Below are positions 1 through 64,000 of a DNA stretch of 64,000 nucleotides, piece by piece. Numbering within the stretch: position 1 is the first letter of the stretch; each line of letters starts with the position of its first letter. Source of the DNA: an uncultured Eggerthellaceae bacterium (GTDB lineage: Bacteria; Actinomycetota; Coriobacteriia; Coriobacteriales; Eggerthellaceae). The stretch lies in contig CAJOIP010000017.1 of NCBI GenBank assembly GCA_905234785.1, positions 24,494 to 88,493 on the forward strand, given 5' to 3'. The translations under genes were made by a program, and so were the position numbers. The notes beneath the pieces are model-generated. The model was not told where the DNA came from. It saw nothing but the letters and a program-made list of their open reading frames with translations, and did not search any database.

Positions 1-561
1 CCGCAGCTCGTCGGCCGTCCACACGCGGCCACCCGGGTTGTGCGGGTTGCACAGCAGAAACACCTTCGGGCTCGCCTCTTCCACCACGCGCTCGAAGTCG
101 TCGAAATCGATGCCGTACGTGTGGGTTTGCGCGTCGTACACGAGCGGCGAAGTGACCGTTGTGCGGCCGTTCGCCTCGATCATGCCGCCGAACGGGTAGT
201 ACACGGGCGGCTGGATGAGCACGTTGTCGCCCGGCTCGGAAAACGCGCGGATGGCGGTGCCGATGGCGAACACGACGCCCGGCGTGAAGACGGCCCATTC
301 GCGCTTCACATCCCAATCGTAGCGCGTGGCGAACCAGTCGTGCACGGCTTCGAAATAGTCGTCGTTCGGCTCGCTGTAGCCGAAGATGCCGTGCGCCACG
401 CGGTCGTGCAACGGCTGGAGTATCTCGGGCGGAAGCGAGAAATCCATGTCGGCAACCCACAACGGCAACAGGTCGGGCGACTTCCCGCGCACTTCAGCCT
501 GGTCGAACTTGATGCAATCGGTTCCCCGCCGCTCGATGACGGTATCGAAGTCGTATGTCAT
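1..561 (-). CDS. PLP-dependent C-S lyase/aminotransferase (MalY/PatB-like), N-terminal part only; the gene runs off the left edge
   Basis: Absent from the ORF track because it is open at the window edge. Manual reverse translation from ATG (561-559) gives MTYDFDTVIERRGTDCIKFD..LPLWVADMDFSLPPEI..FGYSEP..NPHNPGGRVWTADEL, typical of MalY/PatB-type enzymes. RBS GAAAGGAG lies upstream. The plus ORF 40..579 is its antisense shadow. Confidence 0.75.
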   Translation of the reverse strand, partial: MTYDFDTVIERRGTDCIKFDQAEVRGKSPDLLPLWVADMDFSLPPEILQPLHDRVAHGIFGYSEPNDDYFEAVHDWFATRYDWDVKREWAVFTPGVVFAIGTAIRAFSEPGDNVLIQPPVYYPFGGMIEANGRTTVTSPLVYDAQTHTYGIDFDDFERVVEEASPKVFLLCNPHNPGGRVWTADELR

Positions 562-580
562 GCGCACTCCTTTCTGTAAC

Positions 581-645
581 CTGCCACGAGAGGGGGGTCT
601 CGTGGCAGACGGTGCACCTGCCGGGAGACCCCCTCTCGTGGCAGG
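581..645. repeat. Two GC-rich hairpins (family D, core CCACGAGRGGGG), REP-like
   Basis: ctgccacgaga-gggggg-tctcgtggcag (581-608) and cctgccgggaga-ccccc-tctcgtggcagg (617-645). Related hairpins are at 13880-13906 and 63835-63937. Confidence 0.7.
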
Positions 646-659
646 TGGCAGGTAAGACG

Positions 660-2206
660 ATATGAGCAGAGCATTAGTGAGCCCCTCTGCATGTCGTCTC
701 TAGTCTTCGTGGGTCGGGGCCGATAATGGTCTTGTCGTAAAAACCGGCGACCGGCCAGGTTGCCACACACATGGAAGGGGCTCACCATGGCACATGTTAC
801 ATCCATCGGTCTCGACGTGCACGCAAGGTCGATCAAGGGATGCGCTTTCAACCCGTTCACCGGCGAGGTGGAGCGCAAGACCTTCAGGTACTCGCCCGCC
901 GAGGTCGCATCCTGGATCCTCGGATTCGAGGCGCCGAAGGCCGTCTACGAGTCCGGCGTCACCGGCTTCCACCTGCAGCGGGAGCTGGAGTCGCTCGGCG
1001 TCGACTGCGTTATCGGCGCGGTCTCGAAGATGGACAAGCCGGCCGCCGACAAGCGCAAGAAGACGGACAAGCGCGACGCAGCCTTCCTGGCCAGGCAACT
1101 TGCGCTCGGCACCGTCGCCGAGGTGCACGTGCCCGACCCGGAGTGCGAGGCCGGCCACGACATATCACGCGCCCTGGCCGATTCCCGCGACGATGTCGTC
1201 GCATGCAAGCAGCGGCTCTCGAAGATGCTGCTGCGCTACGGGCACGTCTACGACGAGGTCAACGAGCGCGGCCAGCGCAAGGGCACCTGGACCAAAGCGC
1301 ACTGGGCCTGGATAGAGTCGATCAAGCTCGAAGAGGGGGCCGCGCAGGAGGCGCTGGACTACTACATCGACCGCTGCAAGCGCGCGATCGAGGAGAAGCG
1401 CGAGCTGGAGGCGAAGGTCAAGGCCCATGCCGAGGAGGCCCGCTGGAAGCCCGAGGTCGACGCGCTGAAGTGCCTGAAGGGCATCGACGCCGTGACCGCG
1501 TTCGCGCTCGTCGTCGAGGTCGACGGCTTCTCGAGGTTCCGCAACGCCTCGGCCTTCGCCTCGTGGCTGGGCCTCGTCCCGTCCGAGAACTCGAGCGCCG
1601 ACAACCGGCGGCAGGGAGGGATCACCAAGTCGGGCAACAAGCACCTGCGCAAGCTGCTCGTCGAGGCGGCGTGGCACTACTCGAACGCGTCGAGGGGAGA
1701 GAAGGGGCGGGTGAAGGGGCAGGTCGTGGCCCCGGATGTCCGGAGGCACGCCGCCAAGGGCGTGCGCAGGCTCGTCGACAGGCGCGCCGCCCTGCTCGAA
1801 GGGGGCAAGAAGCCCGTCGTCGCCAACTGCGCCACGGCGCGCGAGCTCGCGTGCTGGGCGTGGGCGATCGGCTGCATGGTCGAGGCCGCGTAGCGGGCGG
1901 CCGCGGCGTTCATAGCATCCGATCCCGCGGCGCCCGCGTTCGGAGCCGTTGGACCCCATTCCCGTTCTTTTTTCGCGCAGCGCGCAAGCGCCACGCCCGC
2001 CAAAAGACTGATCGATGACGAGGGGCCAGCCGTAGCAACGAGATGCACCGGCGCGCAAGCGCGACGGGCGAATATTAAACCGCAAGACGAGCGTCGAACA
2101 GACACGCAATCCATGCGGGCGGATTCCGGGTGAAGATACAGGGCCTGGCCAGGACATCAATTCCGGCCAGGCCCGCTTTTCCCTCTTGACAATGCTCTGC
2201 TCATAT
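660..2206 (+). mobile_element. IS110-family insertion sequence (~1.55 kb) with perfect 16-bp terminal inverted repeats
   Basis: atatgagcagagcatt (660-675) is the exact reverse complement of aatgctctgctcatat (2191-2206). The repeats bracket a single DEDD-type transposase ORF with a ~110-bp 5' and a ~300-bp 3' non-coding flank. Confidence 0.8.
787..1893 (+). CDS. IS110 family transposase
   Basis: MAHVTSIGLDVHARSI.. N-terminal DEDD/RuvC-like domain. The C-terminal part reads ..GIDAVTAFALVVEVDGFSRFRNASAFASWLGLVPSENSSADNRRQGGITKSGNKHLRKLLVEAAW, the hallmark Transposase_20 region. I prefer the ATG at 787 over the track start at 760. Confidence 0.9.
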   Translation: MAHVTSIGLDVHARSIKGCAFNPFTGEVERKTFRYSPAEVASWILGFEAPKAVYESGVTGFHLQRELESLGVDCVIGAVSKMDKPAADKRKKTDKRDAAFLARQLALGTVAEVHVPDPECEAGHDISRALADSRDDVVACKQRLSKMLLRYGHVYDEVNERGQRKGTWTKAHWAWIESIKLEEGAAQEALDYYIDRCKRAIEEKRELEAKVKAHAEEARWKPEVDALKCLKGIDAVTAFALVVEVDGFSRFRNASAFASWLGLVPSENSSADNRRQGGITKSGNKHLRKLLVEAAWHYSNASRGEKGRVKGQVVAPDVRRHAAKGVRRLVDRRAALLEGGKKPVVANCATARELACWAWAIGCMVEAA

Positions 2207-2240
2207 TAAAAAGCCGCCGCCGGGGTGCGGCGGCGGCTTT
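2207..2240 (-). terminator. Rho-independent terminator after the substrate-binding protein gene
   Basis: Stem gccgccgcc/ggcggcggc (2213-2237), followed on the minus strand by TTTTT. It lies 24 nt after the stop at 2264. Confidence 0.6.
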
Positions 2241-2263
2241 CGGGAAGGCGTTCGAAATGCGGG

Positions 2264-3172
2264 TTACTTCGCAGCAGCCTGGCCGGGCTCGACGACGAGG
2301 GTGTCCTCGTAGTCGGCGCCGTACACGTCGAGCAGCGTCTTCTCGTAGTCGGCGTGGAAGAACTTCTCGGAACCGAGCTTTTCCATGGTCTCGTTGATCC
2401 AAGCGAGCAGCGTGTCATTGCCCTTGGAAACAGCCGGGGCGATGGTGTCGAAATCGCCGAGCTCCTCGATGCCCACGGTGTAGCCCTCGCCCTGGTTGGC
2501 AAACGCGATGACCTCGGTGTTGTCGTTGGCCCAGGCAACGCCGTTCTTGTTCTCGAAGGCGGTCTTCGCGCTGGCATAGGTGTCGTACTTCTGCAGCTTG
2601 ATGTCGGGGTAGTTCTTCGTCAGGTACGTCTCGGCCGTGGTGCCGGTAATGACGATGACCTGGTCGTCAGGACCAAGCTGGTCGAGGCTCGTGATGACGT
2701 TGTCGTTGTGCGACACGACGCCCAGCGCCACGTTCATGTACGGGTCGGCGAAGTCGACCTGCTCGGCGCGCTCGGGCGTGACCGTGAAGTTCGCCAGGAT
2801 GATGTCGACCTTGCCGGTCTGCAGGAACTCGACGCGGCTGGCAGCCTCGGTGGACACGAACTCGACCTCGACGCCGAGCTCCTCGCCCAGCTTGTTGGCG
2901 AGCTCGACGTCGTAGCCGGCGTACTCGCCGTTCTCGTCGACGTAGCCGAACGGGTTCTTGTCGCTGAACACGCCGATGACCAGCTTGCCGCTGTCCTTGA
3001 TCTCGTCGAGCGTGCGGAACACCGCGCCCGAATCGGCGGCGCTGCTGGCGCTTTCGCTGGCGCTGGCGCTGGCGGCAGAGCTGCTGCTCGACGAACCGCA
3101 GCCGGTCAGCACGCCCATCGCCAGGACAAGCGCTGCCGCAACGGCGGCGATTCCAATAAACTTCTTCTTCAT
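2264..3172 (-). CDS. Polar amino-acid ABC transporter substrate-binding lipoprotein
   Basis: Lipobox signal MKKKFIGIAAVAAALVLAMGVLTGC, then a Ser/Ala linker and a family-3 SBP body (KLVIGVFSDKNPFGYVDENG..VDIILANFTVTPERAEQVDF). Confidence 0.85.
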   Translation of the reverse strand: MKKKFIGIAAVAAALVLAMGVLTGCGSSSSSSAASASASESASSAADSGAVFRTLDEIKDSGKLVIGVFSDKNPFGYVDENGEYAGYDVELANKLGEELGVEVEFVSTEAASRVEFLQTGKVDIILANFTVTPERAEQVDFADPYMNVALGVVSHNDNVITSLDQLGPDDQVIVITGTTAETYLTKNYPDIKLQKYDTYASAKTAFENKNGVAWANDNTEVIAFANQGEGYTVGIEELGDFDTIAPAVSKGNDTLLAWINETMEKLGSEKFFHADYEKTLLDVYGADYEDTLVVEPGQAAAK

Positions 3173-3343
3173 CGTTCTCGTCTCCTTTTCCCTTCCAATG
3201 GAATGTTGAACTTGTATATAGTAGCGAATCGAACCGGCGCGTAACGGGCTGAAACGGATTAGTTCACCGTGAACGACATTCTTTTTCCCGATATGGCGTT
3301 ATCGATTTGACTGAAAGCCCGATGCACGGTTGCTACGATTGCA

Positions 3344-3371
3344 AGTAATCAATTTCCTCCGAGGAGATTGA

Positions 3372-3374
<3 letters not shown>
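3344..3374. repeat. AT-rich 31-bp palindrome, copy 1 (GTAATCAATTTCCTCCGAGGAGATTGATTAC)
   Basis: Read directly. The TAA stop of the ATPase gene (3372-3374) lies in the terminal arm. Two further copies are at 38844-38873 and 40037-40067. Confidence 0.85.
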
Positions 3375-4142
<768 letters not shown>

Positions 4143-4820
4143 TTAGTTGCTCCACTTCTTTTCGAGGTGGCTGGCCAGCAAGCTGATGGGCCAGCACACG
4201 AAAAAGTACATGAGAAGAATGATGCCGTAAATGCCGAACACGGCGTTGGGGCTGACCATGCGGTTGGCCTCGATGATCTGCTGACCGACCTTCATGACCT
4301 CGACCACGCCGATCATCATGACCAGGCTCGTGGTCTTGATCATGCGCGTGACCAGGTTGATCGACATCGGGATAAGCTGGCGGACCGCCTGCGGGATGAC
4401 GATGTGGTAATACGTCTGCGCCTTGTTCATGCCGAGCGCCGCCGCGCTTTCGTACTGGTGCTTGGGAATGCTGGTCAGCGCGCCGCGCACGAGGTCGCCC
4501 ATCTCGCCGACGCCCCAGAAGCTGAACACGATGATGCTGGAAACCTCGGCCGAGATGTTGATGCCCCACACGCGCGTGGCGCCGAAGAACACGATGAACA
4601 TCAGCACGAGCTGCGGCATGATGCGCACGATTTCCAGGTACACGCGGCTGATGACGCGCGCGACCGGGTTCTTCCACGTCATGAAGACGCCGAACAGAAG
4701 GCCCAGCACGATGCTGATGACGACCGATATGAGGCTTATTTCGACGGCAACCCACAGCCCGCCGAGCATGCGGGCCATGTTCGTGCCTTTGAACAGCACG
4801 TCAAGACCCAAAAGCTCCAT
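4143..4820 (-). CDS. Amino-acid ABC transporter permease
   Basis: Polytopic HisM/GlnP-type membrane protein with an EAA-like loop (YESAAALGMNKAQTYYHIVIPQA). Its stop abuts the ATPase start. Confidence 0.85.
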   Translation of the reverse strand: MELLGLDVLFKGTNMARMLGGLWVAVEISLISVVISIVLGLLFGVFMTWKNPVARVISRVYLEIVRIMPQLVLMFIVFFGATRVWGINISAEVSSIIVFSFWGVGEMGDLVRGALTSIPKHQYESAAALGMNKAQTYYHIVIPQAVRQLIPMSINLVTRMIKTTSLVMMIGVVEVMKVGQQIIEANRMVSPNAVFGIYGIILLMYFFVCWPISLLASHLEKKWSN

Positions 4821-5460
4821 AGCGGAGTTTCCTTTCTGCGACGGAACCCAGAATCGACACGGGCAGGATGATGATGAGGTAGAAGACGACGAGCATGACC
4901 AGGCATTCCGTCGTCTTGTAGTACAGACCGATGAGGTCCTTCGCCACGAACATGAGGTCCATGAGGCTGATGGCGGAAAACACGCTCGTCTCCTTCAGCA
5001 GGAAGATGATGTTGGCGACGAACGACTGGATGGAGAGGCTGACAGCCTGCGGCAGCGTGATGTAGCGCATGACCTGTGCGGGCGTCATGCCGAGCGACAG
5101 CGCGCTTTCCGTCTGGATGGGGTCGACCGCTTCAAGGCCGCTGCGGAACGTCTCGGCCATGTACGCGCCGCCGAGCAGCGCCAGGCCCAGCATGCCGCAC
5201 GCCTCGGCCGTTATGGGAACGCCGACGCGCGGCAGGGCGAAGTACATGAAGAACAGCTGGATGAGCAGCGGCGTGTTGCGGAACAGCTCGATGTACACGC
5301 GCGCGACCTGGTACAGCACGGGAATCTTGAAGTGCGTGATGACGGCCACGACCAGGCCGATGGCAAGCGAGCCCAAGATGCCCACCCAACCGATGCGGAG
5401 CGTCAGCCACATGGCTTGCTCGAACAATGGCAAGTAATCTGCCATTGCGGCGAAATCCAT
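4801..5460 (-). CDS. Amino-acid ABC transporter permease
   Basis: Second HisQ/GlnP-type permease (TESALSLGMTPAQVMRYITLPQA). It overlaps the next permease by 20 nt. Confidence 0.85.
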   Translation of the reverse strand: MDFAAMADYLPLFEQAMWLTLRIGWVGILGSLAIGLVVAVITHFKIPVLYQVARVYIELFRNTPLLIQLFFMYFALPRVGVPITAEACGMLGLALLGGAYMAETFRSGLEAVDPIQTESALSLGMTPAQVMRYITLPQAVSLSIQSFVANIIFLLKETSVFSAISLMDLMFVAKDLIGLYYKTTECLVMLVVFYLIIILPVSILGSVAERKLRYGAFGS

Positions 5461-5587
5461 GCGTACCCCTCCGTTCGTGTCGATTTTTCCTAGTAATTCT
5501 ATATGATTATCGAAAACCGCGTGGAAATGCCGCCTTAAAACTCAGCGTTCCTGTTTTTCGATAGCACAGTATACACGCCTCGCCCGA

Positions 5588-7228
5588 TTAGCGCGTGCTT
5601 TCCTGTGCCACGAGGTGCGCGGCGCCATAGCGTTCGCGCAGGGCGGGCTTGTCGATCTTGCCGGTGGAATTGCGCGGCACCTCGGCGAAGATGTAGCGGC
5701 GCGGGCGTTTGTAACGCGGCAGGTCGAGGCAGAAGTCCTCCATCTGCGCCTCGGTCATTTCGCGGCCTTCCTTCAGCTCGATGATCGCGCAGGCGATCTC
5801 GCCCAGGCGCTCGTCGGGCACGCCTATGACGGCGACGTCCTTCACGGCGTCGTTGCCGCGGATGAACGCCTCGATCTGCACGGGGTACAGGTTCTCGCCA
5901 CCCGTGATGATGACGTCCTTGGCGCGGTCGACCAGCGTGATGAAGCCGTCGGCGTCGATCTTGGCCACGTCGCCCGTGTACAGCCAGCCGTCGCGCAGCG
6001 ATTCGGCCGTGGCCTCGGGGTTGTTGTAGTACTCGACCATGACGCAGTTGCCCTTCAGGCACAGCTCGCCCACGTCTTCGCTGCCCGGCTCGACGACCGA
6101 GCCGTCTTCGCGGCGAATCTCGGCTTCCCAGCCCCAACCGGGCACGCCGTTGGTTTCCAGGTGCTCGAAGTTCTCGACGCCCAGGTGTATGCTGCCCGGG
6201 CCCATGCCCTCGGACAGGCCGTAGTTGTTGTCGTAGGCATGGTTCGGGAAACGCTTCTTCCAGCGGCGCACGAGGCTCGGCGGCACGGGCTGCGCGCCGA
6301 TGTGCATGAGCCGCCACTGGTCGAGGCGGTAGTCGTCGAGGTTCACCTTGCCGTCGTCGATGGCGTCGAGGATGTCCTGCGCCCACGGCACGAGCAGCCA
6401 CACGAGCGTGCAGTGCTCTTCGGAGACGGTTTGCAGGATCCAGTCGGGGCGCACGCCGCGCAGGATGACGGCCTTACCGCCCGTGACCAGGCTGCCGAAC
6501 CAATGGATCTTCGCGCCGGTGTGGTACAGCGGCGGAATGCACAAGAAGCAATCCTCGCGCGTCTGGCCATGATGGTGCATCTCGCACAGGCCCGCCTGCA
6601 GCAGGCTGCGGTGGTTGTGCAGGATGGCCTTCGGGAAGCCCGTCGTGCCGCTGCTGAAGTAGATGGCGGCGTTATCGTCGTCGGTCAGCTCGACGTCGGG
6701 CTCGCCGGCGCTGAAGTGCGTGACGCGCTGGTTGTAGCTGTGCGCGAACGTCGGGCAGTCCTCGCCGACGAAGTACAGGTTTTTCACCTGCGGGATGCGC
6801 TCGGCGATCTGCTCGACGCGCCCGATGAACTCGGGGCCGAAGATGAGCACCTCGGCGTCGGACAGCTCGAGGCAGTACTTGATCTCGTCGGCCGTGTAGC
6901 GGTAGTTCATGGGCACGGCCACGGCGCCCGCCTTCAGCACGCCGAAGTAGATCGGCAGCCATTCCAGGCAGTTCATCAGCAGCACGGCCACCTTGGTGTC
7001 GCGCTGCACGCCCGCGTCGAGCAGCAGGTGCGCGAAGCGGTTGGCCTGGTCGTTGAACGCGCGCCAGGTGATTTCGCGGCGATAGCGCTGGGAAGGCGGC
7101 GTTTCCACCAGCTCGTAGTCGCGCCACGTCTTGCCGCGTTCGTCGCGGATGGCGGGGTTCACCTCGACGAGCGCGATGTCGTCAGGGTACTTCGCCGCGT
7201 TCATGATCAGATAATCGGTTGCGGGCAT
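5588..7228 (-). CDS. AMP-dependent acyl-CoA synthetase/ligase
   Basis: AMP-binding motifs IYFSSGTTGFPKAI, YGLSEG and TGDVAKIDADGFITLVDRAKDVIITGGENLYP. The start is taken at MPATDY (ATG 7228, RBS GAAAGGA) rather than the track start at 7288. Confidence 0.85.
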   Translation of the reverse strand: MPATDYLIMNAAKYPDDIALVEVNPAIRDERGKTWRDYELVETPPSQRYRREITWRAFNDQANRFAHLLLDAGVQRDTKVAVLLMNCLEWLPIYFGVLKAGAVAVPMNYRYTADEIKYCLELSDAEVLIFGPEFIGRVEQIAERIPQVKNLYFVGEDCPTFAHSYNQRVTHFSAGEPDVELTDDDNAAIYFSSGTTGFPKAILHNHRSLLQAGLCEMHHHGQTREDCFLCIPPLYHTGAKIHWFGSLVTGGKAVILRGVRPDWILQTVSEEHCTLVWLLVPWAQDILDAIDDGKVNLDDYRLDQWRLMHIGAQPVPPSLVRRWKKRFPNHAYDNNYGLSEGMGPGSIHLGVENFEHLETNGVPGWGWEAEIRREDGSVVEPGSEDVGELCLKGNCVMVEYYNNPEATAESLRDGWLYTGDVAKIDADGFITLVDRAKDVIITGGENLYPVQIEAFIRGNDAVKDVAVIGVPDERLGEIACAIIELKEGREMTEAQMEDFCLDLPRYKRPRRYIFAEVPRNSTGKIDKPALRERYGAAHLVAQESTR

Positions 7229-7392
7229 GCGCAGTCCTTTCTCGTTCAAACCGCTCCAGTATGGCAGGTTTGCGGGAAAGATGCGCATTCAACGGGAAAA
7301 ATCAAGAAATGAGCCACCGCGGCGCTTCCGCCAACGACCGTTGTGGCCGCTGGTGTTTGGCGCCAGCGGCCACAACGGAGCAACTTGCCGCA

Positions 7393-8817
7393 TTACACGA
7401 TTTCCAAATCGTCGCGATCGCGCAGCGAGTAGCGCTTGCCCCACGGGGTCAGCGTCAGAACAAGGTACGTCAGGCCACCCGTGAGCAACGTGAGGCCTGA
7501 ACCGGTTGTCACATAGAACAACGGGCTGTTCACCACGCCCGTCATCGGGTTGAACACGAGCAAGCCGCAGACAAGGCCGACGACGATGGAGATGACGCCG
7601 ATGATGTTGACCCCGCCCGAATACTTATACGCGTCATGGCCCGGCAGGAAGAACGCGGACTTCAGCGACAGCTTGCGCTTGCGCAAGATGAAGCAGTCGA
7701 CCAGGATGATGCCGTTGATGGGGCCCTGCAGATACGCGGCGATGCTGATGAACGCGCCGAAATTCTCGGACACGCCACCCCAGATGGTGAGCAGGCTGAT
7801 GAGCACCGCCATGACGATGACAAGCGCCTTGTAAGGGATTTTCGGGAATGCCGACTTGATGACCATATCGTTCACGTACAGGCCGTTTCCCATGGTGCCG
7901 ATGTTCGCGAACGCCACCATGATAAGCGCGAGCAGCGACATTTCAGGGCCGCACAGCGTAGCCAGCATTACGGTCGGGTCGGCGATGTACTCGCCGACAG
8001 CCGCGAACATGACAAGCGCCATGATGCCGCCGATGAACACGAACAACGGCGCGATGATGCCGTACGCTGCGCTCGTCGACCAATAGGCCGAGCGCTCGTT
8101 GCGGCACAGGCGCGGCAGGACATATGCCTGCGTCGACCATGAGAACGCGAAGGCGACCATGCCCTCGTTCGACAGCGCAAATGCCTCCACGGGACTTGCG
8201 TAGTCGGAAAGATCGGGCTGAATGGCCATGAGGTCAGCGGGGGCGACGCTGAAGCAGATGCCAATGACGACAAAGCCCACGACGAGCAGCGCGACCACCA
8301 TGATTCGCGACGACCATTTGATGACATCGGGCCCGCCAAGGGCAATGAGCACGCCCAAGACGACGCATATTACCCCCAAAAACGGCACGATGACGGCCGG
8401 TAACGTTATGCCGAACACGCCGAAGAGCTGCACGAGCGAATCTCTGAACAAATCGGCGGTCACCGCATACCAACCGAAATTCATGACCGGACAGAGAAAC
8501 GCCATGACCGCGACGCCGTTTTTACCCAGGGCAGAGCGCAGCCAGATCCATAGGTCGATACCATAGCGCGTTGAAAACCAGATTGGCAGCATTTCGAGCA
8601 AGATGAAGAAAACCGAGATGCCGAAAATGCTGATGAGCATCTGCTGGAAGTTGACGAGGCCAGCTGAATAAGCACCCTGGGAGTAGCACCACGTAGCAAT
8701 GGCGAAGCCGCTCGTAACCAGGAAGCAGTCGCCGAAGGAGTACTTGCGGTCTTCCTTGACGAGCGGGACGATTCCAAAGATGGTTTCGTTGCGGATGAAG
8801 TCGTCGTGTCTGCCCAT
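7393..8817 (-). CDS. NCS1-family (cytosine/purine/hydantoin-type) permease
   Basis: ~12-TM protein with an NCS1-like TM3-4 region ..STRYGIDLWIWLRSALGKNGVAVMAFLCPVMNFGWY. The substrate is not inferable. Confidence 0.65.
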   Translation of the reverse strand: MGRHDDFIRNETIFGIVPLVKEDRKYSFGDCFLVTSGFAIATWCYSQGAYSAGLVNFQQMLISIFGISVFFILLEMLPIWFSTRYGIDLWIWLRSALGKNGVAVMAFLCPVMNFGWYAVTADLFRDSLVQLFGVFGITLPAVIVPFLGVICVVLGVLIALGGPDVIKWSSRIMVVALLVVGFVVIGICFSVAPADLMAIQPDLSDYASPVEAFALSNEGMVAFAFSWSTQAYVLPRLCRNERSAYWSTSAAYGIIAPLFVFIGGIMALVMFAAVGEYIADPTVMLATLCGPEMSLLALIMVAFANIGTMGNGLYVNDMVIKSAFPKIPYKALVIVMAVLISLLTIWGGVSENFGAFISIAAYLQGPINGIILVDCFILRKRKLSLKSAFFLPGHDAYKYSGGVNIIGVISIVVGLVCGLLVFNPMTGVVNSPLFYVTTGSGLTLLTGGLTYLVLTLTPWGKRYSLRDRDDLEIV

Positions 8818-8819
8818 GG

Positions 8820-9005
8820 CTACATCGCCCCCGCCGTCAGCGTGGCGACTTCGACAACCACCAGGCAGATGGCCATGAGAACGCCCGCCAACGCATAATC
8901 GAACTTCGTCATCCGGGCGGGGTATGCATATGACGGGTCCTCCATCATGGAGAGGCGCTTCGTCACCTCGGCATTCAGCTCTGTTTCAAAATCCGTTTCC
9001 GTCAT
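8820..9005 (-). CDS. Small membrane protein co-transcribed with the NCS1 permease
   Basis: MTETDFETELNAEVTKRL..FDYALAGVLMAICLVVVEVATLTAGAM has one C-terminal TM segment. There is a strong RBS GAGGAGAGG. The stop lies 2 nt before the permease start. Confidence 0.4.
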   Translation of the reverse strand: MTETDFETELNAEVTKRLSMMEDPSYAYPARMTKFDYALAGVLMAICLVVVEVATLTAGAM

Positions 9006-9174
9006 CCTCTCCTCTTTCCTTCTTCGCATCGAACGCGGGCTTGGGACGGGCAGCTTCTTTGAACACATGCCCGCATCTCAAAGTGAGTGTTCAAAATTAT
9101 GAGCCATTTTTGATTTTTGAACAAGCGCGTGCGAGAAAAGATGCCGATGCGCCAACAAATTGTGCAAAACCCCC

Positions 9175-9202
9175 TTGCGCTCGATTTTTAATCGTGTACA
9201 AT
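9175..9202 (+). promoter_or_regulatory. Candidate sigma-70-type promoter of gpx
   Basis: -35 TTGCGC (9175-9180), 16-bp spacer, -10 TACAAT (9197-9202). The -10 is embedded in the imperfect palindrome cgtgtacaatttaattgcacgcg (9193-9215). Confidence 0.4.
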
Positions 9203-9304
9203 TTAATTGCACGCGATTTATTTGTCGCCTGACAAAAGGCGTCTGACAGAAAGGGGAGTCTCCCCAATCTGTCAGCCTGTCAGCACGGAGGAATGGAGAC
9301 GATC

Positions 9305-9844
9305 ATGAGCATTTACGATTACACGATGGAAAACCGCGACGGCAGCCAGGCAAGCGTCGGCGATTACGCCGGCAAGGTGCTGCTGATCGTGAACACGGCC
9401 ACCGGCTGCGGTTTCACCCCGCAGTACGAGGACCTTGAGGCGATTTACGCCGAGTACAAGGACCAGGGCTTCGAGATTCTCGACTTCCCCTGCAACCAGT
9501 TCGCCAACCAGGCTCCCGGCACCGACGAGGAGATCCACGAGTTCTGCACCGTGAAGTTCGGCACCGACTTCCCGCAGTTCAAGAAGATCGAGGTTAACGG
9601 TGAGAACGCCCATCCCCTGTTCGCCGACCTGGCCACGCAGAAGCCGTTCGGCGGGTTCTCGGGCCTGAAGGGCATGGCCATGAAGGCCGTGCAGAAGTCG
9701 GTCGACAAGGAGTTCGGCGACAAGGCCTACATTAAATGGAACTTCACGAAGTTTTTGGTCGACCGCGAGGGCAACCTTGTCGAGCGCTTCGAGCCGACCA
9801 CCGACATGGCCGACGTGAAGAAAGCAGTTGCCGCTGTCCTGTAG
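9305..9844 (+). CDS. gpx: Glutathione peroxidase
   Basis: MSIYDY..LLIVNTATGCGFTPQYEDLE..LDFPCNQFANQAPG..KWNFTKFLVDREG carries the canonical GPx motifs with a Cys active site. Confidence 0.9.
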   Translation: MSIYDYTMENRDGSQASVGDYAGKVLLIVNTATGCGFTPQYEDLEAIYAEYKDQGFEILDFPCNQFANQAPGTDEEIHEFCTVKFGTDFPQFKKIEVNGENAHPLFADLATQKPFGGFSGLKGMAMKAVQKSVDKEFGDKAYIKWNFTKFLVDREGNLVERFEPTTDMADVKKAVAAVL

Positions 9845-10048
9845 TAGGCAATCGCCCGATAACAGCTGGTGTGGGGCGCGGAAAGCCCGCCACGGGGAAC
9901 GGCCTCGTGGCGGGCTTAAAAAATGCCGCTCACCTATATTTAACTCGTTCGACATACGCGGCGGAGCACATCACCCGTACAATCCTTCACTATCGCATGC
10001 TAAAGCGCCTTCGGGCGTTTTTTCGCACCATTCAGGGAGGGAGCGCGC

Positions 10049-11524
10049 ATGGACGCAATTGCCGCAATTTTCGCTTCGGGTTCTCCCCTAGCCCAAGCAG
10101 TCGACGCCGTCGACTCGTTCGTCTGGGGGTGGGTCATGATCGCGCTGCTGCTCGGCACGCACGTGTTCATGACCATCCGCACGAAGTTCATCCAGCGCAA
10201 GCTGGGCACGGCCATTAAGCTGTCGATTTCGAACGCCGACACGGGCGCGCAGGGCGACGTCTCGCAATTTGGTGCCCTGACCACGGCGCTTGCCGCCACC
10301 ATCGGCACGGGCAACATCGTCGGCGTGGCCACGGGCCTGTTCTTCGGCGGCCCGGGCGCGATCTTCTGGATGTGGATCACCGGCGTGTTCGGCATCGCCA
10401 CCAAGTACTCCGAGACCTACATTTCGGTGAAGTACCGCGTGAAGGACCACAACGGCGAGATGCTCGGCGGCGCCATGTACGCGCTCGAGCGTGGCTTCAA
10501 GCACAAGGGCCTCGGCAAGGTGCTCGGCGTGCTGTTCGCGCTGTTCGCGTTCATCGCCAGCTTCGGCATCGGCGCGTCGGTGCAGTCGAACGCGCTGTCG
10601 GGCGTCATCACGTCCTACATCGAGCCCATGTTCGACTCGCCCGACCAGATGCTGGCCACCTCCATCATGATCGGCATCGTGCTCATGATATTGGTGGGCG
10701 TCGTCATCATGGGCGGCATCAAGTCCATCACCCGCGTGACGACCAGGCTCGTCCCGCTTATGGCCGTGCTGTACGTGGCGGGCTGCCTTGTCATCATCGG
10801 CATGAACGGCCAGTACGTGGGCGAGGCCATCGGCATGATCGTCACGTGCGCCTTCACCGGCGAGGCCGCGTTCGGCGGCGCGGTGGGAAGCACCGTTGCC
10901 CTTGCGCTGCAATACGGCTTCAAACGCGGCCTGTTCAGCAACGAGTCCGGCCTCGGCTCGGCGCCGCTCGTCGCCGCGAACGCCACGACGAAGAACCCGG
11001 CACGCCAGGCGCTCGTTTCCATGACCGGTACGTTCTGGGACACGGTCATCGTGTGCGCCATCACGGGCATCATGCTCGTTTCCACCATGCTGGCCAATCC
11101 CGAGATTCAGGCGGGCATCTTGTCCGGCGAGATCACGGCTGCGGCGCAGCTCACCACGACGGCGTTCGCCGAGATTCCCGTGCTCGGACCCATCGTGCTG
11201 TCGATCGGCATGATCCTGTTCTCGTATTCCACGATGCTCGGCTGGGCGCAGTACGGCAACCGCGCGGTGGCCTACCTGTTCGGCAAGAAGGGCATCCGCC
11301 CCTACCAAGTGGTGTTCTTGCTGTTCGTGTTCTGGGGCTGCATCGGCGGCGGCGATTTGGTGTGGAACCTTTCCGACATCAGCAACGCGCTGATGGCCGT
11401 GCCGAACTGCATCGCCGTGCTGGGACTGTCGGCCGTCATCGCCAAGGGCACGCAGCATTACGTGTACGAGAAGAACCTCGACGAGGTCGACGACACGCCG
11501 ATTCCGCAATTCGACGCGAAGTAG
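10049..11524 (+). CDS. Alanine/glycine:cation symporter (AGCS family)
   Basis: ..QFGALTTALAATIGTGNIVGVATGLFFGGPGAIFWMWITGVFGIATKYSE.. is the hallmark AGCS region. RBS AGGGAGGGAG lies upstream. Confidence 0.9.
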   Translation: MDAIAAIFASGSPLAQAVDAVDSFVWGWVMIALLLGTHVFMTIRTKFIQRKLGTAIKLSISNADTGAQGDVSQFGALTTALAATIGTGNIVGVATGLFFGGPGAIFWMWITGVFGIATKYSETYISVKYRVKDHNGEMLGGAMYALERGFKHKGLGKVLGVLFALFAFIASFGIGASVQSNALSGVITSYIEPMFDSPDQMLATSIMIGIVLMILVGVVIMGGIKSITRVTTRLVPLMAVLYVAGCLVIIGMNGQYVGEAIGMIVTCAFTGEAAFGGAVGSTVALALQYGFKRGLFSNESGLGSAPLVAANATTKNPARQALVSMTGTFWDTVIVCAITGIMLVSTMLANPEIQAGILSGEITAAAQLTTTAFAEIPVLGPIVLSIGMILFSYSTMLGWAQYGNRAVAYLFGKKGIRPYQVVFLLFVFWGCIGGGDLVWNLSDISNALMAVPNCIAVLGLSAVIAKGTQHYVYEKNLDEVDDTPIPQFDAK

Positions 11525-11547
11525 CCCGTCCTGCGGTCGCTCGGGGC

Positions 11548-11638
11548 CGGGAAGAGGGGTTCGGGCTTGTCCTCGCCCGCATGGGCATTGGAGCTTGTTG
11601 CCATATCCGGCTGCGGAATCGCCCTCACCCCCCTTCCC
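11548..11638. repeat. Family C interspersed repeat copy
   Basis: gggaagaggggttcgggcttgtcctcg and ctgcggaatcgccctcacccccc match segments of the 18499-18719 repeat cluster, partly in the opposite orientation. Confidence 0.7.
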
Positions 11639-11675
11639 GGCCCCGAGCCACGCTTTTCAGGTAAAACGCCATTGA

Positions 11676-11708
11676 ATGAGCGAGGGGACGTTTCCCTCGC
11701 TCATTTTG
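11676..11708 (+). terminator. Rho-independent terminator after the AGCS gene
   Basis: Stem atgagcgaggg / ccctcgctcat followed by TTTT. Confidence 0.6.
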
Positions 11709-11746
11709 GTATGCTGGGAGCAGTAGGTTTGCGAGGAAGGAATGCC

Positions 11747-13090
11747 ATGATCGAGCGGTATACGCGACCGGAAATGGGGCGCATTTGGGAGCTGCAGAAC
11801 AAGTTCGAGATCTGGAAGGAAATCGAAATTCTGGCATGCGAGGCGCAGGCCGAGCTTAGCACGTGCGACATCACGCGCGAGGAAGCCGCCTGGATACGCG
11901 AACACGCCGATTTCACGGTCGAGCGCATCGACGAGATCGAGCAAGTCACGAACCACGACGTCATCGCCTTCCTCACCAACATGGCCGAGTACATCGACGC
12001 CGACCTGCCCGAGGGCGCCGAGCCGCCGAGCCGCTGGGTTCATTACGGCATGACGTCGAGCGACCTGGGCGACACGGCGCTGTGCTACCAGATAACGCAG
12101 GCATGCGACATCATCCTGGCCGACATCCGCAAGCTGGGGCAGACGTGCAAGAAGCGTGCGTTCGAGTTCCAGGACACGCTGTGCGTCGGGCGCACACACG
12201 GCATTTCGGCCGAGCCCATGACGTTCGGCATGAAGTTCGGCAGCTGGGCGTGGGCGTTGAAACGCGCCGAGGAGCGCATGGAGGCGGCCCGCGCCGCCAT
12301 CGCCACGGGCGCCATTTCAGGCGCGGTCGGGTCGTATTCCAGCATCGACCCGTACGTCGAGCAGTACGTGTGCGAGAAGCTGGGGCTGACCCCCGACCCG
12401 CTTTCCACCCAGGTCGTCGCGCGCGACCGCCATGCGCAGGTCATGACATGCCTGGCCACCGTGGCTTCCACGCTGGAATCGATCGCCATGCAGGTGCGCC
12501 TGCTGCAGCAAACCGACGTCATCGAGGCGGAAGAGCCGTTCAAGAAGGGGCAGAAGGGCTCGTCGGCCATGCCGCACAAGCGCAACCCCATCACGGTCGA
12601 GCGCGTCTGCGGCCTGTCGCGCGTGGTGAAGGCGAACTCGCAGGTGGCGCTCGACAACGTGGCACTGTGGTACGAGCGCGACATCAGCCATTCCGGTGCC
12701 GAGCGCGTGGCGCTGGCCGACAGCTTCATCGCGCTCGACTACATGTTCTACAAGATGCAGCCGCTGCTGGAAAACCTGTTCACCTACCCCGCCAAGATGG
12801 AGCACAACCTGTGGCGCACGCGCGGCCTCATCTTCAGCTCGAAAGTCATCCTGGCGCTCGTGCAGACGGGCATCACACGCGAGGACGCGTACGTCATCGT
12901 GCAGCGCAACGCCATGAAGGTGTGGGAGGACATCCAGAACGCCGTGGCCGGCCCCTCGTACCGCGAACGCTTGGAAGCCGACCCTGAGTGCACGCTGAGC
13001 GCCGAGCAGCTTGACGACATCTTCGACCCGTGGGCGTTCCTGCAGCGCAAGGACGCCATCTTCGAGCGCTTGGAGAAGCTGGAATTCTAG
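11747..13090 (+). CDS. purB: Adenylosuccinate lyase
   Basis: MIERYTRPEMGRIWELQNKFEIWKEIE.. and the fumarate-lyase signature GSSAMPHKRNP. The start is moved to ATG 11747 (RBS GCGAGGAAGG); the track extension 11567-11746 reads through repeats. Confidence 0.9.
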   Translation: MIERYTRPEMGRIWELQNKFEIWKEIEILACEAQAELSTCDITREEAAWIREHADFTVERIDEIEQVTNHDVIAFLTNMAEYIDADLPEGAEPPSRWVHYGMTSSDLGDTALCYQITQACDIILADIRKLGQTCKKRAFEFQDTLCVGRTHGISAEPMTFGMKFGSWAWALKRAEERMEAARAAIATGAISGAVGSYSSIDPYVEQYVCEKLGLTPDPLSTQVVARDRHAQVMTCLATVASTLESIAMQVRLLQQTDVIEAEEPFKKGQKGSSAMPHKRNPITVERVCGLSRVVKANSQVALDNVALWYERDISHSGAERVALADSFIALDYMFYKMQPLLENLFTYPAKMEHNLWRTRGLIFSSKVILALVQTGITREDAYVIVQRNAMKVWEDIQNAVAGPSYRERLEADPECTLSAEQLDDIFDPWAFLQRKDAIFERLEKLEF

Positions 13091-13097
13091 GCAATTT

Positions 13098-13172
13098 GCC
13101 ATCCCGAGCGTCAGCGAGGGATCTCGGGCCCTGCCCGCCGCCGAGCGCTCCGCCCGGGGTGACGGGGCGGGA
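13098..13172. repeat. Family A interspersed repeat (core GTCATCCYGAGC..GGGATCTCGGGC)
   Basis: gccatcccgagcgtcagcgagggatctcgggccctgccc.. lies between the convergent purB and trkA-like genes. Confidence 0.7.
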
Positions 13173-13187
13173 ATTAAGGCGCATGCC

Positions 13188-13859
13188 CTATAGCTCGCGG
13201 AAGAGGGTGCGGACGACGGGGATTTGGTCGCGGTCGGCAGCCACGACAACGGTGTCGCCCGGGTAGATGCGGGTTTCCTCGCCGGCGACTTCCACTTCGT
13301 CTTTAGCTGACACGGCCACGATCAGGCTGTTCTCGGGCATGTCGATATCGCTGATGAGCATGCCGTCGTTGCCGACGGTGTCGGCGAGGCGCGGCACCGA
13401 CAGCTCGGTGAGCACCACGTTGCCGTGCGTCAGCGACGACACGACGCTGACGGAGCCCATGAGCGTTTCCTCCTCGATGAGGTTGGCAATCATCTCGGTC
13501 GACGAGATGGCCTCGATGCCAAGCGCGCGGAAGATGCGCTGGTTCTTGGGCGCGTTCACACGGGCGATGCAGCGCGGCACATCGTAGATGCGCGAGGCGA
13601 TTTCGCACGAAACCAGATTGTTGTCGTCGTGGCCGGTTGCCGCCACGAACACGTCGGCCTTGCGGATGCCGGCGTCTTCCTGATAGCGCGAGTCGCAGCC
13701 GTCGCCGCGGATGACCAGGTAACGGCCCTGCAGCACCATTGACAAGCGGTCGGCGACATCGCGCTCGCGCTCGATGATGGCCACCTCGTTGCCGCTTTGC
13801 AGCAACACCGTGGCCAGGTACTCGCCCACTTTTCCGCCGCCGTTGATGACGATGTACAT
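13188..13859 (-). CDS. TrkA/KtrA-type K+ uptake regulatory protein (RCK N + C domains)
   Basis: MYIVINGGGKVGEYLA.. is a Rossmann GxGxxG motif, followed by ..VFVAATGHDDNNLVSCEIASRIYDVPRCIARVN and a TrkA_C-like C-terminus. The start is ATG 13859. Confidence 0.85.
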   Translation of the reverse strand: MYIVINGGGKVGEYLATVLLQSGNEVAIIERERDVADRLSMVLQGRYLVIRGDGCDSRYQEDAGIRKADVFVAATGHDDNNLVSCEIASRIYDVPRCIARVNAPKNQRIFRALGIEAISSTEMIANLIEEETLMGSVSVVSSLTHGNVVLTELSVPRLADTVGNDGMLISDIDMPENSLIVAVSAKDEVEVAGEETRIYPGDTVVVAADRDQIPVVRTLFREL

Positions 13860-13879
13860 GTACGCCTCCCGCATACAAC

Positions 13880-13906
13880 GTGCCACGAGGGGCGCCCTCG
13901 CGGCAC
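13880..13906. repeat. Family D GC-rich hairpin
   Basis: gtgccacgaggggcgccctcgcggcac, between the two trkA-like genes. Confidence 0.6.
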
Positions 13907-13912
13907 ATTCCC

Positions 13913-14547
13913 TTATGACTGAATGTACTTGCCGAACTCGTCGATGAGGTCGTGCCTCACGCACGCGAGCACCAAGTCGCCGTGGTACAGCGTCGACTCG
14001 CCCGTGGGAATGGACGATGCCGAGCCGTCTTTGCGCTCGAACGCGATGACGCGGATGTCGTGGTCGCGTTCGATGTCGTGCACGCGCAGGGCGCCCCGCT
14101 CGGTCCATGACAGGTCGATGGAAAAGCGCAGGACCTCGTAGTCGCCGAACGTGTCGAGATGCGACCCATGGCCGGAAATGGCCTTGCTGAACACTTCCTC
14201 GGCGACGAGCGTGGTGCCGCACACGTAGTCGATGCCGAGCTGCATGTACGCGCGCTCGTGGTCGTGGTTGTACAGGCGCGCGATGACGTGCGGCACGTCG
14301 TACAGGCGTTCGCGTTGTCGGACTGGGTGACGGCCGCCACGACGTCGCAGTCCTCGACGCCCGCCTTCACGAGCGTGTCCTCGTCGTAGCCGATGCCCTG
14401 CACGGTTGACCCGTTGAAGTTGCGGCCCAGGTTGTTGAACGCATCGGCGCGCCAGTCGATGACGCACACGTTGTCGCCGTTGTCGGAGAGCATGGACGCG
14501 ATGCGCGAACCCACGCGCCCGCACCCCACCACGATCACATTGCGCAT
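13913..14547 (-). pseudogene. Second TrkA/KtrA-type gene, disrupted by a frameshift/short internal deletion near 14305
   Basis: The N-terminal 81 aa (MRNVIVVGCGRVGSRIA..VVAAVTQSDNANA) are in the frame of ORF 13957..14547. The rest (RLYDVPHVIARLYNHDHE..TrkA_C) is in the frame of ORF 13913..14524. The total span of 635 nt is not a multiple of 3. About 8 aa are missing relative to the paralogue (DDNNLVSCEIASRIYDVP). Confidence 0.7.
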
Positions 14548-14651
14548 ACCGATTCCTTCCAGGTTACGACCTAGAACGATAGTATCTCACATGCAGCAAA
14601 GAAGCAGGCGAAAACGGCGGGGATCAGCGCGCTAAAGTTGCTCCTCGTGAA

Positions 14652-14701
14652 CCGTAGGGGCGCACTCCGTGCGCCCGCGCCCGTCAGGGCGCATGTGCGC
14701 C
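14652..14701. repeat. Family B palindromic repeat (core GTAGGGGCGC..GCGCCC)
   Basis: ccgtaggggcgcactccgtgcgcccgcgcccgtcagggcgcatgtgcgcc. Confidence 0.65.
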
Positions 14702-14773
14702 AGTGCTTCAATGCGTGTTGGGACGTGCCGCCTTCGGCGGCGGGCGCACGGAGCAGCACCGACGCGTCGCAAC

Positions 14774-15604
14774 TTAGATATAAGACATCTGAGTGAGGGT
14801 TTTGTTGTACCACTCTTGCCAGTTGGGCGGGCAGTAAATCTGGGCGGCCTCGACCGTGATGCTGTAGCCGTAGCCGGCAGCCAAGCCGGCAACGTGGGCG
14901 CGAATGGCGGTCTCCCAATCGCCCCAACCGGTGTTGCCCCAGCCCCAGGCGTTGCACGGGCGGAAGCAGACCTCGCCCTTCGAGCTTTCGGTGTTGGAAA
15001 TGGCCGGCGACCAACGCGGGTCGACGCCGTTATCCCACGCAGCCTCGGCGAAGATTTGGCCGTAGCCTTCAAGCGGGGAGCCCGACAGGTAGCCGTCGAT
15101 GCGGCCCGACCACTCGGCTACGAACGCCTCCTTGCCGACCGACCAGTCGACAGCGGGCAGATTGTACTCGACCGTTTCAGGAGCGGGGGCTTCGCCGCTG
15201 ACCGTTTCCTTCGACGTTTCGACGCCCTGCTTGGCCTTTTCGGCCGCCATGCGCTCGAGGGCGGCGGCGTTTTCCGCGGCGATGCGCTCTTGCTCGGCGC
15301 GTTCCATGTCGTCGATCATGCGCATGCCGGCATCGAGATTGCGCGGCGTGGCTTCCGCAAGAGCCGAACGCTCGAGGAACTGGAAGGTTTCCGATTCTAC
15401 CGTGGCGTTGACCTGCTGCGACAGTGAATCAGTGTGGGTGGAAGACTTGCTGAAGCCGAATGCGCCAGCACGTTCCATGTCGTCCATGGAATCGGCCGAG
15501 GCCACGCCAAGGCCGACGCCACCGACGATGGCGACAATAAAAAAGCCGGCTATGGCGGTGAACACCATGTTGCCGGCTGTACGTTTAGGCTGCTTCCGAC
15601 TCAT
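14774..15604 (-). CDS. Membrane-anchored secreted protein, possible cell-wall (glucosaminidase/lysozyme-like) hydrolase
   Basis: N-terminal TM segment (MVFTAIAGFFIVAIVGGVGLGVA), a coiled Ala/Glu-rich linker, and a C-terminal domain ..AAWDNGVDPRWSPAISNTESSKGEVCFRPCNAWGWG.. with an E-S/G..NAWG pattern reminiscent of muramidase-type domains. The assignment is tentative. Confidence 0.35.
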   Translation of the reverse strand: MSRKQPKRTAGNMVFTAIAGFFIVAIVGGVGLGVASADSMDDMERAGAFGFSKSSTHTDSLSQQVNATVESETFQFLERSALAEATPRNLDAGMRMIDDMERAEQERIAAENAAALERMAAEKAKQGVETSKETVSGEAPAPETVEYNLPAVDWSVGKEAFVAEWSGRIDGYLSGSPLEGYGQIFAEAAWDNGVDPRWSPAISNTESSKGEVCFRPCNAWGWGNTGWGDWETAIRAHVAGLAAGYGYSITVEAAQIYCPPNWQEWYNKTLTQMSYI

Positions 15605-15866
15605 ATTTCAATTTTCTCTTCGAGCAGCGGACTGCCGCTGCTGTGCGAAGTATTTTACCGTACCCGTTTTACGGGACGCAATTTCTTGTGGAGGAGCGCT
15701 TCACGGTTTGTTCGCTTGACAACCTGGGCAAATGTATGATTCCACCGTCAAAAGCGCAACATGTGCTGACGGTCGTTCGCAGGCACACAAAATCTCGACA
15801 CGAACAAACGTGCCGTCATGGGCACGGGAGCTGAACGCGAACGGTTCTCCAGAGCAGTTGAAAGGC

Positions 15867-16670
15867 TTAGCGATTCACGAAGGAGATCTGGAGGTTGCGG
15901 CCGTCGGGCATTTGGAAGAGCAGCGTTTCCATGTCGCCGGGAAGCGCGCAGGTGGTCAGTGCGACGATGCAGAACGCCACGATGAAGAACGCGCCCGCCA
16001 CCATGAGCGCGTTGATGCCGCGATACACCCCGAACGCGTACAGCGCGACGCCGCCCAAGACGAGCGGCCAGGCCAGTTCGAACGCGCAGGGAATCGTGTT
16101 CCACGACATGACGCCGAGCGACATGGGCAGCAACGTGGCGGCGAGCGACAGCACGACGATGCCGAGGGAATGCCACGCCATCTCGAGGCGCGTCGGAATG
16201 GGAATGATGATGAGGCACAGGCCCAGCATGAGCACCGCCACGGGCCAGAACTGCCACCATTCGGTTCCGGGCATGAGCGGCGACAGGTTGGTGGCGATGA
16301 GCAGGAACAGCAGCAGCAACGCCACGGCGACCGCCAGCCGCGCGAGCATGGCCACGCCGTCGACGTTGGTCTTGCTCACGTCCTTGGCCGCGCGGCCGGT
16401 CACGCAATCGATGCAGCCGAACGCGTTCGACTCGGCGCTTTCGGGCGTGATTTCGTACAGCACGTCCTGCTCGCCTTCGCGCGGCATGCGCGCCCACAGG
16501 ATAAGGTAGGCGATGCCGCCGACGCCGAACGTCATAACCGTGATGAAAATGGCGAGGATGCGCGTGACGATGGGGTCGAGGTCGAAGCGCTTGGCAAGCC
16601 CGGCGCACACGCCGCCGATGCATGCGTTGCGCGAACGGCAAGCGCGGTTCTCGACTGCTTGCGTTGCCAC
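15867..16670 (-). CDS. PspC domain-containing membrane protein
   Basis: ..RSRNACIGGVCAGLAKRFDLDPIVTRILAIFITVMTFGVGGIAYLILW is a PspC motif, followed by several TM helices. GTG start with RBS GGGGGAG. Confidence 0.75.
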   Translation of the reverse strand: MATQAVENRACRSRNACIGGVCAGLAKRFDLDPIVTRILAIFITVMTFGVGGIAYLILWARMPREGEQDVLYEITPESAESNAFGCIDCVTGRAAKDVSKTNVDGVAMLARLAVAVALLLLFLLIATNLSPLMPGTEWWQFWPVAVLMLGLCLIIIPIPTRLEMAWHSLGIVVLSLAATLLPMSLGVMSWNTIPCAFELAWPLVLGGVALYAFGVYRGINALMVAGAFFIVAFCIVALTTCALPGDMETLLFQMPDGRNLQISFVNR

Positions 16671-16732
16671 TGCTCCCCCGTTTCGACCTCGTTTGCCATA
16701 CCGAGCGAAACGGCGCTGAAGCGCCTAGGAAC

Positions 16733-16787
16733 TCTCCGCGAAGCAACGGGCAAAGCCCGAGATCCTTCGCCTTCGGCTCAGGATGAC
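16733..16787. repeat. Family A repeat overlapping the 3' end of the CorC-like gene
   Basis: The reverse strand reads gtcatcctgagccgaaggcgaaggatctcgggctttgcccg... The TGA stop of the CorC-like ORF lies inside the GTCATCCTGAGC core. Confidence 0.7.
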
Positions 16788-17614
16788 ATACCGTCAATCT
16801 CTTCCAACTGCACGACCTGCACGGTGCGGATGCGGCGGCGGCGCATGGTTCGCACCTTGAAGCGATATCCGTCGACGATAAGCTCGTCGCCTACCTGCGG
16901 CACCGCGTCGGCAACGTGCAGCAGCCAACCTGCGATCGTGTCGTACTGGTCGGACTCGACGACCGGCCAGCCCATTTCGAGCGCATCTTCGACCGGCAGG
17001 CGACCATCGACCAGCCATTCGGTTTCGGTCAGGCGCGTGACGTACGGCACTTCCGAATCGGTTTCGTCGATGATTTCGCCGACAATCTCCTCAACGATAT
17101 CCTCCAGCGTAATTAAACCATCGGTGCCACCGTATTCGTCCACTACAATGGCCATTTGTTGCCTATTCGTTTGCATCTCGGACAGCAGCGGGAATAGATC
17201 CTTCGTTTCGGGGACGAACAGGGCCTCTTGGATGTAGTCGGAAATGGGGCCGTCGATGTCGCCGTCGAGCACGGCGGGAATGAGGCTCTTGTAGCGCGCG
17301 ATGCCGATGATATGGTCGAGGTCTTCATGGAACACCGGCAGGCGCGAATACCCGGTGCCGCGCATGCGCTCGAGGGCGGCGCGCACGGTTTCGGTGTCTT
17401 CGACGGCGATGATGTCGACGCGCGGCTGCATGACGTCGCTCACCGTGAGCTCGTCGAGCTCGAGGATCTCGCCGATCATGCGCTTCTCGTCGTCGAGCAG
17501 CTCGTCGTTGTCGTCGACGAGCTCCTTTATCTCCTCTTCGGAAACTTGCCGCTTGCCGCGCCCGAACAAACCGTGGAATAGCCCGGGCTTGGAACTATCG
17601 CCTTCCTTTGACAT
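16778..17614 (-). CDS. CBS-pair + CorC_HlyC domain protein (CorC/YbeX-like Mg2+/Co2+ transport-associated)
   Basis: ..LTVSDVMQPRVDIIAVEDTETV..GYSRLPVFHEDLDHIIGI.. is the CBS pair. ..DEYGGTDGLITLEDIVEEIVGEI.. and the C-terminal transporter-associated domain follow. Confidence 0.8.
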   Translation of the reverse strand: MSKEGDSSKPGLFHGLFGRGKRQVSEEEIKELVDDNDELLDDEKRMIGEILELDELTVSDVMQPRVDIIAVEDTETVRAALERMRGTGYSRLPVFHEDLDHIIGIARYKSLIPAVLDGDIDGPISDYIQEALFVPETKDLFPLLSEMQTNRQQMAIVVDEYGGTDGLITLEDIVEEIVGEIIDETDSEVPYVTRLTETEWLVDGRLPVEDALEMGWPVVESDQYDTIAGWLLHVADAVPQVGDELIVDGYRFKVRTMRRRRIRTVQVVQLEEIDGMSS

Positions 17615-17659
17615 GGAATTCCTCTTCCCCCTGCGAGCCGGCTGACGAAGCCGGCCGGC

Positions 17660-18445
17660 TTAAATGACGAATAGAACGACCGACAGGAACAGGCACGTGC
17701 AGCCTGCGAATGCGACGAGGTGAAACACGAAGCGCAGGTAGCGCACGCCGCTGAACCACCTGAAGCCGAGGCTTATCGCGAGCACGAACAGCGCCGCCAT
17801 GAGCAGCACGAACCCGGGCGTGGCGAGCGTGGCCGCCAGCGGTGGCACGAACGCGAGGAACGCCGTGCACATGACGGCGTAGATGAGCCCGTGAACCCAG
17901 CGCGGGCGCGTGGCCCATACGGCCTCGATGACGATGCCCCCGATGGCGAGCGCCCACTCGGCGATGCACAGGCCCGTGCCGCCGGTGCCGCTGAGCGCGA
18001 TGAGGCAGTACGGCGTGAACGCGCCGGCGATGAGCAGGTACGTGGAGCTGTTGTCGAGCACCTTGAAGACGCGCTTGGCGCCGTCGGATTGCAGCGCGTG
18101 GTACAGCGTCGACATGGTGAACGACAGCACCATGGGAACGGCGAAAAGCAGCGCCGCGAGCAGGCGAATGCCGCCGCCGTGACTGATTGCCGTGACGACC
18201 AGGATGATGAGCGCGGCGAGCGCCAACGCGGCGGCGACGCCTTGGGAAACGGAATTGGCGACCGTCTCGCCGAGCGTGAACTCGCGACCCGCGTAGTCGT
18301 CACGCTGGCGGGCGCGGCGGCGGCGCTTGCGCGCGCGGGCGTAGTCAGATATTTCCGATTCCGGCTTGAACTGCGAAGGAACCCAAACCGGCACGTCAGC
18401 CGACGCCGGCTCGGGACTCGCTGCAGGTGTTTCCAATTTATTCAT
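17660..18445 (-). CDS. Hemolysin III / PAQR family membrane protein
   Basis: 7-TM protein with ..NSVSQGVAAALA.., ..STLYHAL.., ..DNSSTYLLIAGAFTPY.. motifs typical of the Hly-III (YqfA/TrhA) family, plus an Arg-rich N-terminal extension. Confidence 0.8.
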   Translation of the reverse strand: MNKLETPAASPEPASADVPVWVPSQFKPESEISDYARARKRRRRARQRDDYAGREFTLGETVANSVSQGVAAALALAALIILVVTAISHGGGIRLLAALLFAVPMVLSFTMSTLYHALQSDGAKRVFKVLDNSSTYLLIAGAFTPYCLIALSGTGGTGLCIAEWALAIGGIVIEAVWATRPRWVHGLIYAVMCTAFLAFVPPLAATLATPGFVLLMAALFVLAISLGFRWFSGVRYLRFVFHLVAFAGCTCLFLSVVLFVI

Positions 18446-18498
18446 GCGTTCATTTTAATACATCGTCGGAAACCTACCCACAATGAAGGGCGGCCCAG

Positions 18499-18719
18499 GT
18501 TGATTTGCGCCCAAGCGGAAGAGCGTAGCTTTCGGCGGAGGAGGGAGGGGTGCGGGCGATTCCGCAGGCACAAACTTGTAAGTTGATTTGCGCCCAAGCG
18601 GAAGAGCGTAGCTTTCGGCGGCGGGAAGAGGGGTGAGGGCGATTCCGCAGGCACAAACTATTATTTATATAGGTTTAGCCGAGGACAAGCCCGAACCCCT
18701 CTTCCCGCCGCCGAAAGCG
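18499..18719. repeat. Family C repeat cluster: two tandem 77-bp units plus one inverted partial unit
   Basis: The 77-bp units at 18499-18575 and 18582-18658 (gttgatttgcgcccaagcggaagagcgtagctttcggcgg..gggcgattccgcaggcacaaac) differ at 4 of 77 positions (my hand alignment). An inverted partial copy (cccctcttcccgccgccgaaagc) is at ~18697-18719. Confidence 0.85.
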
Positions 18720-18736
18720 GACAGAAGGGCAGACGC

Positions 18737-19219
18737 CTACTTCCAATGCTTGTCGAATTGCTTGACTTGCTCGGAAAGGGCGGCGAGCTCTTCGGGTGAG
18801 AGTTCGGGAAGATGCTCGAGGCGGTCGAGGAACTGGGCGGCGCTGGCGTCGCGGCGGGCGTTCATGCGCTCGCCGCAGTAGGTGACCACAGCGCCGGTGA
18901 TCAGCGCGAGGAAAAACACCGAGTACACCGACAGCACGATGGCCGCCACGCGCCCGACGATCGACGTGCACGTGAAATCGCCCAGGCCGATGGTCGTGAC
19001 CACCTGGAACATGAGCCAGGCCGCATTGGTGAAACCGCCGATGGCGGGCTCGACAGTCGAGACGATGAGCGACACGATGAGGAACAGCACGACGAAGGTG
19101 ATGGCCCATGGCACAAGGCCCGCCGCGCGAATGACCGGCCAAATGGCGCGGAACCGCAGGGGTTCTGGCCCGGACGACTTGGGTGCGAGCTTCTCGGGCG
19201 TTTCATTCGGTTCGCTCAT
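18737..19219 (-). CDS. Small K+ channel (2-TM pore domain) protein
   Basis: Selectivity-filter sequence VVTTIGLGDFT between two TM helices, with a short cytoplasmic tail. Confidence 0.75.
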   Translation of the reverse strand: MSEPNETPEKLAPKSSGPEPLRFRAIWPVIRAAGLVPWAITFVVLFLIVSLIVSTVEPAIGGFTNAAWLMFQVVTTIGLGDFTCTSIVGRVAAIVLSVYSVFFLALITGAVVTYCGERMNARRDASAAQFLDRLEHLPELSPEELAALSEQVKQFDKHWK

Positions 19220-20568
19220 TCGAGGGCCTCCGTGACCTCTTCGGCAAGCAGGATGCGCGGCAGCGGCAGGGCGGCGCCGATGATGGCCGCAAGGCCCATC
19301 CAGAACACGCCCTCAACCGGGAAGCACAGGAACAGGACTGCCAGCACCAGCAGCGGCTTGCGGATGACGCCGGCCAAAAACGCCGTGGTGGTGACCGTGA
19401 CCATGAGCATGGGGTCGGCGCCCGTCAGCGCAGCCAGGCCGTAGCCCGCCGCCACGCCGGCGAAGATGCTCGGGAAGAAGTTGCCGCCGATCCAGCCCAT
19501 GTTCAGGCACATCGGCGTGATGACGGCTTTCAGCAGGCCCGTGCCCAGCAGCACGGCCGCGCCGAGGGTCATCCACATTCCCATGAGCTCTTCGGACTGA
19601 ACTTCGCCTGGGAACAGCACGTACGGCAGCGCCATGGCGACCGCGCCCATGATGACGCCGGCGATGATGGGCGGCACCACCGTGCCGGCCATGCCGCCGC
19701 CGAAGTACCGGGAAACTCCCTGGAACAGGCGGGCGGAACCGTGGAACAAAAGCGTCATGACATAGGCCACGATCAGGCACGGGATGATCCAGAGCAGCTC
19801 GGCGTACGTGGCGGTGATGGCCTCGAAGCGCGGCAGGCCGCCGGTCGTGCCGAAGATGGAGTTGAACACCGCGATGCCGCCGAACGCGCCGAACGCGGCG
19901 GCCGTGTACAGCACGATCTTCGCGCCACGGCGCATGTTGTAGTCGTTCACGTCGGGCTCTTCCAGCACGTTTTCCCCATCGGCGGGCGCGCTTTCCGCGC
20001 CGGCGACGATGCCCGCGAGCGGCGTGCCGAAGATGGCGGAAATGCTGGCGGCGATGGTGACGTCGGCCACGGCGGCCTCGCGCAAGCCCGCTGCCTTCAG
20101 CTTGTCGCGGATCCAGCAGCATCCGGCCGTGATGAGCCCCGTCAGGCCCGCCTCGAAGCCGATCGAGCCGCCGAACACGAGCGGCAGCAGGAACGTGACG
20201 ACGGGTTTCCACACGCCTTGCGTCTGGTAGTTGCCCGTGGCCTTGAACTCGGCCATGACCTCTTCGAGCGGACGCACGCGGTCGTTCGACCACCACGTCC
20301 ACAGCCCGATGACCGCGCCGCCCAGCGTGCACACGACCAGCGAGAACCACGGCACGGCGAGCGCGCCGCCCGCGCCCTTCCACAGAAGGTCGGTTAGCCA
20401 TGTAGAGAGGTTCATGACGCAGTACACGGCAAATCCGATGACGAACCCGACCGCAAGCGCCAGCACCACCAAGCCGATGGTGATGGTGGCGGCGTCGATC
20501 GCGCTTTCGGGCTTGCGCCCCACATCGCCAATGTACGGCCGCGGGTCTCTGTTCCGTTCTCGAGGCAT
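19216..20568 (-). CDS. ClC-family voltage-gated chloride channel/transporter-like protein
   Basis: Polytopic protein with ClC-like motifs GGSIGFEAGLTG, GIFGTTGG and GGNFFPSIFAG. Its stop overlaps the K+ channel start (ATGA). Confidence 0.7.
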   Translation of the reverse strand: MPRERNRDPRPYIGDVGRKPESAIDAATITIGLVVLALAVGFVIGFAVYCVMNLSTWLTDLLWKGAGGALAVPWFSLVVCTLGGAVIGLWTWWSNDRVRPLEEVMAEFKATGNYQTQGVWKPVVTFLLPLVFGGSIGFEAGLTGLITAGCCWIRDKLKAAGLREAAVADVTIAASISAIFGTPLAGIVAGAESAPADGENVLEEPDVNDYNMRRGAKIVLYTAAAFGAFGGIAVFNSIFGTTGGLPRFEAITATYAELLWIIPCLIVAYVMTLLFHGSARLFQGVSRYFGGGMAGTVVPPIIAGVIMGAVAMALPYVLFPGEVQSEELMGMWMTLGAAVLLGTGLLKAVITPMCLNMGWIGGNFFPSIFAGVAAGYGLAALTGADPMLMVTVTTTAFLAGVIRKPLLVLAVLFLCFPVEGVFWMGLAAIIGAALPLPRILLAEEVTEALE

Positions 20569-20588
20569 AGGGGCCTTTCTTGTTTATC

Positions 20589-20650
20589 GTAGGGACGCTC
20601 TCCAAACGCCCGTCAGCCATACTAGGCGGGCGCTCGGAGAGCGCCCCTAC
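20589..20650. repeat. Family B long palindrome
   Basis: gtagggacgctctccaaacgcccg - 14 nt - cgggcgctcggagagcgcccctac. Confidence 0.8.
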
Positions 20651-20675
20651 GGGCCAACTCGCAAGTCTTGCCTTT

Positions 20676-21914
20676 CTAGTTCGCGCGCGAGGCGCTGTCG
20701 GGGTTCATGGTCATCGACTGGAAGCGGTTCGTCATGAAGTCGTTGTCGAAGTTGTCGTTGCAGAACTGCGTAATGGCCGAGGCGTGCTCGTAGTCCATCG
20801 TGCCGGCTTCTCGCTGGTACCAGCAGTCGAACGCCGCCAGCGACAGCACGCAGTCGACCAGCATGAGCGCCGCGCATACGGTGGTGACGGCGTAGCGCCA
20901 GTTCCACGGAATGAGGTTCACGACCTTCAGCATGATGGGCATGACGAGCTTCACCCACACCAAGCCGAGCACGCCCCACATGCACATGAACATGAAGTTG
21001 GTGCGGCCGTCGATGTTCAGGAACGTGCCCGTGTAGTCCCAGGCCACGATGCCGAACGCCGTCTCGAAGAACCAGCTGACGAAAAACTCGAACGCGCCGC
21101 CGATGATGGCCGCCACCAGGAAGATGAGGAAGAAGTTCTTGTCGTGGAAGCGGTTCAGCGCGATGGTCATGAGCACGGCGCCCACGCCGTAAATGGGGCT
21201 GAACGGGCCGTACAGAAGCCCGGCGCGGTCTTGGTAATGCCCGGGGTCGACCACGACCATGTGCCAGATGACCTCGAGGACAAGGCCCACGACGCAGGCG
21301 ATGACGAATATCCAGAACAGGTTGAAGAAGTTCAGCTTTATGTAACCCTCGCCTGTGGTGTCGAGGCCCAGCGTGCCGTCTTCGGCTTCTTGGCGCGTTT
21401 CCATCTTGCGCAGCTTGTGCTGCAGCTCGCGCTCTTCGGCCAGCGTCGGGTCGGAATACGACTGCACCGCGATGAGGATGACGATGCTGATGCCCATGGG
21501 GATGAGGCGGATGTTCACGCCCCAGATCATGAACTCGCAGATAAGGATGACGACCGACAGGGCGATCATGATGTTGCACAAGAACGCCGCGCGTTTGCGC
21601 AGGCCGCGCAGCAAGCGCACGCCCAGGAAGAAGAACAGGACGGCCAGCACGATGGCGCCCACGATGGCGATGGCGGAAATGACCAGCGTCGTCGCCGTGT
21701 ACTCGTGCACGACTTCGGCGATTTCGTCGCGTTGGACGAACTCGACGATGCCGCGGATGAGCTCGACGAGGGCGGAAACGCCGCCGAGCACGCACAGCAC
21801 GCCGTACAGGCGCAGGAACCACGGGTAGCGTTCCCTCTCGTTCCACTGCTCGGTTTGCCTGATGGTCTTGCCCTTGCCCTCGAGCTCGTTTTGCACGTTC
21901 GCTTCGTCTGCCAT
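20676..21914 (-). CDS. Polytopic membrane protein with a C-terminal DUF1113-like ('putative ABC-transporter type IV') region
   Basis: ..GGAFEFFVSWFFETAFGIVAWDYTGTFLNIDGRTNFMFMCMWG.. resembles PF06541-type proteins. The start is taken at MADEANV (ATG 21914, RBS AGAAGGG), because the track start at 22046 would overlap cydB. Confidence 0.5.
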   Translation of the reverse strand: MADEANVQNELEGKGKTIRQTEQWNERERYPWFLRLYGVLCVLGGVSALVELIRGIVEFVQRDEIAEVVHEYTATTLVISAIAIVGAIVLAVLFFFLGVRLLRGLRKRAAFLCNIMIALSVVILICEFMIWGVNIRLIPMGISIVILIAVQSYSDPTLAEERELQHKLRKMETRQEAEDGTLGLDTTGEGYIKLNFFNLFWIFVIACVVGLVLEVIWHMVVVDPGHYQDRAGLLYGPFSPIYGVGAVLMTIALNRFHDKNFFLIFLVAAIIGGAFEFFVSWFFETAFGIVAWDYTGTFLNIDGRTNFMFMCMWGVLGLVWVKLVMPIMLKVVNLIPWNWRYAVTTVCAALMLVDCVLSLAAFDCWYQREAGTMDYEHASAITQFCNDNFDNDFMTNRFQSMTMNPDSASRAN

Positions 21915-22011
21915 GCGGTTGCCCTTCTCTTGTGGATATGGTCGTATTCTACCAAGCAACCGCGAAACCAGCTTGCGAGGCGCGTTGGCCTTTTGGGAAG
22001 CCCCCTTCAGG

Positions 22012-23040
22012 CTAGTGCTGCGGTTCGTCTTCGGAAACGCGGCCACGGAACGTGCGGTACACGATGACGTGGTACACCAGCACGAGGGGCACGCCGATGC
22101 AGGCGATGCCGGTCATCCAGGTGAGCGCCAGCTCCGACGAGGCGGCCGTGGCAACCGTGATGGCCGGGCCGATGCTGTCTGCTGATGCGACGACCAGGTT
22201 CGGGAACATCGACGTGGCGCACAGGAACGTCAGGGCGACGGCAGCTGCCGACTGGGCGACGAACACGTGCACGTCGCGACGCTCGTCGCGACCCCAGTAC
22301 ATGCCGAGCACCATGCCCAACAAGAAGACGATGACGCATGCCCAGCGCACGATGTTCAGCTCGGGGACCATCATCGGGCGAATGATGAAATGCCCGTACA
22401 GCGACACGAACACGAAGATCAGCAGCGCGACGCCCTGCAGCACGGCGCGCATCTTGGTGGCGCGGTCGCGCAGCGCAGACGTTTCGGGCGCCTTCAGGGC
22501 GATCCACGATGCGCCCGCACAGCAGAACATGGCCAAGCCCAGCAGACCGCATAGCAGCGTGAACAGCGTGATCAGGCCCAGCAGCGGAACACCGTTGTAG
22601 TTGCCGGCGGCGTCCATGGGAATGCCGGCGTAAATGTTGCCGACCGCCACGCCGAGCAAAAGCGCCGGCAGCAGCGAGCCGATGAAGAAGCAGGCATCCC
22701 ACACCTTCGACCATGCGCGGTCGCGGGCGGCGAATTCCACCGACACGGCGCGCAGGATGAGCCCGAACAGCACCAGCATGATGGCCAGGTAGAAACCCGA
22801 GAACGTGGTGGCGTACGCCGGCGCGAACGCGGCGAACAGGGCGCCGCCGGCCGTGAGCAGCCACACCTCGTTGCCGTCCCACACCGGGCCGATGGCGCGG
22901 CGGATGACCGATTTCTCGCCTTCGGTCTTCGCGATGAACGGGTACAGCACGCCCGCGCCCAAGTCGAAGCCGTCGAGCACGAAATAGCCTGCGATGAGCA
23001 GGAAGATCAGGAAGAACCAGAGGATGCCGAGCGCCGTCAT
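22012..23040 (-). CDS. cydB: Cytochrome bd ubiquinol/menaquinol oxidase subunit II
   Basis: [35 protein letters not shown].. and ..[23 protein letters not shown]-like motifs. The start overlaps the cydA stop (ATGA). Confidence 0.9.
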   Translation of the reverse strand: [342 protein letters not shown]

Positions 23041-24560
23041 CGCACATCACCGCCTTCCCCTTCGGCGAGGGCTTCTGCAGCGGGCACCTTCCCCACCGCC
23101 GCCGTGGCGACGGCAGGCGCCACTTGCGCTTCCTTCTCGCCCACGATCTTGTCGATGACCGACGGGATGACGTCGATGCCGTCTTCGGGCGACGCGCTTT
23201 CGGGGCCGGCCTTCACGAATTTGGTCGTCAGGCGAATCCACGCCACGAACAGCAGCAGGTACACCGCGCAGAACAGCACGATGGTGAGCAGCAGCTCGGG
23301 CGCCGAAACCGACGTGGACACCGCGTTCTCGGTCAGCAGCGAAACGCCGTCGGGGCTGCTTGCCGCCGGGTACACGACCCACGGCTGGCGGCCGAGCTCG
23401 GCGGTGAACCAACCGGCCTCGATGGCCGCGAACGGGAAGATGGGCGAAATGACCAGCAGCTTCTGCAGCCATTTCCAATCCTGCAGCTTCTTGCGCGCAA
23501 GGGCGATGGCCGTCAGCAGCAAGATGATGACGAGCACGCCCGACACGGCGACCATGAGGTGGTACACCTGGAAGATGGCGTTGACCGGAAGCTCCGACAC
23601 GTTCAGGTCGCCGTACTGCTCGGTTTCGGCGAGCGTGTTCAGGCCCGGGTACACCGTATCGAAGTTGAACGTTGCCAGGAAGCTGGTGAAGCCCGGCAGG
23701 TTGGGGCCGATGACGGTCTGGTTCTCTTCGTCGACCCAGCCGAAGAAGTACAGCGGCGGGGCCTCGTCAACGTATTGCGCTTCCATGGCGGCGAGCTTCG
23801 TCGGCTGTTCTTCCCATACGGTCACGGCCGTGGCGTGAGCCGATGCGAACAGCGCGACCGTCGCGACGACGGAAACGACAAGCCCGGTCTTCATGGTTTT
23901 CCTCGCGAAGTCGAGGTGCTTGCCCTTCAGCTGGTAGTACGCGGCGATGGAAAGGGCCACCAAACCGCCGATGACGAGCGCCGCCAACACGGTGTGGAAG
24001 TAGCGCACGCCCGTGGTGGCGTTGAACGCCGCGGCGAAGAAGTCGGTGAGCACGGCTTTCGAGCCGTCGGCCGCCAGCTCGGCGCCTGCGGGGGTCTGCA
24101 TCCACGAGTTGGCGATGAGGATCCACAGGGCCGACAGGCACGAGCCTGCCCACACAAGCCAGGCGCTCGCGCAGTAGAACGTACGCCCCACCTTGCCGCG
24201 ACCGAACAACAGCACGCCCAAGAACACCGATTCCAGGAAGAACGCGAACAGCGCCTCGGCCGCCAGCGGCGCACCGAAGATATCGCCCACGAAGCGCGAG
24301 TAATCGGCCCAATTGGTGCCGAACGAGAACTCCATGGTAATGCCCGTGGCAACGCCGACCGCGAACGTGGTGGTGTAAATCTTGATCCAGAGCTGGCTGG
24401 CCTTCTCGTCGGCCGGGTCGCCCGACTTGTACGCACGCGTGGCGGCGATGGCCGTGATGAGCCCGATGCCGATTGAAAGCGGCACGAACACGAAGTGGAA
24501 CGCCACTGTTAACGTGAATTGCAGACGCGAAAGAAACACCACGTCAGTAAAGAGTTCCAT
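23037..24560 (-). CDS. cydA: Cytochrome bd oxidase subunit I
   Basis: ..LSRLQFTLTVAFHFVFVPLSIGIGL.., ..GAPLAAEALFAFFLESVFLG.. and the Q-loop region ..WMQTPAG.. are present, with the C-terminal ..ELGRQPWVVY motif. Confidence 0.9.
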   Translation of the reverse strand: MELFTDVVFLSRLQFTLTVAFHFVFVPLSIGIGLITAIAATRAYKSGDPADEKASQLWIKIYTTTFAVGVATGITMEFSFGTNWADYSRFVGDIFGAPLAAEALFAFFLESVFLGVLLFGRGKVGRTFYCASAWLVWAGSCLSALWILIANSWMQTPAGAELAADGSKAVLTDFFAAAFNATTGVRYFHTVLAALVIGGLVALSIAAYYQLKGKHLDFARKTMKTGLVVSVVATVALFASAHATAVTVWEEQPTKLAAMEAQYVDEAPPLYFFGWVDEENQTVIGPNLPGFTSFLATFNFDTVYPGLNTLAETEQYGDLNVSELPVNAIFQVYHLMVAVSGVLVIILLLTAIALARKKLQDWKWLQKLLVISPIFPFAAIEAGWFTAELGRQPWVVYPAASSPDGVSLLTENAVSTSVSAPELLLTIVLFCAVYLLLFVAWIRLTTKFVKAGPESASPEDGIDVIPSVIDKIVGEKEAQVAPAVATAAVGKVPAAEALAEGEGGDVR

Positions 24561-24801
24561 CGCGCACCTCCTCGTCGTCGATCAGTAAGAAAAGGTGCAT
24601 AAATGATATCACAAAATCTGCACAATTACCGCAGCTTCCTGTGGGCGCTGGGGTTTGCGCAATCTAGGTGTTTGGCCTTTATTCACGCAGATTAGAGCAT
24701 CTTTTAGCACTTTATTGTGCGGGTTTTAGGCATATGAGTAGAGTTTGCGCACTATTGGGAAGAATGTTCGGGCAGCCCACGGGAATCCTCGCGTTCAACG
24801 A

Positions 24802-24867
24802 CCGCCCGCAGGTTAAGCCCGTAGGGGCGCAGGGGTCTGCGCCCCTATGGGGTCGACCTGCGGGCGG
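24802..24867. repeat. Family B nested palindrome
   Basis: ccgcccgcaggt..cccgtaggggcgcaggggtctgcgcccctatgggg..acctgcgggcgg, between the hypD stop and the cydA promoter region. Confidence 0.75.
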
Positions 24868-24897
24868 CCTTGTTATTGTCAGCAGCGGTGGCGATGC

Positions 24898-26073
24898 TTA
24901 GTAGTAGCGGTAATAGGCGGCGCAGCTGCCTTCGCTGCTTACCATGCAGGGGCCGATGGGGTTTTCGGGAGTGCAGACCTTGCGGAACAGGGGGCAGTCG
25001 TTCGGGGCCATGATGCCGCGCAGCACGTCGCCGCAGCGGCAGCCCTTCGGCTCGACGGTCGGTTCCACGTCGGGCTGGAAGCGGCGCACCGCGTCGAAGG
25101 CGGCGTACTCGTCGCGCAGGCGGTAGCCGCTGCCGGGAATGTCGCCCAAGCCGCGCCAGGTGGCGGTGCAGGTTTCGAAGACCTCGCTTATGGCGGCGAC
25201 GGCGTTCGGGTTGCCCTCGGGCATAACGCCGCGCGCGTAGGCGATTTCGATTTCCGAGCGGCCCTCGTGCAGCTGGCGCATGATCATGGCAATGCCCTGC
25301 AGCACGTCGACCGGCTCGAACCCGGTGATGACGCCGGGGATGCCGTAGCGCTGCGCCAGGAACTTGTACGGCTCGACGCCGATGATGGTGCTGACGTGCC
25401 CCGGCAAGATGAGCGCGTCGATCTTCAGCTGCGGGTCGGCCACGATGGCTTCCAGGGCACCGGGCATGTTCTTGTGCGCCGCGAAGATGCTGAAATTGGA
25501 AAGCCCCAGGTCGGCGGCGCGCTTCACCGCACGCGCCACGAGCGGCGTGGTGGTTTCGAAGCCGACGCCCACGAAGACGACCTGCTTGTCGGGGCTCGCC
25601 TGGGCAAGCGCGATGGCGTCGAGCGGCGAGTACACGATCTGGATGTCGCGCCCCGCCGCCTGCTCGGCCAGCAAGCTGGACGTGGAGCCGGGCACGCGCG
25701 TCATGTCGCCGAACGTGGCGATGGTGACGCCCGGCACGCGCGCGAGCGCGATGACCGTGTCGATGTCGCGGTTGCACGTGACGCACACCGGGCAGCCCGG
25801 GCCGCTGGCGAGGCGCGTTCCCTCGGGCATGAGGTCGCGGATGCCGGCGCGCGCGATGGAGACGGTGTGGGTGCCGCACACTTCCATGAGCGTGGCGCCG
25901 CCTTCGGGCGAGAAGCGCTCGATGGCGCGCACAAGGTCGCGTGCGAGGTTCGGGTCTTTGAATTTGTTAAGCGTGCTTTCCGTCGTAGGGGCGCTCTCCG
26001 AGCGCCCGTCAACCGTGGCAGGCGGGCGCTCGGAGAGCGCCCCTACGGTTGACCTGGAACCCTCGCCGGCCAT
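24898..26073 (-). CDS. hypD: [NiFe]-hydrogenase maturation protein HypD
   Basis: ..MEVCGTHT.., ..GPGCPVCV.., ..GFETT.., ..PGHVS.. motifs. The start ATG overlaps the hypC stop (TAATG). The first ~30 codons are repeat-derived (see findings). Confidence 0.9.
   Translation of the reverse strand: MAGEGSRSTVGALSERPPATVDGRSESAPTTESTLNKFKDPNLARDLVRAIERFSPEGGATLMEVCGTHTVSIARAGIRDLMPEGTRLASGPGCPVCVTCNRDIDTVIALARVPGVTIATFGDMTRVPGSTSSLLAEQAAGRDIQIVYSPLDAIALAQASPDKQVVFVGVGFETTTPLVARAVKRAADLGLSNFSIFAAHKNMPGALEAIVADPQLKIDALILPGHVSTIIGVEPYKFLAQRYGIPGVITGFEPVDVLQGIAMIMRQLHEGRSEIEIAYARGVMPEGNPNAVAAISEVFETCTATWRGLGDIPGSGYRLRDEYAAFDAVRRFQPDVEPTVEPKGCRCGDVLRGIMAPNDCPLFRKVCTPENPIGPCMVSSEGSCAAYYRYY
25985..26046. 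repeat. Family B long palindrome located inside the 5' coding end of hypD
   Basis: gtaggggcgctctccgagcgcccg - 14 nt - cgggcgctcggagagcgcccctac, translated as ..STVGALSERPPATVDGRSESAPT.. Confidence 0.85.
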
Positions 26074-26336
26074 TACACCAGCACCTGCTCGCCGGTTTCG
26101 TTGAACAGCGGGTCATCGACCATGTCGGCCATGGTCTGGATGAGCTCGAGCGTCTCTTCGGCGTACTGCTGGTCGACGACTTCGATGGCGAAGCCCGCAT
26201 GAACGAGCACGAAATCGCCCACTTGCGCCTGCGGCGTTAGGTCGAGCGCCGCGTCGCGCTCGGCGCCCATGGCCGTGACGCGCGCCATGCCGTCGTCCTT
26301 GATTTCCAGAATCTGCATTGGTACTGCCAAGCACAT
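26073..26336 (-). CDS. hypC: Hydrogenase maturation chaperone HypC
   Basis: MCLAVPMQILEI.. is the canonical MCL(A/G)(V/I)P N-terminus. RBS GAGGGAGG. The track start at 26411 is an upstream extension. Confidence 0.85.
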   Translation of the reverse strand: MCLAVPMQILEIKDDGMARVTAMGAERDAALDLTPQAQVGDFVLVHAGFAIEVVDQQYAEETLELIQTMADMVDDPLFNETGEQVLV

Positions 26337-26365
26337 GATGAAGCCTCCCTCGGTTTTGCGCCATT

Positions 26366-29026
26366 CTACCGCGAAGCGCAAGCCACGACCGCTTGCCCGT
26401 AGGAAACGCACCCATCGTTCGGTGGCAGGCTGGCGTTGAGCGCAACCGTGAACCCGGCCTGGCCCAACTGCGCCGTGGACTTTTCGACGAGGTAGCGGTT
26501 CATGAAGCAGCCGCCCGACAGCGCCACGAGGCTGATGTCGTACATCGCGCGCGCCAGTTCCGCGATCTGCGCGATGGCTCCCACGATGGCATCGTGGAAC
26601 CGCTGCGCGATTTCGGGAACGGGCACGCCGGCGGCCAGGTCGTCGAGCACCGCGCGGATGGTCGGCTCGGCGTCGAGCAGCACCACCGACGTGTCGTGCG
26701 CCGTGCTGGAATCGGTCGCCGCGTTCTTGGTGATGGAAATGGCGTAACGACGTTCCGTTTCCTGGTCGGAGTTTTCCGAGTTGGCGGGCAGAGCCCGAGA
26801 TCCTTCGACTTCGGCGGCTATGCCGCCTTCGCTCAGAATGACATCATGGGGATGCTGGGCGCTTCGGGCGGCATCGAGCAGGATGGCGGGCTCGCCTTCG
26901 TAGGTGGGCTCGGTGCAAATGCCGAGCAAGGCGGAAACGGCGTCGAACAGGCGCCCGACCGACGAGGTGTAAGGCGTGTTCAGGCCGCTTTCGATCATCT
27001 GCTCGCAGATAGCCGCTTGCGCCCCGAGGGCTTCGATGGCAGGCTTCGCGCCGGGATGGTCGAGCAGGTCGAACGCCCAGAGCATGCCGTACGCCATGCG
27101 CAGGGGGTGCTTCACAGCCGCGGCACCGCCCGGCAGTGGAAGGTACGTGAAGTTGGCGAAGCGCTCGTAGTCGGCCTGGTTGGCCAGCAGCACTTCCCCG
27201 CCCCATATGGCGCCATCGGCACCGTAGCCGGTGCCGTCGAAGGCGATGCCGATAGCGGGGCCGAACAGGCCATGCTCGCCGAGCACCGACGCGATGTGCG
27301 CGTGGTGGTGCTGGACCTGCACAAGCGGAAGGCCGGTTTTGCGGACCTCGTCGTGCGCCCATTTCGACGCGAGGTATTCGGGATGCATGTCGCACGCGAG
27401 CATGGTCGGCGTTAGGTCGAACAGCTCCTCGAAACGCGCCTTCGACTCGAGCCAGGCGTCGTACACGTCGGCATCTTCCATGTCGCCGATGTGTTGTGAA
27501 ACGAACGCCTGACCGTCGCATGCGTACGTGAACGTGTTCTTCTGTTCGGGGCCAGCAGCAAAAACGCACGCACGCTGGGACATGCCGCCTGCGGCGGCGG
27601 GCGCAGAGGTCTGCGCCCCTACGGAATCGGCCTGCAACTCACCAGGAGCATGCGCGATAGATCTCGCCCCTACGGATTCAACCTGCGGGATAGTTATGGG
27701 CACAGGGGCGTAACCGCGGGCGCGGCGGATGAACTGGGTTGCGACGTTCGGCTCGCCATAGGCGTCGACGCCGCCGAGGTTCAGCACGCGGATGACCGAG
27801 TCGTCGTAGCGCGACAGGATGGGTCGGTTGTTGCCGAGCACCGCGTCGGCAATGCCCGCAAGCTTCTCGCACGCTTCGCCATCGTCGACGACGATGGGTT
27901 CGTCGTGCACGTTGCCCGACGTCATGACGAGCATGTTCTTGCCCGTAGCCTCTTCGAAGTCGTGAACGAGCAGCGCCTGCACGGGCGTCGCCGGCAGCAT
28001 GACGCCCAATTCGGGCAATGCGTCTGCCAAGCCGTCTGCCAGCGGCGCATCGGCGCGCTTGCGCAGCAGCACGATGGGGCGGGCCGCCGATTCCAACTGC
28101 CCCGCCTCGGCAGCCGAGACCTCGCACCACGCGCGCGCTGCCGCAACGTCGGGAACCATCACCGCCAGCGCCTTGCCGTCGCGCCGCTTGCGCCGGCGCA
28201 GCTCGGCGATGGCTTGGGCGTTACCCGCGTCGCACACCAGATGGAAGCCGCCCAAGCCTTTAACAGCCAGGATGCCGCCTTCGGCGAGCAAGGCAACGGC
28301 GGCGGCAAACACGGAATCGGACCAATCGCGCAGGTTGGCCGTAGGGGCGCTCTCCGAGCGCCCGGCGCCACTTGCGGCGCAAGTTGAGGGTTTCGAATCG
28401 GCCGGCGTTGCAACCTCGTTTTCGTTCGCTTCGCTCACCGGGCGCACGGTGTGCGCCCCTACGGGACCACCTGCACGTTCGCTCAGCGGCTTCCAGCTTA
28501 TTTGGGGGCCGCAGACGAAGCAGGCGTCGGGTTGGGCGTGGAAGCGGCGATCGGCTGGGTCGGCGTACTCGCGCGCGCAATCGTCGCACATCTTGAACGG
28601 CGCCATGGAAGTTGCGGGCCGGTCGTACGGCAGCGAGTCGATGATGGTGAACCGCGGGCCGCAGTTCGTGCAGTTGATGAACGGGTAGCGGTAGCGCCGG
28701 TCGGCGGGGTCGAGCAGCTCGCGCAGGCAATCGTCGCAGATGCCCAGGTCGGCCGACACGAGCGTGCCTTCGTCGGCATCGTCCATCTGCGATTCGCGAA
28801 TCTCGAACTTCTCGCAGTCCTGCAGCGGCACTTCCGTAAGCTCGACTTCGCGCACGACCGCCGCGGCTGGCGGGTTCATGTGAAGCTCGGTGACGAACTC
28901 GTCGAGAAGCTTGCCTTCGCCCTCCGCGTGAATGAGCACGCCGTCGAGGTCGTTCAGGACCCAGCCGTTGATGATGTAGTGCCGCGCAAGCCGGTACACG
29001 AAGGGGCGGAAACCCACCCCTTGCAC
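26366..29026 (-). CDS. hypF: Carbamoyltransferase HypF; the true start is probably a few codons upstream of the track start
   Basis: Acylphosphatase motif VQGVGFRPFVYRLA, two Zn-finger CxxC pairs (CDDCLREL..CTNCGPRF; CDDCAREY..CFVCGP), a YrdC-like region (GGILAVKGLGGFHLVCDA) and a Kae1-like C-terminus. The track start at 29026 is GTG inside the conserved IVQGVGFRP. The in-frame upstream sequence reads ..HIIEALDIRVRGI. Confidence 0.9.
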   Translation of the reverse strand: MQGVGFRPFVYRLARHYIINGWVLNDLDGVLIHAEGEGKLLDEFVTELHMNPPAAAVVREVELTEVPLQDCEKFEIRESQMDDADEGTLVSADLGICDDCLRELLDPADRRYRYPFINCTNCGPRFTIIDSLPYDRPATSMAPFKMCDDCAREYADPADRRFHAQPDACFVCGPQISWKPLSERAGGPVGAHTVRPVSEANENEVATPADSKPSTCAASGAGRSESAPTANLRDWSDSVFAAAVALLAEGGILAVKGLGGFHLVCDAGNAQAIAELRRRKRRDGKALAVMVPDVAAARAWCEVSAAEAGQLESAARPIVLLRKRADAPLADGLADALPELGVMLPATPVQALLVHDFEEATGKNMLVMTSGNVHDEPIVVDDGEACEKLAGIADAVLGNNRPILSRYDDSVIRVLNLGGVDAYGEPNVATQFIRRARGYAPVPITIPQVESVGARSIAHAPGELQADSVGAQTSAPAAAGGMSQRACVFAAGPEQKNTFTYACDGQAFVSQHIGDMEDADVYDAWLESKARFEELFDLTPTMLACDMHPEYLASKWAHDEVRKTGLPLVQVQHHHAHIASVLGEHGLFGPAIGIAFDGTGYGADGAIWGGEVLLANQADYERFANFTYLPLPGGAAAVKHPLRMAYGMLWAFDLLDHPGAKPAIEALGAQAAICEQMIESGLNTPYTSSVGRLFDAVSALLGICTEPTYEGEPAILLDAARSAQHPHDVILSEGGIAAEVEGSRALPANSENSDQETERRYAISITKNAATDSSTAHDTSVVLLDAEPTIRAVLDDLAAGVPVPEIAQRFHDAIVGAIAQIAELARAMYDISLVALSGGCFMNRYLVEKSTAQLGQAGFTVALNASLPPNDGCVSYGQAVVACASR
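26786..26842. repeat. Family A repeat inside the hypF coding sequence
   Basis: gggcagagcccgagatccttcgacttcggcggctatgccgccttcgctcagaatgac, translated in frame as ..DVILSEGGIAAEVEGSRALPA.. Confidence 0.8.
27599..27675. repeat. Family B repeat units inside the hypF coding sequence
   Basis: gggcgcagaggtctgcgcccctacgg and gcgcgatagatctcgcccctacgg, translated as ..VESVGARSIAHAPGELQADSVGAQTSAPAAAGG.. Confidence 0.8.
28341..28462. repeat. Family B repeat arms inside the hypF coding sequence
   Basis: gtaggggcgctctccgagcgcccg (28341-28364) and cgggcgcacggtgtgcgcccctac (28439-28462), translated as ..VGAHTVRPVSEANE..SGAGRSESAPTANL.. Confidence 0.8.
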
Positions 29027-29084
29027 GATGCCGCGAACCCGTATGTCAAGCGCCTCTATGATGTGCGCGTTCCTTTCTCGTTGT

Positions 29085-29145
29085 CCGCTTCGCGGAGATC
29101 CCTCGCCTTCGGCTCGGGATGACAGAGGGGAAGGCTCGGGATGAT
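29085..29145. repeat. Family A repeat (one full and one partial unit)
   Basis: ccgcttcgcggagatccctcgccttcggctcgggatgac then ggctcgggatgat, between pgi and hypF. Confidence 0.7.
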
Positions 29146-29201
29146 GGGTCGATGGCCCATGATGGTAGGGGGACGACCTATGATGACAGAGGGCATATGC
29201 A

Positions 29202-30878
29202 TCACAGGCCGGTGAGGACTTCGGAGACGAGGAATGCGAAGCGCTGCAGCGTGACGGTGGAATTGTCGGGCAGGTGCAGGTGCAGGCAGCGGCGCCCGCG
29301 CTCTGCGAGAATCATGAAGTCGCCCGTGGCCTGGGCTTTCGAAAGCTGGCCGAGGCTTTTCGCCGGCACGCCTTCAAGCTCGATATCCTTCGGCTCGCCC
29401 GACGAGATGAGCAGGTACACGCCGTTGTTCGCGCCGCCCTTCTGCAGCTGGCCGGTCGAGTGCATGTAGCGCGGGCCGATTTCGAGGCACGACATGACCT
29501 TGCAGGCGTCGGCCACTTCGCGGCGGATGCGGCCGAGCGCCTCGCGGCGCGTGTAGCCGTCGAACGGCAAAAACGCGTTCATGGCGAAGTAGTTGCCCGG
29601 CTCGATGGAAGCGAACAGGCTGTACAGCGCCGCACGCACGTCCGACGCGCTCTTGCAGCATTCCGATGTGCGGACCTCGATGGCGCCGATGTCGGTCGAG
29701 CGCTCGTCGATGAAGCTGGGTTCGGGCAGGCCGGCATCGAGCAGTTCGAGCACGCGCGCCTTCACCGAGGCAACGTCGGGCTGGTCGAAGGGGCTGACCT
29801 GCATGAGGTAGCCGAGCATGGCCGTGGCGTATTCCCACATGACGAAGTGGTAGCCCAAGTCTTCCACGCCGCCGACGGTGAAATCGAGGCGCGGCGTTGC
29901 GGGGTCGATGCACGCCTGGCAGCGCTCGAAGTCGTCCGCGTCGTCCCATACGCCCGTGGTGGTGTGATACGTCACGACCGCGCGGTCGCCGCGGTCCTCG
30001 GCAAGCAGCAACGGGCTGGTCTCGAGCTGCGGAAGCACGCCCACGCCGTTCTTGCCCACGCTCTCGGCGACGAGCTGTTCGATCCACAGGCCCAGCGCGC
30101 GCAGCCGCTTCTGCGTGAAGAACGAGAACTTGTCGCGGTGGTCGCGCCAATTGGCGTACAAAAACGCCGCCAGCTGAATCGCCGGGTTGGCTTCGGAATC
30201 TTCGCTGCAGTCGCGCTCGGCCTTCAGGCCCTGGGCCAGAAGCGCGTCGATGTCGATGCCAGCTACCGCAGCCGGGAACAGGCCGAACACGGAAAGCGCC
30301 GAGAAGCGGCCGCCCACGGTGGGCTCGCCGGACAAGATGCCACCCCAGTTCTCTTCCCGCGCCTGGGCTTCGAGCGCAGAACCCGGGTCGGTGATCGCCA
30401 CGAAGTGACGGCACAGCTCGTCTTTGGGCAGCGCTTCGGCGAACGCCGTGCGGATGGCGCAGAACAGCGAGCGCATTTCCAGCGTGCCGCCGCTCTTCGA
30501 CGACACGATGACGAGCGTCGTGCGCGGGTCGACTTCCGCCAGCATCTTGCGCACGCGCACTGGCGAATCGGAATCGGCCACGCGGAATTTGATGTCGGAA
30601 TTGGCCTTGTTGTACTTCGTCATGGTCATGGCGGCCTGCGTGGAACCGCCTTGGCCGATGAGGATGGCGCTCTTCATGCCGGCTTCGGCGAACTTGGCGG
30701 CCAGCTGCTTTATCTCGCCGAGCGGGCACGGCGGGTTGCTGGGCAGGTTCGCCCACCCCATGAAGTTCTCGGAGCATTCGCGCGCCTCGTCGGAAAACGA
30801 GTACAGCGTGGCATCCTTCGCGTTCACGCGGCTGGCGACGCGTTCGTCGACGAGCCTTTCGATGGTTGCGTCTCGCAT
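29202..30878 (-). CDS. pgi: Glucose-6-phosphate isomerase (PGI family)
   Basis: PGI signature ..EPTVGGRFSALSVFGLFPAA.. and SIS-type ..LVIVSSKSGGTLE... RBS GAGGAGGGGG. Confidence 0.8.
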   Translation of the reverse strand: MRDATIERLVDERVASRVNAKDATLYSFSDEARECSENFMGWANLPSNPPCPLGEIKQLAAKFAEAGMKSAILIGQGGSTQAAMTMTKYNKANSDIKFRVADSDSPVRVRKMLAEVDPRTTLVIVSSKSGGTLEMRSLFCAIRTAFAEALPKDELCRHFVAITDPGSALEAQAREENWGGILSGEPTVGGRFSALSVFGLFPAAVAGIDIDALLAQGLKAERDCSEDSEANPAIQLAAFLYANWRDHRDKFSFFTQKRLRALGLWIEQLVAESVGKNGVGVLPQLETSPLLLAEDRGDRAVVTYHTTTGVWDDADDFERCQACIDPATPRLDFTVGGVEDLGYHFVMWEYATAMLGYLMQVSPFDQPDVASVKARVLELLDAGLPEPSFIDERSTDIGAIEVRTSECCKSASDVRAALYSLFASIEPGNYFAMNAFLPFDGYTRREALGRIRREVADACKVMSCLEIGPRYMHSTGQLQKGGANNGVYLLISSGEPKDIELEGVPAKSLGQLSKAQATGDFMILAERGRRCLHLHLPDNSTVTLQRFAFLVSEVLTGL

Positions 30879-30890
30879 AACATCCCCCTC

Positions 30891-32042
30891 CTAAACAAGT
30901 GCGGCAGCCAATTCGCGCACGGCGGCGCGGGATTCGTCCGAAAGCGCGCTCTTAATCGTGACGACGGGCTCAACGAACTCGATGCCCTTGCATGCTTCCA
31001 TCTTAGCGCGCATCGCCTTGGCGGCCGTCGGCGCCCACGAGCCGTTTTCCATGAACGCCACGCGGCGGTTCTGGTAGGCATGGTCGGCAAGATGGTCGAT
31101 GAACGTCTTCATGAACGGGAACATGTCGGCGTTGTACGTGGTGCTGACCAGCACGAGCGTGCCGTAGCGGAACGCGTCTTCCACCGCCTCGGCCATGTCG
31201 TCGCGCGCCAAGTCGGAAACGGCAACCTTCGGGCAGCCCGCAGCCTCGAGCTCGTGCGCGAGCAGCTCAACCGCTTCCTTGGTGTGGCCGTACACCGAGC
31301 AGTACGCGATGGCCACGCCCTCGGTTTCAACCTCGTAGGCCGACCATGTCTTGTACAGGCCCAGGTAGTAGCTAAGGTTTTCGGCCAGCACGGGGCCATG
31401 CAGCGGGCAGATGGCTTGGATGTCGAGCGCCGCAGCCTTGGCCAGCACGCCCTGCACCTGCTTGCCGAACTTGCCGACGATGCCGAAGTAGTAGCGACGG
31501 GCCTCGCACGCCCAGTCCTCTTCCACATCGAGCGCGCCGAACTTGCCGAACGCATCGGCCGAGAACAGCACCTTGTCGGCTTCGTCGTACGTGAACATGA
31601 CCTCGGGCCAGTGCACCATGGGCGCTGCAATGAAGCGCAGCGTGCGGCCGCCGAGGGAAAGCTCGTCGCCGTCTTTCACGACGATGCGGCGATCCTCGTA
31701 GGTTTCGCCGTAGAAGTTCGCCAGCATGTCGAACGCCTTGGCTGTGGCAACCACCTGCGCGTTCGGATATGAGCTCATGAAGCGCGTGATGTTGGCGGAA
31801 TGGTCGGGTTCCATGTGCTGCACGACAAGGTAATCGGGCGCTGCGCCGTCGAGCGCTGCGGCCAGGTTGCCGAGCCATTCGCTTCCGAAGTTGGCGTCGA
31901 CCGTGTCCATGACGGCGACCTTCTCGTCGCGGATGACGTACGAGTTGTAGGCCATGCCGTTGGGCACGTCGTACTGCCCCTCGAACAGGTCGAGCTCGTG
32001 GTCGTTCACGCCGATGTAGGCGATGGAATCAGTGACGTTCAT
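30891..32042 (-). CDS. Flavodiiron protein (FprA-type O2/NO reductase: metallo-beta-lactamase + flavodoxin domains)
   Basis: ..YNSYVIRDEKVAVMDTV.., the di-iron motif VVQHMEPDHSA and ..HWPEVMFTYDE... The C-terminal flavodoxin-like region is ..IAYCSVYGHTKE..LVLVSTTYNADMFP. Confidence 0.8.
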   Translation of the reverse strand: MNVTDSIAYIGVNDHELDLFEGQYDVPNGMAYNSYVIRDEKVAVMDTVDANFGSEWLGNLAAALDGAAPDYLVVQHMEPDHSANITRFMSSYPNAQVVATAKAFDMLANFYGETYEDRRIVVKDGDELSLGGRTLRFIAAPMVHWPEVMFTYDEADKVLFSADAFGKFGALDVEEDWACEARRYYFGIVGKFGKQVQGVLAKAAALDIQAICPLHGPVLAENLSYYLGLYKTWSAYEVETEGVAIAYCSVYGHTKEAVELLAHELEAAGCPKVAVSDLARDDMAEAVEDAFRYGTLVLVSTTYNADMFPFMKTFIDHLADHAYQNRRVAFMENGSWAPTAAKAMRAKMEACKGIEFVEPVVTIKSALSDESRAAVRELAAALV

Positions 32043-32111
32043 GATGGTCCTTTCCCAGAACGCTTATGCATGTATGCCACCATTGTACAATCACCAAACC
32101 GCTCGACTGTT

Positions 32112-32215
32112 GTCATCCTGAGCCGAAGGCGAAGGATCTCCGCGAAGCGATAGGCCGAGGCGCTTATCTGCTAGGCGGGCAAAGCCCGAGATCCCTCGCT
32201 TGCGCTCGGGATGAC
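32112..32215. repeat. Family A inverted pair (long hairpin)
   Basis: gtcatcctgagccgaaggcgaaggatctc ... gagatccctcgcttgcgctcgggatgac. Confidence 0.8.
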
Positions 32216-32282
32216 ACAGCCTTGTATCACCCAATTGGCTGGCAATCGACGGCGGGCGCGATGAATCGCGCCCCTGCGAGGG

Positions 32283-33668
32283 TTACTTGTCGCGGTCGGT
32301 GGCGAGGGCTTGCTCTACTTGGGCGAGCTGGACGCGGATGGCCTCGCGGGACGTGCCGCCTTCGGTCGTGCGGGCATCGGCGATGGCCTCCAGGTCGAGC
32401 GCTTCGGTGATGTCGGCTTCGAACAGGTCGCTTTCGGCCTTGAAGTCTTCCAGCGACAGGTCTTCCAAACCGCAGCCGCGCTGGTCGCACAGCAGCACCA
32501 GGTGGCCGACGATTTCATGGGCGCGGCGGAACGGCAGGCCCTTCTTGGCCAGGTAGTCCGCAACATCGGTGGCGCCAAGGTAGCCCTTGGCCACCTGCGC
32601 GCGCATGGCGTCGGCGTTCACGGTCATGGTCTGCAGCATGCCGGTCATGCACGTGTAGCAGTCTTCGAGCGTGCGGGCGGCGTCGATGACGCCTTCCTTG
32701 TCTTCCTGCAGGTCCTTGTTGTAGGCCAGCGGCAACGACTTCAGCGTGACGAGCAGGGCGACCAAGTCACCCACCACGCGGCCGGCCTTGCCGCGGATGA
32801 GCTCCGCGAAATCGGGGTTCTTCTTCTGGGGCATGATCGACGAGCCCGTCGAGAATGCGTCGGACAGCGTGATGAACCCGAACTCCGACGTGGACCACAA
32901 CACGATTTCCTCGGCCAGGCGCGACAGGTGCACGCACGAAACCGTTGCCGCGTAATCGAGGTCGAGCAGGAAATCGCGGTCGGAGACGGCGTCGAGCGAG
33001 TTGGCCGTGACGCCCGAGAAGCCGAGTTCCTCGGCCGTCATGCGACGGTCGAGCGGGTACGTGGTACCGGCGAGGGCCGCAGAGCCCAGCGGGTTCACAT
33101 CGGCCGCCTCGCGAGCAGCTGCCAAGCGCTTGAAGTCGCGCGCAAACATGTGGGCATACGCCAGCAGGTGGTGCGCCAGGAACACCGGCTGGGCGTGCTG
33201 CATGTGCGTGTAGCCCGGCAGCAACACGTCGATGTTGGCCTTCGCCTGATCGACGAGCACCTGGCGCAGCGCCACGTTGGCTTGCATGAGGTCGGTGGCG
33301 CGCTGCTTCGCGAACAGGCGCGTGTCAGTGATGACCTGGTCGTTGCGCGAACGCCCCGTATGCAGGCGCGCACCCGCCTCGCCGATGTCGGCGATGAGCG
33401 CCTTTTCCACGGACATGTGGATGTCCTCGTCGTTGATGTCGAATTCGAATTCGCCCGCGTCGATGCGCGCCTTTATGCGGTCGAGCCCGGCGACGATGGC
33501 GTCGACGTCTTCTTGGCTGATGACGCCCTGGGCGCCGAGCATGCGCGCATGCGCCTTCGAACCTGCGATGTCCTGCGCGTACAGTTGCTTGTCGACGGGC
33601 AGCGACGCGCCGAAGCGCTGCGTGAACTCCGAGACGTTCTCGGTGAATCGACCAGACCACAAGGCCAT
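32283..33668 (-). CDS. argH: Argininosuccinate lyase
   Basis: MALWSGRFTENVSEF.. and the fumarate-lyase signature GSSIMPQKKNPD. The start is moved to ATG 33668 (RBS GGAAAGGAAA). Confidence 0.9.
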   Translation of the reverse strand: MALWSGRFTENVSEFTQRFGASLPVDKQLYAQDIAGSKAHARMLGAQGVISQEDVDAIVAGLDRIKARIDAGEFEFDINDEDIHMSVEKALIADIGEAGARLHTGRSRNDQVITDTRLFAKQRATDLMQANVALRQVLVDQAKANIDVLLPGYTHMQHAQPVFLAHHLLAYAHMFARDFKRLAAAREAADVNPLGSAALAGTTYPLDRRMTAEELGFSGVTANSLDAVSDRDFLLDLDYAATVSCVHLSRLAEEIVLWSTSEFGFITLSDAFSTGSSIMPQKKNPDFAELIRGKAGRVVGDLVALLVTLKSLPLAYNKDLQEDKEGVIDAARTLEDCYTCMTGMLQTMTVNADAMRAQVAKGYLGATDVADYLAKKGLPFRRAHEIVGHLVLLCDQRGCGLEDLSLEDFKAESDLFEADITEALDLEAIADARTTEGGTSREAIRVQLAQVEQALATDRDK

Positions 33669-33700
33669 AGCAGTTTCCTTTCCAACAATTATGCGCTTCG

Positions 33701-33757
33701 CGCATGCGCCCTGCGGGCGCGGGCGCAGAGGTCTGCGCCCGCCGGCGACAGCCGGCA
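33701..33757. repeat. Family B-like GC palindromes upstream of argH
   Basis: gcgcatgcgccctgcgggcgcgggcgcagaggtctgcgcccgccggcgacagccggc. Confidence 0.6.
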
Positions 33758-33792
33758 CTCATAGGGTTCTCGCGACAGCGAGATTGCATACC

Positions 33793-35004
33793 TTACGCGT
33801 TGTCGGCGCGCTTGGCGGCCCAAGTCTTCGCAGACAGGGCGAACAGCTCGATGAAGCCGGCGGACGACTCGTGGTGGAACTGGTCTTCCTTATCGTAGGT
33901 GGCCAGCTCGTAGCTGTACAGCGAGTAATCGGACTTGCGGCCAACGACCGTGCAGGTGCCCTTGTAGAACTTCACGCGCACGACGCCCGTGACCTCGTTT
34001 TGCGTGCTTGCGATGAACGCGTCGAGCGCGGCCTTCAGCGGCGCGAACCACTGGCCGTAATACACGCACTCGGCCCACTTCTGCTCGATGCCGAGCTTGT
34101 AGTGCAGCACTTCGCGCTCCAGGCACATGTCTTCCAGCGCCTTGTGCGCCGTGATGAGCGTGAGCGCCGCCGGCTGCTCGTAGCATTCGCGACTCTTCAC
34201 GCCGACGAGGCGGTTCTCGATCATGTCCAACCGGCCATAGCCGTTGCGGCCGGCGATTTCGTTGAGCTTGTAGATAATGTCGAGGTAGGACATCTTCTCG
34301 CCGTCAAGCGCGCAAGGAATGCCTGCCTCGAACCCGATCTCGACGTATTCGGCCTTGTCGGGAGCGCCCTCGGGCGAGCCGGTCATGGTGTAGATGTCCT
34401 CGGGAGGCTCGTTCCACGGGTCTTCCAGCACGCCGCATTCGATGGCGCGGCCCCACAGGTTGTCGTCGATGGAGTACGGCTTGGCGTTGGTGACGGGCAC
34501 TTCCACGCCATGCTCTGCGGCCCACTCGATTTCCTCGGGGCGCGTCTTGAACGGCCACTCGCGCACGGGCGCGATGATTTCGATGGACGGGTCGAGCAGC
34601 CAGACGCTCGTTTCGAAGCGGACCTGGTCGTTGCCCTTGCCGGTGCAGCCGTGCGCGATGTACTTCGCGCCGTGCTTGTGGGCGATTTCCACGAGGTGCT
34701 TGGAGATGACCGGGCGCGACAGGGCCGACAGCAGCGGGTACTTGTTCTCGTACAGGGCGTTCGCGCGGATGGCGTCGGTGAGGTACTCGTTGACGAATTC
34801 CTCGCGCATGTCGACGACGTACGCCTCGATGGCGCCGGTGCGCAGCGCCTTCTGGCGGATGGCCTCGAGGCCCTCGTGTTCCTGGCCGACTTCGCCGATG
34901 ACGGCGATGACGTCGAGGTTGTGCTCGTCGATGAGCCACTTGATGCAGATGGACGTGTCGAGCCCGCCGGAATATGCGAGCACCACTTTTTCGCGTTCGG
35001 TCAT
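33793..35004 (-). CDS. argG: Argininosuccinate synthase
   Basis: ..VVLAYSGGLDTS.., ..AHGCTGKGNDQVRFE.., ..YSIDDNLWGR.. Confidence 0.9.
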   Translation of the reverse strand: MTEREKVVLAYSGGLDTSICIKWLIDEHNLDVIAVIGEVGQEHEGLEAIRQKALRTGAIEAYVVDMREEFVNEYLTDAIRANALYENKYPLLSALSRPVISKHLVEIAHKHGAKYIAHGCTGKGNDQVRFETSVWLLDPSIEIIAPVREWPFKTRPEEIEWAAEHGVEVPVTNAKPYSIDDNLWGRAIECGVLEDPWNEPPEDIYTMTGSPEGAPDKAEYVEIGFEAGIPCALDGEKMSYLDIIYKLNEIAGRNGYGRLDMIENRLVGVKSRECYEQPAALTLITAHKALEDMCLEREVLHYKLGIEQKWAECVYYGQWFAPLKAALDAFIASTQNEVTGVVRVKFYKGTCTVVGRKSDYSLYSYELATYDKEDQFHHESSAGFIELFALSAKTWAAKRADNA

Positions 35005-35031
35005 TTCTATTGTCCTTTCAACTTCACCGTT

Positions 35032-35110
35032 GTCATCCCGAGCCAGCGAGGGATCTTAAGGCTTAAGCCCGCCGCTTCGCGGAGACCCCTCGCCTACGGC
35101 TCGGGATGAC
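35032..35110. repeat. Family A inverted pair (13-bp perfect arms GTCATCCCGAGCC/GGCTCGGGATGAC)
   Basis: Read directly. It fills the argG-argD gap. Confidence 0.8.
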
Positions 35111-35139
35111 AAGAACGATACTTCGGCTTCCTCGGTATT

Positions 35140-36372
35140 CTACAGCAGGGTCGCCAAGCGTGCGATAAGGGCGTCGACATCTTCGCGGGCGCACACTAAG
35201 GGGGGAAGGAAGCGCAGGGTGTGGGGGCCGGTGGCGTTCAGGAGCAGGCCCTCGTCGAGCGCCGCCAGCACGAGCGCGGGCGCGTCGACGCCGTCTTCAA
35301 ACTCGGTGGCCACCATGAGGCCCAGACCGCGAACCTCCTTCACATGGGGCAGCTTGGCCAACTGCTCGCGCAGGTAGGCGCCGACTTCCTCGACGTTTTG
35401 CGCGATGCCCTCAGCTTCGATGGTGTCGAGCACCGTGTTGGCGGCCGCAATGGCAAGGCAGCTTCCGCCGAACGTTGAACCGTGGATGCCCGGCTCGAAC
35501 ACCTTGGCGACGCGCGACCGCGCAGCGCAGGCGCCCATGGGAACGCCCCCGGCAATGCCCTTCGCCATGGTGATGATGTCGGGCTGCACGCTCGCATGCT
35601 GGAAGCCGAACGGCGTGCCGCACCGGAACATGCCGCACTGCACTTCGTCGAAGATGAGCACGGCGCCGTGTTCGCGCGTGAGGCGGCGCGCCGCTTCGAG
35701 GTATTCCTCGGTGCACGGGTACACGCCGCATTCGCCCTGCACAGGCTCGAGCATCATGCCGCAGATGTCGTCGCCCTTCTCGGCGAACACGCTCTCGAGC
35801 GCCTCGACGTCGTTCGCGGGAACGGGCACGTACAGCTTCTCGGTGGGCAGCGGGCTGAACGCCTCCTGCTTCACGGGCTGAGCCGTGGCGGCAAGCGTCT
35901 CGCACGTGCGGCCGTGGAAGCTGCGCTCGAGCGTGACGATGAGCTGCGGGCGCGCGTCGGAGCCTTCCGCTTCCTTCTGCCTGCGCGCGTACAGGCGCGC
36001 CAGCTTGATGGCGCACTCGTTTGCCTCGGCGCCGGAATTGGCGAAGAACGTCTGCCAGTCCTCGGCGTGGGCGCAGGACAGGTTCTGCTTCACCAGGTCG
36101 TTGATCTTCTTGGCGAGCTGGCCCCTGCCTTCGATGTAATAGTAGTTGCTGACGTGCATGAGCTTGGCGGCTTGGTCTTGCAGCGTCTTCACGAGCGCCG
36201 GATGGCAGTGCCCCAGGCTGATGACGCCGATGCCGCCGATGAAGTCGAGGTACTCGTTGCCTGCGTCGTCCCACACGCGCATGCCTTCGCCGCGGACGAG
36301 TTCGACCGGCTTGCGGCCGAACGTGTGCATGACGTACGCGTCTTCGAGTTGCTGTTGTTCTTGCAAGGTCAT
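35140..36372 (-). CDS. argD: Acetylornithine aminotransferase
   Basis: Class-III aminotransferase: ..FANSGAEANE.., ..LIFDEVQCGMFRCG.., ..PDIITMAKGIAGG... It sits within an arg cluster. Confidence 0.85.
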   Translation of the reverse strand: MTLQEQQQLEDAYVMHTFGRKPVELVRGEGMRVWDDAGNEYLDFIGGIGVISLGHCHPALVKTLQDQAAKLMHVSNYYYIEGRGQLAKKINDLVKQNLSCAHAEDWQTFFANSGAEANECAIKLARLYARRQKEAEGSDARPQLIVTLERSFHGRTCETLAATAQPVKQEAFSPLPTEKLYVPVPANDVEALESVFAEKGDDICGMMLEPVQGECGVYPCTEEYLEAARRLTREHGAVLIFDEVQCGMFRCGTPFGFQHASVQPDIITMAKGIAGGVPMGACAARSRVAKVFEPGIHGSTFGGSCLAIAAANTVLDTIEAEGIAQNVEEVGAYLREQLAKLPHVKEVRGLGLMVATEFEDGVDAPALVLAALDEGLLLNATGPHTLRFLPPLVCAREDVDALIARLATLL

Positions 36373-36408
36373 ATAAGCAAATTCCTCTCGTTATCGTAAA
36401 ACCACTTT

Positions 36409-36572
36409 GTCATTCCGAGCGTAGCGAGGAATCTCCGCGAAGCGTCGGGCAAAGCCCGAGATCCTTCGACTCCGCGCTTCGCGCTCCGCTCAGGATGACA
36501 GCCTGTTGGGGCGCTTCGCGCTCCGCTCAGGATGACAACCTTTAGGGTGCTTCGCGCTCCGCTCAGGATGAC
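36409..36572. repeat. Family A repeat array (one forward unit plus three reverse GCGCTCCGCTCAGGATGAC units)
   Basis: gtcattccgagcgtagcgaggaatctccgcgaagc.. followed by 3x cttcgcgctccgctcaggatgac. It fills the argD-argB gap. Confidence 0.8.
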
Positions 36573-36584
36573 AGCTTATAACTG

Positions 36585-37526
36585 TCACTTGTTTTCCAAA
36601 AGCTTGCTGGCGAAGTTGCCGACGGGGGTCTTGGCGTCGGCGGTGTCGGCGTATACGGCCGTGCCCACGCCGGACAAGGTCAGCAATTCGAGCAAGATGG
36701 AATGCGGGATGGTGCCGTTGACGATGTAGGCGGAAGGGACGCCGCCTTCGATGGCGGTGACGCACGAGCGCAGCTTCGGGATCATGCCCGACGACAGCGT
36801 GCCGCTTTCCACGAGCTCGCGCGCTTCGTCGAGCGACAGCTGCGAGACGAGCGTGTCCTTGTCGTCGAAGTCGAGGTACAGGCCATCGACGTCGGTGAGG
36901 AACAGGATTTTGGCGGCGTTCGTGGCCGCGGCGATCTGCCCCGCCATAACGTCGGCGTTCACGTTGCAGTAGCCGCCATCGTTGCCGATGGCGACCGACG
37001 CGATGATGGGAATGTAGTCGGCGTCGATGAGGTCTTGCAGAAGCGAGCCGTTGATGCGCTTGATCCTGCCCACGCGGCCCAGCTCGTCGGACACGGGCTC
37101 GGCGATGATGGTGCCGCCATCGACGCCGTTCACGCCCACGGCGATGTTGCCGTGCTCGTTAAGCGCGCGGACAAGCTCCTGGTTCACCTTGCCGGCCAGG
37201 ATGGTGCGGACGATGTCCATGCCCTCGTCGGTGGTGACGCGCTGGCCGTCCTTGAATTCCACGGGAATGCCGGCGTCTTCCATGGCGCGCGTGATGTCCT
37301 TGCCGCCGCCGTGCACGATGACAGGGTTCACGCCGACCGTCTTCAGCAGCACGATGTCGCTCATGACGTCGGCGCGCAGCTTGGGGTCGACCATGGCCGC
37401 GCCGCCGTACTTTATGACGATGGTCTTGCCGGTGATGTTCTTGATCCAGGGAAGCGCCTCGGCGAGCAGCTGGGCGCTTTCCTTGTCGGTCACGCCGTTG
37501 GGGCGTGTGTCTTTTGAAAGCTTCAT
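36585..37526 (-). CDS. argB: Acetylglutamate kinase
   Basis: ..GKTIVIKYGGAAM.., ..VIVHGGG.., ..NVNADVMAGQIA... The start overlaps the argJ stop (ATGA). Confidence 0.9.
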   Translation of the reverse strand: MKLSKDTRPNGVTDKESAQLLAEALPWIKNITGKTIVIKYGGAAMVDPKLRADVMSDIVLLKTVGVNPVIVHGGGKDITRAMEDAGIPVEFKDGQRVTTDEGMDIVRTILAGKVNQELVRALNEHGNIAVGVNGVDGGTIIAEPVSDELGRVGRIKRINGSLLQDLIDADYIPIIASVAIGNDGGYCNVNADVMAGQIAAATNAAKILFLTDVDGLYLDFDDKDTLVSQLSLDEARELVESGTLSSGMIPKLRSCVTAIEGGVPSAYIVNGTIPHSILLELLTLSGVGTAVYADTADAKTPVGNFASKLLENK

Positions 37527-38824
37527 GTGCGGTAATCTCCGTTGATCGTAACGTACTCATGCGAGAAATCGCAGGTCCACATGACCGTGCGAGCGGTGCC
37601 AGCGCCCAAATCGACGTCGATGTCGATTTCCGGGCGCTCGAATCGTCGCAGCGCCTCTTCCTCGCTGAACGGCACGGGAAGGCCCGCGCGCATGACGGGC
37701 AGGCCCATGATGTCGATGGAAACGTCTTCCTGGCGAAACTTTGCGCCCGAGCGGCCGACAGCGCCGGCGATGCGGCCCCAGTTGGCGTCGTGGCCGAAGA
37801 TGGCCGTTTTCACGAGCGGCGAGTTCGCGATGGTGCGCGCAGCTGCATCGGCCTGGGCGTCGTCGGCGGCGCCGGCCACGCGCACGGTGATGAGCCGCGT
37901 GGCGCCTTCGCCATCGGCCGCCATGGCGCGCGCGAGCGTTCCGCACACGGCGTCGAGCGCATGCTGGAACGCCGCCAGAGCAGCCGAACCAGGCTGGAAC
38001 GGCTGGGCGCCAGGCGCCGCTGCGCCGCTGGCGAACAGGAAGCAGCAATCGTTGGTGGACGTGTCGGAATCGACCGTGACCTTGTTGAAGCTGTTGGAAA
38101 CGGCTTGCTTAAGCGCCGCATGCAGCACGTCGGGGGCAACAGGGGCATCGGTCGTGATGCCCGAGATCATGGTTGCCATGTTCGGCATGATCATGCCCGA
38201 GCCCTTGGCCATGCCGCCGATGGTGAACACGGCGCCCGGGTAGCCGATTTCGTCGCCCGCAAACGAGAACGCGCATTCCTTCGGGTGCGTGTCGGTGGTC
38301 ATGATGGCGCGCGCGGCGGCAGCGCCTCCGTCTTCGGACAGGGCCTCGAAGGCCAAGGGCACGCCCGTTTCGAACGTGGCCATGCTCAGCTGCACGCCGA
38401 TGACCCCGGTGGATGCGACCATGACTTCGCTTGCGGGGCAACCGACGACTTCGCCGACGATTTCGGCCGTGCGGCGGGCCGATTCAAGCCCGACCGAGCC
38501 GGTTGCGGCGTTGGCCGTGCCGGAATTCACCACGAACGCACGGGCGGTGCCGTACGACACGCCGTCGAGATGCTCGCGCGAAACCGTGACCGGCGCCGCG
38601 CAGAACACATTCTGTGTGAACGCGGCCGCGCACGCCACAGGCTCGTCGGCCACGAGCAGCGCCAGGTCGAATCGTTCGGGATTCTTGCGGAAACCCGCGT
38701 GCACGCCTGCGGCTTTGAAGCCCTTGGCGCTGGTGACGCCGCCGTTTTCGATAGCCGTAAGGCCAGTAAGGTCGGGGGCGCCCCCCTCGAGATTAAGCGG
38801 TTGTATGTCGTTCGCGTCGTTCAT
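37523..38824 (-). CDS. argJ: Bifunctional ornithine acetyltransferase / N-acetylglutamate synthase
   Basis: ..GFKAAGVHAGF.., the autoprocessing site ..MIMPNMATMISGITTDA.. and the C-terminal ..DFSHEYVTINGDYRT. ATG 38824 is preferred over the track GTG at 38830. Confidence 0.9.
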   Translation of the reverse strand: MNDANDIQPLNLEGGAPDLTGLTAIENGGVTSAKGFKAAGVHAGFRKNPERFDLALLVADEPVACAAAFTQNVFCAAPVTVSREHLDGVSYGTARAFVVNSGTANAATGSVGLESARRTAEIVGEVVGCPASEVMVASTGVIGVQLSMATFETGVPLAFEALSEDGGAAAARAIMTTDTHPKECAFSFAGDEIGYPGAVFTIGGMAKGSGMIMPNMATMISGITTDAPVAPDVLHAALKQAVSNSFNKVTVDSDTSTNDCCFLFASGAAAPGAQPFQPGSAALAAFQHALDAVCGTLARAMAADGEGATRLITVRVAGAADDAQADAAARTIANSPLVKTAIFGHDANWGRIAGAVGRSGAKFRQEDVSIDIMGLPVMRAGLPVPFSEEEALRRFERPEIDIDVDLGAGTARTVMWTCDFSHEYVTINGDYRT

Positions 38825-38843
38825 GTGCACCTTTCATCTTGAA

Positions 38844-38873
38844 TAATCAATTTCCTCCGAGGTAATTGATTAC
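38844..38873. repeat. AT-rich palindrome, copy 2 (TAATCAATTTCCTCCGAGGTAATTGATTAC)
   Basis: Read directly. It lies 3 nt after the argC stop and ~20 nt before the argJ start. Confidence 0.85.
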
Positions 38874-38876
38874 TCG

Positions 38877-39935
38877 TTATGCCGGTATGGCAATGAGGTC
38901 GAGGCCGGCGGTTTCGGGTAAGCCGAACACGATGTTGGCGCACTGCACGGCCTGGCCGGCAGCGCCCTTGCCCACATTATCGATGGCGCCCGTGGCCACG
39001 ACGACGTTGGCATGCTCGTTTAACACGGCGGCAACATGCGCGCGGCACGTGCCGGCAACCGACGACGTCTTGGGCTGCTTGCCGCCCACAAGCACGCTGA
39101 CCAGCGGCGCGTCCTCGTAGAAGTCGGTGTACAGTTCGTCGAGCTGGGCTTGCGTGATGGGCTTGTCGCCCAGCGGAATGGTGACTGTGGAAAGCAGGCC
39201 GCGGTCGAGCGGGGCCAAATGCGGCGTGAACACGAGCCGGCCCTCGATGCCGAGGATCTGCTCGATTTCGGGCGTATGACGGTGGTTGGCCACGCCGTAC
39301 GCTTCGACGTTCTCGTTCGCGAAGCAGAAATGCGTGCGCTCGGTGGCCTTCTTGCCGGCTCCCGAAACACCCGACACGGCATCGGCCACAATGGGGCCGG
39401 CGCCAGCCAAGCCAGCACGGATGAACGGCGCAGCGGCCAGCGACGTGGCCGTTGGGTAGCAGCCCGCGCAGCCCACGAGCACGCCCTTGCCCGCCGCGCG
39501 CTTGGCAGCCAAGGCTTCCAAATCGGCGCGGAACAGCTCGGGCAGGCCGAACGCGGCTTCAGCCAACAGGTCGGTTGCCGTGTGCTTCACCTGGTACCAC
39601 TGCTCGTACACGGCAGGGTCCTTCAGGCGGAAGTCCGCCGACAAGTCGATGACCGCCACACCCGCTTCCACGAGCGCGGGCGCCTGTGCGATGGCCGCCG
39701 TGTGCGGCACCGCCAGAAACACCACATCGCATTGCGCGAACGGCGCATCGTCGTGCGACGAGAACGCAAGGTCGGTGACCCCTTCGAAGCCGGGGTACAC
39801 ATCAGCCAAACGCTTGCCCGCCAGCTCGTTCGACGTGGCGGCCACCAGTTCAAACTCCGGATGCCCTATAACGAATCGAGCGGCCTCGATTCCCGCGAAC
39901 CCGGCCGCACCGACGATACCTGCCTGTATGCTCAT
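38877..39935 (-). CDS. argC: N-acetyl-gamma-glutamyl-phosphate reductase
   Basis: MSIQAGIVGAAGFAG.. and the active-site region ..LVGCAGCYPTA... ATG 39935 is preferred over the track start at 39959. Confidence 0.9.
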   Translation of the reverse strand: MSIQAGIVGAAGFAGIEAARFVIGHPEFELVAATSNELAGKRLADVYPGFEGVTDLAFSSHDDAPFAQCDVVFLAVPHTAAIAQAPALVEAGVAVIDLSADFRLKDPAVYEQWYQVKHTATDLLAEAAFGLPELFRADLEALAAKRAAGKGVLVGCAGCYPTATSLAAAPFIRAGLAGAGPIVADAVSGVSGAGKKATERTHFCFANENVEAYGVANHRHTPEIEQILGIEGRLVFTPHLAPLDRGLLSTVTIPLGDKPITQAQLDELYTDFYEDAPLVSVLVGGKQPKTSSVAGTCRAHVAAVLNEHANVVVATGAIDNVGKGAAGQAVQCANIVFGLPETAGLDLIAIPA

Positions 39936-39970
39936 GAGACTTCTCCCAATCTTGTTCAACGTGAGGTTCC

Positions 39971-39999
39971 ATCGTAAGAAACCGCCTCGTCATTTGCAA
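39971..39999 (-). promoter_or_regulatory. Candidate promoter of the arg operon
   Basis: The minus strand reads TTGCAA (39999-39994) - 17 nt - TACGAT (39976-39971), about 35 nt upstream of the argC ATG. Confidence 0.35.
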
Positions 40000-40036
40000 G
40001 GCATTCACCGTATAAACCGATTACGGGCAGGTAAGC

Positions 40037-40067
40037 GGGTAATCAATTACCTCCGAGGAAATTGATT
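40037..40067. repeat. AT-rich palindrome, copy 3 (GTAATCAATTACCTCCGAGGAAATTGATTAC)
   Basis: Read directly. It lies 12 nt after the stop of ORF 40080..40274 and ~40 nt upstream of the putative arg -35. Confidence 0.85.
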
Positions 40068-40079
40068 ACCTGGCAGGCG

Positions 40080-40274
40080 CTACAGGTGCAGCGTTTCGCG
40101 CTTGGAGGCGTTCAGCAAGTCGGAATCGTACAGGATGCGCTCGAACACAGCCGGCCGCATGGCGACGAGACATTCGTCTTCCCCGTCGAACACGATGAGT
40201 GGCTCGTCCGTTTCGTGGGCAGCTGCAACGAGCGATTCAGCACCTGACAAAGCGCGCAGTTCGATAGACCCCAT
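40080..40274 (-). CDS. Small protein, weak Phd/YefM-antitoxin-like pattern (orphan)
   Basis: 64 aa: ..ELRALSGAESLVAAAHETDEPLIVFDGEDECLVAMRPAVFERIL.. resembles the antitoxin N-terminal fold pattern. No toxin partner is adjacent. Confidence 0.3.
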   Translation of the reverse strand: MGSIELRALSGAESLVAAAHETDEPLIVFDGEDECLVAMRPAVFERILYDSDLLNASKRETLHL

Positions 40275-40384
40275 GGGTTCCTTCCTTTCCTCTTCAGTTG
40301 GCTTTTGTCTGGTGTTGATTATATCACACTATTACGAACATACGTTTGTAAATACAACGACTTTCGGGAATCTTGGGCACGTGC

Positions 40385-41053
40385 TTAAGCCGACGGGCCG
40401 CTTGCTTCGTCCTGGTCGCCCTCGGCCGCACTGTCTTCACCTGGAGATGCGCCTTCATCCTCGTCGTCTAGAGATTGCAAAGGCGCGCCGGCAAGGCTTT
40501 CGAAGAACGTGACGTGCGCGTAGCCGGACACGCTCGTGGCGGAGCTGGAAGACGTGCTCGGCCTCGCATTGTTGTCCACGATGGCGACGGAATCTATCAC
40601 GCAGGGGAACGCACCGTTCGCGAGCGCGATGATGATGGATTCGGCGGCAGCGTACGACCCGCAGCTGAAATTGATGCGCACGCCGCGATACACGTACTCG
40701 CTGCTGCTTTCGCGGTCGAGCTCGTCGAACGTCAGCGTATACGTTTCCGCTGCGCCCATGATTCGGTTAAGCTCGTTCATGAGCGGTTCCATGTTGTCGT
40801 ACTCGGGAACTTCGGTTATCGTGGCGCCCTCGGCCTTGCGCTGCTCGATGACCTTGCGCATGTCGGCAAGGCGCGTAACTCGCGCAGTGTCGAGTTCGAT
40901 TTCCGAATTCGCGGTTTGAATCTCCGCTTCTAGGCGCGTAACCTGGTTGGTTGTGTTCTGATACACCAGCATGAACCAGGCAATGGCGACGAGCACGATG
41001 GCCAGCGCGAACAGCAGGGCCTTTTCGCGCCTTGACAGTTTGTACGTTATCAT
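40385..41053 (-). CDS. pilO: PilO-like type IV pilus assembly protein
   Basis: Short cytoplasmic N-terminus, a TM segment (LLFALAIVLVAIAWFMLV), a coiled coil and an alpha/beta domain with an acidic tail. The start overlaps the pilN stop (ATGA). Confidence 0.6.
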   Translation of the reverse strand: MITYKLSRREKALLFALAIVLVAIAWFMLVYQNTTNQVTRLEAEIQTANSEIELDTARVTRLADMRKVIEQRKAEGATITEVPEYDNMEPLMNELNRIMGAAETYTLTFDELDRESSSEYVYRGVRINFSCGSYAAAESIIIALANGAFPCVIDSVAIVDNNARPSTSSSSATSVSGYAHVTFFESLAGAPLQSLDDEDEGASPGEDSAAEGDQDEASGPSA

Positions 41054-41667
41054 TGGCCCTCACCCGCCTTCTGCAGCGTGACGACCATCGACACCATGAC
41101 ATCGGAAGCGCTCGTCCGCTCGGTTGCCGCCGTGGAAACGGACACGCCTGCCACCATGGGCTGCGCGTCGAGCGTGCTCACCAGCGTGCCGACCCCGTCG
41201 AGCGTAATGTCGGCGAGGTTCAGCGACAGCGTATTTCCCTGTAGGTCGATGGACGCGACCCGCGCCGATGGCGCGATGTACCGGTCGATGAGAGCCAGCG
41301 CATCCGTCGCGCTAACGGTGCTCTCGTCGACCGACAGGCGCGATGATTCGTACGCTTCGTATTCGGCAAGCACCTCGTCGTAGCCGACAAGCTGCGCTTC
41401 CAGTTCTGACAAGACCTGCTGTTGCTGCGCGAATTCGGCCTGCTTCTGATTCACGCGGTCGTAGAAATCGTAAATGCCGAACTTGACGAAAGCCACGACC
41501 AGCAACAGCAGCAGGATGCCCACCGGCACCGCCTGCCGCACTTCAAGGGCCTTGCGGTCTTCGACCACGAGGTTCATGTAGGTCTTCGAGGGGTAGTCGA
41601 CCTTCGCCTTCGGCTTGCCCTTGCGCAGGCCCGAGAACGAGATTTCCTTGTTCCAATCGAGCGCCAT
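41050..41667 (-). CDS. pilN: PilN-like type IV pilus assembly protein
   Basis: The N-terminal ..TYMNLVVE.. resembles the PilM-binding INLLP motif. It is followed by a TM segment (VPVGILLLLLVVAFV) and a coiled coil. It directly follows pilM. Confidence 0.6.
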   Translation of the reverse strand: MALDWNKEISFSGLRKGKPKAKVDYPSKTYMNLVVEDRKALEVRQAVPVGILLLLLVVAFVKFGIYDFYDRVNQKQAEFAQQQQVLSELEAQLVGYDEVLAEYEAYESSRLSVDESTVSATDALALIDRYIAPSARVASIDLQGNTLSLNLADITLDGVGTLVSTLDAQPMVAGVSVSTAATERTSASDVMVSMVVTLQKAGEGQ

Positions 41668-42678
41668 TTACATCGACTCTCCCTCGAGGACGCCGGCAAT
41701 GGCCAGCGCGCACACCGGGGCGTTTTCCTGGCCGCGCGCTTCGTCGGGCAGGATTTCCACGATGCTCGTCGTGGGCACTGAAATGGCCTCGGAAATGGCA
41801 GCGGTGAGCTGCTCGATGCGCGAGCCGCCGCCCAGGAAGAACAGCTGGCCGATCTCGCGTTCGGGATTGCTGAAGTTGTAGAAGTTCACGACCTTGCTGA
41901 CTTCCAGCGCGAAGCGGTCGCACAGGGCCAAACACGCCGGATCGTCCAGCACGCCTTCGAAGTTGGTGAACTTGTAGCTTCCGGCAGTGTAGGGGTCGAT
42001 GCCCTTAAGGTCGGCGATGATGCGATCGAACTCGTCGCACCCGAAATCGATGGTGCGCGCCGAATCGTAGTTCAGGCCCCGGAACAACGACACCGTAACG
42101 TCTGCGTGGCCGATGTCGACGAGCACGATATCCTGGCCTTCTTCCATGTACAGGTTGTTCGCGTCGACGAACGCGCGGATGAGCCGCATGTACGCCATGG
42201 GAGCCGTGGTGACCATCTTCAGCTTGAAGCCGGCCTTCTTCAGCATGGCGCTGTATTGCTCGACAAGCGGCTTGCGTACCGCAGCCGCATACAGTTCCAT
42301 GCGCTCGGGCGCGCCTTCCTCGTCGCACGTTATCTCGTCGACGGCGTAGTCGTACACGTAGTCTTCGGGATTGTCCTGAATGAAATCGCGGAACTCGTAC
42401 GGCAAGTTCAGCATGAGCTCCGAAACCGTCATCGGCGGCAGCGTGACATGGCGGAAGTACACCTGCGATGTGTTCAGCACCAACGCGCAATTGCGCTCGC
42501 GCACGTGCTCTTCCTCGCGAACGGAGCGCAAAAACTTGCTCATGGTTTCGGGCGAGGCCACGCCTTCATCGTTCACCATGTTCTCGGGCATGCGCGTGGA
42601 GACGAGCCGCATGCTCGAACCCTCGCGCACTGCCATCTTGCAGTTCGTATTGCCGATGTCGATGCCGATTAACGACAC
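41668..42678 (-). CDS. pilM: PilM, actin-like type IV pilus assembly ATPase
   Basis: VSLIGIDIGNTNCKMAV.., ..IVLVDIGHADVTVSLF.., ..LFFLGGGSRIEQL... GTG start at 42678 with RBS GGGAAGG. Confidence 0.8.
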   Translation of the reverse strand: MSLIGIDIGNTNCKMAVREGSSMRLVSTRMPENMVNDEGVASPETMSKFLRSVREEEHVRERNCALVLNTSQVYFRHVTLPPMTVSELMLNLPYEFRDFIQDNPEDYVYDYAVDEITCDEEGAPERMELYAAAVRKPLVEQYSAMLKKAGFKLKMVTTAPMAYMRLIRAFVDANNLYMEEGQDIVLVDIGHADVTVSLFRGLNYDSARTIDFGCDEFDRIIADLKGIDPYTAGSYKFTNFEGVLDDPACLALCDRFALEVSKVVNFYNFSNPEREIGQLFFLGGGSRIEQLTAAISEAISVPTTSIVEILPDEARGQENAPVCALAIAGVLEGESM

Positions 42679-42740
42679 GTGCCTTCCCTTCGTGCGGTGC
42701 CATTGCACAAGTAGCAGTATTGTACCCCTTTACCCGTGCT

Positions 42741-43571
42741 TTAGGAAAGAAGACCCAGGTACCAGCTTACGAACGGGGCGCCCACCAACATGGTGATAAC
42801 GCATGCTGCGGCAATAGAGGGCCCGAAGGGAATGGCGCGCCTCATGACGCCTTCGCCTTCACCCGCGGAATCTGCCGTCGGCTTTGAGCTTGCAATCGCC
42901 ACGATTATGCCGATGACGCATGAAAGGATGACCAAAAACAGGCATTGTTGCCAGCCAAAGTAGAAGCCTGCCACGAAATACAGCTTCAAGTCGCCGCCGC
43001 CCATCGATTCGCGCCCGAACACCCTGTCCGCGATGAGCACGATGACGAGCAGCGCTACGCCGACGCCGAATGCGCTTCCTATATAGAACAGCACCTGGCC
43101 GGCTTCGAGCCAGCCCAGCGCGAACGCGACCGCCAGGTACACGGCACGCACGACGAGCGCCACGACGATGCACGCGTTGGGGATAATGCGCTCGTCAAGA
43201 TCGGTTAGCGAAAGGAACAGCAGCACGCCCGCGAACACGAGCAGCTCGGCCGTTTCCAGCGTGAGACCGTACGCCGCCACGATGGCGACGAACGCCACCG
43301 CGCACACCACCTCGGTCAGAGGATAGCGCGCGCTCACGTTCTCGCCGCAGTAACGGCATTTGCGCCCAGAAGCCAGCCAGCTGAACACCGGCACCAAGTC
43401 GCGCACGCCCAGCTCGTGGCCGCACGTGGCGCAGTGCGAACGGCCTGCGAGCACCGATTCGCCATGAGTCGACCGCCATGCCCAGCAATTGATGAAACTG
43501 CCCATGACCAGGCCAAACACAGCGGCAATGACCAGGAAGTACACGGTGAGTATCGGGTCAGTAAACGACAT
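42741..43571 (-). CDS. pilD: Prepilin peptidase (A24 family, PilD)
   Basis: N-terminal Cys box ..CATCGHEL..GRKCRYCG.., the catalytic Asp contexts ..LSLTDLDERIIPN.. and ..GGGDLKL... The start is at MSFTDPIL (ATG 43571). The track extension to 43898 reads through repeats. Confidence 0.85.
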   Translation of the reverse strand: MSFTDPILTVYFLVIAAVFGLVMGSFINCWAWRSTHGESVLAGRSHCATCGHELGVRDLVPVFSWLASGRKCRYCGENVSARYPLTEVVCAVAFVAIVAAYGLTLETAELLVFAGVLLFLSLTDLDERIIPNACIVVALVVRAVYLAVAFALGWLEAGQVLFYIGSAFGVGVALLVIVLIADRVFGRESMGGGDLKLYFVAGFYFGWQQCLFLVILSCVIGIIVAIASSKPTADSAGEGEGVMRRAIPFGPSIAAACVITMLVGAPFVSWYLGLLS

Positions 43572-43624
43572 GCCGCGATTATACCCCTCGCGACTTACGC
43601 TTGACGTGCTTTTGTTCCCGCCCT

Positions 43625-43822
43625 GCCATCCTGAGCGGAGCGGCGAAGCGCCCCCTTCTGTCATCCTGAGCGGAGCGGCGAAGCCGCGGAGTCGAAGGAT
43701 CTCATGCGTTGCGGCGGGCAGAGCCCGAGATCCCTCGCTTGCGCTCGGGATGACAAAGGGGGGACACTCGGGATGACAAAAGGGGAGCGCTCGGGATGAC
43801 AAGGGGGGCGCTCGGGATGACA
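43625..43822. repeat. Family A repeat array including four tandem GCTCGGGATGACAARGGGG units
   Basis: 2x (g)tcatcctgagcggagcggcgaagc, one inverted gggcagagcccgagatccctcgcttgcgctcgggatgac, then ~22-bp tandem ..ctcgggatgacaa(a/g)gggg.. units. It lies in the divergent pilD / Wzy_C-gene promoter region. Confidence 0.8.
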
Positions 43823-43876
43823 AGGGGGGCAGATGAGCCGATGGACGCCGAAAGCCGGTGTCGTATACTTTCCCGC

Positions 43877-45364
43877 ATGGGAAACGGCCTGCTTTCAAAA
43901 CCTGTTGATCTGAAGTTCCTGCGCAAGGTCACCGCCGAGCGCGTGTCGTTCGCATTTCTGGCGCTATGGTGCCTTCTACCTGCGGCCATGGTGGGCGTAT
44001 GCCTGTGGCTGGGAATTTCGCAGGGGTACGCGTTCGATGCCGAAACCACCCCTTATGGGCCGGTGTACTATCAGCTGTTCCCGCTGTACCGGCGCGCGTT
44101 CCTCGTGTTGGGGTCGCTCACCATCGCATTCGCGCTCTCGCAAGTTGCCATGTGCTGGAAAAGCATCGCGTCGATTGAAAGCGTGAAAGCGCATCCGTGG
44201 TTTTACCTGCTGGCGGCGCTGCTCGTTTGGGCCGTCGCGTCGACGCTGCTCTCCGATAACCCGTGGCTGCAGTTTGCGGGGACGCAGTATCGCTGCGATG
44301 GGCTGTACAGCTACTTCATCTACGGCTCGGTTCTCGTATGCGCGCTGCGCCTGCACGGCGAGCGCCTGCGCATGTGCGTGCTGCGCCTGTTCGTCGGGGT
44401 GGCCGATGCGCTGTGCATCGTCATGATTTGCCAGGCGCTGCACGTGCCGGTTATCTGGCAATGCTTCGAGGCGCCTTATGCGGTGGTCTTCAACAACCTG
44501 AACCACTTCGGATACATCCTGTGCATGGCGAGCTTGTGCGCCATGGGGCTGTACTTGCATGACGGCACCGGGAAATGGGGCCTTGCGCACATCGCGTCAT
44601 TCGGACTGCTCGTGTTCACGCTGCTCGCGAACGACACGTTCGGGTGCTACCTTGCGGTTCTCGTGGGCATGGGGGCCGTCGGCCTTTTCTACGTTAAGAG
44701 CGGGCACGCGTGGGGCACGCGGCTGGCCATGCCCCTTGCCGTGTTCGCTGCGCTCAGCCTCGTGAACCTGTGCGGGCTCATGGCACCGCTCAACCCTCAC
44801 GGGCTTGGCGCAAGCATCTTCCAACTTGGCACCGATGTTTCGGCGATAAACGACGGGTCGCCAGAAGCGGGGCGAGCCGGCTCGGGCCGTTTCAAGTTGT
44901 GGGTCGCCGCCCTTCAGATGATTCCGGAACGGCCGATATTCGGCTATGGGCCAGAAGGGCTAATCGGGGCATATCAAGCTCGGATGAATCTTGATCGCCC
45001 TCATAACGAAATCATTCAGTATGCCGTGTTCCTCGGCATTCCGGGGCTTCTTCTATACCTGTCGGCGCTCTTGTCGTTGGCCGTCCAACAGTGGAAGCGC
45101 TTGAAAAGCCTCGGTTCAATTACGCTTGTCGCCATGGGAATCGTCGTCGGCTACGTGGTGTCGTCGCTGTTCGGGAACACGATGTTCAACACGTCGCCCT
45201 ACTTTTGGATGATGCTGGGATTTGCGGCGCAAGGGCACAACAGTGCAGAAAGGCTGTTCACCCCGCAAAGCGTGACTCGGCACGGCGTAGTGGAAAAGGC
45301 GGTCGCAATCGCAGTCCTTGTTGTTTGCGCTCTGGCGGTTATGCTCTTGGGGATTGCGCTGTAA
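43877..45364 (+). CDS. O-antigen ligase/polymerase-like (Wzy_C domain) polytopic membrane protein
   Basis: More than 10 TM helices and a periplasmic-loop motif ..GSGRFKLWVAALQMIPERPIFGYGPEG..LDRPHNEIIQYAVFLGIPGLLLY.. typical of WaaL/PglL/TfpO-type proteins. The start is at MGNGLL (ATG 43877). Confidence 0.7.
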   Translation: MGNGLLSKPVDLKFLRKVTAERVSFAFLALWCLLPAAMVGVCLWLGISQGYAFDAETTPYGPVYYQLFPLYRRAFLVLGSLTIAFALSQVAMCWKSIASIESVKAHPWFYLLAALLVWAVASTLLSDNPWLQFAGTQYRCDGLYSYFIYGSVLVCALRLHGERLRMCVLRLFVGVADALCIVMICQALHVPVIWQCFEAPYAVVFNNLNHFGYILCMASLCAMGLYLHDGTGKWGLAHIASFGLLVFTLLANDTFGCYLAVLVGMGAVGLFYVKSGHAWGTRLAMPLAVFAALSLVNLCGLMAPLNPHGLGASIFQLGTDVSAINDGSPEAGRAGSGRFKLWVAALQMIPERPIFGYGPEGLIGAYQARMNLDRPHNEIIQYAVFLGIPGLLLYLSALLSLAVQQWKRLKSLGSITLVAMGIVVGYVVSSLFGNTMFNTSPYFWMMLGFAAQGHNSAERLFTPQSVTRHGVVEKAVAIAVLVVCALAVMLLGIAL

Positions 45365-46268
45365 TTGGGCATTGTTTCAAGAAGCGTGTCCGATTTCTCT
45401 TCGGCGCGCCTGTTCAGGCATCGTTTTCCAGCGGGGGAACTGCCGACAGACGGAGCGCTCGGATAACCCTAGACGCCAACCATGCGGAGCCGAAGTGGGG
45501 GTTCGCCTCCGAAACGGGGCGCTTGCTTCACTTGGGGTCGAACTTGAAGGCCATATGCTGCCATCGCGCGGTAGTTTCGCCGTTTCGCGGAACGATAAGG
45601 CCTCCAAGTACGAGCTGAAGGTCGTACTTGGGAAGATATGCCGTACTCGTACGGCATATCTGCACGGCAAGTCGTACTTAGAGCGCATATGATGCCGCGA
45701 AACGGCGTAACCGCTGCGGCAGTGGCAAGAATCGGTTGTTGCGCGCCCGGGACAGGCGACAACCGGTTCGAATCCGGGCTCTGTTTCAAAATGTGTGTCC
45801 GATTTACCCTTGGCATGCCTTTTCAGGCAATCCTTTTCGGGGAAATAGTTGCCGAGGGACAGGGTAGGGCTTGAATAATCGAAGATGCGACTCATGCGGC
45901 ACCGAGATGAAGGTGCAAGCGGCACGCGCATACAGCATCGCGCGTTCTACGCGGCAAGCCGGGTGAAGCGCCGCACGACGCTGAACCCCAAGCTGGAGGC
46001 GGGAAGGGAGTTGCCCGGCATCGCCAACAGGCTCGGCCCATTTCCGCCACTGGGTGGAAGCGCTGGGATTTGCGGCGTGCTTGCCCGTATTGGAACCCAT
46101 CCCTCTGAAATCAGGTAGAAATGGCTGGTTCGACCACCCTTCGCTGCGAAGGCAGTTCTACTCGCTATTGCGTTTGTGGTTGCATTTGGCATCATGTTCC
46201 TTGGCTCTGCGCTGTGATGAAACGAATTATCAGAAAGGCAACAACCGCTCATCCCGCTAACAAAGAGA

Positions 46269-46298
46269 AGGGCCCGAGATTACTCTCGAGCCCTTACG
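46269..46298 (-). terminator. Hairpin terminator after the major pilin gene
   Basis: aagggcccgaga-ttac-tctcgagccctt, followed on the minus strand by CTCTTTGTT. It lies 22 nt after the pilin stop. Confidence 0.5.
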
Positions 46299-46319
46299 AC
46301 TGCTATAGCAGTGACTGGC

Positions 46320-46763
46320 CTACGACTTACCGGTTGTCGGATTCACTTTAGTGTAGCCAGAAGGAATATCACTTTCAGCCCCGATGCCCATCGTGCCATC
46401 CGGACCCACATATACATAGAGCTGAGCCTTGTTCGAAACCTTGCTGTCAATTTCGCTGAGTTTAATGGTGCCGATAGTTTCATCCTTTACACCAGACTGC
46501 CACCCCGTATCGCCCTGCGTCATTTCAACAGGACCAGCAGCAATGCCCGTATTCTCTTCCAGCGCCTTGACGGAAGCAGTTGCGTAAGCGGAACGCAGGT
46601 TGGCTGCGTCAGTCGCTTCCTTGGCGTTCTCGAGCTGGCCGCTGAGAATGGGGATGGCGATTGCAATCAGGACGGCGATGATGGCGATGACGATGAGCAT
46701 CTCCATCAGGGTGAAGCCCTTGACGCCGCGCTCCTGCAAGGCCTCCTTGCGAGCTTTCAGCAT
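46320..46763 (-). CDS. pilA: Type IV major pilin (prepilin with N-terminal cleavage/methylation motif)
   Basis: The leader MLKARKEALQERGVKG is followed by FTLMEMLIVIAIIAVLIAIAIPIL (G-1, F+1, E+5). The small ~130-aa mature protein sits directly downstream of pilB-pilT-pilC. Confidence 0.85.
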   Translation of the reverse strand: MLKARKEALQERGVKGFTLMEMLIVIAIIAVLIAIAIPILSGQLENAKEATDAANLRSAYATASVKALEENTGIAAGPVEMTQGDTGWQSGVKDETIGTIKLSEIDSKVSNKAQLYVYVGPDGTMGIGAESDIPSGYTKVNPTTGKS

Positions 46764-46822
46764 TTCAAGCACCTTCGGTTTAACCGAAGGACCCCTACCG
46801 CCTCCGGCTTTACGATGGTGCC

Positions 46823-46851
46823 ATTCTACAAGCATTTGTCCTCTTCAGCAA
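46823..46851 (-). promoter_or_regulatory. Candidate promoter of the major pilin gene
   Basis: The minus strand reads TTGCTG (46851-46846) - 17 nt - TAGAAT (46828-46823). The ~50-nt leader contains the hairpin ccttcggtttaaccgaagg (46772-46790), which covers the likely SD sequence. Confidence 0.45.
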
Positions 46852-47025
46852 GGGAAAATGTCGATTTTTCGCCTCGCCTGGGCTGTTTTGCCGAATCGTG
46901 ATTCTGGGACTTGTGTCCCAAAAAAAGCCGTTCCCCCACATCTAGAGGCCCGCATCGAACCCCCGCTTTGGCAACCCGCGGGGGCCGGCAGTTTGGGGAG
47001 GCCCCCTGACCGGCAGTTTAGGGTT

Positions 47026-48240
47026 TTATTGGATGCTGCCGTACATGCCGAACAGCGGCAGGTACACGGACAGCAGCAGCACGAACACGATGACGGCCAG
47101 CACGACGATGATCATCGGCTCCAGAATCGACATGGCGCGACCGGTCGAGGTTTCCACCTCGTTGTCGTAGTACTCGGAAATGACTTCCATCGTGTTCTCG
47201 AGAGCGCCGGTCTGCTCGCCGACCGCGGTCATCTCGATTGCCAGCTCGGGCAAGGTGTCCTCGGCGCGCAGGCAGGTGGCCAGCGTCTTGCCGGCTTCCA
47301 GGCCGGACATGGTGTTTTCCAGCGACTGGCCCATGTAGTAGTTGGTCATCGAGCGGGCGGTCACGCCGACGGCGCGCACGATAGGCAGGCCGGCCGACAT
47401 CATGACGCTCATCGTGCCCGAGTACTCGCTGGCCGCGCTCATCAGGTTGATGCGCCCGAGCACGGGAACCATGATGCCCAGCTTGCTCCACCACAGGTGG
47501 AACCCGTCGTTCTTCTTGCCCAGCTTCACGCCGATGACCGCAGCCGCAATGAGTATGGCGACGAGCCACCACCAGTGCACCCAGAAATCGGAGCTCGCAA
47601 CGACGAACTGGGTGATGGCGGGAAGCTCTTGCCCCATGCTCTCGAACGTGGAGCTGAACACCGGCACGGCGAATATCATGATGATGGCCACGACCACGAC
47701 GGCGATGACCATGACGAACGTCGGGTAGATCATGGCGCTCTTCACCTTGGCCTTGGTGCGGCTCGTCGTCTCATAGTACCTGCTGAGGCGGCGGAACACG
47801 GTTTCGAGCGAACCCGATTCCTCGCCCGCGCGCACCGACTCGATGAACGTGGTGGGAAGGCCGTCGCCGTTCTTCTGCAGGCTGTCGGAGAGGCTGTAGC
47901 CGGCGGCGACGTCGTCTGCCGCGTTCTTCAGCACCTGCGCGAGCGTCTTGTCGTCGGTCTGGTTGGCGATGAGCTCGAGCGTGCGCGTGATGGGAAGGCC
48001 CGCCTTCAGCAGGATGGCGAACTGGTTGCACGTGATGGAAAGCTCTTTTTCCTTGGTCTTGCCACCGCCCAGGCGCAAATCGAGGTCGCGCTTCGAGTCT
48101 CCGACTTCGGTGATGCGCTCGACGATGAGGCCGTTGTCGCGCAGCTGGCGAAGCGCCTCTTCGCGCGTATTGGCCTCGGCGACTCCGGTGACTTCGCCGC
48201 CACCTTCGAGCGCTCGTGCTGTGTAATTGAATGTCTTCAC
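47026..48240 (-). CDS. pilC: Type IV pilus platform protein PilC (GspF family)
   Basis: Two GspF repeats (..FAILLKAGLPITRTLE..; ..MSVMMSAGLPIVRAV..) and three TM segments. GTG start. Confidence 0.9.
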   Translation of the reverse strand: MKTFNYTARALEGGGEVTGVAEANTREEALRQLRDNGLIVERITEVGDSKRDLDLRLGGGKTKEKELSITCNQFAILLKAGLPITRTLELIANQTDDKTLAQVLKNAADDVAAGYSLSDSLQKNGDGLPTTFIESVRAGEESGSLETVFRRLSRYYETTSRTKAKVKSAMIYPTFVMVIAVVVVAIIMIFAVPVFSSTFESMGQELPAITQFVVASSDFWVHWWWLVAILIAAAVIGVKLGKKNDGFHLWWSKLGIMVPVLGRINLMSAASEYSGTMSVMMSAGLPIVRAVGVTARSMTNYYMGQSLENTMSGLEAGKTLATCLRAEDTLPELAIEMTAVGEQTGALENTMEVISEYYDNEVETSTGRAMSILEPMIIVVLAVIVFVLLLSVYLPLFGMYGSIQ

Positions 48241-48255
48241 GTGTTCGTCCTTCGT

Positions 48256-49308
48256 CTATCGTGCGTTCTTGGCAACCAGGTCGGGGTCGTGAGCTGCGGC
48301 GATGGCCACTTCGCGGGTGATGAGCCGTTGACGCACCATCTGCGTGAGCGCGTTGTCCATGGTGACGGAGCCGAGTTCGGCGGTTGTTGCCAGCGTGTTT
48401 TCGATCTGCGGCGTCTTGCCTTCGCGGATGAGGTTGCGGATGGCGTGGTTCACGATCATGACCTCGCATGCCACGACGCGGCCCTGGCCGCTGGCGCGCG
48501 GCAGCAGCTGCTGCGACAGCACGGCGCGCAACACCATGGAAAGCTGCAGGCGAATCTGACGTTGGCGGCCTTCGGGGAACACGTCGACCAGGCGGTCGAT
48601 GGAATCGGCGGCCGACTGCGTGTGCAGCGTGCCGAACACCAGGTGGCCCGTTTCGGCGGCGGTAAGGGCGGTTTCGATGGTGTCGAGGTCGCGCATCTCG
48701 CCGATGAGGATGACGTCGGGGTCTTCACGCAAGATGGCGCGCAGGCCCTCGGCGTACGAAATGGTGTCGCGCCCGATTTCGCGCTGGTCGATCGAGCACA
48801 TCTTCGGCTCGTACACGTATTCCACCGGGTCTTCCAGCGTGATGATGTGGTCGGGGCGCGTGAGGTTTATCTCGTTCAAAATGGAGGCCAGCGTCGTCGA
48901 CTTGCCCGAACCCGTCTCGCCCGTGACGATGACGATGCCCTTCTGATAATTCGGAAAATCCTGAACCACCTTGGGAAGGCCGAGCGTCTCGAGCTTCGGA
49001 ATCGTGTTCGAAAGCAGGCGGATGGCTAGGCAGACAGAACGCATCGACTGGTAGATGTTCAAACGGCAACGCACATGGCCCGCATAGGTGCCCGCCATGT
49101 CGAGCTCGCCCATCTTGGCGATGGCCTCGTACGCATCGCCCGCTGCATCGCGCGCAATGGCTTCGCAGTCTTGGCGCGTCAGCACGTGGTCGCCCAAATT
49201 CACCAGCTTGCCGTCGACGCGGAAGCGCACCGGCACGCCCGCCGCAATGTGAATGTCGGACGCCCGCGCGGCCTCTGCCTGCGAGACGATTGTATCCATC
49301 AAACCCAT
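48256..49308 (-). CDS. pilT: Type IV pilus retraction ATPase PilT
   Basis: Walker A GETGSGKSTT, Asp box, Walker B ILIGEMRD, His box GHLVFGTLHT and ~350 aa without the N1 MshEN domain, which is the PilT/PilU architecture. Confidence 0.9.
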   Translation of the reverse strand: MGLMDTIVSQAEAARASDIHIAAGVPVRFRVDGKLVNLGDHVLTRQDCEAIARDAAGDAYEAIAKMGELDMAGTYAGHVRCRLNIYQSMRSVCLAIRLLSNTIPKLETLGLPKVVQDFPNYQKGIVIVTGETGSGKSTTLASILNEINLTRPDHIITLEDPVEYVYEPKMCSIDQREIGRDTISYAEGLRAILREDPDVILIGEMRDLDTIETALTAAETGHLVFGTLHTQSAADSIDRLVDVFPEGRQRQIRLQLSMVLRAVLSQQLLPRASGQGRVVACEVMIVNHAIRNLIREGKTPQIENTLATTAELGSVTMDNALTQMVRQRLITREVAIAAAHDPDLVAKNAR

Positions 49309-49332
49309 GTTAATTCCTCTCGTGCCTTCATT

Positions 49333-49487
49333 CCGCTTCGCGGAGATCCTTCGACTCCGCGCTTCGCGCTCCGCTCAGGATGACAACCCGGGAGGGCGCT
49401 TCGCGCTCCGCTCAGGACGAACATGACAATATGTCATCCCGAGCGAAGCGAGGGATCTCGGGCTTTGCCCGTATGACCAGGATGACA
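49333..49487. repeat. Family A repeat array
   Basis: ccgcttcgcggagatccttcgactccgcgcttcgcgctccgctcaggatgac.., a second gcttcgcgctccgctcagga.. unit, then the forward gtcatcccgagcgaagcgagggatctcgggctttgccc. It fills the pilB-pilT gap. Confidence 0.8.
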
Positions 49488-49497
49488 TCTCACCTTC

Positions 49498-51186
49498 CTA
49501 ATCGGTAGTGTGAATGGTGCGGTACACCTCTTCGGCGGTGGTGATGCCGCGCAGCACCAGGTCGCGCGCGTTGACGATGATGGGCTGGAAGCCGCTTTGC
49601 TTCACGGCGGCGAGCAGCTGGTCGCGCGACGCGTGGCGGTAAATGGCGTCGCTGACAGCATGATCGACGACCAGCGCCTCGGCCACGACGATGCGCCCGC
49701 GATACCCGCTGTTGAAGCACTCGGGGCAGCCGCGCCCGCGGTAGAACTGCACGTTCTGCGCGTTCGGGTCGAAGCCCAGGTTGCGCAGTTCCTCGGACGT
49801 GGGCGTGTACGCCTCGCGGCAATGCGTGCACACGCGGCGCACCAGGCGCTGCGAAATGACGCCTTTCAGCGCCGTGGCCAGCATGAACGATTCGATGCCC
49901 ATGTCGGAAAGGCGGTCGAGCGTGGAAAGCGCGTCGCCCGTATGCAGGGTGGAAAGCACCAGATGGCCCGTGACGGCGGCGCGCATGGCTATCTCGGCCG
50001 TCTCGTTGTCGCGGATCTCGCCGACCGACACGATGTCCGGGTCTTGGCGCAAGATGGAACGCAGGCCGCTGGCGAACGTCATGCCCGTCTTCTCGTTCAC
50101 CTGCACCTGGTTCACGCCGTCGATGCTGTATTCCACCGGGTCTTCCAGCGTGACGATGTTCACCTGCTCGGTGTTCAGCGCGTTGATCATGGCGGAAAGC
50201 GTCGACGATTTGCCCGAGCCCGTGGGGCCCACCAGCAAGATGACGCCCTGCGTGTTCTCGATGAGCTTGTGGTACACGGCCAGGTTGTGCCCGTAGAAAC
50301 CGAGTTGCTCGGCCGTGCCCTGCTGGGCGTCGCGGTCGAGGATGCGCATGACGATCTTCTCGCCGTGCACCGTGGGCAGCGTGGAACAGCGCAGGTCGGC
50401 TTCGTGCATGCGGATGCGCACGATGGCGCGGCCGTCCTGCGGCACGCGGCGCTCGGTGACGTCCATGTTGCACATGATCTTGATGCGCGACGTGACCGAC
50501 TGCTGAAGTTCCTTCGGGATGGTCAGCGTGTTGTGCAGCATGCCGTCGATGCGCATGCGCACGTTCACCACGTCGTCTTGCGGCTCGATGTGGATGTCGG
50601 ACGCCTTGTCTGAGATGCCGCGCTCGATGATGCTATCGACCAAGCGGATGGAAGGCGCGGCGCTCTCGGTTTCCGTCATGTCGGAAACCTGCGTGCCGAC
50701 GTAATCGGTTTCGCGCGTGCCCTCCTGCTGCATTTCGCGGATGGCGCGTTTGGCGCCCTCGGTGCCGTACAGGGCGGAAATGGCGCGGTCGATGCCGCTT
50801 TGCGTGGAGATGACCGGCGTTATGCGTTTGCGGGTGGCCGTGCGCGCTTCCTCGATTGCGATGAAGTTCAGCGGGTCGGCCATGGCCAAGTACAATTCGT
50901 CGCCGCGCGTGCGTAGCGGAACGACTGAGTGCTTTTTCGCAATGTTCTTGGGCAGGATCTGCGCCATTTCCGGCGGAATGTCGGCGGTGGACAAATCGAC
51001 ATAGTCGATACCGAGCTGCATCATGAGCGCGTCGATAAGCTGACGTTCGGTGATGACGCCCGTTTGGATGAGCTCGTCGCCCAGGCGGCGCTTGCTTTCC
51101 TTCTGGGACTTCAGCGCCGCGCCGAGCTGCTCGTCGGTGATGACGCCGGCGTCGACCAGCAAGTCGCCCAATCGCATGTATTTCAT
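49498..51186 (-). CDS. pilB: Type IV pilus assembly ATPase PilB (GspE family)
   Basis: N-terminal MshEN/T2SSE_N repeats (LGDLLVDAGVITDEQLGAALKSQ..), Walker A GPTGSGKSST, Walker B IVSVGEIRD, His box, and a tetracysteine motif CTHCREAY..GCPEC. Confidence 0.9.
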   Translation of the reverse strand: MKYMRLGDLLVDAGVITDEQLGAALKSQKESKRRLGDELIQTGVITERQLIDALMMQLGIDYVDLSTADIPPEMAQILPKNIAKKHSVVPLRTRGDELYLAMADPLNFIAIEEARTATRKRITPVISTQSGIDRAISALYGTEGAKRAIREMQQEGTRETDYVGTQVSDMTETESAAPSIRLVDSIIERGISDKASDIHIEPQDDVVNVRMRIDGMLHNTLTIPKELQQSVTSRIKIMCNMDVTERRVPQDGRAIVRIRMHEADLRCSTLPTVHGEKIVMRILDRDAQQGTAEQLGFYGHNLAVYHKLIENTQGVILLVGPTGSGKSSTLSAMINALNTEQVNIVTLEDPVEYSIDGVNQVQVNEKTGMTFASGLRSILRQDPDIVSVGEIRDNETAEIAMRAAVTGHLVLSTLHTGDALSTLDRLSDMGIESFMLATALKGVISQRLVRRVCTHCREAYTPTSEELRNLGFDPNAQNVQFYRGRGCPECFNSGYRGRIVVAEALVVDHAVSDAIYRHASRDQLLAAVKQSGFQPIIVNARDLVLRGITTAEEVYRTIHTTD

Positions 51187-51326
51187 ATACGCCGCTTCTC
51201 CTTAACGTGGCAAGGCACTATTGCGCCGTTTTTCAGGCATTGCGCAAGTATGTTGATTGTAAACGATATGCGGCGTTATGGCAGTTCGACTTAACGCGTC
51301 AACCGAGGCAAATGCCGATTGGCGCG

Positions 51327-51638
51327 CTACAGGTCTACCACGGTGCACGTGTCGATGTCTTGGCGGACGTGGAAGATACGCCATACGGTGAGCGCGTCAT
51401 CGTCGTAGGTGTAATACACCCAGTAGTTCTTCACGAGCGTTCGCCGGTATTCGCGGTCGAGGTCGTCGCTGGCGAAGAGCATGCCCGATTCGGGAAGGTC
51501 GGCTAGGCGCTCGAAAGCGCCGTACAACGCTTCCAGGGTGCTTTCAGCCGCCTTGGGCATGGCCGATTCGTAAGCTATGTATATGTCCAGGCTTTCAAGG
51601 TCGAGCTGGGCCCGCTGTCGCAAGCGCACTTCACGCAT
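51327..51638 (-). CDS. RelE/ParE-family type II toxin
   Basis: MREVRLRQRAQLDLESLDIYIA..LADLPESG..VKNYWVYYTYDDDALTVWRIFHVRQD is a ParE-like pattern. The start overlaps the antitoxin stop by 8 nt. Confidence 0.7.
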   Translation of the reverse strand: MREVRLRQRAQLDLESLDIYIAYESAMPKAAESTLEALYGAFERLADLPESGMLFASDDLDREYRRTLVKNYWVYYTYDDDALTVWRIFHVRQDIDTCTVVDL

Positions 51639-51939
51639 GAAGGGCCTCGAGCGTTTCCGCAACTTGCTTCATGCGCGCCTTCGACTCGTCGAGCGAGACG
51701 GTTTTCGCGACGTAATTCGCCTCGATTTCGGCCTCGCGCAGCTTGCGGATATGGCGTTCGCGCTGCATGGCCCGGTTGTACGCCTGGCAATCGATGACCA
51801 CAAGCGCCGGCGCCCCGTTGCGTGTTAGGACAATGGGCTCGCCTGTCTCGCGCGCTGTTTCCTCGATTTCGGGAAGGTGCGTGCGCAGGTCGCTAATCGG
51901 ACGCGTTTCGGGAATCATGACTGGCAACGACACGGACAA
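51631..51939 (-). CDS. Phd/YefM-family type II antitoxin
   Basis: ..TRPISDLRTHLPEIEETARETGEPIVLTRNGAPALVVIDCQAYNRAM.. GTG start with RBS AAGGAGG. Confidence 0.75.
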   Translation of the reverse strand: MSVSLPVMIPETRPISDLRTHLPEIEETARETGEPIVLTRNGAPALVVIDCQAYNRAMQRERHIRKLREAEIEANYVAKTVSLDESKARMKQVAETLEALHA

Positions 51940-52069
51940 CCTCCTTGACTAGGTTGCCCGCATCGTATCATGACATGCAATATACATGCAATATTTTGCA
52001 CTATGTCAACCCGGGCTGTTCGGGTTGGCGCGTTTTTATAAGTATGTTGGCTGCAAACGATATGCGGCG

Positions 52070-52480
52070 TTATGAAAGCTCGACTTCAGCCCATGACTCG
52101 AATGGAAAATCGGGAATGCGCTTGAAGTCTTTTGCATTGTTGGAAACCAGCACGGTCTTGTTCGCAATAACTGTTGCGGCAATCATAAGATCTCGATCCC
52201 CGATGGCGTTCCCCTTCGAGCCGAGGAGCTGACGCAGCTTGCCGTATTCCACCGCGCATCGACCATCAAAGGGAACGACCTCGAACGCCTCGACGAATGC
52301 GCTCACCATGCTTTTTTCCTCTTCGGAACGGGCGCTATGTTCAGCACCATACCAAAGCTCGCCAACAACGATGGCTGGAAGGGCAAACCCTTCTGGCCCT
52401 TCCTTTTGCATGACTTGATAACCTTGCCGAAGGCGTCCTCTTAGAAACTCAATGCAAATGCAGGTGTCGAGATAACGCAC
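52070..52480 (-). CDS. vapC: PIN-domain toxin VapC
   Basis: VRYLDTCICIEFL.., ..VGELWYGAE.., ..IGDRDLMIAAT.., ..VSNNAKDF.. give the four acidic PIN positions. GTG start at 52480, 8 nt after the antitoxin stop. Confidence 0.8.
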   Translation of the reverse strand: MRYLDTCICIEFLRGRLRQGYQVMQKEGPEGFALPAIVVGELWYGAEHSARSEEEKSMVSAFVEAFEVVPFDGRCAVEYGKLRQLLGSKGNAIGDRDLMIAATVIANKTVLVSNNAKDFKRIPDFPFESWAEVELS

Positions 52481-52488
52481 GGTTTCCC

Positions 52489-52725
52489 TTACGCAAATAA
52501 ATGCTCTAGCTCGTCGTCGTCGGACGGTAGAGGATCGTCTGGAATCTCGAACGGGCCTTCCCATGCGCCATACAAATCCCAAAAGCCCTTCGGCCATCCG
52601 GAGGTCGCAGCGTCTTGTTCGATGAGGCGATTTGCGTACTTAGACATAGAAACCCCCGCCTCTTTAGAACGCTTACGCAACAGCGCAAGGTTTTCTTCAG
52701 TTACATAGAGCGACAGTTGGGGCAT
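52489..52725 (-). CDS. vapB: VapB-type antitoxin (RHH-like N-terminus)
   Basis: MPQLSLYVTEENLALLRKRSKEAGVSMSKYANRLIE.. looks like a ribbon-helix-helix, with an acidic C-terminal tail. ATG 52725. Confidence 0.6.
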   Translation of the reverse strand: MPQLSLYVTEENLALLRKRSKEAGVSMSKYANRLIEQDAATSGWPKGFWDLYGAWEGPFEIPDDPLPSDDDELEHLFA

Positions 52726-52858
52726 TCGAGGCCTTTCTTTCACTGACGCTATTATAACATACTTGCAAGTATATTTGTAATTCGAATGCGCCAACCCGGG
52801 CTGTTCGGGTTGGCGCAGTGCATGTATTTCGTGTGAACCGTTTCCCTTTTCGGCCGGG

Positions 52859-55800
52859 CTACGAAACCTTCACCCAAGTACACTCGCCCCAACCGTAATT
52901 ACGATAAACGCCATCGCCTAAGTGGGTAACCGAAAACGCGGACATCCAAGAGTCGCTTACCGTTGCCGGCAACGGCGTCTGCATATCCGAGCCGCCTTTT
53001 TGGACGCACTTGTAGTAGGACCCGTTGTAATAGATGAGGCCGTACACGCTTCCGTCCCACGAGATATCTGCCGCCACGTAAACGACGCCATCCGCACTCT
53101 GAAGCTCCTTCCATTTGTCAATAGAAGCGCTTGTCATGGCCTTTTCCGCAGCGCTCACCTCGCTGCCCGCTTGCGGACCGCTCGAGGAAGAGCTGACTTT
53201 CACCGACACTGAGCCAATCACCTTGCCGGCGAATTTCACGGTGATGGTCGTTTCGCCTTCCGCCAAATACGTGACGCGCGCGCTGCCGCCTTCCACGGAA
53301 ACGATGCTGGCATCATAGCCTTCGTACGTGAGTTGGCTTGCGGGATCTTGCACCGCCTGGTCGTTGATCTTGCAGTCGGAGACGCCGATAGCCCCCTGGT
53401 CGCCGACCGCGCCTGCCAACGACGTTGTGTCGAGCGTCGCTTCGACATCCATCGGCGAAACGTGCACGGGAACGGTGCCCAGCAGCTTGCCGTTGAGGAA
53501 AACGCTTACCTCCGCATCGCCCGCAGCAAGGTACTCGATCGTCTTGCTGCCGTTCGTGCACTTGGCGACGAGCGGGTTGCTGCACGTGTACGTCAGCATG
53601 CTTGACGGATCGCTCTCGACGGCATCCTTCTTATAGCTAACGTCGATCGCGCCCGTTTCTCCAACGCGCCCGGAAAGCGACTCGGTATTCAGCGATTGCT
53701 CGATGAGCGGCTCGACGTCGATGGTAATCGACCCCTGCGTACCATAGTCGACACGCGTGTCGTTCACATACAAGTCGTTCGACCATATTTTCGCCGTCAA
53801 CGTGATCGTTCCGCTCGATTTAAGCGTAATGCCGTCATTGTTTTTGTAGAACTGAATTGTCGCGTCACCAGCGGTGATGTCGAACGCCCAGCCAACATTG
53901 GCCATGCTAACCCATCCGGCATTCGTCCAAAGATCGACGAACACCTTGTCGCCATACTTGTATGGACCTTCGGGAGATATGCGAATCGTGGTTTCGGGCG
54001 TCACGTTCGGATCGACGTTTACAGATATGAAGCTCGTCGACTTCTTGCCGTTATACGTTGCAATGAGGCAGTACGTGCCCGCAGCGGGAACCGTTACCCT
54101 GCCGTTCGAAACGTCGGCCACCTTGTTGCTGCCCTGGGCGTCGCTGTACACCGCCAACGCAGCCTGCCCCGTAACGTCGGTATCGCCATACTTCACGGTG
54201 ACGCCGGAAACGGTAATCGGGAACCCGGCGATGCCGCTGAGCGCAGAGCCGCTAATCGTGACGTCGTATTGCGCCGCGCCGACGGTGACCGTAATCGAAT
54301 TCGTCGACTTCTTGCCGTTGTACGTCGCTTTGAGCGTATATGTCCCGGCATTGGGTATCGTGACCCGGCCGTTCACGACATCGGCCACTTTGTTGTTGCC
54401 CTGGGCGTCGCTGTATACCGCGAGCGATGCCTGCCCCGTAACGTCGGTATCGCCATACTTCACGGTGACGCCGGAAACGTCAATCGGACTTCCGGCCGTG
54501 CCGCGCATGGCGGAGCCGCTAATGGTGACCGTGCCCTCGGGGCCAGGCGGGATGTCGCCGCCGGAATCGAATTTGGGCTCGCCTGAAAGCGGCGTTATCG
54601 AAGTACCCGTTGCCGCCACGTCCATCTTGAACCATTTCACGCCAGACCCATAGCCATCGGGAAGCCGGGTCTCCTTCAGATAATACGTGCCCAGGAAGAA
54701 ATCGCCCACGTAGAAGACGCCCGTTTCGTCAGATGCGAGCCCGCTTGTCATCGTTGAACCGGCCGCCGATAGGATGTCGAACGTCGCACCGCCCAAGGGC
54801 CCCTTCGTGGCATCGTCGATTTTCTTGAGGATCACCTTCGAGGAATCGCTGTTGAACGTGTTGGTGATCGTCGCGATGCGCCCGTCTTGGCTATAGACGT
54901 ACGTCGGCGTGAAGTTCGAGGTCACATCCACATCGGCGCCAATCGCGTTTCGCTGGACGACGTTCATCTCGACGACGTAGTATCCGTACCCTTCGGGAAG
55001 GTTGAGCGCGACGGTGAACCAATCGTTCGAATCCCCTGCGCTCTTGCGCACGGTGTAACTTCCATACGGCTTCACGACGTAGCCTTCGGCGGCAAGCGTG
55101 TTAACGAGGTTCTCCGCCTCTGGTTGATTGGTGTAGTTGTCGATGGCGACCTCGCCAGGGGCGGCGCCGCTCGAGCTTCCGTTGCCGATCGGCTTGTAGC
55201 GGGAATTCAGGTGTTCCACCCAGATAACCTCGGACTGGCCGTCTTGCCCCTCGGGCACCGTCACCACGTAGTATTTGTGCTCGTCTTCGTCGTAAATCAA
55301 ATCGCCGCGAGACATATGATTCCAACGCGGATGGCCATTCCACAGTTGGTCGTATACCTTTGTGCTCCAAACCGTGCCCGTGTACTTGACTCGGTTGTTG
55401 GTAACTGCCGAGTTTTGGGAAGCCGGGCCATCGGGCATGTTGTTTACGTCAATGTTGTTATAGCCTTGGAAAATCCAGTAATAGCCAGGACCATCGCCTT
55501 CTTCTTTATCCCAGAAGAAGAAGGCCGAAGTCGCCGGCACGGAAATGCTGGTGTTCCCATCGGGATTAGTGTCGTAAAAATCGGACAGGGTCATTTCCTC
55601 GCCGTTGATGGTTACCGTCGGCTCTTCCACCTTCAGGCTATCGGCAAGCTCGACATTCGTGCCGATAACGCCCTCGGCGGCTTTCAGGCCAACTTGGTAC
55701 AGCTCGAAGCTTACCTCGAGGTTTTCAACGCGAGAATCTCCGCCCTGCACTTCATCGGCCCCGTCGTTCCATTTCTTCACAACGGTGAACGCCTTGGTGT

Positions 55801-58800
55801 TGAGCTTGTACGCATTGGTGACGGTGTACGCGCGTTCCCCCGGCACGAGCACCTGCAGGGTTTTCACGCCGGAAATGCGCTGTTCAGGCGAAATGTCGTT
55901 GGGAAGCGTCGACAAGAACGACGCCTGGTCAAACGGGACCTCTTCGCTCGTCGGCTTGGCGATCGCCCCAAGGTTGGCCCCTTTTGGAACGACGAGCTCG
56001 ACATATCGTTCGTCGGCGCCGACCGTGGCCGACTGTCCAAGCGTGACAGACGACCTGTACGCCACGCCTGCATCGTCGTGATACGTGAAGGACAAAACGC
56101 TTCCAGCCGCGAAGCTTTTTGCAGACGCGCCGTTTTCCGAGCTCAGGCTCAGATATGCTATCTGGGAATCGCCTTCGGGCACGTCAACCCAAAGATCCGC
56201 CGACGCCGAGTTATAGCTCGTCAACCACTCGCCCCGTTCGGCGTATCCGCTCAGCGCGTTTTCCGACAGCTCGTATGACGAGTATTCTTCGCGGGTGAGC
56301 ACATCCGCGTAGCGGGGCACGAACATGACCTTCGCCCATTCGACTCGCTCGCCCCCGACGACGTACGCGTCGTTGGCGGTCAGCGTGAAGTCGGCTGCGC
56401 TTCCGATGCCGGCCGGATACGTGTCCACCACGTGGTCGCCGCCATTGGCAACGCCGTTGACCGTGAACGAGATAGTTTCGTTCAGCTCCTTTTCCTCGTC
56501 GGGAACGCTCGCGTCCCACACCTTTTCGACGAGGATGGGAACGCGCAAATCCTCCCAGTAAATCGTGCCGTCAGCCGCGTCATGCGCCGTGCCCGTCAGG
56601 CCGTTGCGATCGTTGATGACGTTGTACAGGCAAGCGTTCGCCCCCGCCGCGAACGAGCCGAACGGTTTTCCTTCATCGCCATGGCCCTCGTATTGAACCG
56701 GGTCGATAAACACGCCGATACGCGCTGTTTCGGCGATGCCGTCTGATGCGATGTTCAACACCGTGGTGGAATTCTGGTTCAGGTACACATTGCACTGCTT
56801 GCCGGCGTCGTTCAGGTTGTCGTACACGCGCACATCGCCCGAGAAGTTCAACTTGGCGCCGACGTTGTTCGCGTCGAACGCGCCGCCGTTGACCGATTTG
56901 TTTCCGCTGTACGTTCCCCCGACGACGTCGACCACGCCGTCGTCGACCGTCCACACGGCACCGCCGACGTTTCCGGCGGCGTTGCCCGTCATCGTGCAAC
57001 CTTCAAACCTCACCGTGGCGAGACCGCGGTTCGAGCAAACAGCTCCGCCGATGTTCGGCGCATAGCAGTCGACGATGGAGCCGTTCTTCATCGAAAGGGC
57101 ATCCGCCCAGATGAAAATGCCGCCACCGGAATTCGCAGCCGATGTGCAGCCGGAAATACTGCAGTTTTCCAGAGTCGCCTTGACAAGCCAGTCGCTCAAG
57201 CAGATGCCCGCGCCGTTCAAATACGTCCTGCACGAGCTGATGGAAACATTGCCATCTTCGCCCTTCGCATTGAACGTCGCGCCCCCCTCGACGTAAACGC
57301 CGCCGCCATGCTGGCCAGATTCGCACTGGGCAATGGAAGACACGCCGAGCATCTGCAGAACGCCCACAGACTCGTACACGCCGCCGCCGGAGGCATTGGC
57401 TGAGGACGACGAGATGAGCGACGAATCTTTCATGGTGAATTTGCCCAGCGAATACACGCCGCCGCCGTTTCCGCCCGCCTTGCAGCTCTGCACCGACGCC
57501 GTATCTTGCAGGGTCGCCTTCGCGCCCTGCGCGACGTACGCTCCGCCGCCGTCGGCAGTGGCCGAGCCTTTTTCGATGCGCGTCGAACCGGCGATGACGG
57601 CGCTCGAGCCAGACGTGAGGAACAGCGCGCCACCGCTGGTTGCGCTACTGTCGAGCACCTTTACGTCAGTGAGGTCGACCGACGCGAGCTTGCCGCTTGC
57701 CGTGTTGCTGTTCAGGTAGATGGCGCCGCCGAAGCCGGACGCGCTGCTGTTCTGCATGGTGGCATTGCTGATCGTAGCGCTCGCGCCAGGCTCGACGATA
57801 ATCGCGCCGCCGTTCACGGCGCTGTTCCCGTCTTCTTCTTTCGATCCGCCGAATACCGTTTCCTTGTCGCCGCCGATGGTAAGGGTGCCATAGCCGCCTA
57901 TCTTCACGGCGCCGCCGCCGTGAACGCCGTCATGCCCGATGCCGTTATCAACTTTGTTGCCCTTGAACGTGCTGCCTGAAATCGACAGGGTGCTCTTGTT
58001 GTTCAGGGTCTTCGGCTCGTTGTTGACGGTAACCGTCTTGTCGGCATCGGACAACACGGCGATTGCGCCGCCTTCGCCCGCATACTTTTCCGCGTTCTTC
58101 TCGTCAAGGTACTTGGTGACCGTCGACGTGTTTTTCTCGAACGTACTTCCCGTAACTGCCACCATCGAGTTTTCGCACGCGCGTATGGCGCCGCCGGCTC
58201 CATTGCTTGCATTGTTCTTGAATACGCTGTCCATGATCGCGAGCGAATTCGGCTTCTTTTCGATTATCTGGTTCGCGCTGTCCTTCTTGCCCTCGTTCTT
58301 GTTGCTCGACAAGTTGATTGCGCCGCCGCCGGCATATCCGCTTTCATTGTTCTCGAACGTGGCGCCAATGGACACGACCGTCATTTCTTGGCCCGCGCAA
58401 ATCGCCCCGCCGTCTTCCGCCGCGTAATTGCCCGTCAGGACCGCGCCCCTAAGCAGGTAAATCGTCGACTTTTGGCTGGCATATACCGCGCCGCCCCGAC
58501 GCGCTGCGCCGTTTTTCAACGTCGTTCCCGTATCAACCACGAGAGTCGTATCGTCTTTCGACATGTTGACAAGGCCGCCGTAGCTGGCGTCGGAAACGGC
58601 ATCGCGTGCGCCGCTGTCGTTTATGTCGAAGCCGCCGTCCATCGTGATGTTGGCTAGCCAAAGCTCGTTCAGCTCGGTTCTGATCATCGTGCTGTCGGCG
58701 ATGCCCGCAGCCTTCGTAATCGTGCAGGCCGCCCCGACCTCCGGGTCGGTCGTAAGGGTGACTTTGTAATCGCCTTTTGCCGTGATGCTGCTCGACAGAG

Positions 58801-59200
58801 TGTAGTCGTTCACCAGCATCCGGAACACATACGACCCGTCGAATGCCGTGCCGTTGCTGTAGGTATATTTGCCCAGGTTGGAAAACGCAGCTTCGAGCGT
58901 CGTGAAGCCTGCAGGGTTGCCGTTAGCGTAGAGTACATTCCCGTTTCCATCGGTAACGATGGTTGCCCACCCCTGGTTCATGTACCAGGCATCGCTATTG
59001 GCCGCCGTGGTCAGGACGGTGGAGATGACGGCATCGGTGACGCTATCGCCCTCTTCGGTGCTGGTCGCCGCGAAACCGCCTGCGCCCAGAGCGGCGACCA
59101 GCGCCACAGTGGCAAGCGTTTCAGTGGCAACGGCGCCCTTCGAGCTGCGGAGGCGCTGCCAAAGGCGCTCGAGCCTTCCGCGTATGTGCTTGTCTGCCAT
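52859..59200 (-). CDS. Giant (~2,113 aa) surface adhesin: prepilin-like N-terminus, PMP-type GGA[IVL] beta-helix repeats, CnaB/SpaA-like and Ig-like (Big_2-like) domains
   Basis: ATG 59200 (the track start at 59215 is TTG). N-terminus MADKHIRGRLERLWQRLRSSKG|AVATETLATVALVAALGAGGFAA. About 18 GGAVYA/GGAICA/GGAINL/GGAIRA-type repeats with FxxN-like spacing (approx 56540-58550). VEKVWD and VKKWND CnaB-like motifs. KVILKKIDDATKGPLGGATFDI..YYLKETRLPDGY is SpaA-like. There are tandem Ig-like repeats. No LPXTG motif is present. Confidence 0.8.
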   Translation of the reverse strand: MADKHIRGRLERLWQRLRSSKGAVATETLATVALVAALGAGGFAATSTEEGDSVTDAVISTVLTTAANSDAWYMNQGWATIVTDGNGNVLYANGNPAGFTTLEAAFSNLGKYTYSNGTAFDGSYVFRMLVNDYTLSSSITAKGDYKVTLTTDPEVGAACTITKAAGIADSTMIRTELNELWLANITMDGGFDINDSGARDAVSDASYGGLVNMSKDDTTLVVDTGTTLKNGAARRGGAVYASQKSTIYLLRGAVLTGNYAAEDGGAICAGQEMTVVSIGATFENNESGYAGGGAINLSSNKNEGKKDSANQIIEKKPNSLAIMDSVFKNNASNGAGGAIRACENSMVAVTGSTFEKNTSTVTKYLDEKNAEKYAGEGGAIAVLSDADKTVTVNNEPKTLNNKSTLSISGSTFKGNKVDNGIGHDGVHGGGAVKIGGYGTLTIGGDKETVFGGSKEEDGNSAVNGGAIIVEPGASATISNATMQNSSASGFGGAIYLNSNTASGKLASVDLTDVKVLDSSATSGGALFLTSGSSAVIAGSTRIEKGSATADGGGAYVAQGAKATLQDTASVQSCKAGGNGGGVYSLGKFTMKDSSLISSSSANASGGGVYESVGVLQMLGVSSIAQCESGQHGGGVYVEGGATFNAKGEDGNVSISSCRTYLNGAGICLSDWLVKATLENCSISGCTSAANSGGGIFIWADALSMKNGSIVDCYAPNIGGAVCSNRGLATVRFEGCTMTGNAAGNVGGAVWTVDDGVVDVVGGTYSGNKSVNGGAFDANNVGAKLNFSGDVRVYDNLNDAGKQCNVYLNQNSTTVLNIASDGIAETARIGVFIDPVQYEGHGDEGKPFGSFAAGANACLYNVINDRNGLTGTAHDAADGTIYWEDLRVPILVEKVWDASVPDEEKELNETISFTVNGVANGGDHVVDTYPAGIGSAADFTLTANDAYVVGGERVEWAKVMFVPRYADVLTREEYSSYELSENALSGYAERGEWLTSYNSASADLWVDVPEGDSQIAYLSLSSENGASAKSFAAGSVLSFTYHDDAGVAYRSSVTLGQSATVGADERYVELVVPKGANLGAIAKPTSEEVPFDQASFLSTLPNDISPEQRISGVKTLQVLVPGERAYTVTNAYKLNTKAFTVVKKWNDGADEVQGGDSRVENLEVSFELYQVGLKAAEGVIGTNVELADSLKVEEPTVTINGEEMTLSDFYDTNPDGNTSISVPATSAFFFWDKEEGDGPGYYWIFQGYNNIDVNNMPDGPASQNSAVTNNRVKYTGTVWSTKVYDQLWNGHPRWNHMSRGDLIYDEDEHKYYVVTVPEGQDGQSEVIWVEHLNSRYKPIGNGSSSGAAPGEVAIDNYTNQPEAENLVNTLAAEGYVVKPYGSYTVRKSAGDSNDWFTVALNLPEGYGYYVVEMNVVQRNAIGADVDVTSNFTPTYVYSQDGRIATITNTFNSDSSKVILKKIDDATKGPLGGATFDILSAAGSTMTSGLASDETGVFYVGDFFLGTYYLKETRLPDGYGSGVKWFKMDVAATGTSITPLSGEPKFDSGGDIPPGPEGTVTISGSAMRGTAGSPIDVSGVTVKYGDTDVTGQASLAVYSDAQGNNKVADVVNGRVTIPNAGTYTLKATYNGKKSTNSITVTVGAAQYDVTISGSALSGIAGFPITVSGVTVKYGDTDVTGQAALAVYSDAQGSNKVADVSNGRVTVPAAGTYCLIATYNGKKSTSFISVNVDPNVTPETTIRISPEGPYKYGDKVFVDLWTNAGWVSMANVGWAFDITAGDATIQFYKNNDGITLKSSGTITLTAKIWSNDLYVNDTRVDYGTQGSITIDVEPLIEQSLNTESLSGRVGETGAIDVSYKKDAVESDPSSMLTYTCSNPLVAKCTNGSKTIEYLAAGDAEVSVFLNGKLLGTVPVHVSPMDVEATLDTTSLAGAVGDQGAIGVSDCKINDQAVQDPASQLTYEGYDASIVSVEGGSARVTYLAEGETTITVKFAGKVIGSVSVKVSSSSSGPQAGSEVSAAEKAMTSASIDKWKELQSADGVVYVAADISWDGSVYGLIYYNGSYYKCVQKGGSDMQTPLPATVSDSWMSAFSVTHLGDGVYRNYGWGECTWVKVS

Positions 59201-59269
59201 ATCGTTACCACCCAATCCGTTGAAACCCGTTGGCCATGCCCTGTTTTCCCATCGTGTGCCCCAACGTTC

Positions 59270-61816
59270 CTATCGCGAGTTCGGCACGAGCGTCTCAGGC
59301 GCCGGCCAATCTCCGTAGTGTGTGTGCAGATGCGTGATGAGCTTGCCCGAATCGTCGGAAAGCGGGGAATCGGAAAGCTCGGCGATGGTCTCGAAAAGGA
59401 ATTTCCCCTGATACGCTTGCGCAAGCGTGCGGTTGTACGAAGAAACGAGCGCCCTGTCGTACGGAACGGCATTGCCGGCGCCGCCGTCGTCGCCTTCGCG
59501 CGAAATGAACGAGCGGTAAGCTGACGTGTCCGCGTCGATTTGCGTTACTCCCGCCGCATTGGCGCCGCTGCCCATGCCTTTGTTGACGATTGCAAGGTAA
59601 CGGTCGCCGTCCAAGGCGGTTCCGGAAACCGAACCGGCAAAGCCGCCTTTCCCGACGCCGCTCACCGCTCCGACAGAATAGCTGTTGGCGATGCTGCCCC
59701 CCTGCGCCACGCCGACAAAGCCGCCCGTGGATACCGCCCCGCGAACCGAGCAGGTCGAGTAGCAGCTGGAAATAGCCGAATCGCTCGCGGACCCGACAAG
59801 TCCGCCAGCAGCGACGCCGCCGGACATGACGTTCAGGCGGGCCGCGCCCGAGGTCGTGGCGAGGTAGACGCCGCCCGACGTATGGCCGCCCGAGTAGCTG
59901 TCGCAGATGACGGCGCCGTTCTGGGCCGCGCCGACCAGGCCGCCCGCCGCGCCGCTTCCGCCCGTGGCGCTGACGTACACAGCCGCCGCGCTTTCCCTCA
60001 CCGTGCCGCCGTTCAGCAAGCCCACGAGGCCGCCGGCCGCGGTGGCTCCGGTCACTTGGGCAGACGCATCGGGGCCTGCGAGGCCGTCGCGCGCCAGGAC
60101 GTTCGAAACCTCGACGCCGGCGCCGACCTCGCCGGCCAGGCCGCCCGCCGCGCCGCCCGACGACGTGACGGACGAATCGACGAGCGTCAGGCCGCTGACC
60201 GCCGACCCGCTCATCCCGAGGGTGGCGAAAACGCCGGCGGAGCCTTCGACGTCGACCGCGATGTTCTCGATGGAGTAGCCGCCGCCGTCGTACGTCAGGA
60301 CGTAGCCGGGCTCGACGGGCAGGAACGTGCCCTGCTTTGACGCCACGGCGCCGTCGCGCCACATGCTGGCTGCCGCATGCTCGCTTTCCATGAAGCCGTT
60401 CCAGTCCATGTCGGTTTTCTGGACGGCCGTGACGAACCCGTACTCGTTCGCGACGGGGTTCAGGCTGGTGATGCGGCCCTGCGAATCGCGAACCGCCTGA
60501 TAGTTGAAGTGCGACACGGGGCTGGACAGGTTGGCGAGGTGCCTGAACGTGACGATTTCGACGGTGCGCCCTTGCGGGCCGTCGGCCGCCGCCGTGCCGG
60601 CCGCCGTGTCGGCCGCCGCCGTGCCGAACGTGGCAACGCCGCCCGTCGCCAGCGCCTCAGCGGGCGACAAGCTGGCGCCCTCGGATGCCTTGTGCGCGTT
60701 GAGGGCGTCGGCGAACAGGCTGTTCGTGGTGGCCGTCGCCGACTTGGCCACGACCGACGTGGTGTCCTTCGCGGCGACCCACGCGTAAATTCGCAGGTTC
60801 TCGCCGGGGACGAACATGCTCGCGTTGGCTTTCTTGTGGTCGGCGTCGCGGCTTTCGGCGACACGGTAGAAACGGCCCGCTTCCTTGGTCACGTCATCGA
60901 GCGTGAAGGTGTACGTGTTGCCCGAAACCCTCGCATCGGCCTCGTCGAACCATATGGCGGCGGCGTACGCAGTCTTGGACTCGCTTTCGACGACGAGCTT
61001 GACTTCGTATTCGTGGCCCGAATTGTTCGGGTTCGTCACCTTCACCTGCAGCGTGTCGCCGTTGATGACCTGCAGCGTGGGCGCCTTCAGCTTCAGCGCG
61101 GCCTCGCCTTCGGGCTCGGCGCCGTAATAGCCGATGATCTTGCCCGTGTTACGGTAGTCCTGGCGGGCCTCCCGGTTGTCGCCGCCGTACGCAGATTCCA
61201 AGCTCTGCGCGTCGAGGCCGCTGACGACGGTTTCGGAGAAGTCGACGTCCTTGGCGTAGAACACGTCGATGACCGTGGCAGTGGAAGGCTGGTAGCGGAT
61301 GACGTAGCTGCCGCCCGCGCGCACCGTCTCGTCGATGGCGCCGAACGGCAACATGAGGTTGAGGGCGCTCGCCTTGTTGTCGGGGCTGTTTGCGCTGTCC
61401 GCGCTGGCGGAAGGCGAATGCACGAAGAAGTACACGTCGTCTTGGCCAGCCGACGCGTCGAGGCTTTCGCGCGTTCCCAGGGAAATGCCGCTGCCCGATT
61501 CGAGCAGGCCCTGGCTTTCGGCGAGGGACAGGTGGTTCTGGGCCGCGACGTACACTTCCTTGGCCGTGGCGTCGAGCTCCGTTTGCTGAAGGTTCTTCCA
61601 CATCTGCATGATACCGACGAACGCCAGGCCGAGCAGCACCGCGGTGATGCCCACGACCAGCATGGTTTCCATCAGCGTGAAGCCGGCGGCGCGGCGTCCA
61701 GGTTGCGCGGGTTGCGCGGTGGCCCGTGCGCCAAGCTGCACGCGGCCGGGCACGGCGCCCAGGCGCAGCCGCTTCATGTTGTCCGTGCCGTTCATGTCTG
61801 TCATGACCTTCCCCAT
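59270..61816 (-). CDS. Large (~840 aa) prepilin-like protein with C-terminal GLUG-motif repeats (modular minor pilin candidate)
   Basis: ..GRRAAG|FTLMETMLVVGITAVLLGLAFVGI is a class III signal. The C-terminal third has repeated ..AAGGLAGEV.., ..AAGGLVGLL.., ..AAGGLVGAA.., ..AAGGLVGSA.., ..TGGFVGVA.., ..KGGFAGSV.. (GLUG-type). The exact start is uncertain (several ATGs between 61816 and 61778). Confidence 0.7.
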   Translation of the reverse strand: MGKVMTDMNGTDNMKRLRLGAVPGRVQLGARATAQPAQPGRRAAGFTLMETMLVVGITAVLLGLAFVGIMQMWKNLQQTELDATAKEVYVAAQNHLSLAESQGLLESGSGISLGTRESLDASAGQDDVYFFVHSPSASADSANSPDNKASALNLMLPFGAIDETVRAGGSYVIRYQPSTATVIDVFYAKDVDFSETVVSGLDAQSLESAYGGDNREARQDYRNTGKIIGYYGAEPEGEAALKLKAPTLQVINGDTLQVKVTNPNNSGHEYEVKLVVESESKTAYAAAIWFDEADARVSGNTYTFTLDDVTKEAGRFYRVAESRDADHKKANASMFVPGENLRIYAWVAAKDTTSVVAKSATATTNSLFADALNAHKASEGASLSPAEALATGGVATFGTAAADTAAGTAAADGPQGRTVEIVTFRHLANLSSPVSHFNYQAVRDSQGRITSLNPVANEYGFVTAVQKTDMDWNGFMESEHAAASMWRDGAVASKQGTFLPVEPGYVLTYDGGGYSIENIAVDVEGSAGVFATLGMSGSAVSGLTLVDSSVTSSGGAAGGLAGEVGAGVEVSNVLARDGLAGPDASAQVTGATAAGGLVGLLNGGTVRESAAAVYVSATGGSGAAGGLVGAAQNGAVICDSYSGGHTSGGVYLATTSGAARLNVMSGGVAAGGLVGSASDSAISSCYSTCSVRGAVSTGGFVGVAQGGSIANSYSVGAVSGVGKGGFAGSVSGTALDGDRYLAIVNKGMGSGANAAGVTQIDADTSAYRSFISREGDDGGAGNAVPYDRALVSSYNRTLAQAYQGKFLFETIAELSDSPLSDDSGKLITHLHTHYGDWPAPETLVPNSR

Positions 61817-61835
61817 CGGTTCGCCTGCCCGCGCC

Positions 61836-62447
61836 TCACGATGCGAGCGCGAGCACGCGGACGTCGAATTCGTCGATGCCGGCGTGTTCCAGGACGTCGT
61901 CGCCCCGCACGACCTTCAGCCCACGGACCGTGAACACGCCCGCGTCTGCGTTCCATTCGATTGAATCGGCCTTCGCGCGCAGGCTCGCATTCGCCCCCGC
62001 TGCGGCTGATACGGGCACAAGCGGCGTCTGCACGACCTGCCCGGCGGCGTCCGTCTGCTCGAGGAACAGGCCTAGGGCGTCGTTGTATTTGACGGACGTG
62101 GCGTAGCCCGTTTCCGCGCTGTCGAAGGTGACGTACAGCATTTCGCCAGTCGATTCGTCCGTGACCGCGTTCGCCTGCACGAGCGCGCTCGCGTTCGGGT
62201 CGGCCACTGACAGTTCGTCGCGCAGGCGCGTGGTGGTGGTGGAAAGCAGCACCTGGGCGTTCGAGTTGTCGACCGCCGCCACGTAGGCCTTGGTGGCAGC
62301 CGGCACGCCCGCGGCCACGATGGTGCTGGCCAGCAGCATGATGGCCAACGCCGCCAGCGTTTCGGTCAGCGTGAAGCCCGCACGCGAGCGCTCGGAAGCG
62401 ACGCGTTCGCGCAGGCCGTTCATGATATGCCGGAACCGTTGCCGCAC
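61836..62447 (-). CDS. Prepilin-type minor pilin
   Basis: ..ASERSRAG|FTLTETLAALAIMLLASTIVAAGV (G-1, F+1, E+5). GTG start 7 nt after the upstream stop. Confidence 0.7.
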   Translation of the reverse strand: MRQRFRHIMNGLRERVASERSRAGFTLTETLAALAIMLLASTIVAAGVPAATKAYVAAVDNSNAQVLLSTTTTRLRDELSVADPNASALVQANAVTDESTGEMLYVTFDSAETGYATSVKYNDALGLFLEQTDAAGQVVQTPLVPVSAAAGANASLRAKADSIEWNADAGVFTVRGLKVVRGDDVLEHAGIDEFDVRVLALAS

Positions 62448-62453
62448 GTCGCG

Positions 62454-62858
62454 CTACCCTTCCGATGCCGAGCCCTGCCCGTATGCGACCACGGGGTCGG
62501 CGTTTCCGGGCACGCTCACCGAGACGTACGAAAGGCCGGGGATGGTCGAGCCGCCCGTCGAGGCGTCGACCCCAAAGCCCGTCATGGTTATGGAAACGCT
62601 CGCGTTCGAGCCGGCCGAGCCCTCGACGCCATCGCCTTCGACGGACTGGGCCGCCAGTGCGTCGGAGGCGGCGTAGTACCTCGTGGCCGCTTCGTCGCTT
62701 TGCCTGATCATGTTCGCGGCGACCGCCACGGCCATGACGAGCATGAGCATGCCGAGGCCCGCCACGATGACGGCCGCCAGCGTTTCGATCAGGGTTTCGC
62801 CGGATGTGCTTGCCAGCTTGGCGCGCACCGACGCCACGAGCGGGGACTTAACTGCCAC
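62454..62858 (-). CDS. Prepilin-type minor pilin (non-canonical +1 residue)
   Basis: MAVKSPLVASVRAKLASTSG|ETLIETLAAVIVAGLGMLMLVMAV (G-1, E+5). 134 aa. Confidence 0.6.
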   Translation of the reverse strand: MAVKSPLVASVRAKLASTSGETLIETLAAVIVAGLGMLMLVMAVAVAANMIRQSDEAATRYYAASDALAAQSVEGDGVEGSAGSNASVSITMTGFGVDASTGGSTIPGLSYVSVSVPGNADPVVAYGQGSASEG

Positions 62859-63711
62859 TGACCGGCCCCCTTCCCGGAACGACTCGCTCGACGTGCCACG
62901 TGACCGTGGTCGTCTTCGTCTCGGAGACGAGCTCTTCGTTCACCGTGCCGTCGTCGGTCGATGCGGTCGAGCCCTGCAGCTGCTCGCTGACGGCGACGCC
63001 CTCTTCCACGATAGCCGAGAGCTTCATGTACAGGTAGAAGCGGTCGTTCGAGTCCGCCGCGTCGTTGTGGAAGTACAGGTCGCACGTCCAGTCGTCGTTG
63101 AGCGTCGCGTCGACGGTCACGTCGTAGGCGGTTTCCGACGGGTCGACGCCCGGGATGTCGGGGCTGACCTTGAACGTGGCCGTTGACGCCGTGGCCTTGG
63201 GCAAGCCGGTGTCGTCGTCTTTGGCCGCGGTCGAGAGAAGCCATGTTCCCCAGCTTGCTTCCGCCAGCTGGCTCGACAGGTTCGCCTGCGTGGCCCAGCT
63301 GGACGGATGCCCGAAAAGCGCGTACGCGGTGGCGTCGGAGAGGAAGTCGTAGCCTTCGTCGTAGGCCGGTGCGACGAGCTCCGCGTTGGATGCGCCCTTG
63401 TCCTTCGCGAACGTTTCGGTGGCCGCGCCGGCTTGGGGGCGCGTGATGGTGCGCGTTCCCCGGCATGTTTCGGTCAGCGTGTACTGCAGCTCGCCCGATT
63501 CGCCGAACGCGTCGCTGAACAGGCCCGCCGCCGACGTGACCGCGTAATAGCGCTGATCGGCCTTGCCCTGCCCGGCGAATTGGCCCATGGAAGCCGTGGA
63601 CGCTGCCAGCACGACCGAGCTGACGACCGCGCACACGAGGAACAGCAGCAAGGCGAACGAGAACGACGCCCCGTTCTGCGATTTCAGCTTTATCGTAGCG
63701 CTGCCGGTCAC
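62848..63711 (-). CDS. PilX/ComGG-like pilus-associated protein (N-terminal hydrophobic segment, no E+5)
   Basis: ..KLKSQNGASFSFALLLFLVCAVVSSVVLAAS.. It is the first gene of the minor-pilin operon. GTG start with RBS GGGAAAGG. Confidence 0.5.
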   Translation of the reverse strand: MTGSATIKLKSQNGASFSFALLLFLVCAVVSSVVLAASTASMGQFAGQGKADQRYYAVTSAAGLFSDAFGESGELQYTLTETCRGTRTITRPQAGAATETFAKDKGASNAELVAPAYDEGYDFLSDATAYALFGHPSSWATQANLSSQLAEASWGTWLLSTAAKDDDTGLPKATASTATFKVSPDIPGVDPSETAYDVTVDATLNDDWTCDLYFHNDAADSNDRFYLYMKLSAIVEEGVAVSEQLQGSTASTDDGTVNEELVSETKTTTVTWHVERVVPGRGPVSGS

Positions 63712-63768
63712 GCCGTGCCTTTCCCGCCGATGCCTACAGTTTTCCTACTCTGGTTATAAACTATGAAA

Positions 63769-63777
63769 GTATACCAT
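63769..63777 (-). promoter_or_regulatory. Candidate extended -10 (TGGTATACT) for the minor-pilin/adhesin operon
   Basis: The minus strand reads catGGTATACTttc within an AT-rich patch ~55 nt upstream of the GTG at 63711. No convincing -35 is present. Confidence 0.3.
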
Positions 63778-63834
63778 GTACGATAAAAAAAACGCCCTCC
63801 CAACAGCCAAAATCCGAAGTCGCCCGCGTGCGCC

Positions 63835-63937
63835 GTGTGCCGGCAGGGGACCCCTCGTGGCACACGGCGTACGCTTATGCACGAGGGGGAGCTGGCGCAT
63901 CATTCGGCAAAACGGTGCACCAGCCCCCCTCGCGCAT
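63835..63937. repeat. Family D GC-rich hairpins
   Basis: gtgtgccggcaggggacccctcgtggcacac, and tgcacgagggggagctgg..ccagcccccctcgcgca. Confidence 0.6.
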
Positions 63938-64000
63938 CATTTCGGCGCGCCGTATTCCGTAACGCAGCTGTAACCACGGGCCTGAAACGCCTTCCCCTCG

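Follow-up and report, generated by a model that had tools for sequence, protein, structure and literature searches.

In an Eggerthellaceae (Actinomycetota) gut bacterium, the hydrogenase maturation genes hypF and hypD contain palindromic repeats that are read in frame, and these segments are very likely members of two resident repeat families that inserted into permissive regions of HypF and HypD and are tolerated there as passengers. The phenomenon has already been described in Rickettsia and other bacteria; this genome is a clear new example, from a phylum outside those in the 2013 survey (PMC3733652). We analyzed a 64-kb stretch of DNA, hereafter the window. As a preliminary description had reported, the repeats lie within intact genes, at three sites in hypF and at the 5' end of hypD, and reanalysis placed them at the same coordinates (Table 1).

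Table 1. Genes, inserts, and intergenic repeat copies discussed in the text.
Feature	Position	Strand	Description
hypF, carbamoyltransferase HypF	26366..29062	-	Five Pfam HypF domains, all present; coordinates from the probable ATC start
hypC	26073-26336	-	87 aa; Pfam HupF_HypC
hypD	24898-26073	-	391 aa; Pfam HypD over residues 43-390
hypF site 1	28331..28474	-	144-nt (48-codon) family B GTAG-headed inverted dimer, 76-nt spacer
hypF site 2 unit 2a	27650..27685	-	Decayed family B unit CAGGTTGAATCC-GTAGGGGCGAGATCTATCGCGCAT, read QVESVGARSIAH
hypF site 2 unit 2b	27599..27634	-	Family B unit CAGGCCGATTCC-GTAGGGGCGCAGACCTCTGCGCCC, read QADSVGAQTSAP
hypF site 3	26783..26843	-	Family A TGTC-headed unit, long loop, read VILSEGGIAAEVEGSRALPA
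hypD insert, codons 7-30	25985..26056	-	72-nt family B inverted dimer, read RSTVGALSERPPATVDGRSESAPT
Intergenic family B dimer	20589..20650	.	Nearest intergenic relative of the hypD copy
Intergenic family B hairpin	24802..24867	.	Directly downstream of hypD; RNA fold -61.6 kcal/mol
Intergenic family A copies	29085..29145	.	Directly upstream of hypF
Reference intergenic family A dimer	32111..32216	.	TGTC heads outward

Family B units have a GTAG head and a GC stem of 6–8 bp and frequently form inverted dimers, the heads pointing outwards and the spacers measuring 14–76 nt; many units also carry a conserved CAGGTYGRNCC extension 5' of the GTAG. The strict pattern GTAGGGGCGC-N7-GCGCCC, allowing up to one mismatch, has six matches in the 64-kb window against 0.00 expected from shuffles, and hypD (25985, 26024) and hypF (28341, 28440) account for four of them. 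Looser copies occur within hypF (27599-27634 and 27650-27685) and between genes at 14654, 20589-20650, 24802-24867, and 32254. Three intergenic copies listed previously (14652, 20589, 24802) were thus recovered; the fourth, near 33701, is real and intergenic but proved to be headless (GGGCGCAGAGGTCTGCGCCC at 33722-41, upstream of the true argH start). On this anatomy, family B fits the GTAG-tagged REP superfamily as a REP/REPIN-like element.

Family A units comprise a TGTC head, a 9-bp stem beginning with AT, a loop of 3–5 nt, and a CTC tail. The stem shows compensatory changes between copies and a conserved tandem G.A mismatch, and long-loop variants exist, including the hypF copy with its 22-nt loop. 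The head TGTCATCCYGAGC, again with up to one mismatch, is found 20 times in the window against 0.26 expected, once in hypF (26783-26843) and otherwise in intergenic DNA or at gene edges. A sister lineage (L001) lacks 91 nt (29106-29196) that overlap the copies directly upstream of hypF and extend further upstream. Family A fits the superfamily of CGTC-tagged REPs, to which Rickettsia RPE-4 and RPE-6 belong, so the analogy with Rickettsia palindromic elements drawn in the preliminary description is closer than was claimed there.

The coding copies can be matched to their intergenic counterparts, at 87–100% identity. Site 1 of hypF, in the Zn-finger/YrdC linker, would be translated as AGGPVGAHTVRP...GAGRSESAPTANL; its 27-nt arms are 89% complementary, and the right arm matches the arms at 20627-20652 and in hypD over 26/26 nt. 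At site 2, unit 2b is lineage-specific, lies in direct orientation relative to unit 2a, and contains a hairpin 20-mer identical to the intergenic copy at 33722-33741. Unit 2a is common to the sister lineage, where the orthologous unit is intact (CAGGTTGAATCCGTAGGGACGCGATTTATCGCGCCC) and the protein (P0002) reads SVGTRFIAP at this position. The site 3 unit lies in a loop belonging to the Kae1-like second subdomain; the CTC tail and a GGGC..GCCC mini-hairpin come after it, and it shares 93.5% identity over 31 nt with intergenic positions 16747-16777. The hypD dimer has 25-nt arms that are 100% complementary, a 14-nt spacer, and a CAGGTCAACC extension; over 64 nt it shares 87.5% identity with the intergenic dimer at 20589-20652. 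L001 lacks it, as do all 119 other HypD orthologues listed; 37 residues precede the conserved FKDP motif here, vs 11–13 in 79/120 orthologues. The insert translations quoted earlier (STVGALSERPPATVDGRSESAPT; DVILSEGGIAAEVEGSRALPA) are exact. Only two of the six frames of the 72-nt hypD dimer are open, both reading VGA...APT, and every coding family B copy, here and in relatives, uses these frames.

The inserts occupy positions where the proteins vary. All three hypF inserts are located between Pfam domain matches and coincide with three breaks in the alignment to the solved HypF structure 3VTH, in which the corresponding stretches measure 9, 3, and 16 residues (sites 1, 2, and 3). AlphaFold assigns pLDDT <50 to HypF residues 190-226 (site 1), 451-483 (site 2), and 725-747 (site 3), and 80–95 to the flanking domains, bearing out the earlier assignment of the inserts to linkers and loops. 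Across 120 orthologues, the three linkers range over 8–79, 10–77, and 7–65 aa.

We propose that family B and family A copies entered the DNA encoding two HypF inter-domain linkers, one HypF surface loop, and the extreme N-terminus of HypD, family B by a putative single-strand, hairpin-dependent, RAYT-like reaction. Most insertions into genes would be lost, the survivors being those with a net length that is a multiple of 3 and a stop-free frame, which for family B would be GTA-GGG-GCG / GCC-CCT-ACG, giving VGA...APT. The inserts would be translated as additional, probably disordered peptide that the enzymes tolerate, presumably with activity retained. Rather than adaptations, they are in all likelihood passengers with a neutral or slightly harmful effect.

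Comparison with relatives shows recurrent change at these positions. The nearest relative, L001/P0002 (95% identity over conserved HypF columns, 85% at the DNA level), lacks 141 nt at site 1, 45 at site 2, 39 at site 3, and 72 in hypD; as the orthologue alignment suggested earlier was expected to reveal, all four differences are multiples of 3. The 39 nt at site 3 are a net difference, L001 having a different 77-nt perfect palindrome there, and at site 1 L001 carries a 27-nt palindrome identical to the intergenic window copy at 38845-38871. Sites 1 and 3 are therefore sites of turnover, not simple empty sites. Neither a target duplication nor a clean empty site is visible against L001, at 85% DNA identity and with flanking linker codons that differ too, and not all of the extra DNA is new to this lineage, unit 2a being shared with L001. 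Other Eggerthellaceae have a family B dimer at site 1 (L135), a family B variant at site 3 (L136), complete CGTC-headed dimers at sites 2 and 3 (L137), and a 24-nt palindrome in the HypD N-terminus (L138), marking the same HypF linkers and HypD N-terminus as recurrently permissive spots. A distant protein, P0017 (79% identity), has a homologous dimer at site 1 with a spacer approximately 65% identical; nearer lineages do not, which points either to an old insertion that was lost repeatedly or to insertions in parallel. Because the insert positions are hypervariable and the palindromes found there differ from lineage to lineage, these positions evidently undergo repeated insertion, decay, deletion, and replacement.

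Such clustering could also arise if a resident palindrome attracted further palindromes, hairpin to hairpin, beyond mere protein tolerance, a reading that we regard as possible but improbable. Sites 1 and 3 are occupied by different palindrome families in sister lineages, site 2 acquired its second unit beside an older one, the four coding inserts fall within 3.9 kb of approximately 55 kb of coding DNA with intergenic copies flanking the operon, and insertion into pre-existing palindromes has been noted for some REP families (PMC3733652). Tolerance alone, however, gives the same pattern in linkers that vary from 8 to 79 aa and consist mostly of non-repeat sequence, and neither insertion intermediates nor a target motif was identified; the sample comprises only six lineages. 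As a control, we surveyed well-matched local palindromes within coding sequence (arms ≥24 nt with ≥80% complementarity) in the window and five related loci: they occur only in hypF, plus hypD (the window dimer and the shorter one of L138). Within the 64 kb, the only coding hosts are hypF and hypD, and among 1.84 billion representative proteins, a peptide search returned no other protein with the window's dimer in frame; beyond these two genes, in-frame insertion as a general process of this genome is thus not demonstrated. Neither the window ORFs tested nor a motif scan of the window and related loci yielded a RAYT/Y1 transposase.

It is considerably less probable that the segments are exapted structured elements whose hairpins are retained for a role at the RNA or DNA level, such as delaying ribosomes at domain boundaries and so helping the multi-domain HypF to fold, adjusting the amount of HypD made after hypC–hypD translational coupling, contributing to the stability or processing of the operon mRNA, or serving as a protein-binding site. 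The RNA hairpin of hypD is very stable (-63.2 kcal/mol, z -8.4) and begins only 27 nt inside the ORF, and the fold at site 1 has -84.5 kcal/mol (z -5.9); between the window and L135 the arms are more conserved than the spacer; a compensatory pair of changes separates the left arm from the master copy; and palindromes sit at exact domain boundaries in 6/6 lineages examined. Arm conservation is equally predicted by recent insertion or by conversion from other copies, however, and at sites 2 and 3 the inserts form folds no more stable than those of shuffled sequence (z -0.6 and -1.5). Unit 2a is decaying, most orthologues have short linkers without a recognizable repeat, and different lineages carry unrelated palindromes or none.

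The host genes themselves are under purifying selection. Relative to L001, dN/dS is 0.137 for hypF, 0.133 for hypD, and 0 for hypC, whose protein is 100% identical between the two; values near 0.13 rule out pseudogenes, a possibility that the preliminary description had raised against its own reading. The hypD ATG overlaps the hypC stop (TAATG), the coupling described earlier, and the junction is kept in L001. The hypF frame runs from the first GTG over 26366-29026 (886 aa) but probably starts at an ATC at 29062, giving 898 aa. Either size exceeds the solved chains of 761–772 aa, as had been suspected, and Eggerthellaceae orthologues span 792 to 963 aa. The protein is 100% identical to P0001, whose contigs may not be independent assemblies. 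The missing canonical start (ATC instead of ATG/GTG at the orthologous position), the classical tendency of repeats to cause misassembly, and the fact that the only second contig compared, L139, is 100% identical to the window and may be the same assembly, would suit decaying or mis-assembled genes. We nevertheless consider this very improbable: the 886- and 391-codon frames are intact, dN/dS is near 0.13, the four length differences are all multiples of 3, GC3 (0.82–0.91) is similar to that of neighboring genes, in the sister lineage this start codon is ATT and the 12 codons after it are conserved, and comparable in-frame palindromes are present in contigs of five independent relatives. Least credible of all is that the segments are original linkers, the resemblance being convergent or the repeats derived from the gene: the sister lineage has unit 2a as well and the P0017 lineage a site 1 dimer, but the segments are missing in the nearest relatives and most of the 120 HypF and 120 HypD orthologues, they contain 26-nt exact matches with intergenic copies, the same hairpin type is found across many phyla, and the orthologue alignments already contradict this reading.

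The elements can be compared with several known systems. Intragenic MITEs (ERIC, BOX, Nezha, and others; PMC10969869) are likewise small non-autonomous repeats able to make in-frame fusions, but have IS-derived terminal inverted repeats and target-site duplications, whereas here neither a duplication nor a parent IS is seen. Rickettsia RPE-1, as summarized in PMC10969869 from Ogata et al. (2000, 2002), is similar as palindromic selfish DNA inserted in frame at fold-compatible positions of unrelated housekeeping genes; the elements described there are about 150 bp, encode a conserved peptide, and occupy many genes of a reduced AT-rich genome, whereas those in the window are 36–144 nt, GC-rich, and in the available sequence found only in hypF and hypD. 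With CGTC-tagged REPs (including Rickettsia conorii RPE-4/RPE-6 and Neisseria dRS3; PMC3733652), a superfamily with no known associated transposase, family A shares the head (TGTC is a listed CGTC variant, and the relative L137 has a literal CGTC), the 9-bp stem starting with AT, the 3–5 nt loop, a 3-nt tail, dimers, and in-frame intragenic copies. It differs in its CTC tail (vs the CCA consensus), tandem G.A mismatch, long-loop variants, host phylum, and outward dimer heads, an arrangement reported to be rare among CGTC REPs (PMC3733652). Family B departs from GTAG-tagged REPs/REPINs (Di Nocera et al. 2013, PMC3733652; Bertels & Rainey 2011, PMC3116915) in its host, its outward heads, its 5' extension, and the lack of a RAYT in the sequence searched. 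Both have an unpaired GTAG head on a short GC-rich stem-loop; interspersed, mostly extragenic copies with inverted dimers; and occasional in-frame intragenic copies in the V-G-A frame, with dimers of about 20–48 aa and multiple insertions in some host ORFs. The in-frame GTAG and CGTC REPs catalogued in 2013 are mostly dimers encoding 20–30 aa, and among them is an in-frame REP in the HypF of Opitutus (PMC3733652).

The palindromic repeats that the preliminary description had placed inside hypF and hypD as well as between genes do occupy both settings. The strict family B unit, GTAGGGGCGC-N7-GCGCCC, has six matches in the window against 0.00 expected, four of them coding (hypD, 25985 and 26024; hypF, 28341 and 28440), and the head of family A, TGTCATCCYGAGC, has 20 against an expectation of 0.26. 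Relaxed searches add two family B units in hypF (27650–27685 and 27599–27634, hereafter units 2a and 2b), intergenic copies at 14654, 20589–20650, 24802–24867 and 32254, and a headless copy at 33722–33741, for a total of eight family B loci in this one 64-kb stretch of the genome, where chance predicts none; three of the eight are intragenic. Family A has a single copy within hypF (26783–26843), and its remaining copies are intergenic or lie at gene edges. Coding and intergenic copies are homologous: the hypD dimer (two units in inverted orientation) and the dimer at 20589–20652 share 87.5% identity over 64 nt, family B arms from the two settings share 26-nt exact matches, and the hypF copy of family A shares 93.5% identity with 16747–16777 over 31 nt. 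The original observation is thus confirmed, and its interpretation as in-frame insertion is supported by the evidence that follows.

Host genes and window-specific DNA (window coordinates; lengths from the alignment to L001, the syntenic contig of the nearest relative)
Feature	Position	Strand	Length	Remark
hypF	26366–29026	minus		from first GTG
hypC	26073–26336	minus		Pfam HypC match
hypD	24898–26073	minus		ATG overlaps hypC stop; Pfam HypD residues 43–390
hypF site 1	28344–28484		141 nt	window-specific
hypF site 2	27582–27638		17+28 = 45 nt	window-specific
hypF site 3	26756–26859		17+22 = 39 nt	window-specific
hypD	25972–26068		66+6 = 72 nt	window-specific
Intergenic, upstream of hypF	29106–29196		91 nt	window-specific

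Di Nocera et al. (PMC3733652) describe GTAG-tagged REPs, with interspersed and mainly extragenic copies, stems of 5–13 bp, loops of 2–20 nt, frequent dimers and associated RAYT transposases, and CGTC-tagged REPs, in which the tag is often TGTC, stems of 8–9 bp start with AT, loops are 4–5 nt, a 3-nt tail follows, and no transposase is known. Every good family B copy opens with GTAG and then GGGCGC (two copies have the degenerate heads ATAG and GCAG); the head is unpaired, at one end of the unit, and the unit itself is a short stem-loop, GGGCGC(TC)-loop-(GA)GCGCCC, with a stem of 6–8 bp and a loop of 3–8 nt. In many units a CAGGTYGRNCC extension precedes the head on its 5′ side, and inverted dimers recur in the window (20589–20650, 25985–26046, 28341–28462) and in contigs of relatives (L135:3617–3742; L136:5115–5178 and 5598–5661). 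Family A parses as TGTC, ATCCYGAGC, a loop of 3–5 nt, GCGARGGAT and CTC. TGTC heads 12 of the 13 parsed units and TGCC the other, and complete dimers in hypF of the relative L137 have a literal CGTC head. The stem has nine positions, with A-T and T-A as first pairs and a conserved tandem G.A mismatch; T-A/C-G differences among copies are compensatory. Loops are 3–5 nt in seven of the parsed units and longer in six, one of which spans two adjacent heads; that of the hypF copy is 22 nt. The 3-nt tail is present as CTC, the consensus of CGTC-tagged REPs being CCA. Judged by sequence, families A and B appear to match the CGTC- and GTAG-tagged superfamilies, respectively. No Rfam family matched in a scan of the window.

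The comparison with Rickettsia RPEs made in the preliminary description gains from this assignment. CGTC-1 and CGTC-4 of Rickettsia conorii have been equated with RPE-6 and RPE-4 (PMC3733652), so for family A the analogy comes close to a family relationship. The likeness to RPE-1 (~150 bp, encoding a conserved peptide) is, by description, functional only, as the elements here are 36–144 nt and differ in GC.

The syntenic contig L001 comes from a sister lineage whose HypF (P0002) is 94.9% identical to the window HypF over 751 conserved columns; in global nucleotide alignment the two stretches share 85% identity. As the insertion reading had anticipated, each of the four coding length differences is divisible by 3. 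When delimited by element boundaries, hypF site 1 measures 144 nt (28331–28474) and the hypD element 72 nt (25985–26056). TIR-type MITEs have a target-site duplication, whereas at these four sites, with boundaries blurred by divergence, neither a duplicated flank nor a clean empty site is visible against L001. Among 120 HypF orthologues, sites 1, 2 and 3 are hypervariable in length (8–79, 10–77 and 7–65 residues), and 79 of 120 HypD orthologues have 11–13 residues ahead of the conserved FKDP motif, versus 37 in the window HypD.

The absence of the inserted segments from orthologues has two complications. The window hypD dimer is in no other HypD of the 120-orthologue set. Unit 2a is common to the window and L001, better preserved in the latter, and so predates their split. 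A dimer homologous to that of site 1 is found in HypF P0017 (contig L135), with arms perfectly matching the family B master copy and a spacer ~65% identical. Because P0017 is only 79% identical and belongs to a distant clade, and nearer relatives are without the dimer, site 1 reflects either an old insertion that was lost repeatedly or insertions made in parallel. A second contig with the window allele (L139) shows 100% identity over 3767 nt and may belong to the same assembly as the window; it and L135 come from one metagenome (ENA sample ERZ28573574), so the window organism and the relative bearing P0017 co-occur.

The host genes are intact. The HypF domain set is complete (Pfam, 899-aa numbering: acylphosphatase 7–89; Zn fingers, best match 109–142; YrdC 259–429; Kae1-like 498–597, with its second subdomain from 606 in two stretches). 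The alternative that hypF and hypD are pseudogenes is rejected by purifying dN/dS against L001 (hypF 0.137, hypD 0.133, hypC 0; dS 0.24–0.49) and by GC3 resembling that of neighbouring genes; the GC content of the window is 62.6%. The closest proteins to both HypF and HypD carry the names ‘Eggerthellaceae bacterium’ and Adlercreutzia. The TAATG coupling of the hypC stop to the hypD start, as originally read, is present and conserved, and the stretch from the hypD dimer to the conserved KFKDP segment contains no in-frame ATG, GTG or TTG; on these sequence features, translation of the dimer is most probable. Peptides predicted from the inserts include VGALSER, SESAPTTESTLNK and DVILSEGGIAAEVEGSR. 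A canonical start codon is missing from hypF at the position where other relatives have ATG or GTG (M/V-I/V-E-A-L-D): from there the window (29057–29062, minus) reads ATC-ATA-GAG, and the sister lineage (L001, ~9964–9969) ATT-ATA-GAG. Conservation of the 12 codons preceding the first GTG (29026), together with a GGA-rich Shine-Dalgarno 8–9 nt upstream, suggests that hypF starts at a non-canonical ATY codon. A toxin-antitoxin pair, TacA1/GNAT acetyltransferase (L001, 13966–14729), separates hypD from cydA in the sister lineage and is absent from the window.

The inserts occupy positions where added residues would be tolerated, as had been proposed. Alignment to the solved HypF 3VTH is interrupted precisely at the three hypF sites, which lie in the Zn-finger/YrdC linker, the YrdC/Kae1-like linker and a loop of the second Kae1-like subdomain: where the window HypF has residues 179–238, 448–484 and 723–782, the crystal structure has 9, 3 and 16 residues, respectively. 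In the AlphaFold model (mean pLDDT 75, pTM 0.75), pLDDT falls below 50 at residues 190–226, 451–483 and 725–747, compared with 80–95 in the flanking domains. Intragenic REPs have been suggested to occupy flexible linkers or loops (PMC3733652). Six-frame translation of the 72-nt dimer yields two open frames, one per orientation, both reading VGA...(R/A)P...G(R/A)...APT; the frame CCG-TAG contains a stop. All coding family B copies, in the window and in P0002, P0007 and P0017, are read in the VGA...APT frame, a signature of a survival filter for which no adaptive explanation is required. In mRNA sense, the hairpin of the hypD dimer is perfect over 25 bp (−63.2 kcal/mol, z −8.4) and begins 27 nt into the ORF. 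The fold of hypF site 1 has −84.5 kcal/mol (z −5.9); those of sites 2 and 3 are no better than shuffled sequence. An effect of the predicted hairpins on translation is plausible.

In-frame palindromes stand at matching places of hypF or hypD in the DNA of five relatives. Site 1 holds a family B dimer in L135; site 3 holds a family B variant in L136, a variant also present in the intergenic DNA flanking hypF; and sites 2 and 3 hold CGTC dimers in L137. In L001, site 1 (10536–10562) is a 27-nt palindrome identical to the intergenic window copy 38845–38871 and read in frame as KSISSEVIDS, site 2 a family B unit, and site 3 a perfect palindrome of 77 nt. The E. lenta-like L138 has the palindrome CGGATGTTTCACGTGAAACATCCG in the HypD N-terminus and a second, intergenic copy. 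Across the window and these five loci, coding palindromes with arms of at least 24 nt and at least 80% complementarity are confined to hypF and, in hypD, to the window dimer, accompanied there by the shorter 24-nt palindrome of L138; pgi, arg, cyd and other genes contain no well-matched local palindromes. All four coding inserts of the window lie within a 3.9-kb portion of the ~55 kb that is coding.

Tolerance alone could account for this clustering. The pattern would also accord with newly arriving palindromes being targeted to those already resident, which we consider unlikely. Further, the HypF linkers and the HypD N-terminus could be recurrent landing pads across the Eggerthellaceae, with tolerance not the whole story: at least four unrelated palindrome families, namely the GTAG type, the CGTC/TGTC type, the AATCAATTTCC...GGTAATTGATT type and the ATGTTTCACGTGAAACAT type, are counted at these sites and would have entered the same codons independently. 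We hold this to be improbable; were it true, it would imply either that hairpins direct new elements to resident intragenic ones, or that strong RNA structure is selected for where domains meet and where hypC and hypD are coupled, for instance as a means of pausing translation or setting expression.

With tolerance as the preferred reading, the case extends a known phenomenon. In-frame insertion of palindromic repeats is already established, as reviewed for Rickettsia RPEs (PMC10969869) and as described for intragenic GTAG and CGTC REPs of several species, mostly dimers encoding 20–30 aa, with two in some ORFs (PMC3733652). A supplementary table of the latter paper includes a HypF of Opitutus terrae with a GTAG REP at residues 3–9 and P. 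putida inserts that read VGAG...; Actinomycetota are missing from the phyla it names. Literature searches found no paper on Eggerthella or hypF repeats, and primer matches only for GTCATCCTGAGC. What is new is the Actinomycetota host clade, the presence of both REP superfamilies within one gene, and the reuse of the same linkers by different palindromes across a family. In-frame REP decoration, previously known mainly from Proteobacteria, the PVC group and Rickettsia, thereby reaches gut Actinomycetota and [NiFe]-hydrogenase maturation genes. The length spread of Eggerthellaceae HypF (792–963 aa) and HypD (361–479 aa) is at least partly repeat-derived and does not reflect new domains.

REPIN-RAYT systems have a single-copy RAYT (Y1/HUH transposase) gene flanked by the REPs in question. 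The window ORFs that were scanned with Pfam include no RAYT/Y1 transposase, and an HUH...Y motif scan covering 138 loci and the window, which is 64 kb of this genome, gave no RAYT. The pattern CGTAGGGGCGCN{7,8}GCGCCC, sought in genome contigs, gave matches scattered over many phyla (loci L002–L121); among the matches listed, the GTAGGGGCGC...GCGCCC type occurs in Chloroflexota, Acidobacteriota, Cyanobacteria, Clostridia, Gemmatimonadota, Coriobacteriales and others. Since nearly all the matches listed have stem complementarity beyond the pattern, many extending to a full GTAG...CTAC palindrome, the hairpin type appears to be cosmopolitan. The exact 23-mer master occurs in 13 short metagenome contigs (GC 47–67%), none of which shows a convincing host gene surrounding the repeat or a RAYT. 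A synthetic two-frame peptide probe against 5.8 billion proteins returned a single 43-aa ORF, and phmmer with HypD residues 4–36 against 1.84 billion representatives just two tiny ORFs; both searches are uninformative, as the queries are short and the representatives clustered at 50% identity.

For strain typing, the insert sites make useful presence/absence markers. A compact operon with filled and differently filled alleles in close relatives also offers a test system for insert neutrality, for the effect of stable intra-ORF hairpins on translation, and for REP-type spread where no RAYT is evident.

The repeats touch other loci as well. The last codons and TGA stop of a CBS/CorC_HlyC gene (16778–17614, minus) are supplied by the family A head TGTCATCCTGAGC (16776–16788), and the family A-derived unit GCGCTTCGCGCTCCGCTCAGGATGACA forms short head-to-tail arrays (spacing ~36–37 nt) in two intergenic regions, 36469–36577 and 49354–49426. 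A dense cluster of family A heads (42741–43898; 43624–43822) separates a prepilin peptidase gene from an O-antigen ligase-like gene; the longest ORFs on either side extend into it, so ORFs as called automatically there are probably overextended at their starts. A separate interspersed palindrome, TAATCAATTTCCTCCGAGGTAATTGATTA, is located immediately 3′ of minus-strand genes (3342–3378, 38841–38876, 40036–40072), with L001 copies at 453–480 and, in hypF site 1, at 10536–10562. A further palindromic family, C (GGGGCCGGGAAGAGGGGTTCGGGC...), is intergenic at 11536–11651 and 18532–18718; the first copy was rejected as a coding insertion because the true purB start lies downstream. Finally, a 2119-aa ORF (52859–59215, minus) contains a 250-nt tandem duplication (54013–54529; 80% identity, spacing 267 nt).

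Follow-up and report, generated by a model that had tools for sequence, protein, structure and literature searches.

A giant, predicted β-helix protein with a prepilin-like N-terminus in a type IV minor-pilin operon: a candidate pilus-tip adhesin

The 64,000-nucleotide stretch of Eggerthellaceae DNA considered here (the window) raises the question of how a protein of 2,113 residues, which begins like a type IV prepilin and is encoded behind four minor pilins, is displayed outside the cell. A sequence-only reading had proposed it to be a giant modular pilin. Since it is the product of the last gene of a minor-pilin operon and bears a pilin-like signal, a retractile type IV pilus probably carries it at its tip, and the fuller reading, in which the giant is a tip-module adhesin held by its own pilin-like helix, is given an even chance.

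The operon and its pilus locus

The position claimed for the giant gene, last in its operon after four products with pilin-like N-termini and near pilB, pilT, pilC and pilA, is borne out, and pilD and pilM are also found nearby (Table 1). The giant shares a transcript with the four minor pilins, and their operon borders a full set of monoderm pilus machinery that includes ATPases for extension and for retraction. On the 3' side of the giant there are two toxin–antitoxin pairs, then pilB, pilT, pilC and pilA, followed by an oppositely oriented Wzy_C gene and by pilD, pilM and the pilN-like and pilO-like genes. The pilN-like and pilO-like products, of 205 and 222 aa, each cross the membrane once; that of 222 aa matches T2SSM (E 3e-4), and the pilM/pilN-like/pilO-like order recurs in locus L005. 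The giant's open reading frame has a second possible start, a TTG at 59215; a Shine-Dalgarno sequence, GGGTGG, stands 7 nt 5' of the ATG.

Minor pilin 1 gives no match in Pfam or NCBIfam and may be “K-like”, because it misses Glu5 and comes first in the operon; GspK, PilX and ComGG are pilins of this Glu5-less kind. Minor pilin 2 matches TIGR02523 (PilV) weakly (E 0.014–0.034) and N_methyl only at E 0.49, and minor pilin 3 is above the cut-offs of both PF07963 (21.6 bits) and TIGR02532 (21.2 bits). The layout of minor pilin 4 comprises one long α1 helix (aa 48–101), a β head, an Ig-like domain, a disordered linker and a GLUG β-helix. Its AF2 model from 27 sequences (pLDDT 76) draws the same helix, and Foldseek ranks 3n6z, a putative IgA1 protease, first (TMt 0.62). 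With weak N_methyl (19.5 bits) and Glug matches, and at least 207 homologues spanning ~95% of its length, this protein is, as modelled, a true modular pilin.

Table 1. Features of the pilus locus and of the giant protein, in window positions (a slash marks the boundary after the leader Gly).
Feature	Position	Strand	Description and evidence
Minor pilin 1	62848..63711	minus	287 aa; KSQNG/ASFSFALLLFLVCAVV; family matrix 52.5 bits; no Glu5
Minor pilin 2	62454..62858	minus	134 aa; TSG/ETLIETLAAVIVAGLG; family matrix 34.1 bits
Minor pilin 3	61836..62447	minus	203-aa ORF (195 aa in public gene call); RAG/FTLTETLAALAIMLL; family matrix 52.4 bits
Minor pilin 4	59270..61816	minus	848 aa; G45/FTLME; predicted modular pilin; ends in conserved HYGDWP
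Giant adhesin gene (candidate)	52859..59200	minus	2,113 aa + stop; ATG start
Leader, aa 1–22	59135..59200	minus	MADKHIRGRLERLWQRLRSSKG; basic, Gly end; proposed prepilin-peptidase cut after G22
α1N-like hydrophobic stretch, aa 23–46	59063..59134	minus	Glu27 = +5; sole hydrophobic segment
Short linker, aa 47–77	58970..59062	minus	read from sequence; too short for a pilin head domain
Right-handed β-helix stalk (predicted), aa 78–885	56546..58969	minus	17 PMP-type GG[AGS]x repeats; BLAST to homologues
SpaA/prealbumin-like domain, aa 1455–1533	54602..54838	minus	PF17802 E 7e-12; PDB 8bdw E 8e-7
Two tandem ~85-aa repeats, probably Ig-like, aa 1557–1641 and 1646–1729	54014..54532	minus	read from sequence
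Two Big/HL_N-beta-like repeats, aa 1836–1915 and 1922–2003	53192..53695	minus	PF21461 26.7 bits, just below cut-off
C-terminal Trp/Tyr/Gly-rich domain, aa 2004–2113	52862..53191	minus	candidate ligand-binding module (putative function)
PilB extension ATPase	49498..51186	minus	T2SSE E 2e-126; MshEN
PilT retraction ATPase	48256..49308	minus	350 aa; T2SSE E 8e-50
PilC platform protein	47026..48240	minus	T2SSF E 6e-59
PilA major pilin	46320..46835	minus	VKG/FTLMEMLIVIAI; N_methyl 30.3 bits; family matrix 27.7 bits
PilD prepilin peptidase	42741..43898	minus	A24_N_bact + Peptidase_A24; proposed to cleave giant after G22
pilM, pilN-like, pilO-like genes	40385..42708	minus	PilM_2 E 7e-22

The N-terminal signal

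A class III signal is defined by a hydrophilic or neutral leader of 6–26 aa ending in Gly, followed by ~21 mainly hydrophobic residues with Glu at +5 (PMC4471445). Prepilin peptidase cuts such signals behind the Gly, at the cytoplasmic face of the membrane. The N-terminus of the giant, MADKHIRGRLERLWQRLRSSKG/AVATETLATVALVAALGAGGFAA, with the slash at the Gly22 boundary, contains both the leader and the hydrophobic-stretch/Glu5 elements of this textbook definition. The basic, Gly-ended leader described earlier is confirmed at 22 aa; it holds six Arg/Lys and one His, ends in KG, and its RLRSSKG agrees with the family leader pattern [KR]L[KR]SxxG. For the Glu at +5 and the ~20 hydrophobic residues claimed to follow, the count is 23 mostly hydrophobic residues. 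From the Gly onward the reported likeness to the 134-aa prepilin is in register (G-x4-ETLA[AT]V), and past this the two run one residue out of step; the pattern recurs in the 203-aa neighbour (G/FTLT-ETLAAL).

Written formally as G, four uncharged residues, E and 15 further uncharged residues, the class III pattern has five matches in the six-frame translation of the window, namely in three minor pilins, PilA and the giant, and none in the N-termini of 103 homologous giants. With a family matrix built from 227 minor-pilin N-termini, all from other loci, six of the 127,774 six-frame window positions reach at least 5 bits, and these are the four minor pilins, PilA and the giant. The giant scores 25.9 bits in the expected register, the lowest of the six (PilA, 27.7); the N-termini of the 103 homologous giants score −6 or less on this matrix, and the Sec-type giants 3' of sister operons −24 to −50. 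Most of the giant's total comes from the leader (15 bits), and its mature helix adds 2.7 bits versus 26–54 bits for the Glu5-bearing pilins of the window, the Glu5-less minor pilin 1 having −4.8 for the helix part of this Glu5 matrix. The prepilin HMM check that had been suggested turned out negative, as PF07963 (N_methyl) and TIGR02532 match neither the whole giant nor its aa 1–70, even at E ≤ 10; these models also miss or barely detect the 134-aa and 287-aa neighbour pilins. Judged by the matrix, the giant's signal resembles the pilin signals of the operon family to which it belongs.

The same N-terminus that fits class III also has a candidate signal peptidase I site, GFA/A, at the end of the hydrophobic stretch, which brings in a different explanation, that of a non-pilin tip adhesin similar to PilY1. 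According to this, a long Sec signal would be cut by signal peptidase I after GFA (after AMA in the related giant P0002), with the Gly and Glu5 being relics or coincidence, and the giant, once released, would attach to the minor-pilin complex by non-covalent contacts, the 848-aa GLUG pilin being its most likely partner. The negative prepilin HMMs, the missing pilin head and the plausible −3/−1 site after the hydrophobic stretch favor such a route. It is opposed by the confinement of the class III pattern and leader match to the pilins and the giant in the window, with none among the 103 control signals, and by the conservation of the signal region above the rest of the protein (orthologue identity of 52% over the N-terminal 46 residues vs 37% over the whole protein), a feature seldom seen in Sec signals.

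In the hydrophobicity scan only aa 23–46 are hydrophobic (best 19-residue Kyte-Doolittle window 1.68), and the stretch is Ala/Thr-rich with a mean value of 1.57. The claimed lack of LPXTG or another C-terminal anchor holds, as the motif and Kyte-Doolittle scans of the whole giant find neither LPXTG nor a second hydrophobic segment. A single N-terminal hydrophobic segment of this kind, with no other anchor, would also suit a cell-surface adhesin that keeps an uncleaved signal-anchor, spans the wall by itself and shares its regulation with the pilus but is not carried by it, and giant β-helix/Ig-like adhesins are common among Gram-positive gut bacteria. The stretch is, however, weak as a stable anchor (Kyte-Doolittle 1.6–1.7) and is broken by the Glu.

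Domain layout and a possible mode of display

A single-sequence AF2 model for the giant, whose pLDDT of 40 is of unusable confidence, draws helices at 27–44 and 49–68. A strict modular pilin is ruled out, since only aa 47–77 separate the hydrophobic stretch from the β-helix N-cap and there is no pilin head. The name “giant modular pilin” is thus true of fused relatives elsewhere but overstated for the window protein, with its ~30 residues between the hydrophobic stretch and the β-helix, and the lack of a head makes it better named a headless, pilin-anchored adhesin.

The stalk is predicted to be a β-helix with GGA[ILV]-type motifs at the ~25–30-residue period of PMP-type repeats, the period being ~27 residues from aa 236 to 775. 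Its N-cap and C-cap (NDRNGLTG...IYW) are common to other giants, and the N-cap can be aligned to modules lying inside other giants; homologues bear PF02415 and PF13229, and TIGR01376 gives E 0.031 with the giant itself, below its cut-off. The sequence-only reading had listed ~18 repeats plus CnaB/SpaA/Ig domains, of which 17 GG[AGS]x repeats are counted, Pfam gives one SpaA domain and weak HL_N-beta matches, and the Ig-like repeats are probable. The SpaA-type domain also occurs in giants of other pilin operons, and in a PDB sequence search the giant matched SpaA-type domains and no other solved structure. The C-terminal Trp/Tyr/Gly-rich domain has no family match in Pfam or NCBIfam and is conserved in part in P0002 (39% identity along 160 aa, up to aa ~2063). 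If the N-terminus is located at the pilus, this domain would be the most distal part.

In the model proposed for the giant as a helix-held tip adhesin, its N-terminus would insert into the membrane in the manner of a prepilin and be cleaved by PilD after Gly22, following which the remaining 23-residue Glu5 helix would pack with the α1 helices of the four minor pilins in an assembly-priming complex. This complex, with the giant included, would arrive at the pilus tip, from which the ~800-residue β-helix, the SpaA and Ig-like domains and the C-terminal Trp/Tyr-rich module would extend outward in that order, allowing PilT retraction to pull, possibly, on a ligand of that module. A stronger form of the model, in which the PilD-processed α1N helix is the only pilin part of the giant and joins the four-minor-pilin tip bundle, so that bacteria hang proteins of 200–400 kDa on a retractile pilus, is put slightly short of an even chance. 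The points against a helix-held giant are the HMM misses, the weak mature helix, the absent head, the AXA site of P0002 and the occurrence in two lineages only. If true, the headless giants, the fused prepilins of 3,000–3,655 aa and the Sec-exported sister giants would make up a widespread family of pilus-tip mega-adhesins, so far undescribed, in Gram-positives of gut and rumen, and adhesin and pilus would have become linked anew on several occasions.

Relatives and known systems

The order of four minor pilins and then the giant is kept in L001 and L012, the only orthologous lineages, and Gly−1 and Glu5 are conserved in the orthologous lineage; the giant's type of N-terminus is found in two independent lineages only. 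P0002 has a hydrophobic stretch followed by an Ala/Pro/Glu-rich low-complexity linker and a textbook AXA site (AMA/DD), and its family-matrix score is 9.2 bits. Of 43 informative related loci, 40 have a giant beside or fused to the same four-pilin operon; it is fused to the fourth pilin, directly downstream, or upstream, with covalent giant–pilin fusions in 22 loci. The linkage of orthologues to pil genes, which the earlier reading had proposed to check, is retained. Coupling and fusion at this frequency argue for a physical link and not co-regulation alone, which, together with the weak hydrophobic stretch, makes the self-anchored cell-surface adhesin quite improbable, even though relatives in L099 and L100 have plain transmembrane anchors and one in L098 a lipoprotein-like signal.

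The fused giants are true prepilins of up to 3,655 aa (L057, 3,655 aa; L054, 3,221 aa; L074, 3,478 aa), and that of L057 reaches 24.2 bits with N_methyl, above the cut-off. Its residues 776–1400 match what follows the signal at the start of the separate giants of L022 and L031 (E 1e-78 to 1e-94), so that this fusion equals a pilin plus a separate giant and the N-terminal end of such giants belongs at the pilin. Fusion to the fourth pilin in related operons makes type IV pilus display of proteins above 200 kDa credible. Among the separate giants of sister operons the signals are of Sec type, lipoprotein-like or plain anchors, with a clear Sec type in at least 11 of those lying downstream, and some downstream giants of other lineages have signals without Glu5; the pilin-type anchor is therefore not a general solution. 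These signals make a Sec-exported, PilY1-like adhesin a serious, if less likely, alternative. It would also agree with the L057 fusion, which indicates that such giants go with the fourth pilin.

PilY1/PilC proteins are tip adhesins of type IVa pili in Pseudomonas, Neisseria and Myxococcus, and PilY1 has a type I signal, four minor pilins alongside, a tip position and a C-terminal β-propeller that docks on pilins (PMC7541494). The giant is comparable in being a large candidate adhesin, encoded with four minor pilins, one of them without Glu5, and expected in the priming/tip complex with a variable adhesive part. It differs in its prepilin-like N-terminus, and the fused relatives place the N-terminal end of the giant, not the C-terminal one, at the pilus. 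Pfam and NCBIfam give no PilY1 β-propeller match in the giant, nor is another docking domain recognizable in it, which again speaks against PilY1-like docking.

Modular type IV pilins such as PilB and PilC of Streptococcus sanguinis, surveyed by Raynaud et al. 2021 (PMC8179133), have the complete module, a ~50-residue α1 helix with a β-sheet head, and the largest highlighted case has 860 aa. The giant shares with them a class III-type N-terminus followed by adhesive modules, a gene in a pilus locus and the expected display at the tip, whereas it has an α1N-like helix only, 2,113 aa, and is missed by IPR012902-type models. One architecture in that survey is a pilin with a second module, IPR011493, termed a predicted M26 peptidase (PMC8179133); because of the GLUG and IgA1-protease-like matches of the 848-aa pilin, this may be the same module as its GLUG β-helix. 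The fused giant pilins (L057, L054, L074) come from the same operon family as the window giant and have their N-terminal end at the pilin, and L057 also has the SpaA stalk domain type in common with it. They are continuous with the fourth minor pilin and have a full pilin module and a canonical KG/FTLAE, whereas the window giant has a gene to itself and an atypical signal of its own.

The tapirins of Caldicellulosiruptor, going by the consulted part of bioRxiv 10.1101/359786, which gives 38.4 kDa for their solved cellulose-binding C-terminal domain and notes no pilin-like signal, are much smaller than the giant and encoded outside any minor-pilin operon. The PDB search, with its SpaA-type matches only, found no sequence match between the giant and this solved domain. 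The sugar-binding proteins of the Sulfolobus bindosome, which are archaeal, small and serve solute uptake (PMC4471445), resemble the giant as non-pilins with a class III signal whose surface localization needs a type IV filament system; unlike what is proposed for the giant, they are without demonstrated filament display. The giant itself is encoded as an identical protein on four contigs from independent metagenomes, and its host is an Eggerthellaceae bacterium of gut or rumen.

The pilus locus and the layout of the giant protein

The window, which has a G+C content of 60–66% and encodes a PilB (extension ATPase) whose 90% cluster includes a protein assigned by name to an Eggerthellaceae bacterium, carries a giant adhesin gene whose product is found identically on four contigs from independent metagenomes. 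Its host is accordingly most likely one of the Coriobacteriia living in a gut or rumen community. Upstream of the giant gene, in the same orientation, are four genes whose products have pilin-type N-termini. On its 3′ side two toxin–antitoxin pairs are followed by pilB, pilT, pilC and pilA; beyond pilA come an oppositely oriented Wzy_C-family gene and then pilD, pilM, and pilN-like and pilO-like genes. The sequence-only reading had described the gene, its N-terminus, the four pilin genes and the neighbouring pil genes correctly.

The AF2 model of the fourth, GLUG-type minor pilin (848 aa), built on a 27-sequence alignment, has an uninterrupted helix (aa 48–101) right behind the cleavage Gly, followed by a beta head, an Ig-like domain, a disordered linker and a GLUG beta-helix, and as modelled it shows a genuine modular pilin. 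The predicted beta-helix (aa 500–740) is similar to the putative IgA1 protease domain BACOVA_03286 (3n6z; TMt 0.62) and to part of the solved IgA1 protease of pneumococcus (6xja). An invariant HYGDWP motif closes every protein of the 848-aa family, and in the related locus L057 the fusion lies at this motif.

The giant itself begins with MADKHIRGRLERLWQRLRSSKG/AVATETLATVALVAALGAGGFAA, the stroke marking the proposed cut after Gly22, and about 30 residues separate its hydrophobic stretch from the beta-helix. This leaves no room for a pilin head before the beta-helix N-cap; because of that, and of the further caveats on its signal, the giant cannot be filed among the modular pilins sensu Raynaud et al. 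(PMC8179133), and the earlier label of a "giant modular pilin" goes too far for a protein with at most a pilin's signal and α1N. An AF2 run on aa 1–400 without an alignment gave a pLDDT of 40, too low to use. No family matches the stretch between the beta-helix and the SpaA domain, and a PDB sequence search with the giant returned SpaA-type matches only, with no relation to tapirin or PilY1. Neither an LPXTG motif nor a second hydrophobic segment occurs anywhere in the protein, and a sortase-anchored adhesin was rejected, as the C-terminal hydrophobic tail is missing too; so were Tat, YSIRK and KxYKxGKxW-type signals, no matching motif being seen by eye. A DNA-level search found no 5′ end of a pilin gene copied into the gene for the giant.

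Features of the pilus locus, of the giant protein and of the related loci
Feature	Location	Strand	Remarks
Giant adhesin gene	52859..59200	-	ATG start, preceded by GGGTGG; 2,113 aa
Giant, beta-helix region	aa 78-885	-	17 GG[AGS]x repeats, spacing ~27 residues
Giant, SpaA domain	aa 1455-1533	-	family match
Giant, after SpaA			two tandem repeats, ~85 aa each
Giant, after ~85-aa repeats			two Big-like repeats
Giant, C-terminal module			Trp/Tyr/Gly-rich
Minor pilin, 287 aa			G/ASFSF..., without Glu5
Minor pilin, 134 aa			G/ETLIE
Minor pilin, 203 aa			G/FTLTE; PF07963 and TIGR02532 above cut-offs
Minor pilin, 848 aa	59270..61816	-	G/FTLME
Two type II toxin–antitoxin pairs	51327..52725	-	between giant and pilB
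Wzy_C (O-antigen ligase family) membrane protein	43796..45364	+	522 aa; between pilA and pilD
ORF, 172-184 aa	45377..45931	-	directly 3′ of pilA; called gene in public records
Fused pilin–giant, L057	L057:8023-18990	+	3,655 aa; N_methyl above Pfam cut-off
Upstream giant, L016	L016:1-7647	+	7,436 aa in public gene call
Giants with Glu5-less starts	L014:7495-17438 and L101:4088-5047	+	3′ of operons
Primase-like gene and two serine recombinases	L016 and L017, 12856-17778	+	3′ of fourth pilin

The N-terminus of the giant as a candidate prepilin signal

The HMM check proposed along with the sequence-only reading went against it, as neither PF07963 nor TIGR02532 matched the giant, even when aa 1–70 were searched on their own at E<=10. 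Of the four minor pilins next to it, two likewise escape these curated models or are barely detected by them, and a family-specific test was therefore built. An alignment of the 848-aa family led to 80 related metagenome loci, and 227 distinct N-termini from the four minor-pilin classes, leaving out the window and its orthologous loci, were turned into a log-odds matrix covering positions -12 to +25 around the Gly. Run over the 64-kb window in six frames (127,774 positions), the matrix gave exactly six matches of >=5 bits: the four minor pilins (52.5, 52.4, 34.1 and 30.1 bits), PilA (27.7) and the giant (25.9, with Gly22 falling at -1), while 103 control N-termini, taken from homologous giants that carry other signals, scored at most -6. 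Five sites in the six-frame translation fit a formal pattern (G, four uncharged residues, E, 15 uncharged residues), namely those in three minor pilins, PilA and the giant, and none of the 103 controls fits it. Given these scans and control values, the prepilin-like motif of the giant is far beyond chance, and it shows all the features by which class III signals have been defined (PMC4471445).

The score is unevenly distributed, however, since the leader accounts for 15 of the 25.9 bits, its RLRSSKG fitting the family's [KR]L[KR]SxxG, whereas the Ala/Thr-rich mature helix contributes 2.7 bits, as against 26–54 bits in the Glu5-bearing pilins of the window; on the same Glu5-only matrix the 287-aa pilin, which lacks Glu5, scores -4.8. 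The N-terminus recurs in a single other lineage (P0002, the homologous giant of L001, and L012/L013), which is 37% identical overall and 52% over the first 46 residues, and which keeps both Gly-1 and Glu5. This conservation spans two lineages only, because an exhaustive phmmer search with aa 1–130 against 1.84 billion representatives found no further protein with that N-terminus and a profile of aa 1–52 found nothing in a word-indexed database. A genome-contig profile search with a two-sequence 848-aa alignment, which relied on generic pilin N-terminal patterns, yielded unrelated pilins and no related operon. P0002 scores 9.2 bits, and its hydrophobic stretch runs into ...FAPAMA/DD, a textbook signal-peptidase I site, followed by an Ala/Pro/Glu-rich linker.

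Giant adhesins in related four-pilin operons

The four-pilin operon is widespread, and a giant ORF accompanies it in 40 of the 43 related loci with enough flanking sequence, which bears out the linkage to pilus genes looked for in relatives. In 22 loci it is the fourth pilin that has giant size (2,000–3,655 aa), with a canonical KG/F[TS][LM]AE start; closed ORFs of 3,166–3,655 aa starting KG/FTLAE, in which the fourth minor pilin runs into the giant adhesin, occur in L057, L054, L059, L060, L068, L074 and L087–L089, and the L057 protein has Flg_new, DUF5979 and SpaA domains. Just past HYGDWPTPE, the conserved end of the pilin, its aa 776–1400 are 31–35% identical (E 1e-78 to 1e-94) to what directly follows the signal peptide in the separate L022 and L031 giants, a match that, at sequence level, identifies a gene fusion or fission tying the fourth pilin physically to the giant's N-terminal end.

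In 11 loci a separate giant follows directly downstream with an ordinary Sec-type signal. Export of the window giant by Sec and subsequent docking on the 848-aa pilin would be in keeping with these signals and with the signal-peptidase I site of P0002, and less so with the prepilin register around Gly22; it is a tentative alternative. The third arrangement (9 loci) has the giant upstream, and it is here that the window giant has its nearest distant homologues, which are PMP-type beta-helix giants. Those of L016, L046, L053, L056, L058, L061, L063 and L066 (2,600 to >7,400 aa) adjoin the operon and combine a PMP-type beta-helix with a C-terminal SpaA domain, their ORFs being 5′-cut with N-termini beyond the loci.

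In closer relatives the gene 3′ of the fourth pilin has a lipoprotein-like signal (L098) or a plain anchor (L099, L100). A pilus-independent, membrane-anchored adhesin would resemble the latter, and is improbable for the window giant, set beside the operon linkage and the pilin fusions. Also among the closer relatives, the giants of L014 (5,898 aa) and L101 have Glu5-less "G/hydrophobic" starts (MSDR.Q...G, then ~20 hydrophobic residues) that resemble the start of the first minor pilin. In L014 this stretch gives a gapless, in-register alignment with the first minor pilin of its own operon, which lacks Glu5 too, so that giants may have gained a pilin-like start a second time and independently. 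The association of giant and pilus is general, but the giant's mode of export or attachment is not. In L016 and L017 a D5_N/DUF5906 primase-like gene and two serine recombinases come after the fourth pilin, in what looks like an integrated mobile element where other loci carry the giant.

Proposed attachment to the pilus and wider significance

In the best-supported reading, the four minor pilins would make up a complex that primes the pilus and sits at its tip, and the giant would be the adhesin of this complex, the role that PilY1 has in type IVa pili (PMC7541494). Its N-terminal end would sit at the pilus, an orientation dictated by the fused relatives, with the C-terminal module pointing outwards. 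For this lineage we favour attachment by a Glu5-bearing helix of its own that PilD would process, though the call could go either way. These steps of processing, localisation and binding are what we infer from the sequence, the gene order and the fusions.

In the current view, type IV pili acquire functions by way of PilY1 or of small modules on minor pilins. Both modular pilins and tip adhesins of the PilY1 type are known, and our literature search turned up no description of adhesins this large that are linked or fused to type IV pilins. In a 2021 survey (PMC8179133) the largest modular pilin to be singled out has 860 aa, and the L057-type fused prepilins are about four times larger. These findings point to a recurrent genetic unit of gut and rumen Gram-positive bacteria, consisting of four minor pilins and an adhesin of 2,000 to >7,000 aa, which may be continuous with a pilin or have a gene of its own next to the pilins, and these mega-adhesins, with true prepilins of >3,000 aa among them, are a more striking result than the window protein. 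If the giant rides the tip, the retractile motor could reel the cell to its substrate via a stalk whose length is plausibly tens of nanometres or more; it would also have to be asked how such a cargo crosses the cell wall and primes assembly, and whether incorporation minimally needs a full pilin fold or just α1N. The giant likewise poses a concrete substrate question for prepilin peptidases.

Several smaller features of the window may be added. The toxin–antitoxin pairs comprise a 78-aa NikA-like/RHH protein with a PIN toxin, and Phd/YefM with ParE; a PIN or Phd/ParE module likewise lies 3′ of the giant in L001 and L012. The G+C content falls to 0.55 at 52–54 kb. The ORF directly 3′ of pilA has neither a family match nor a pilin-like N-terminus. 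Pilin glycosylation of the TfpO/PilO type is known, and by analogy the Wzy_C protein might glycosylate the pilin.
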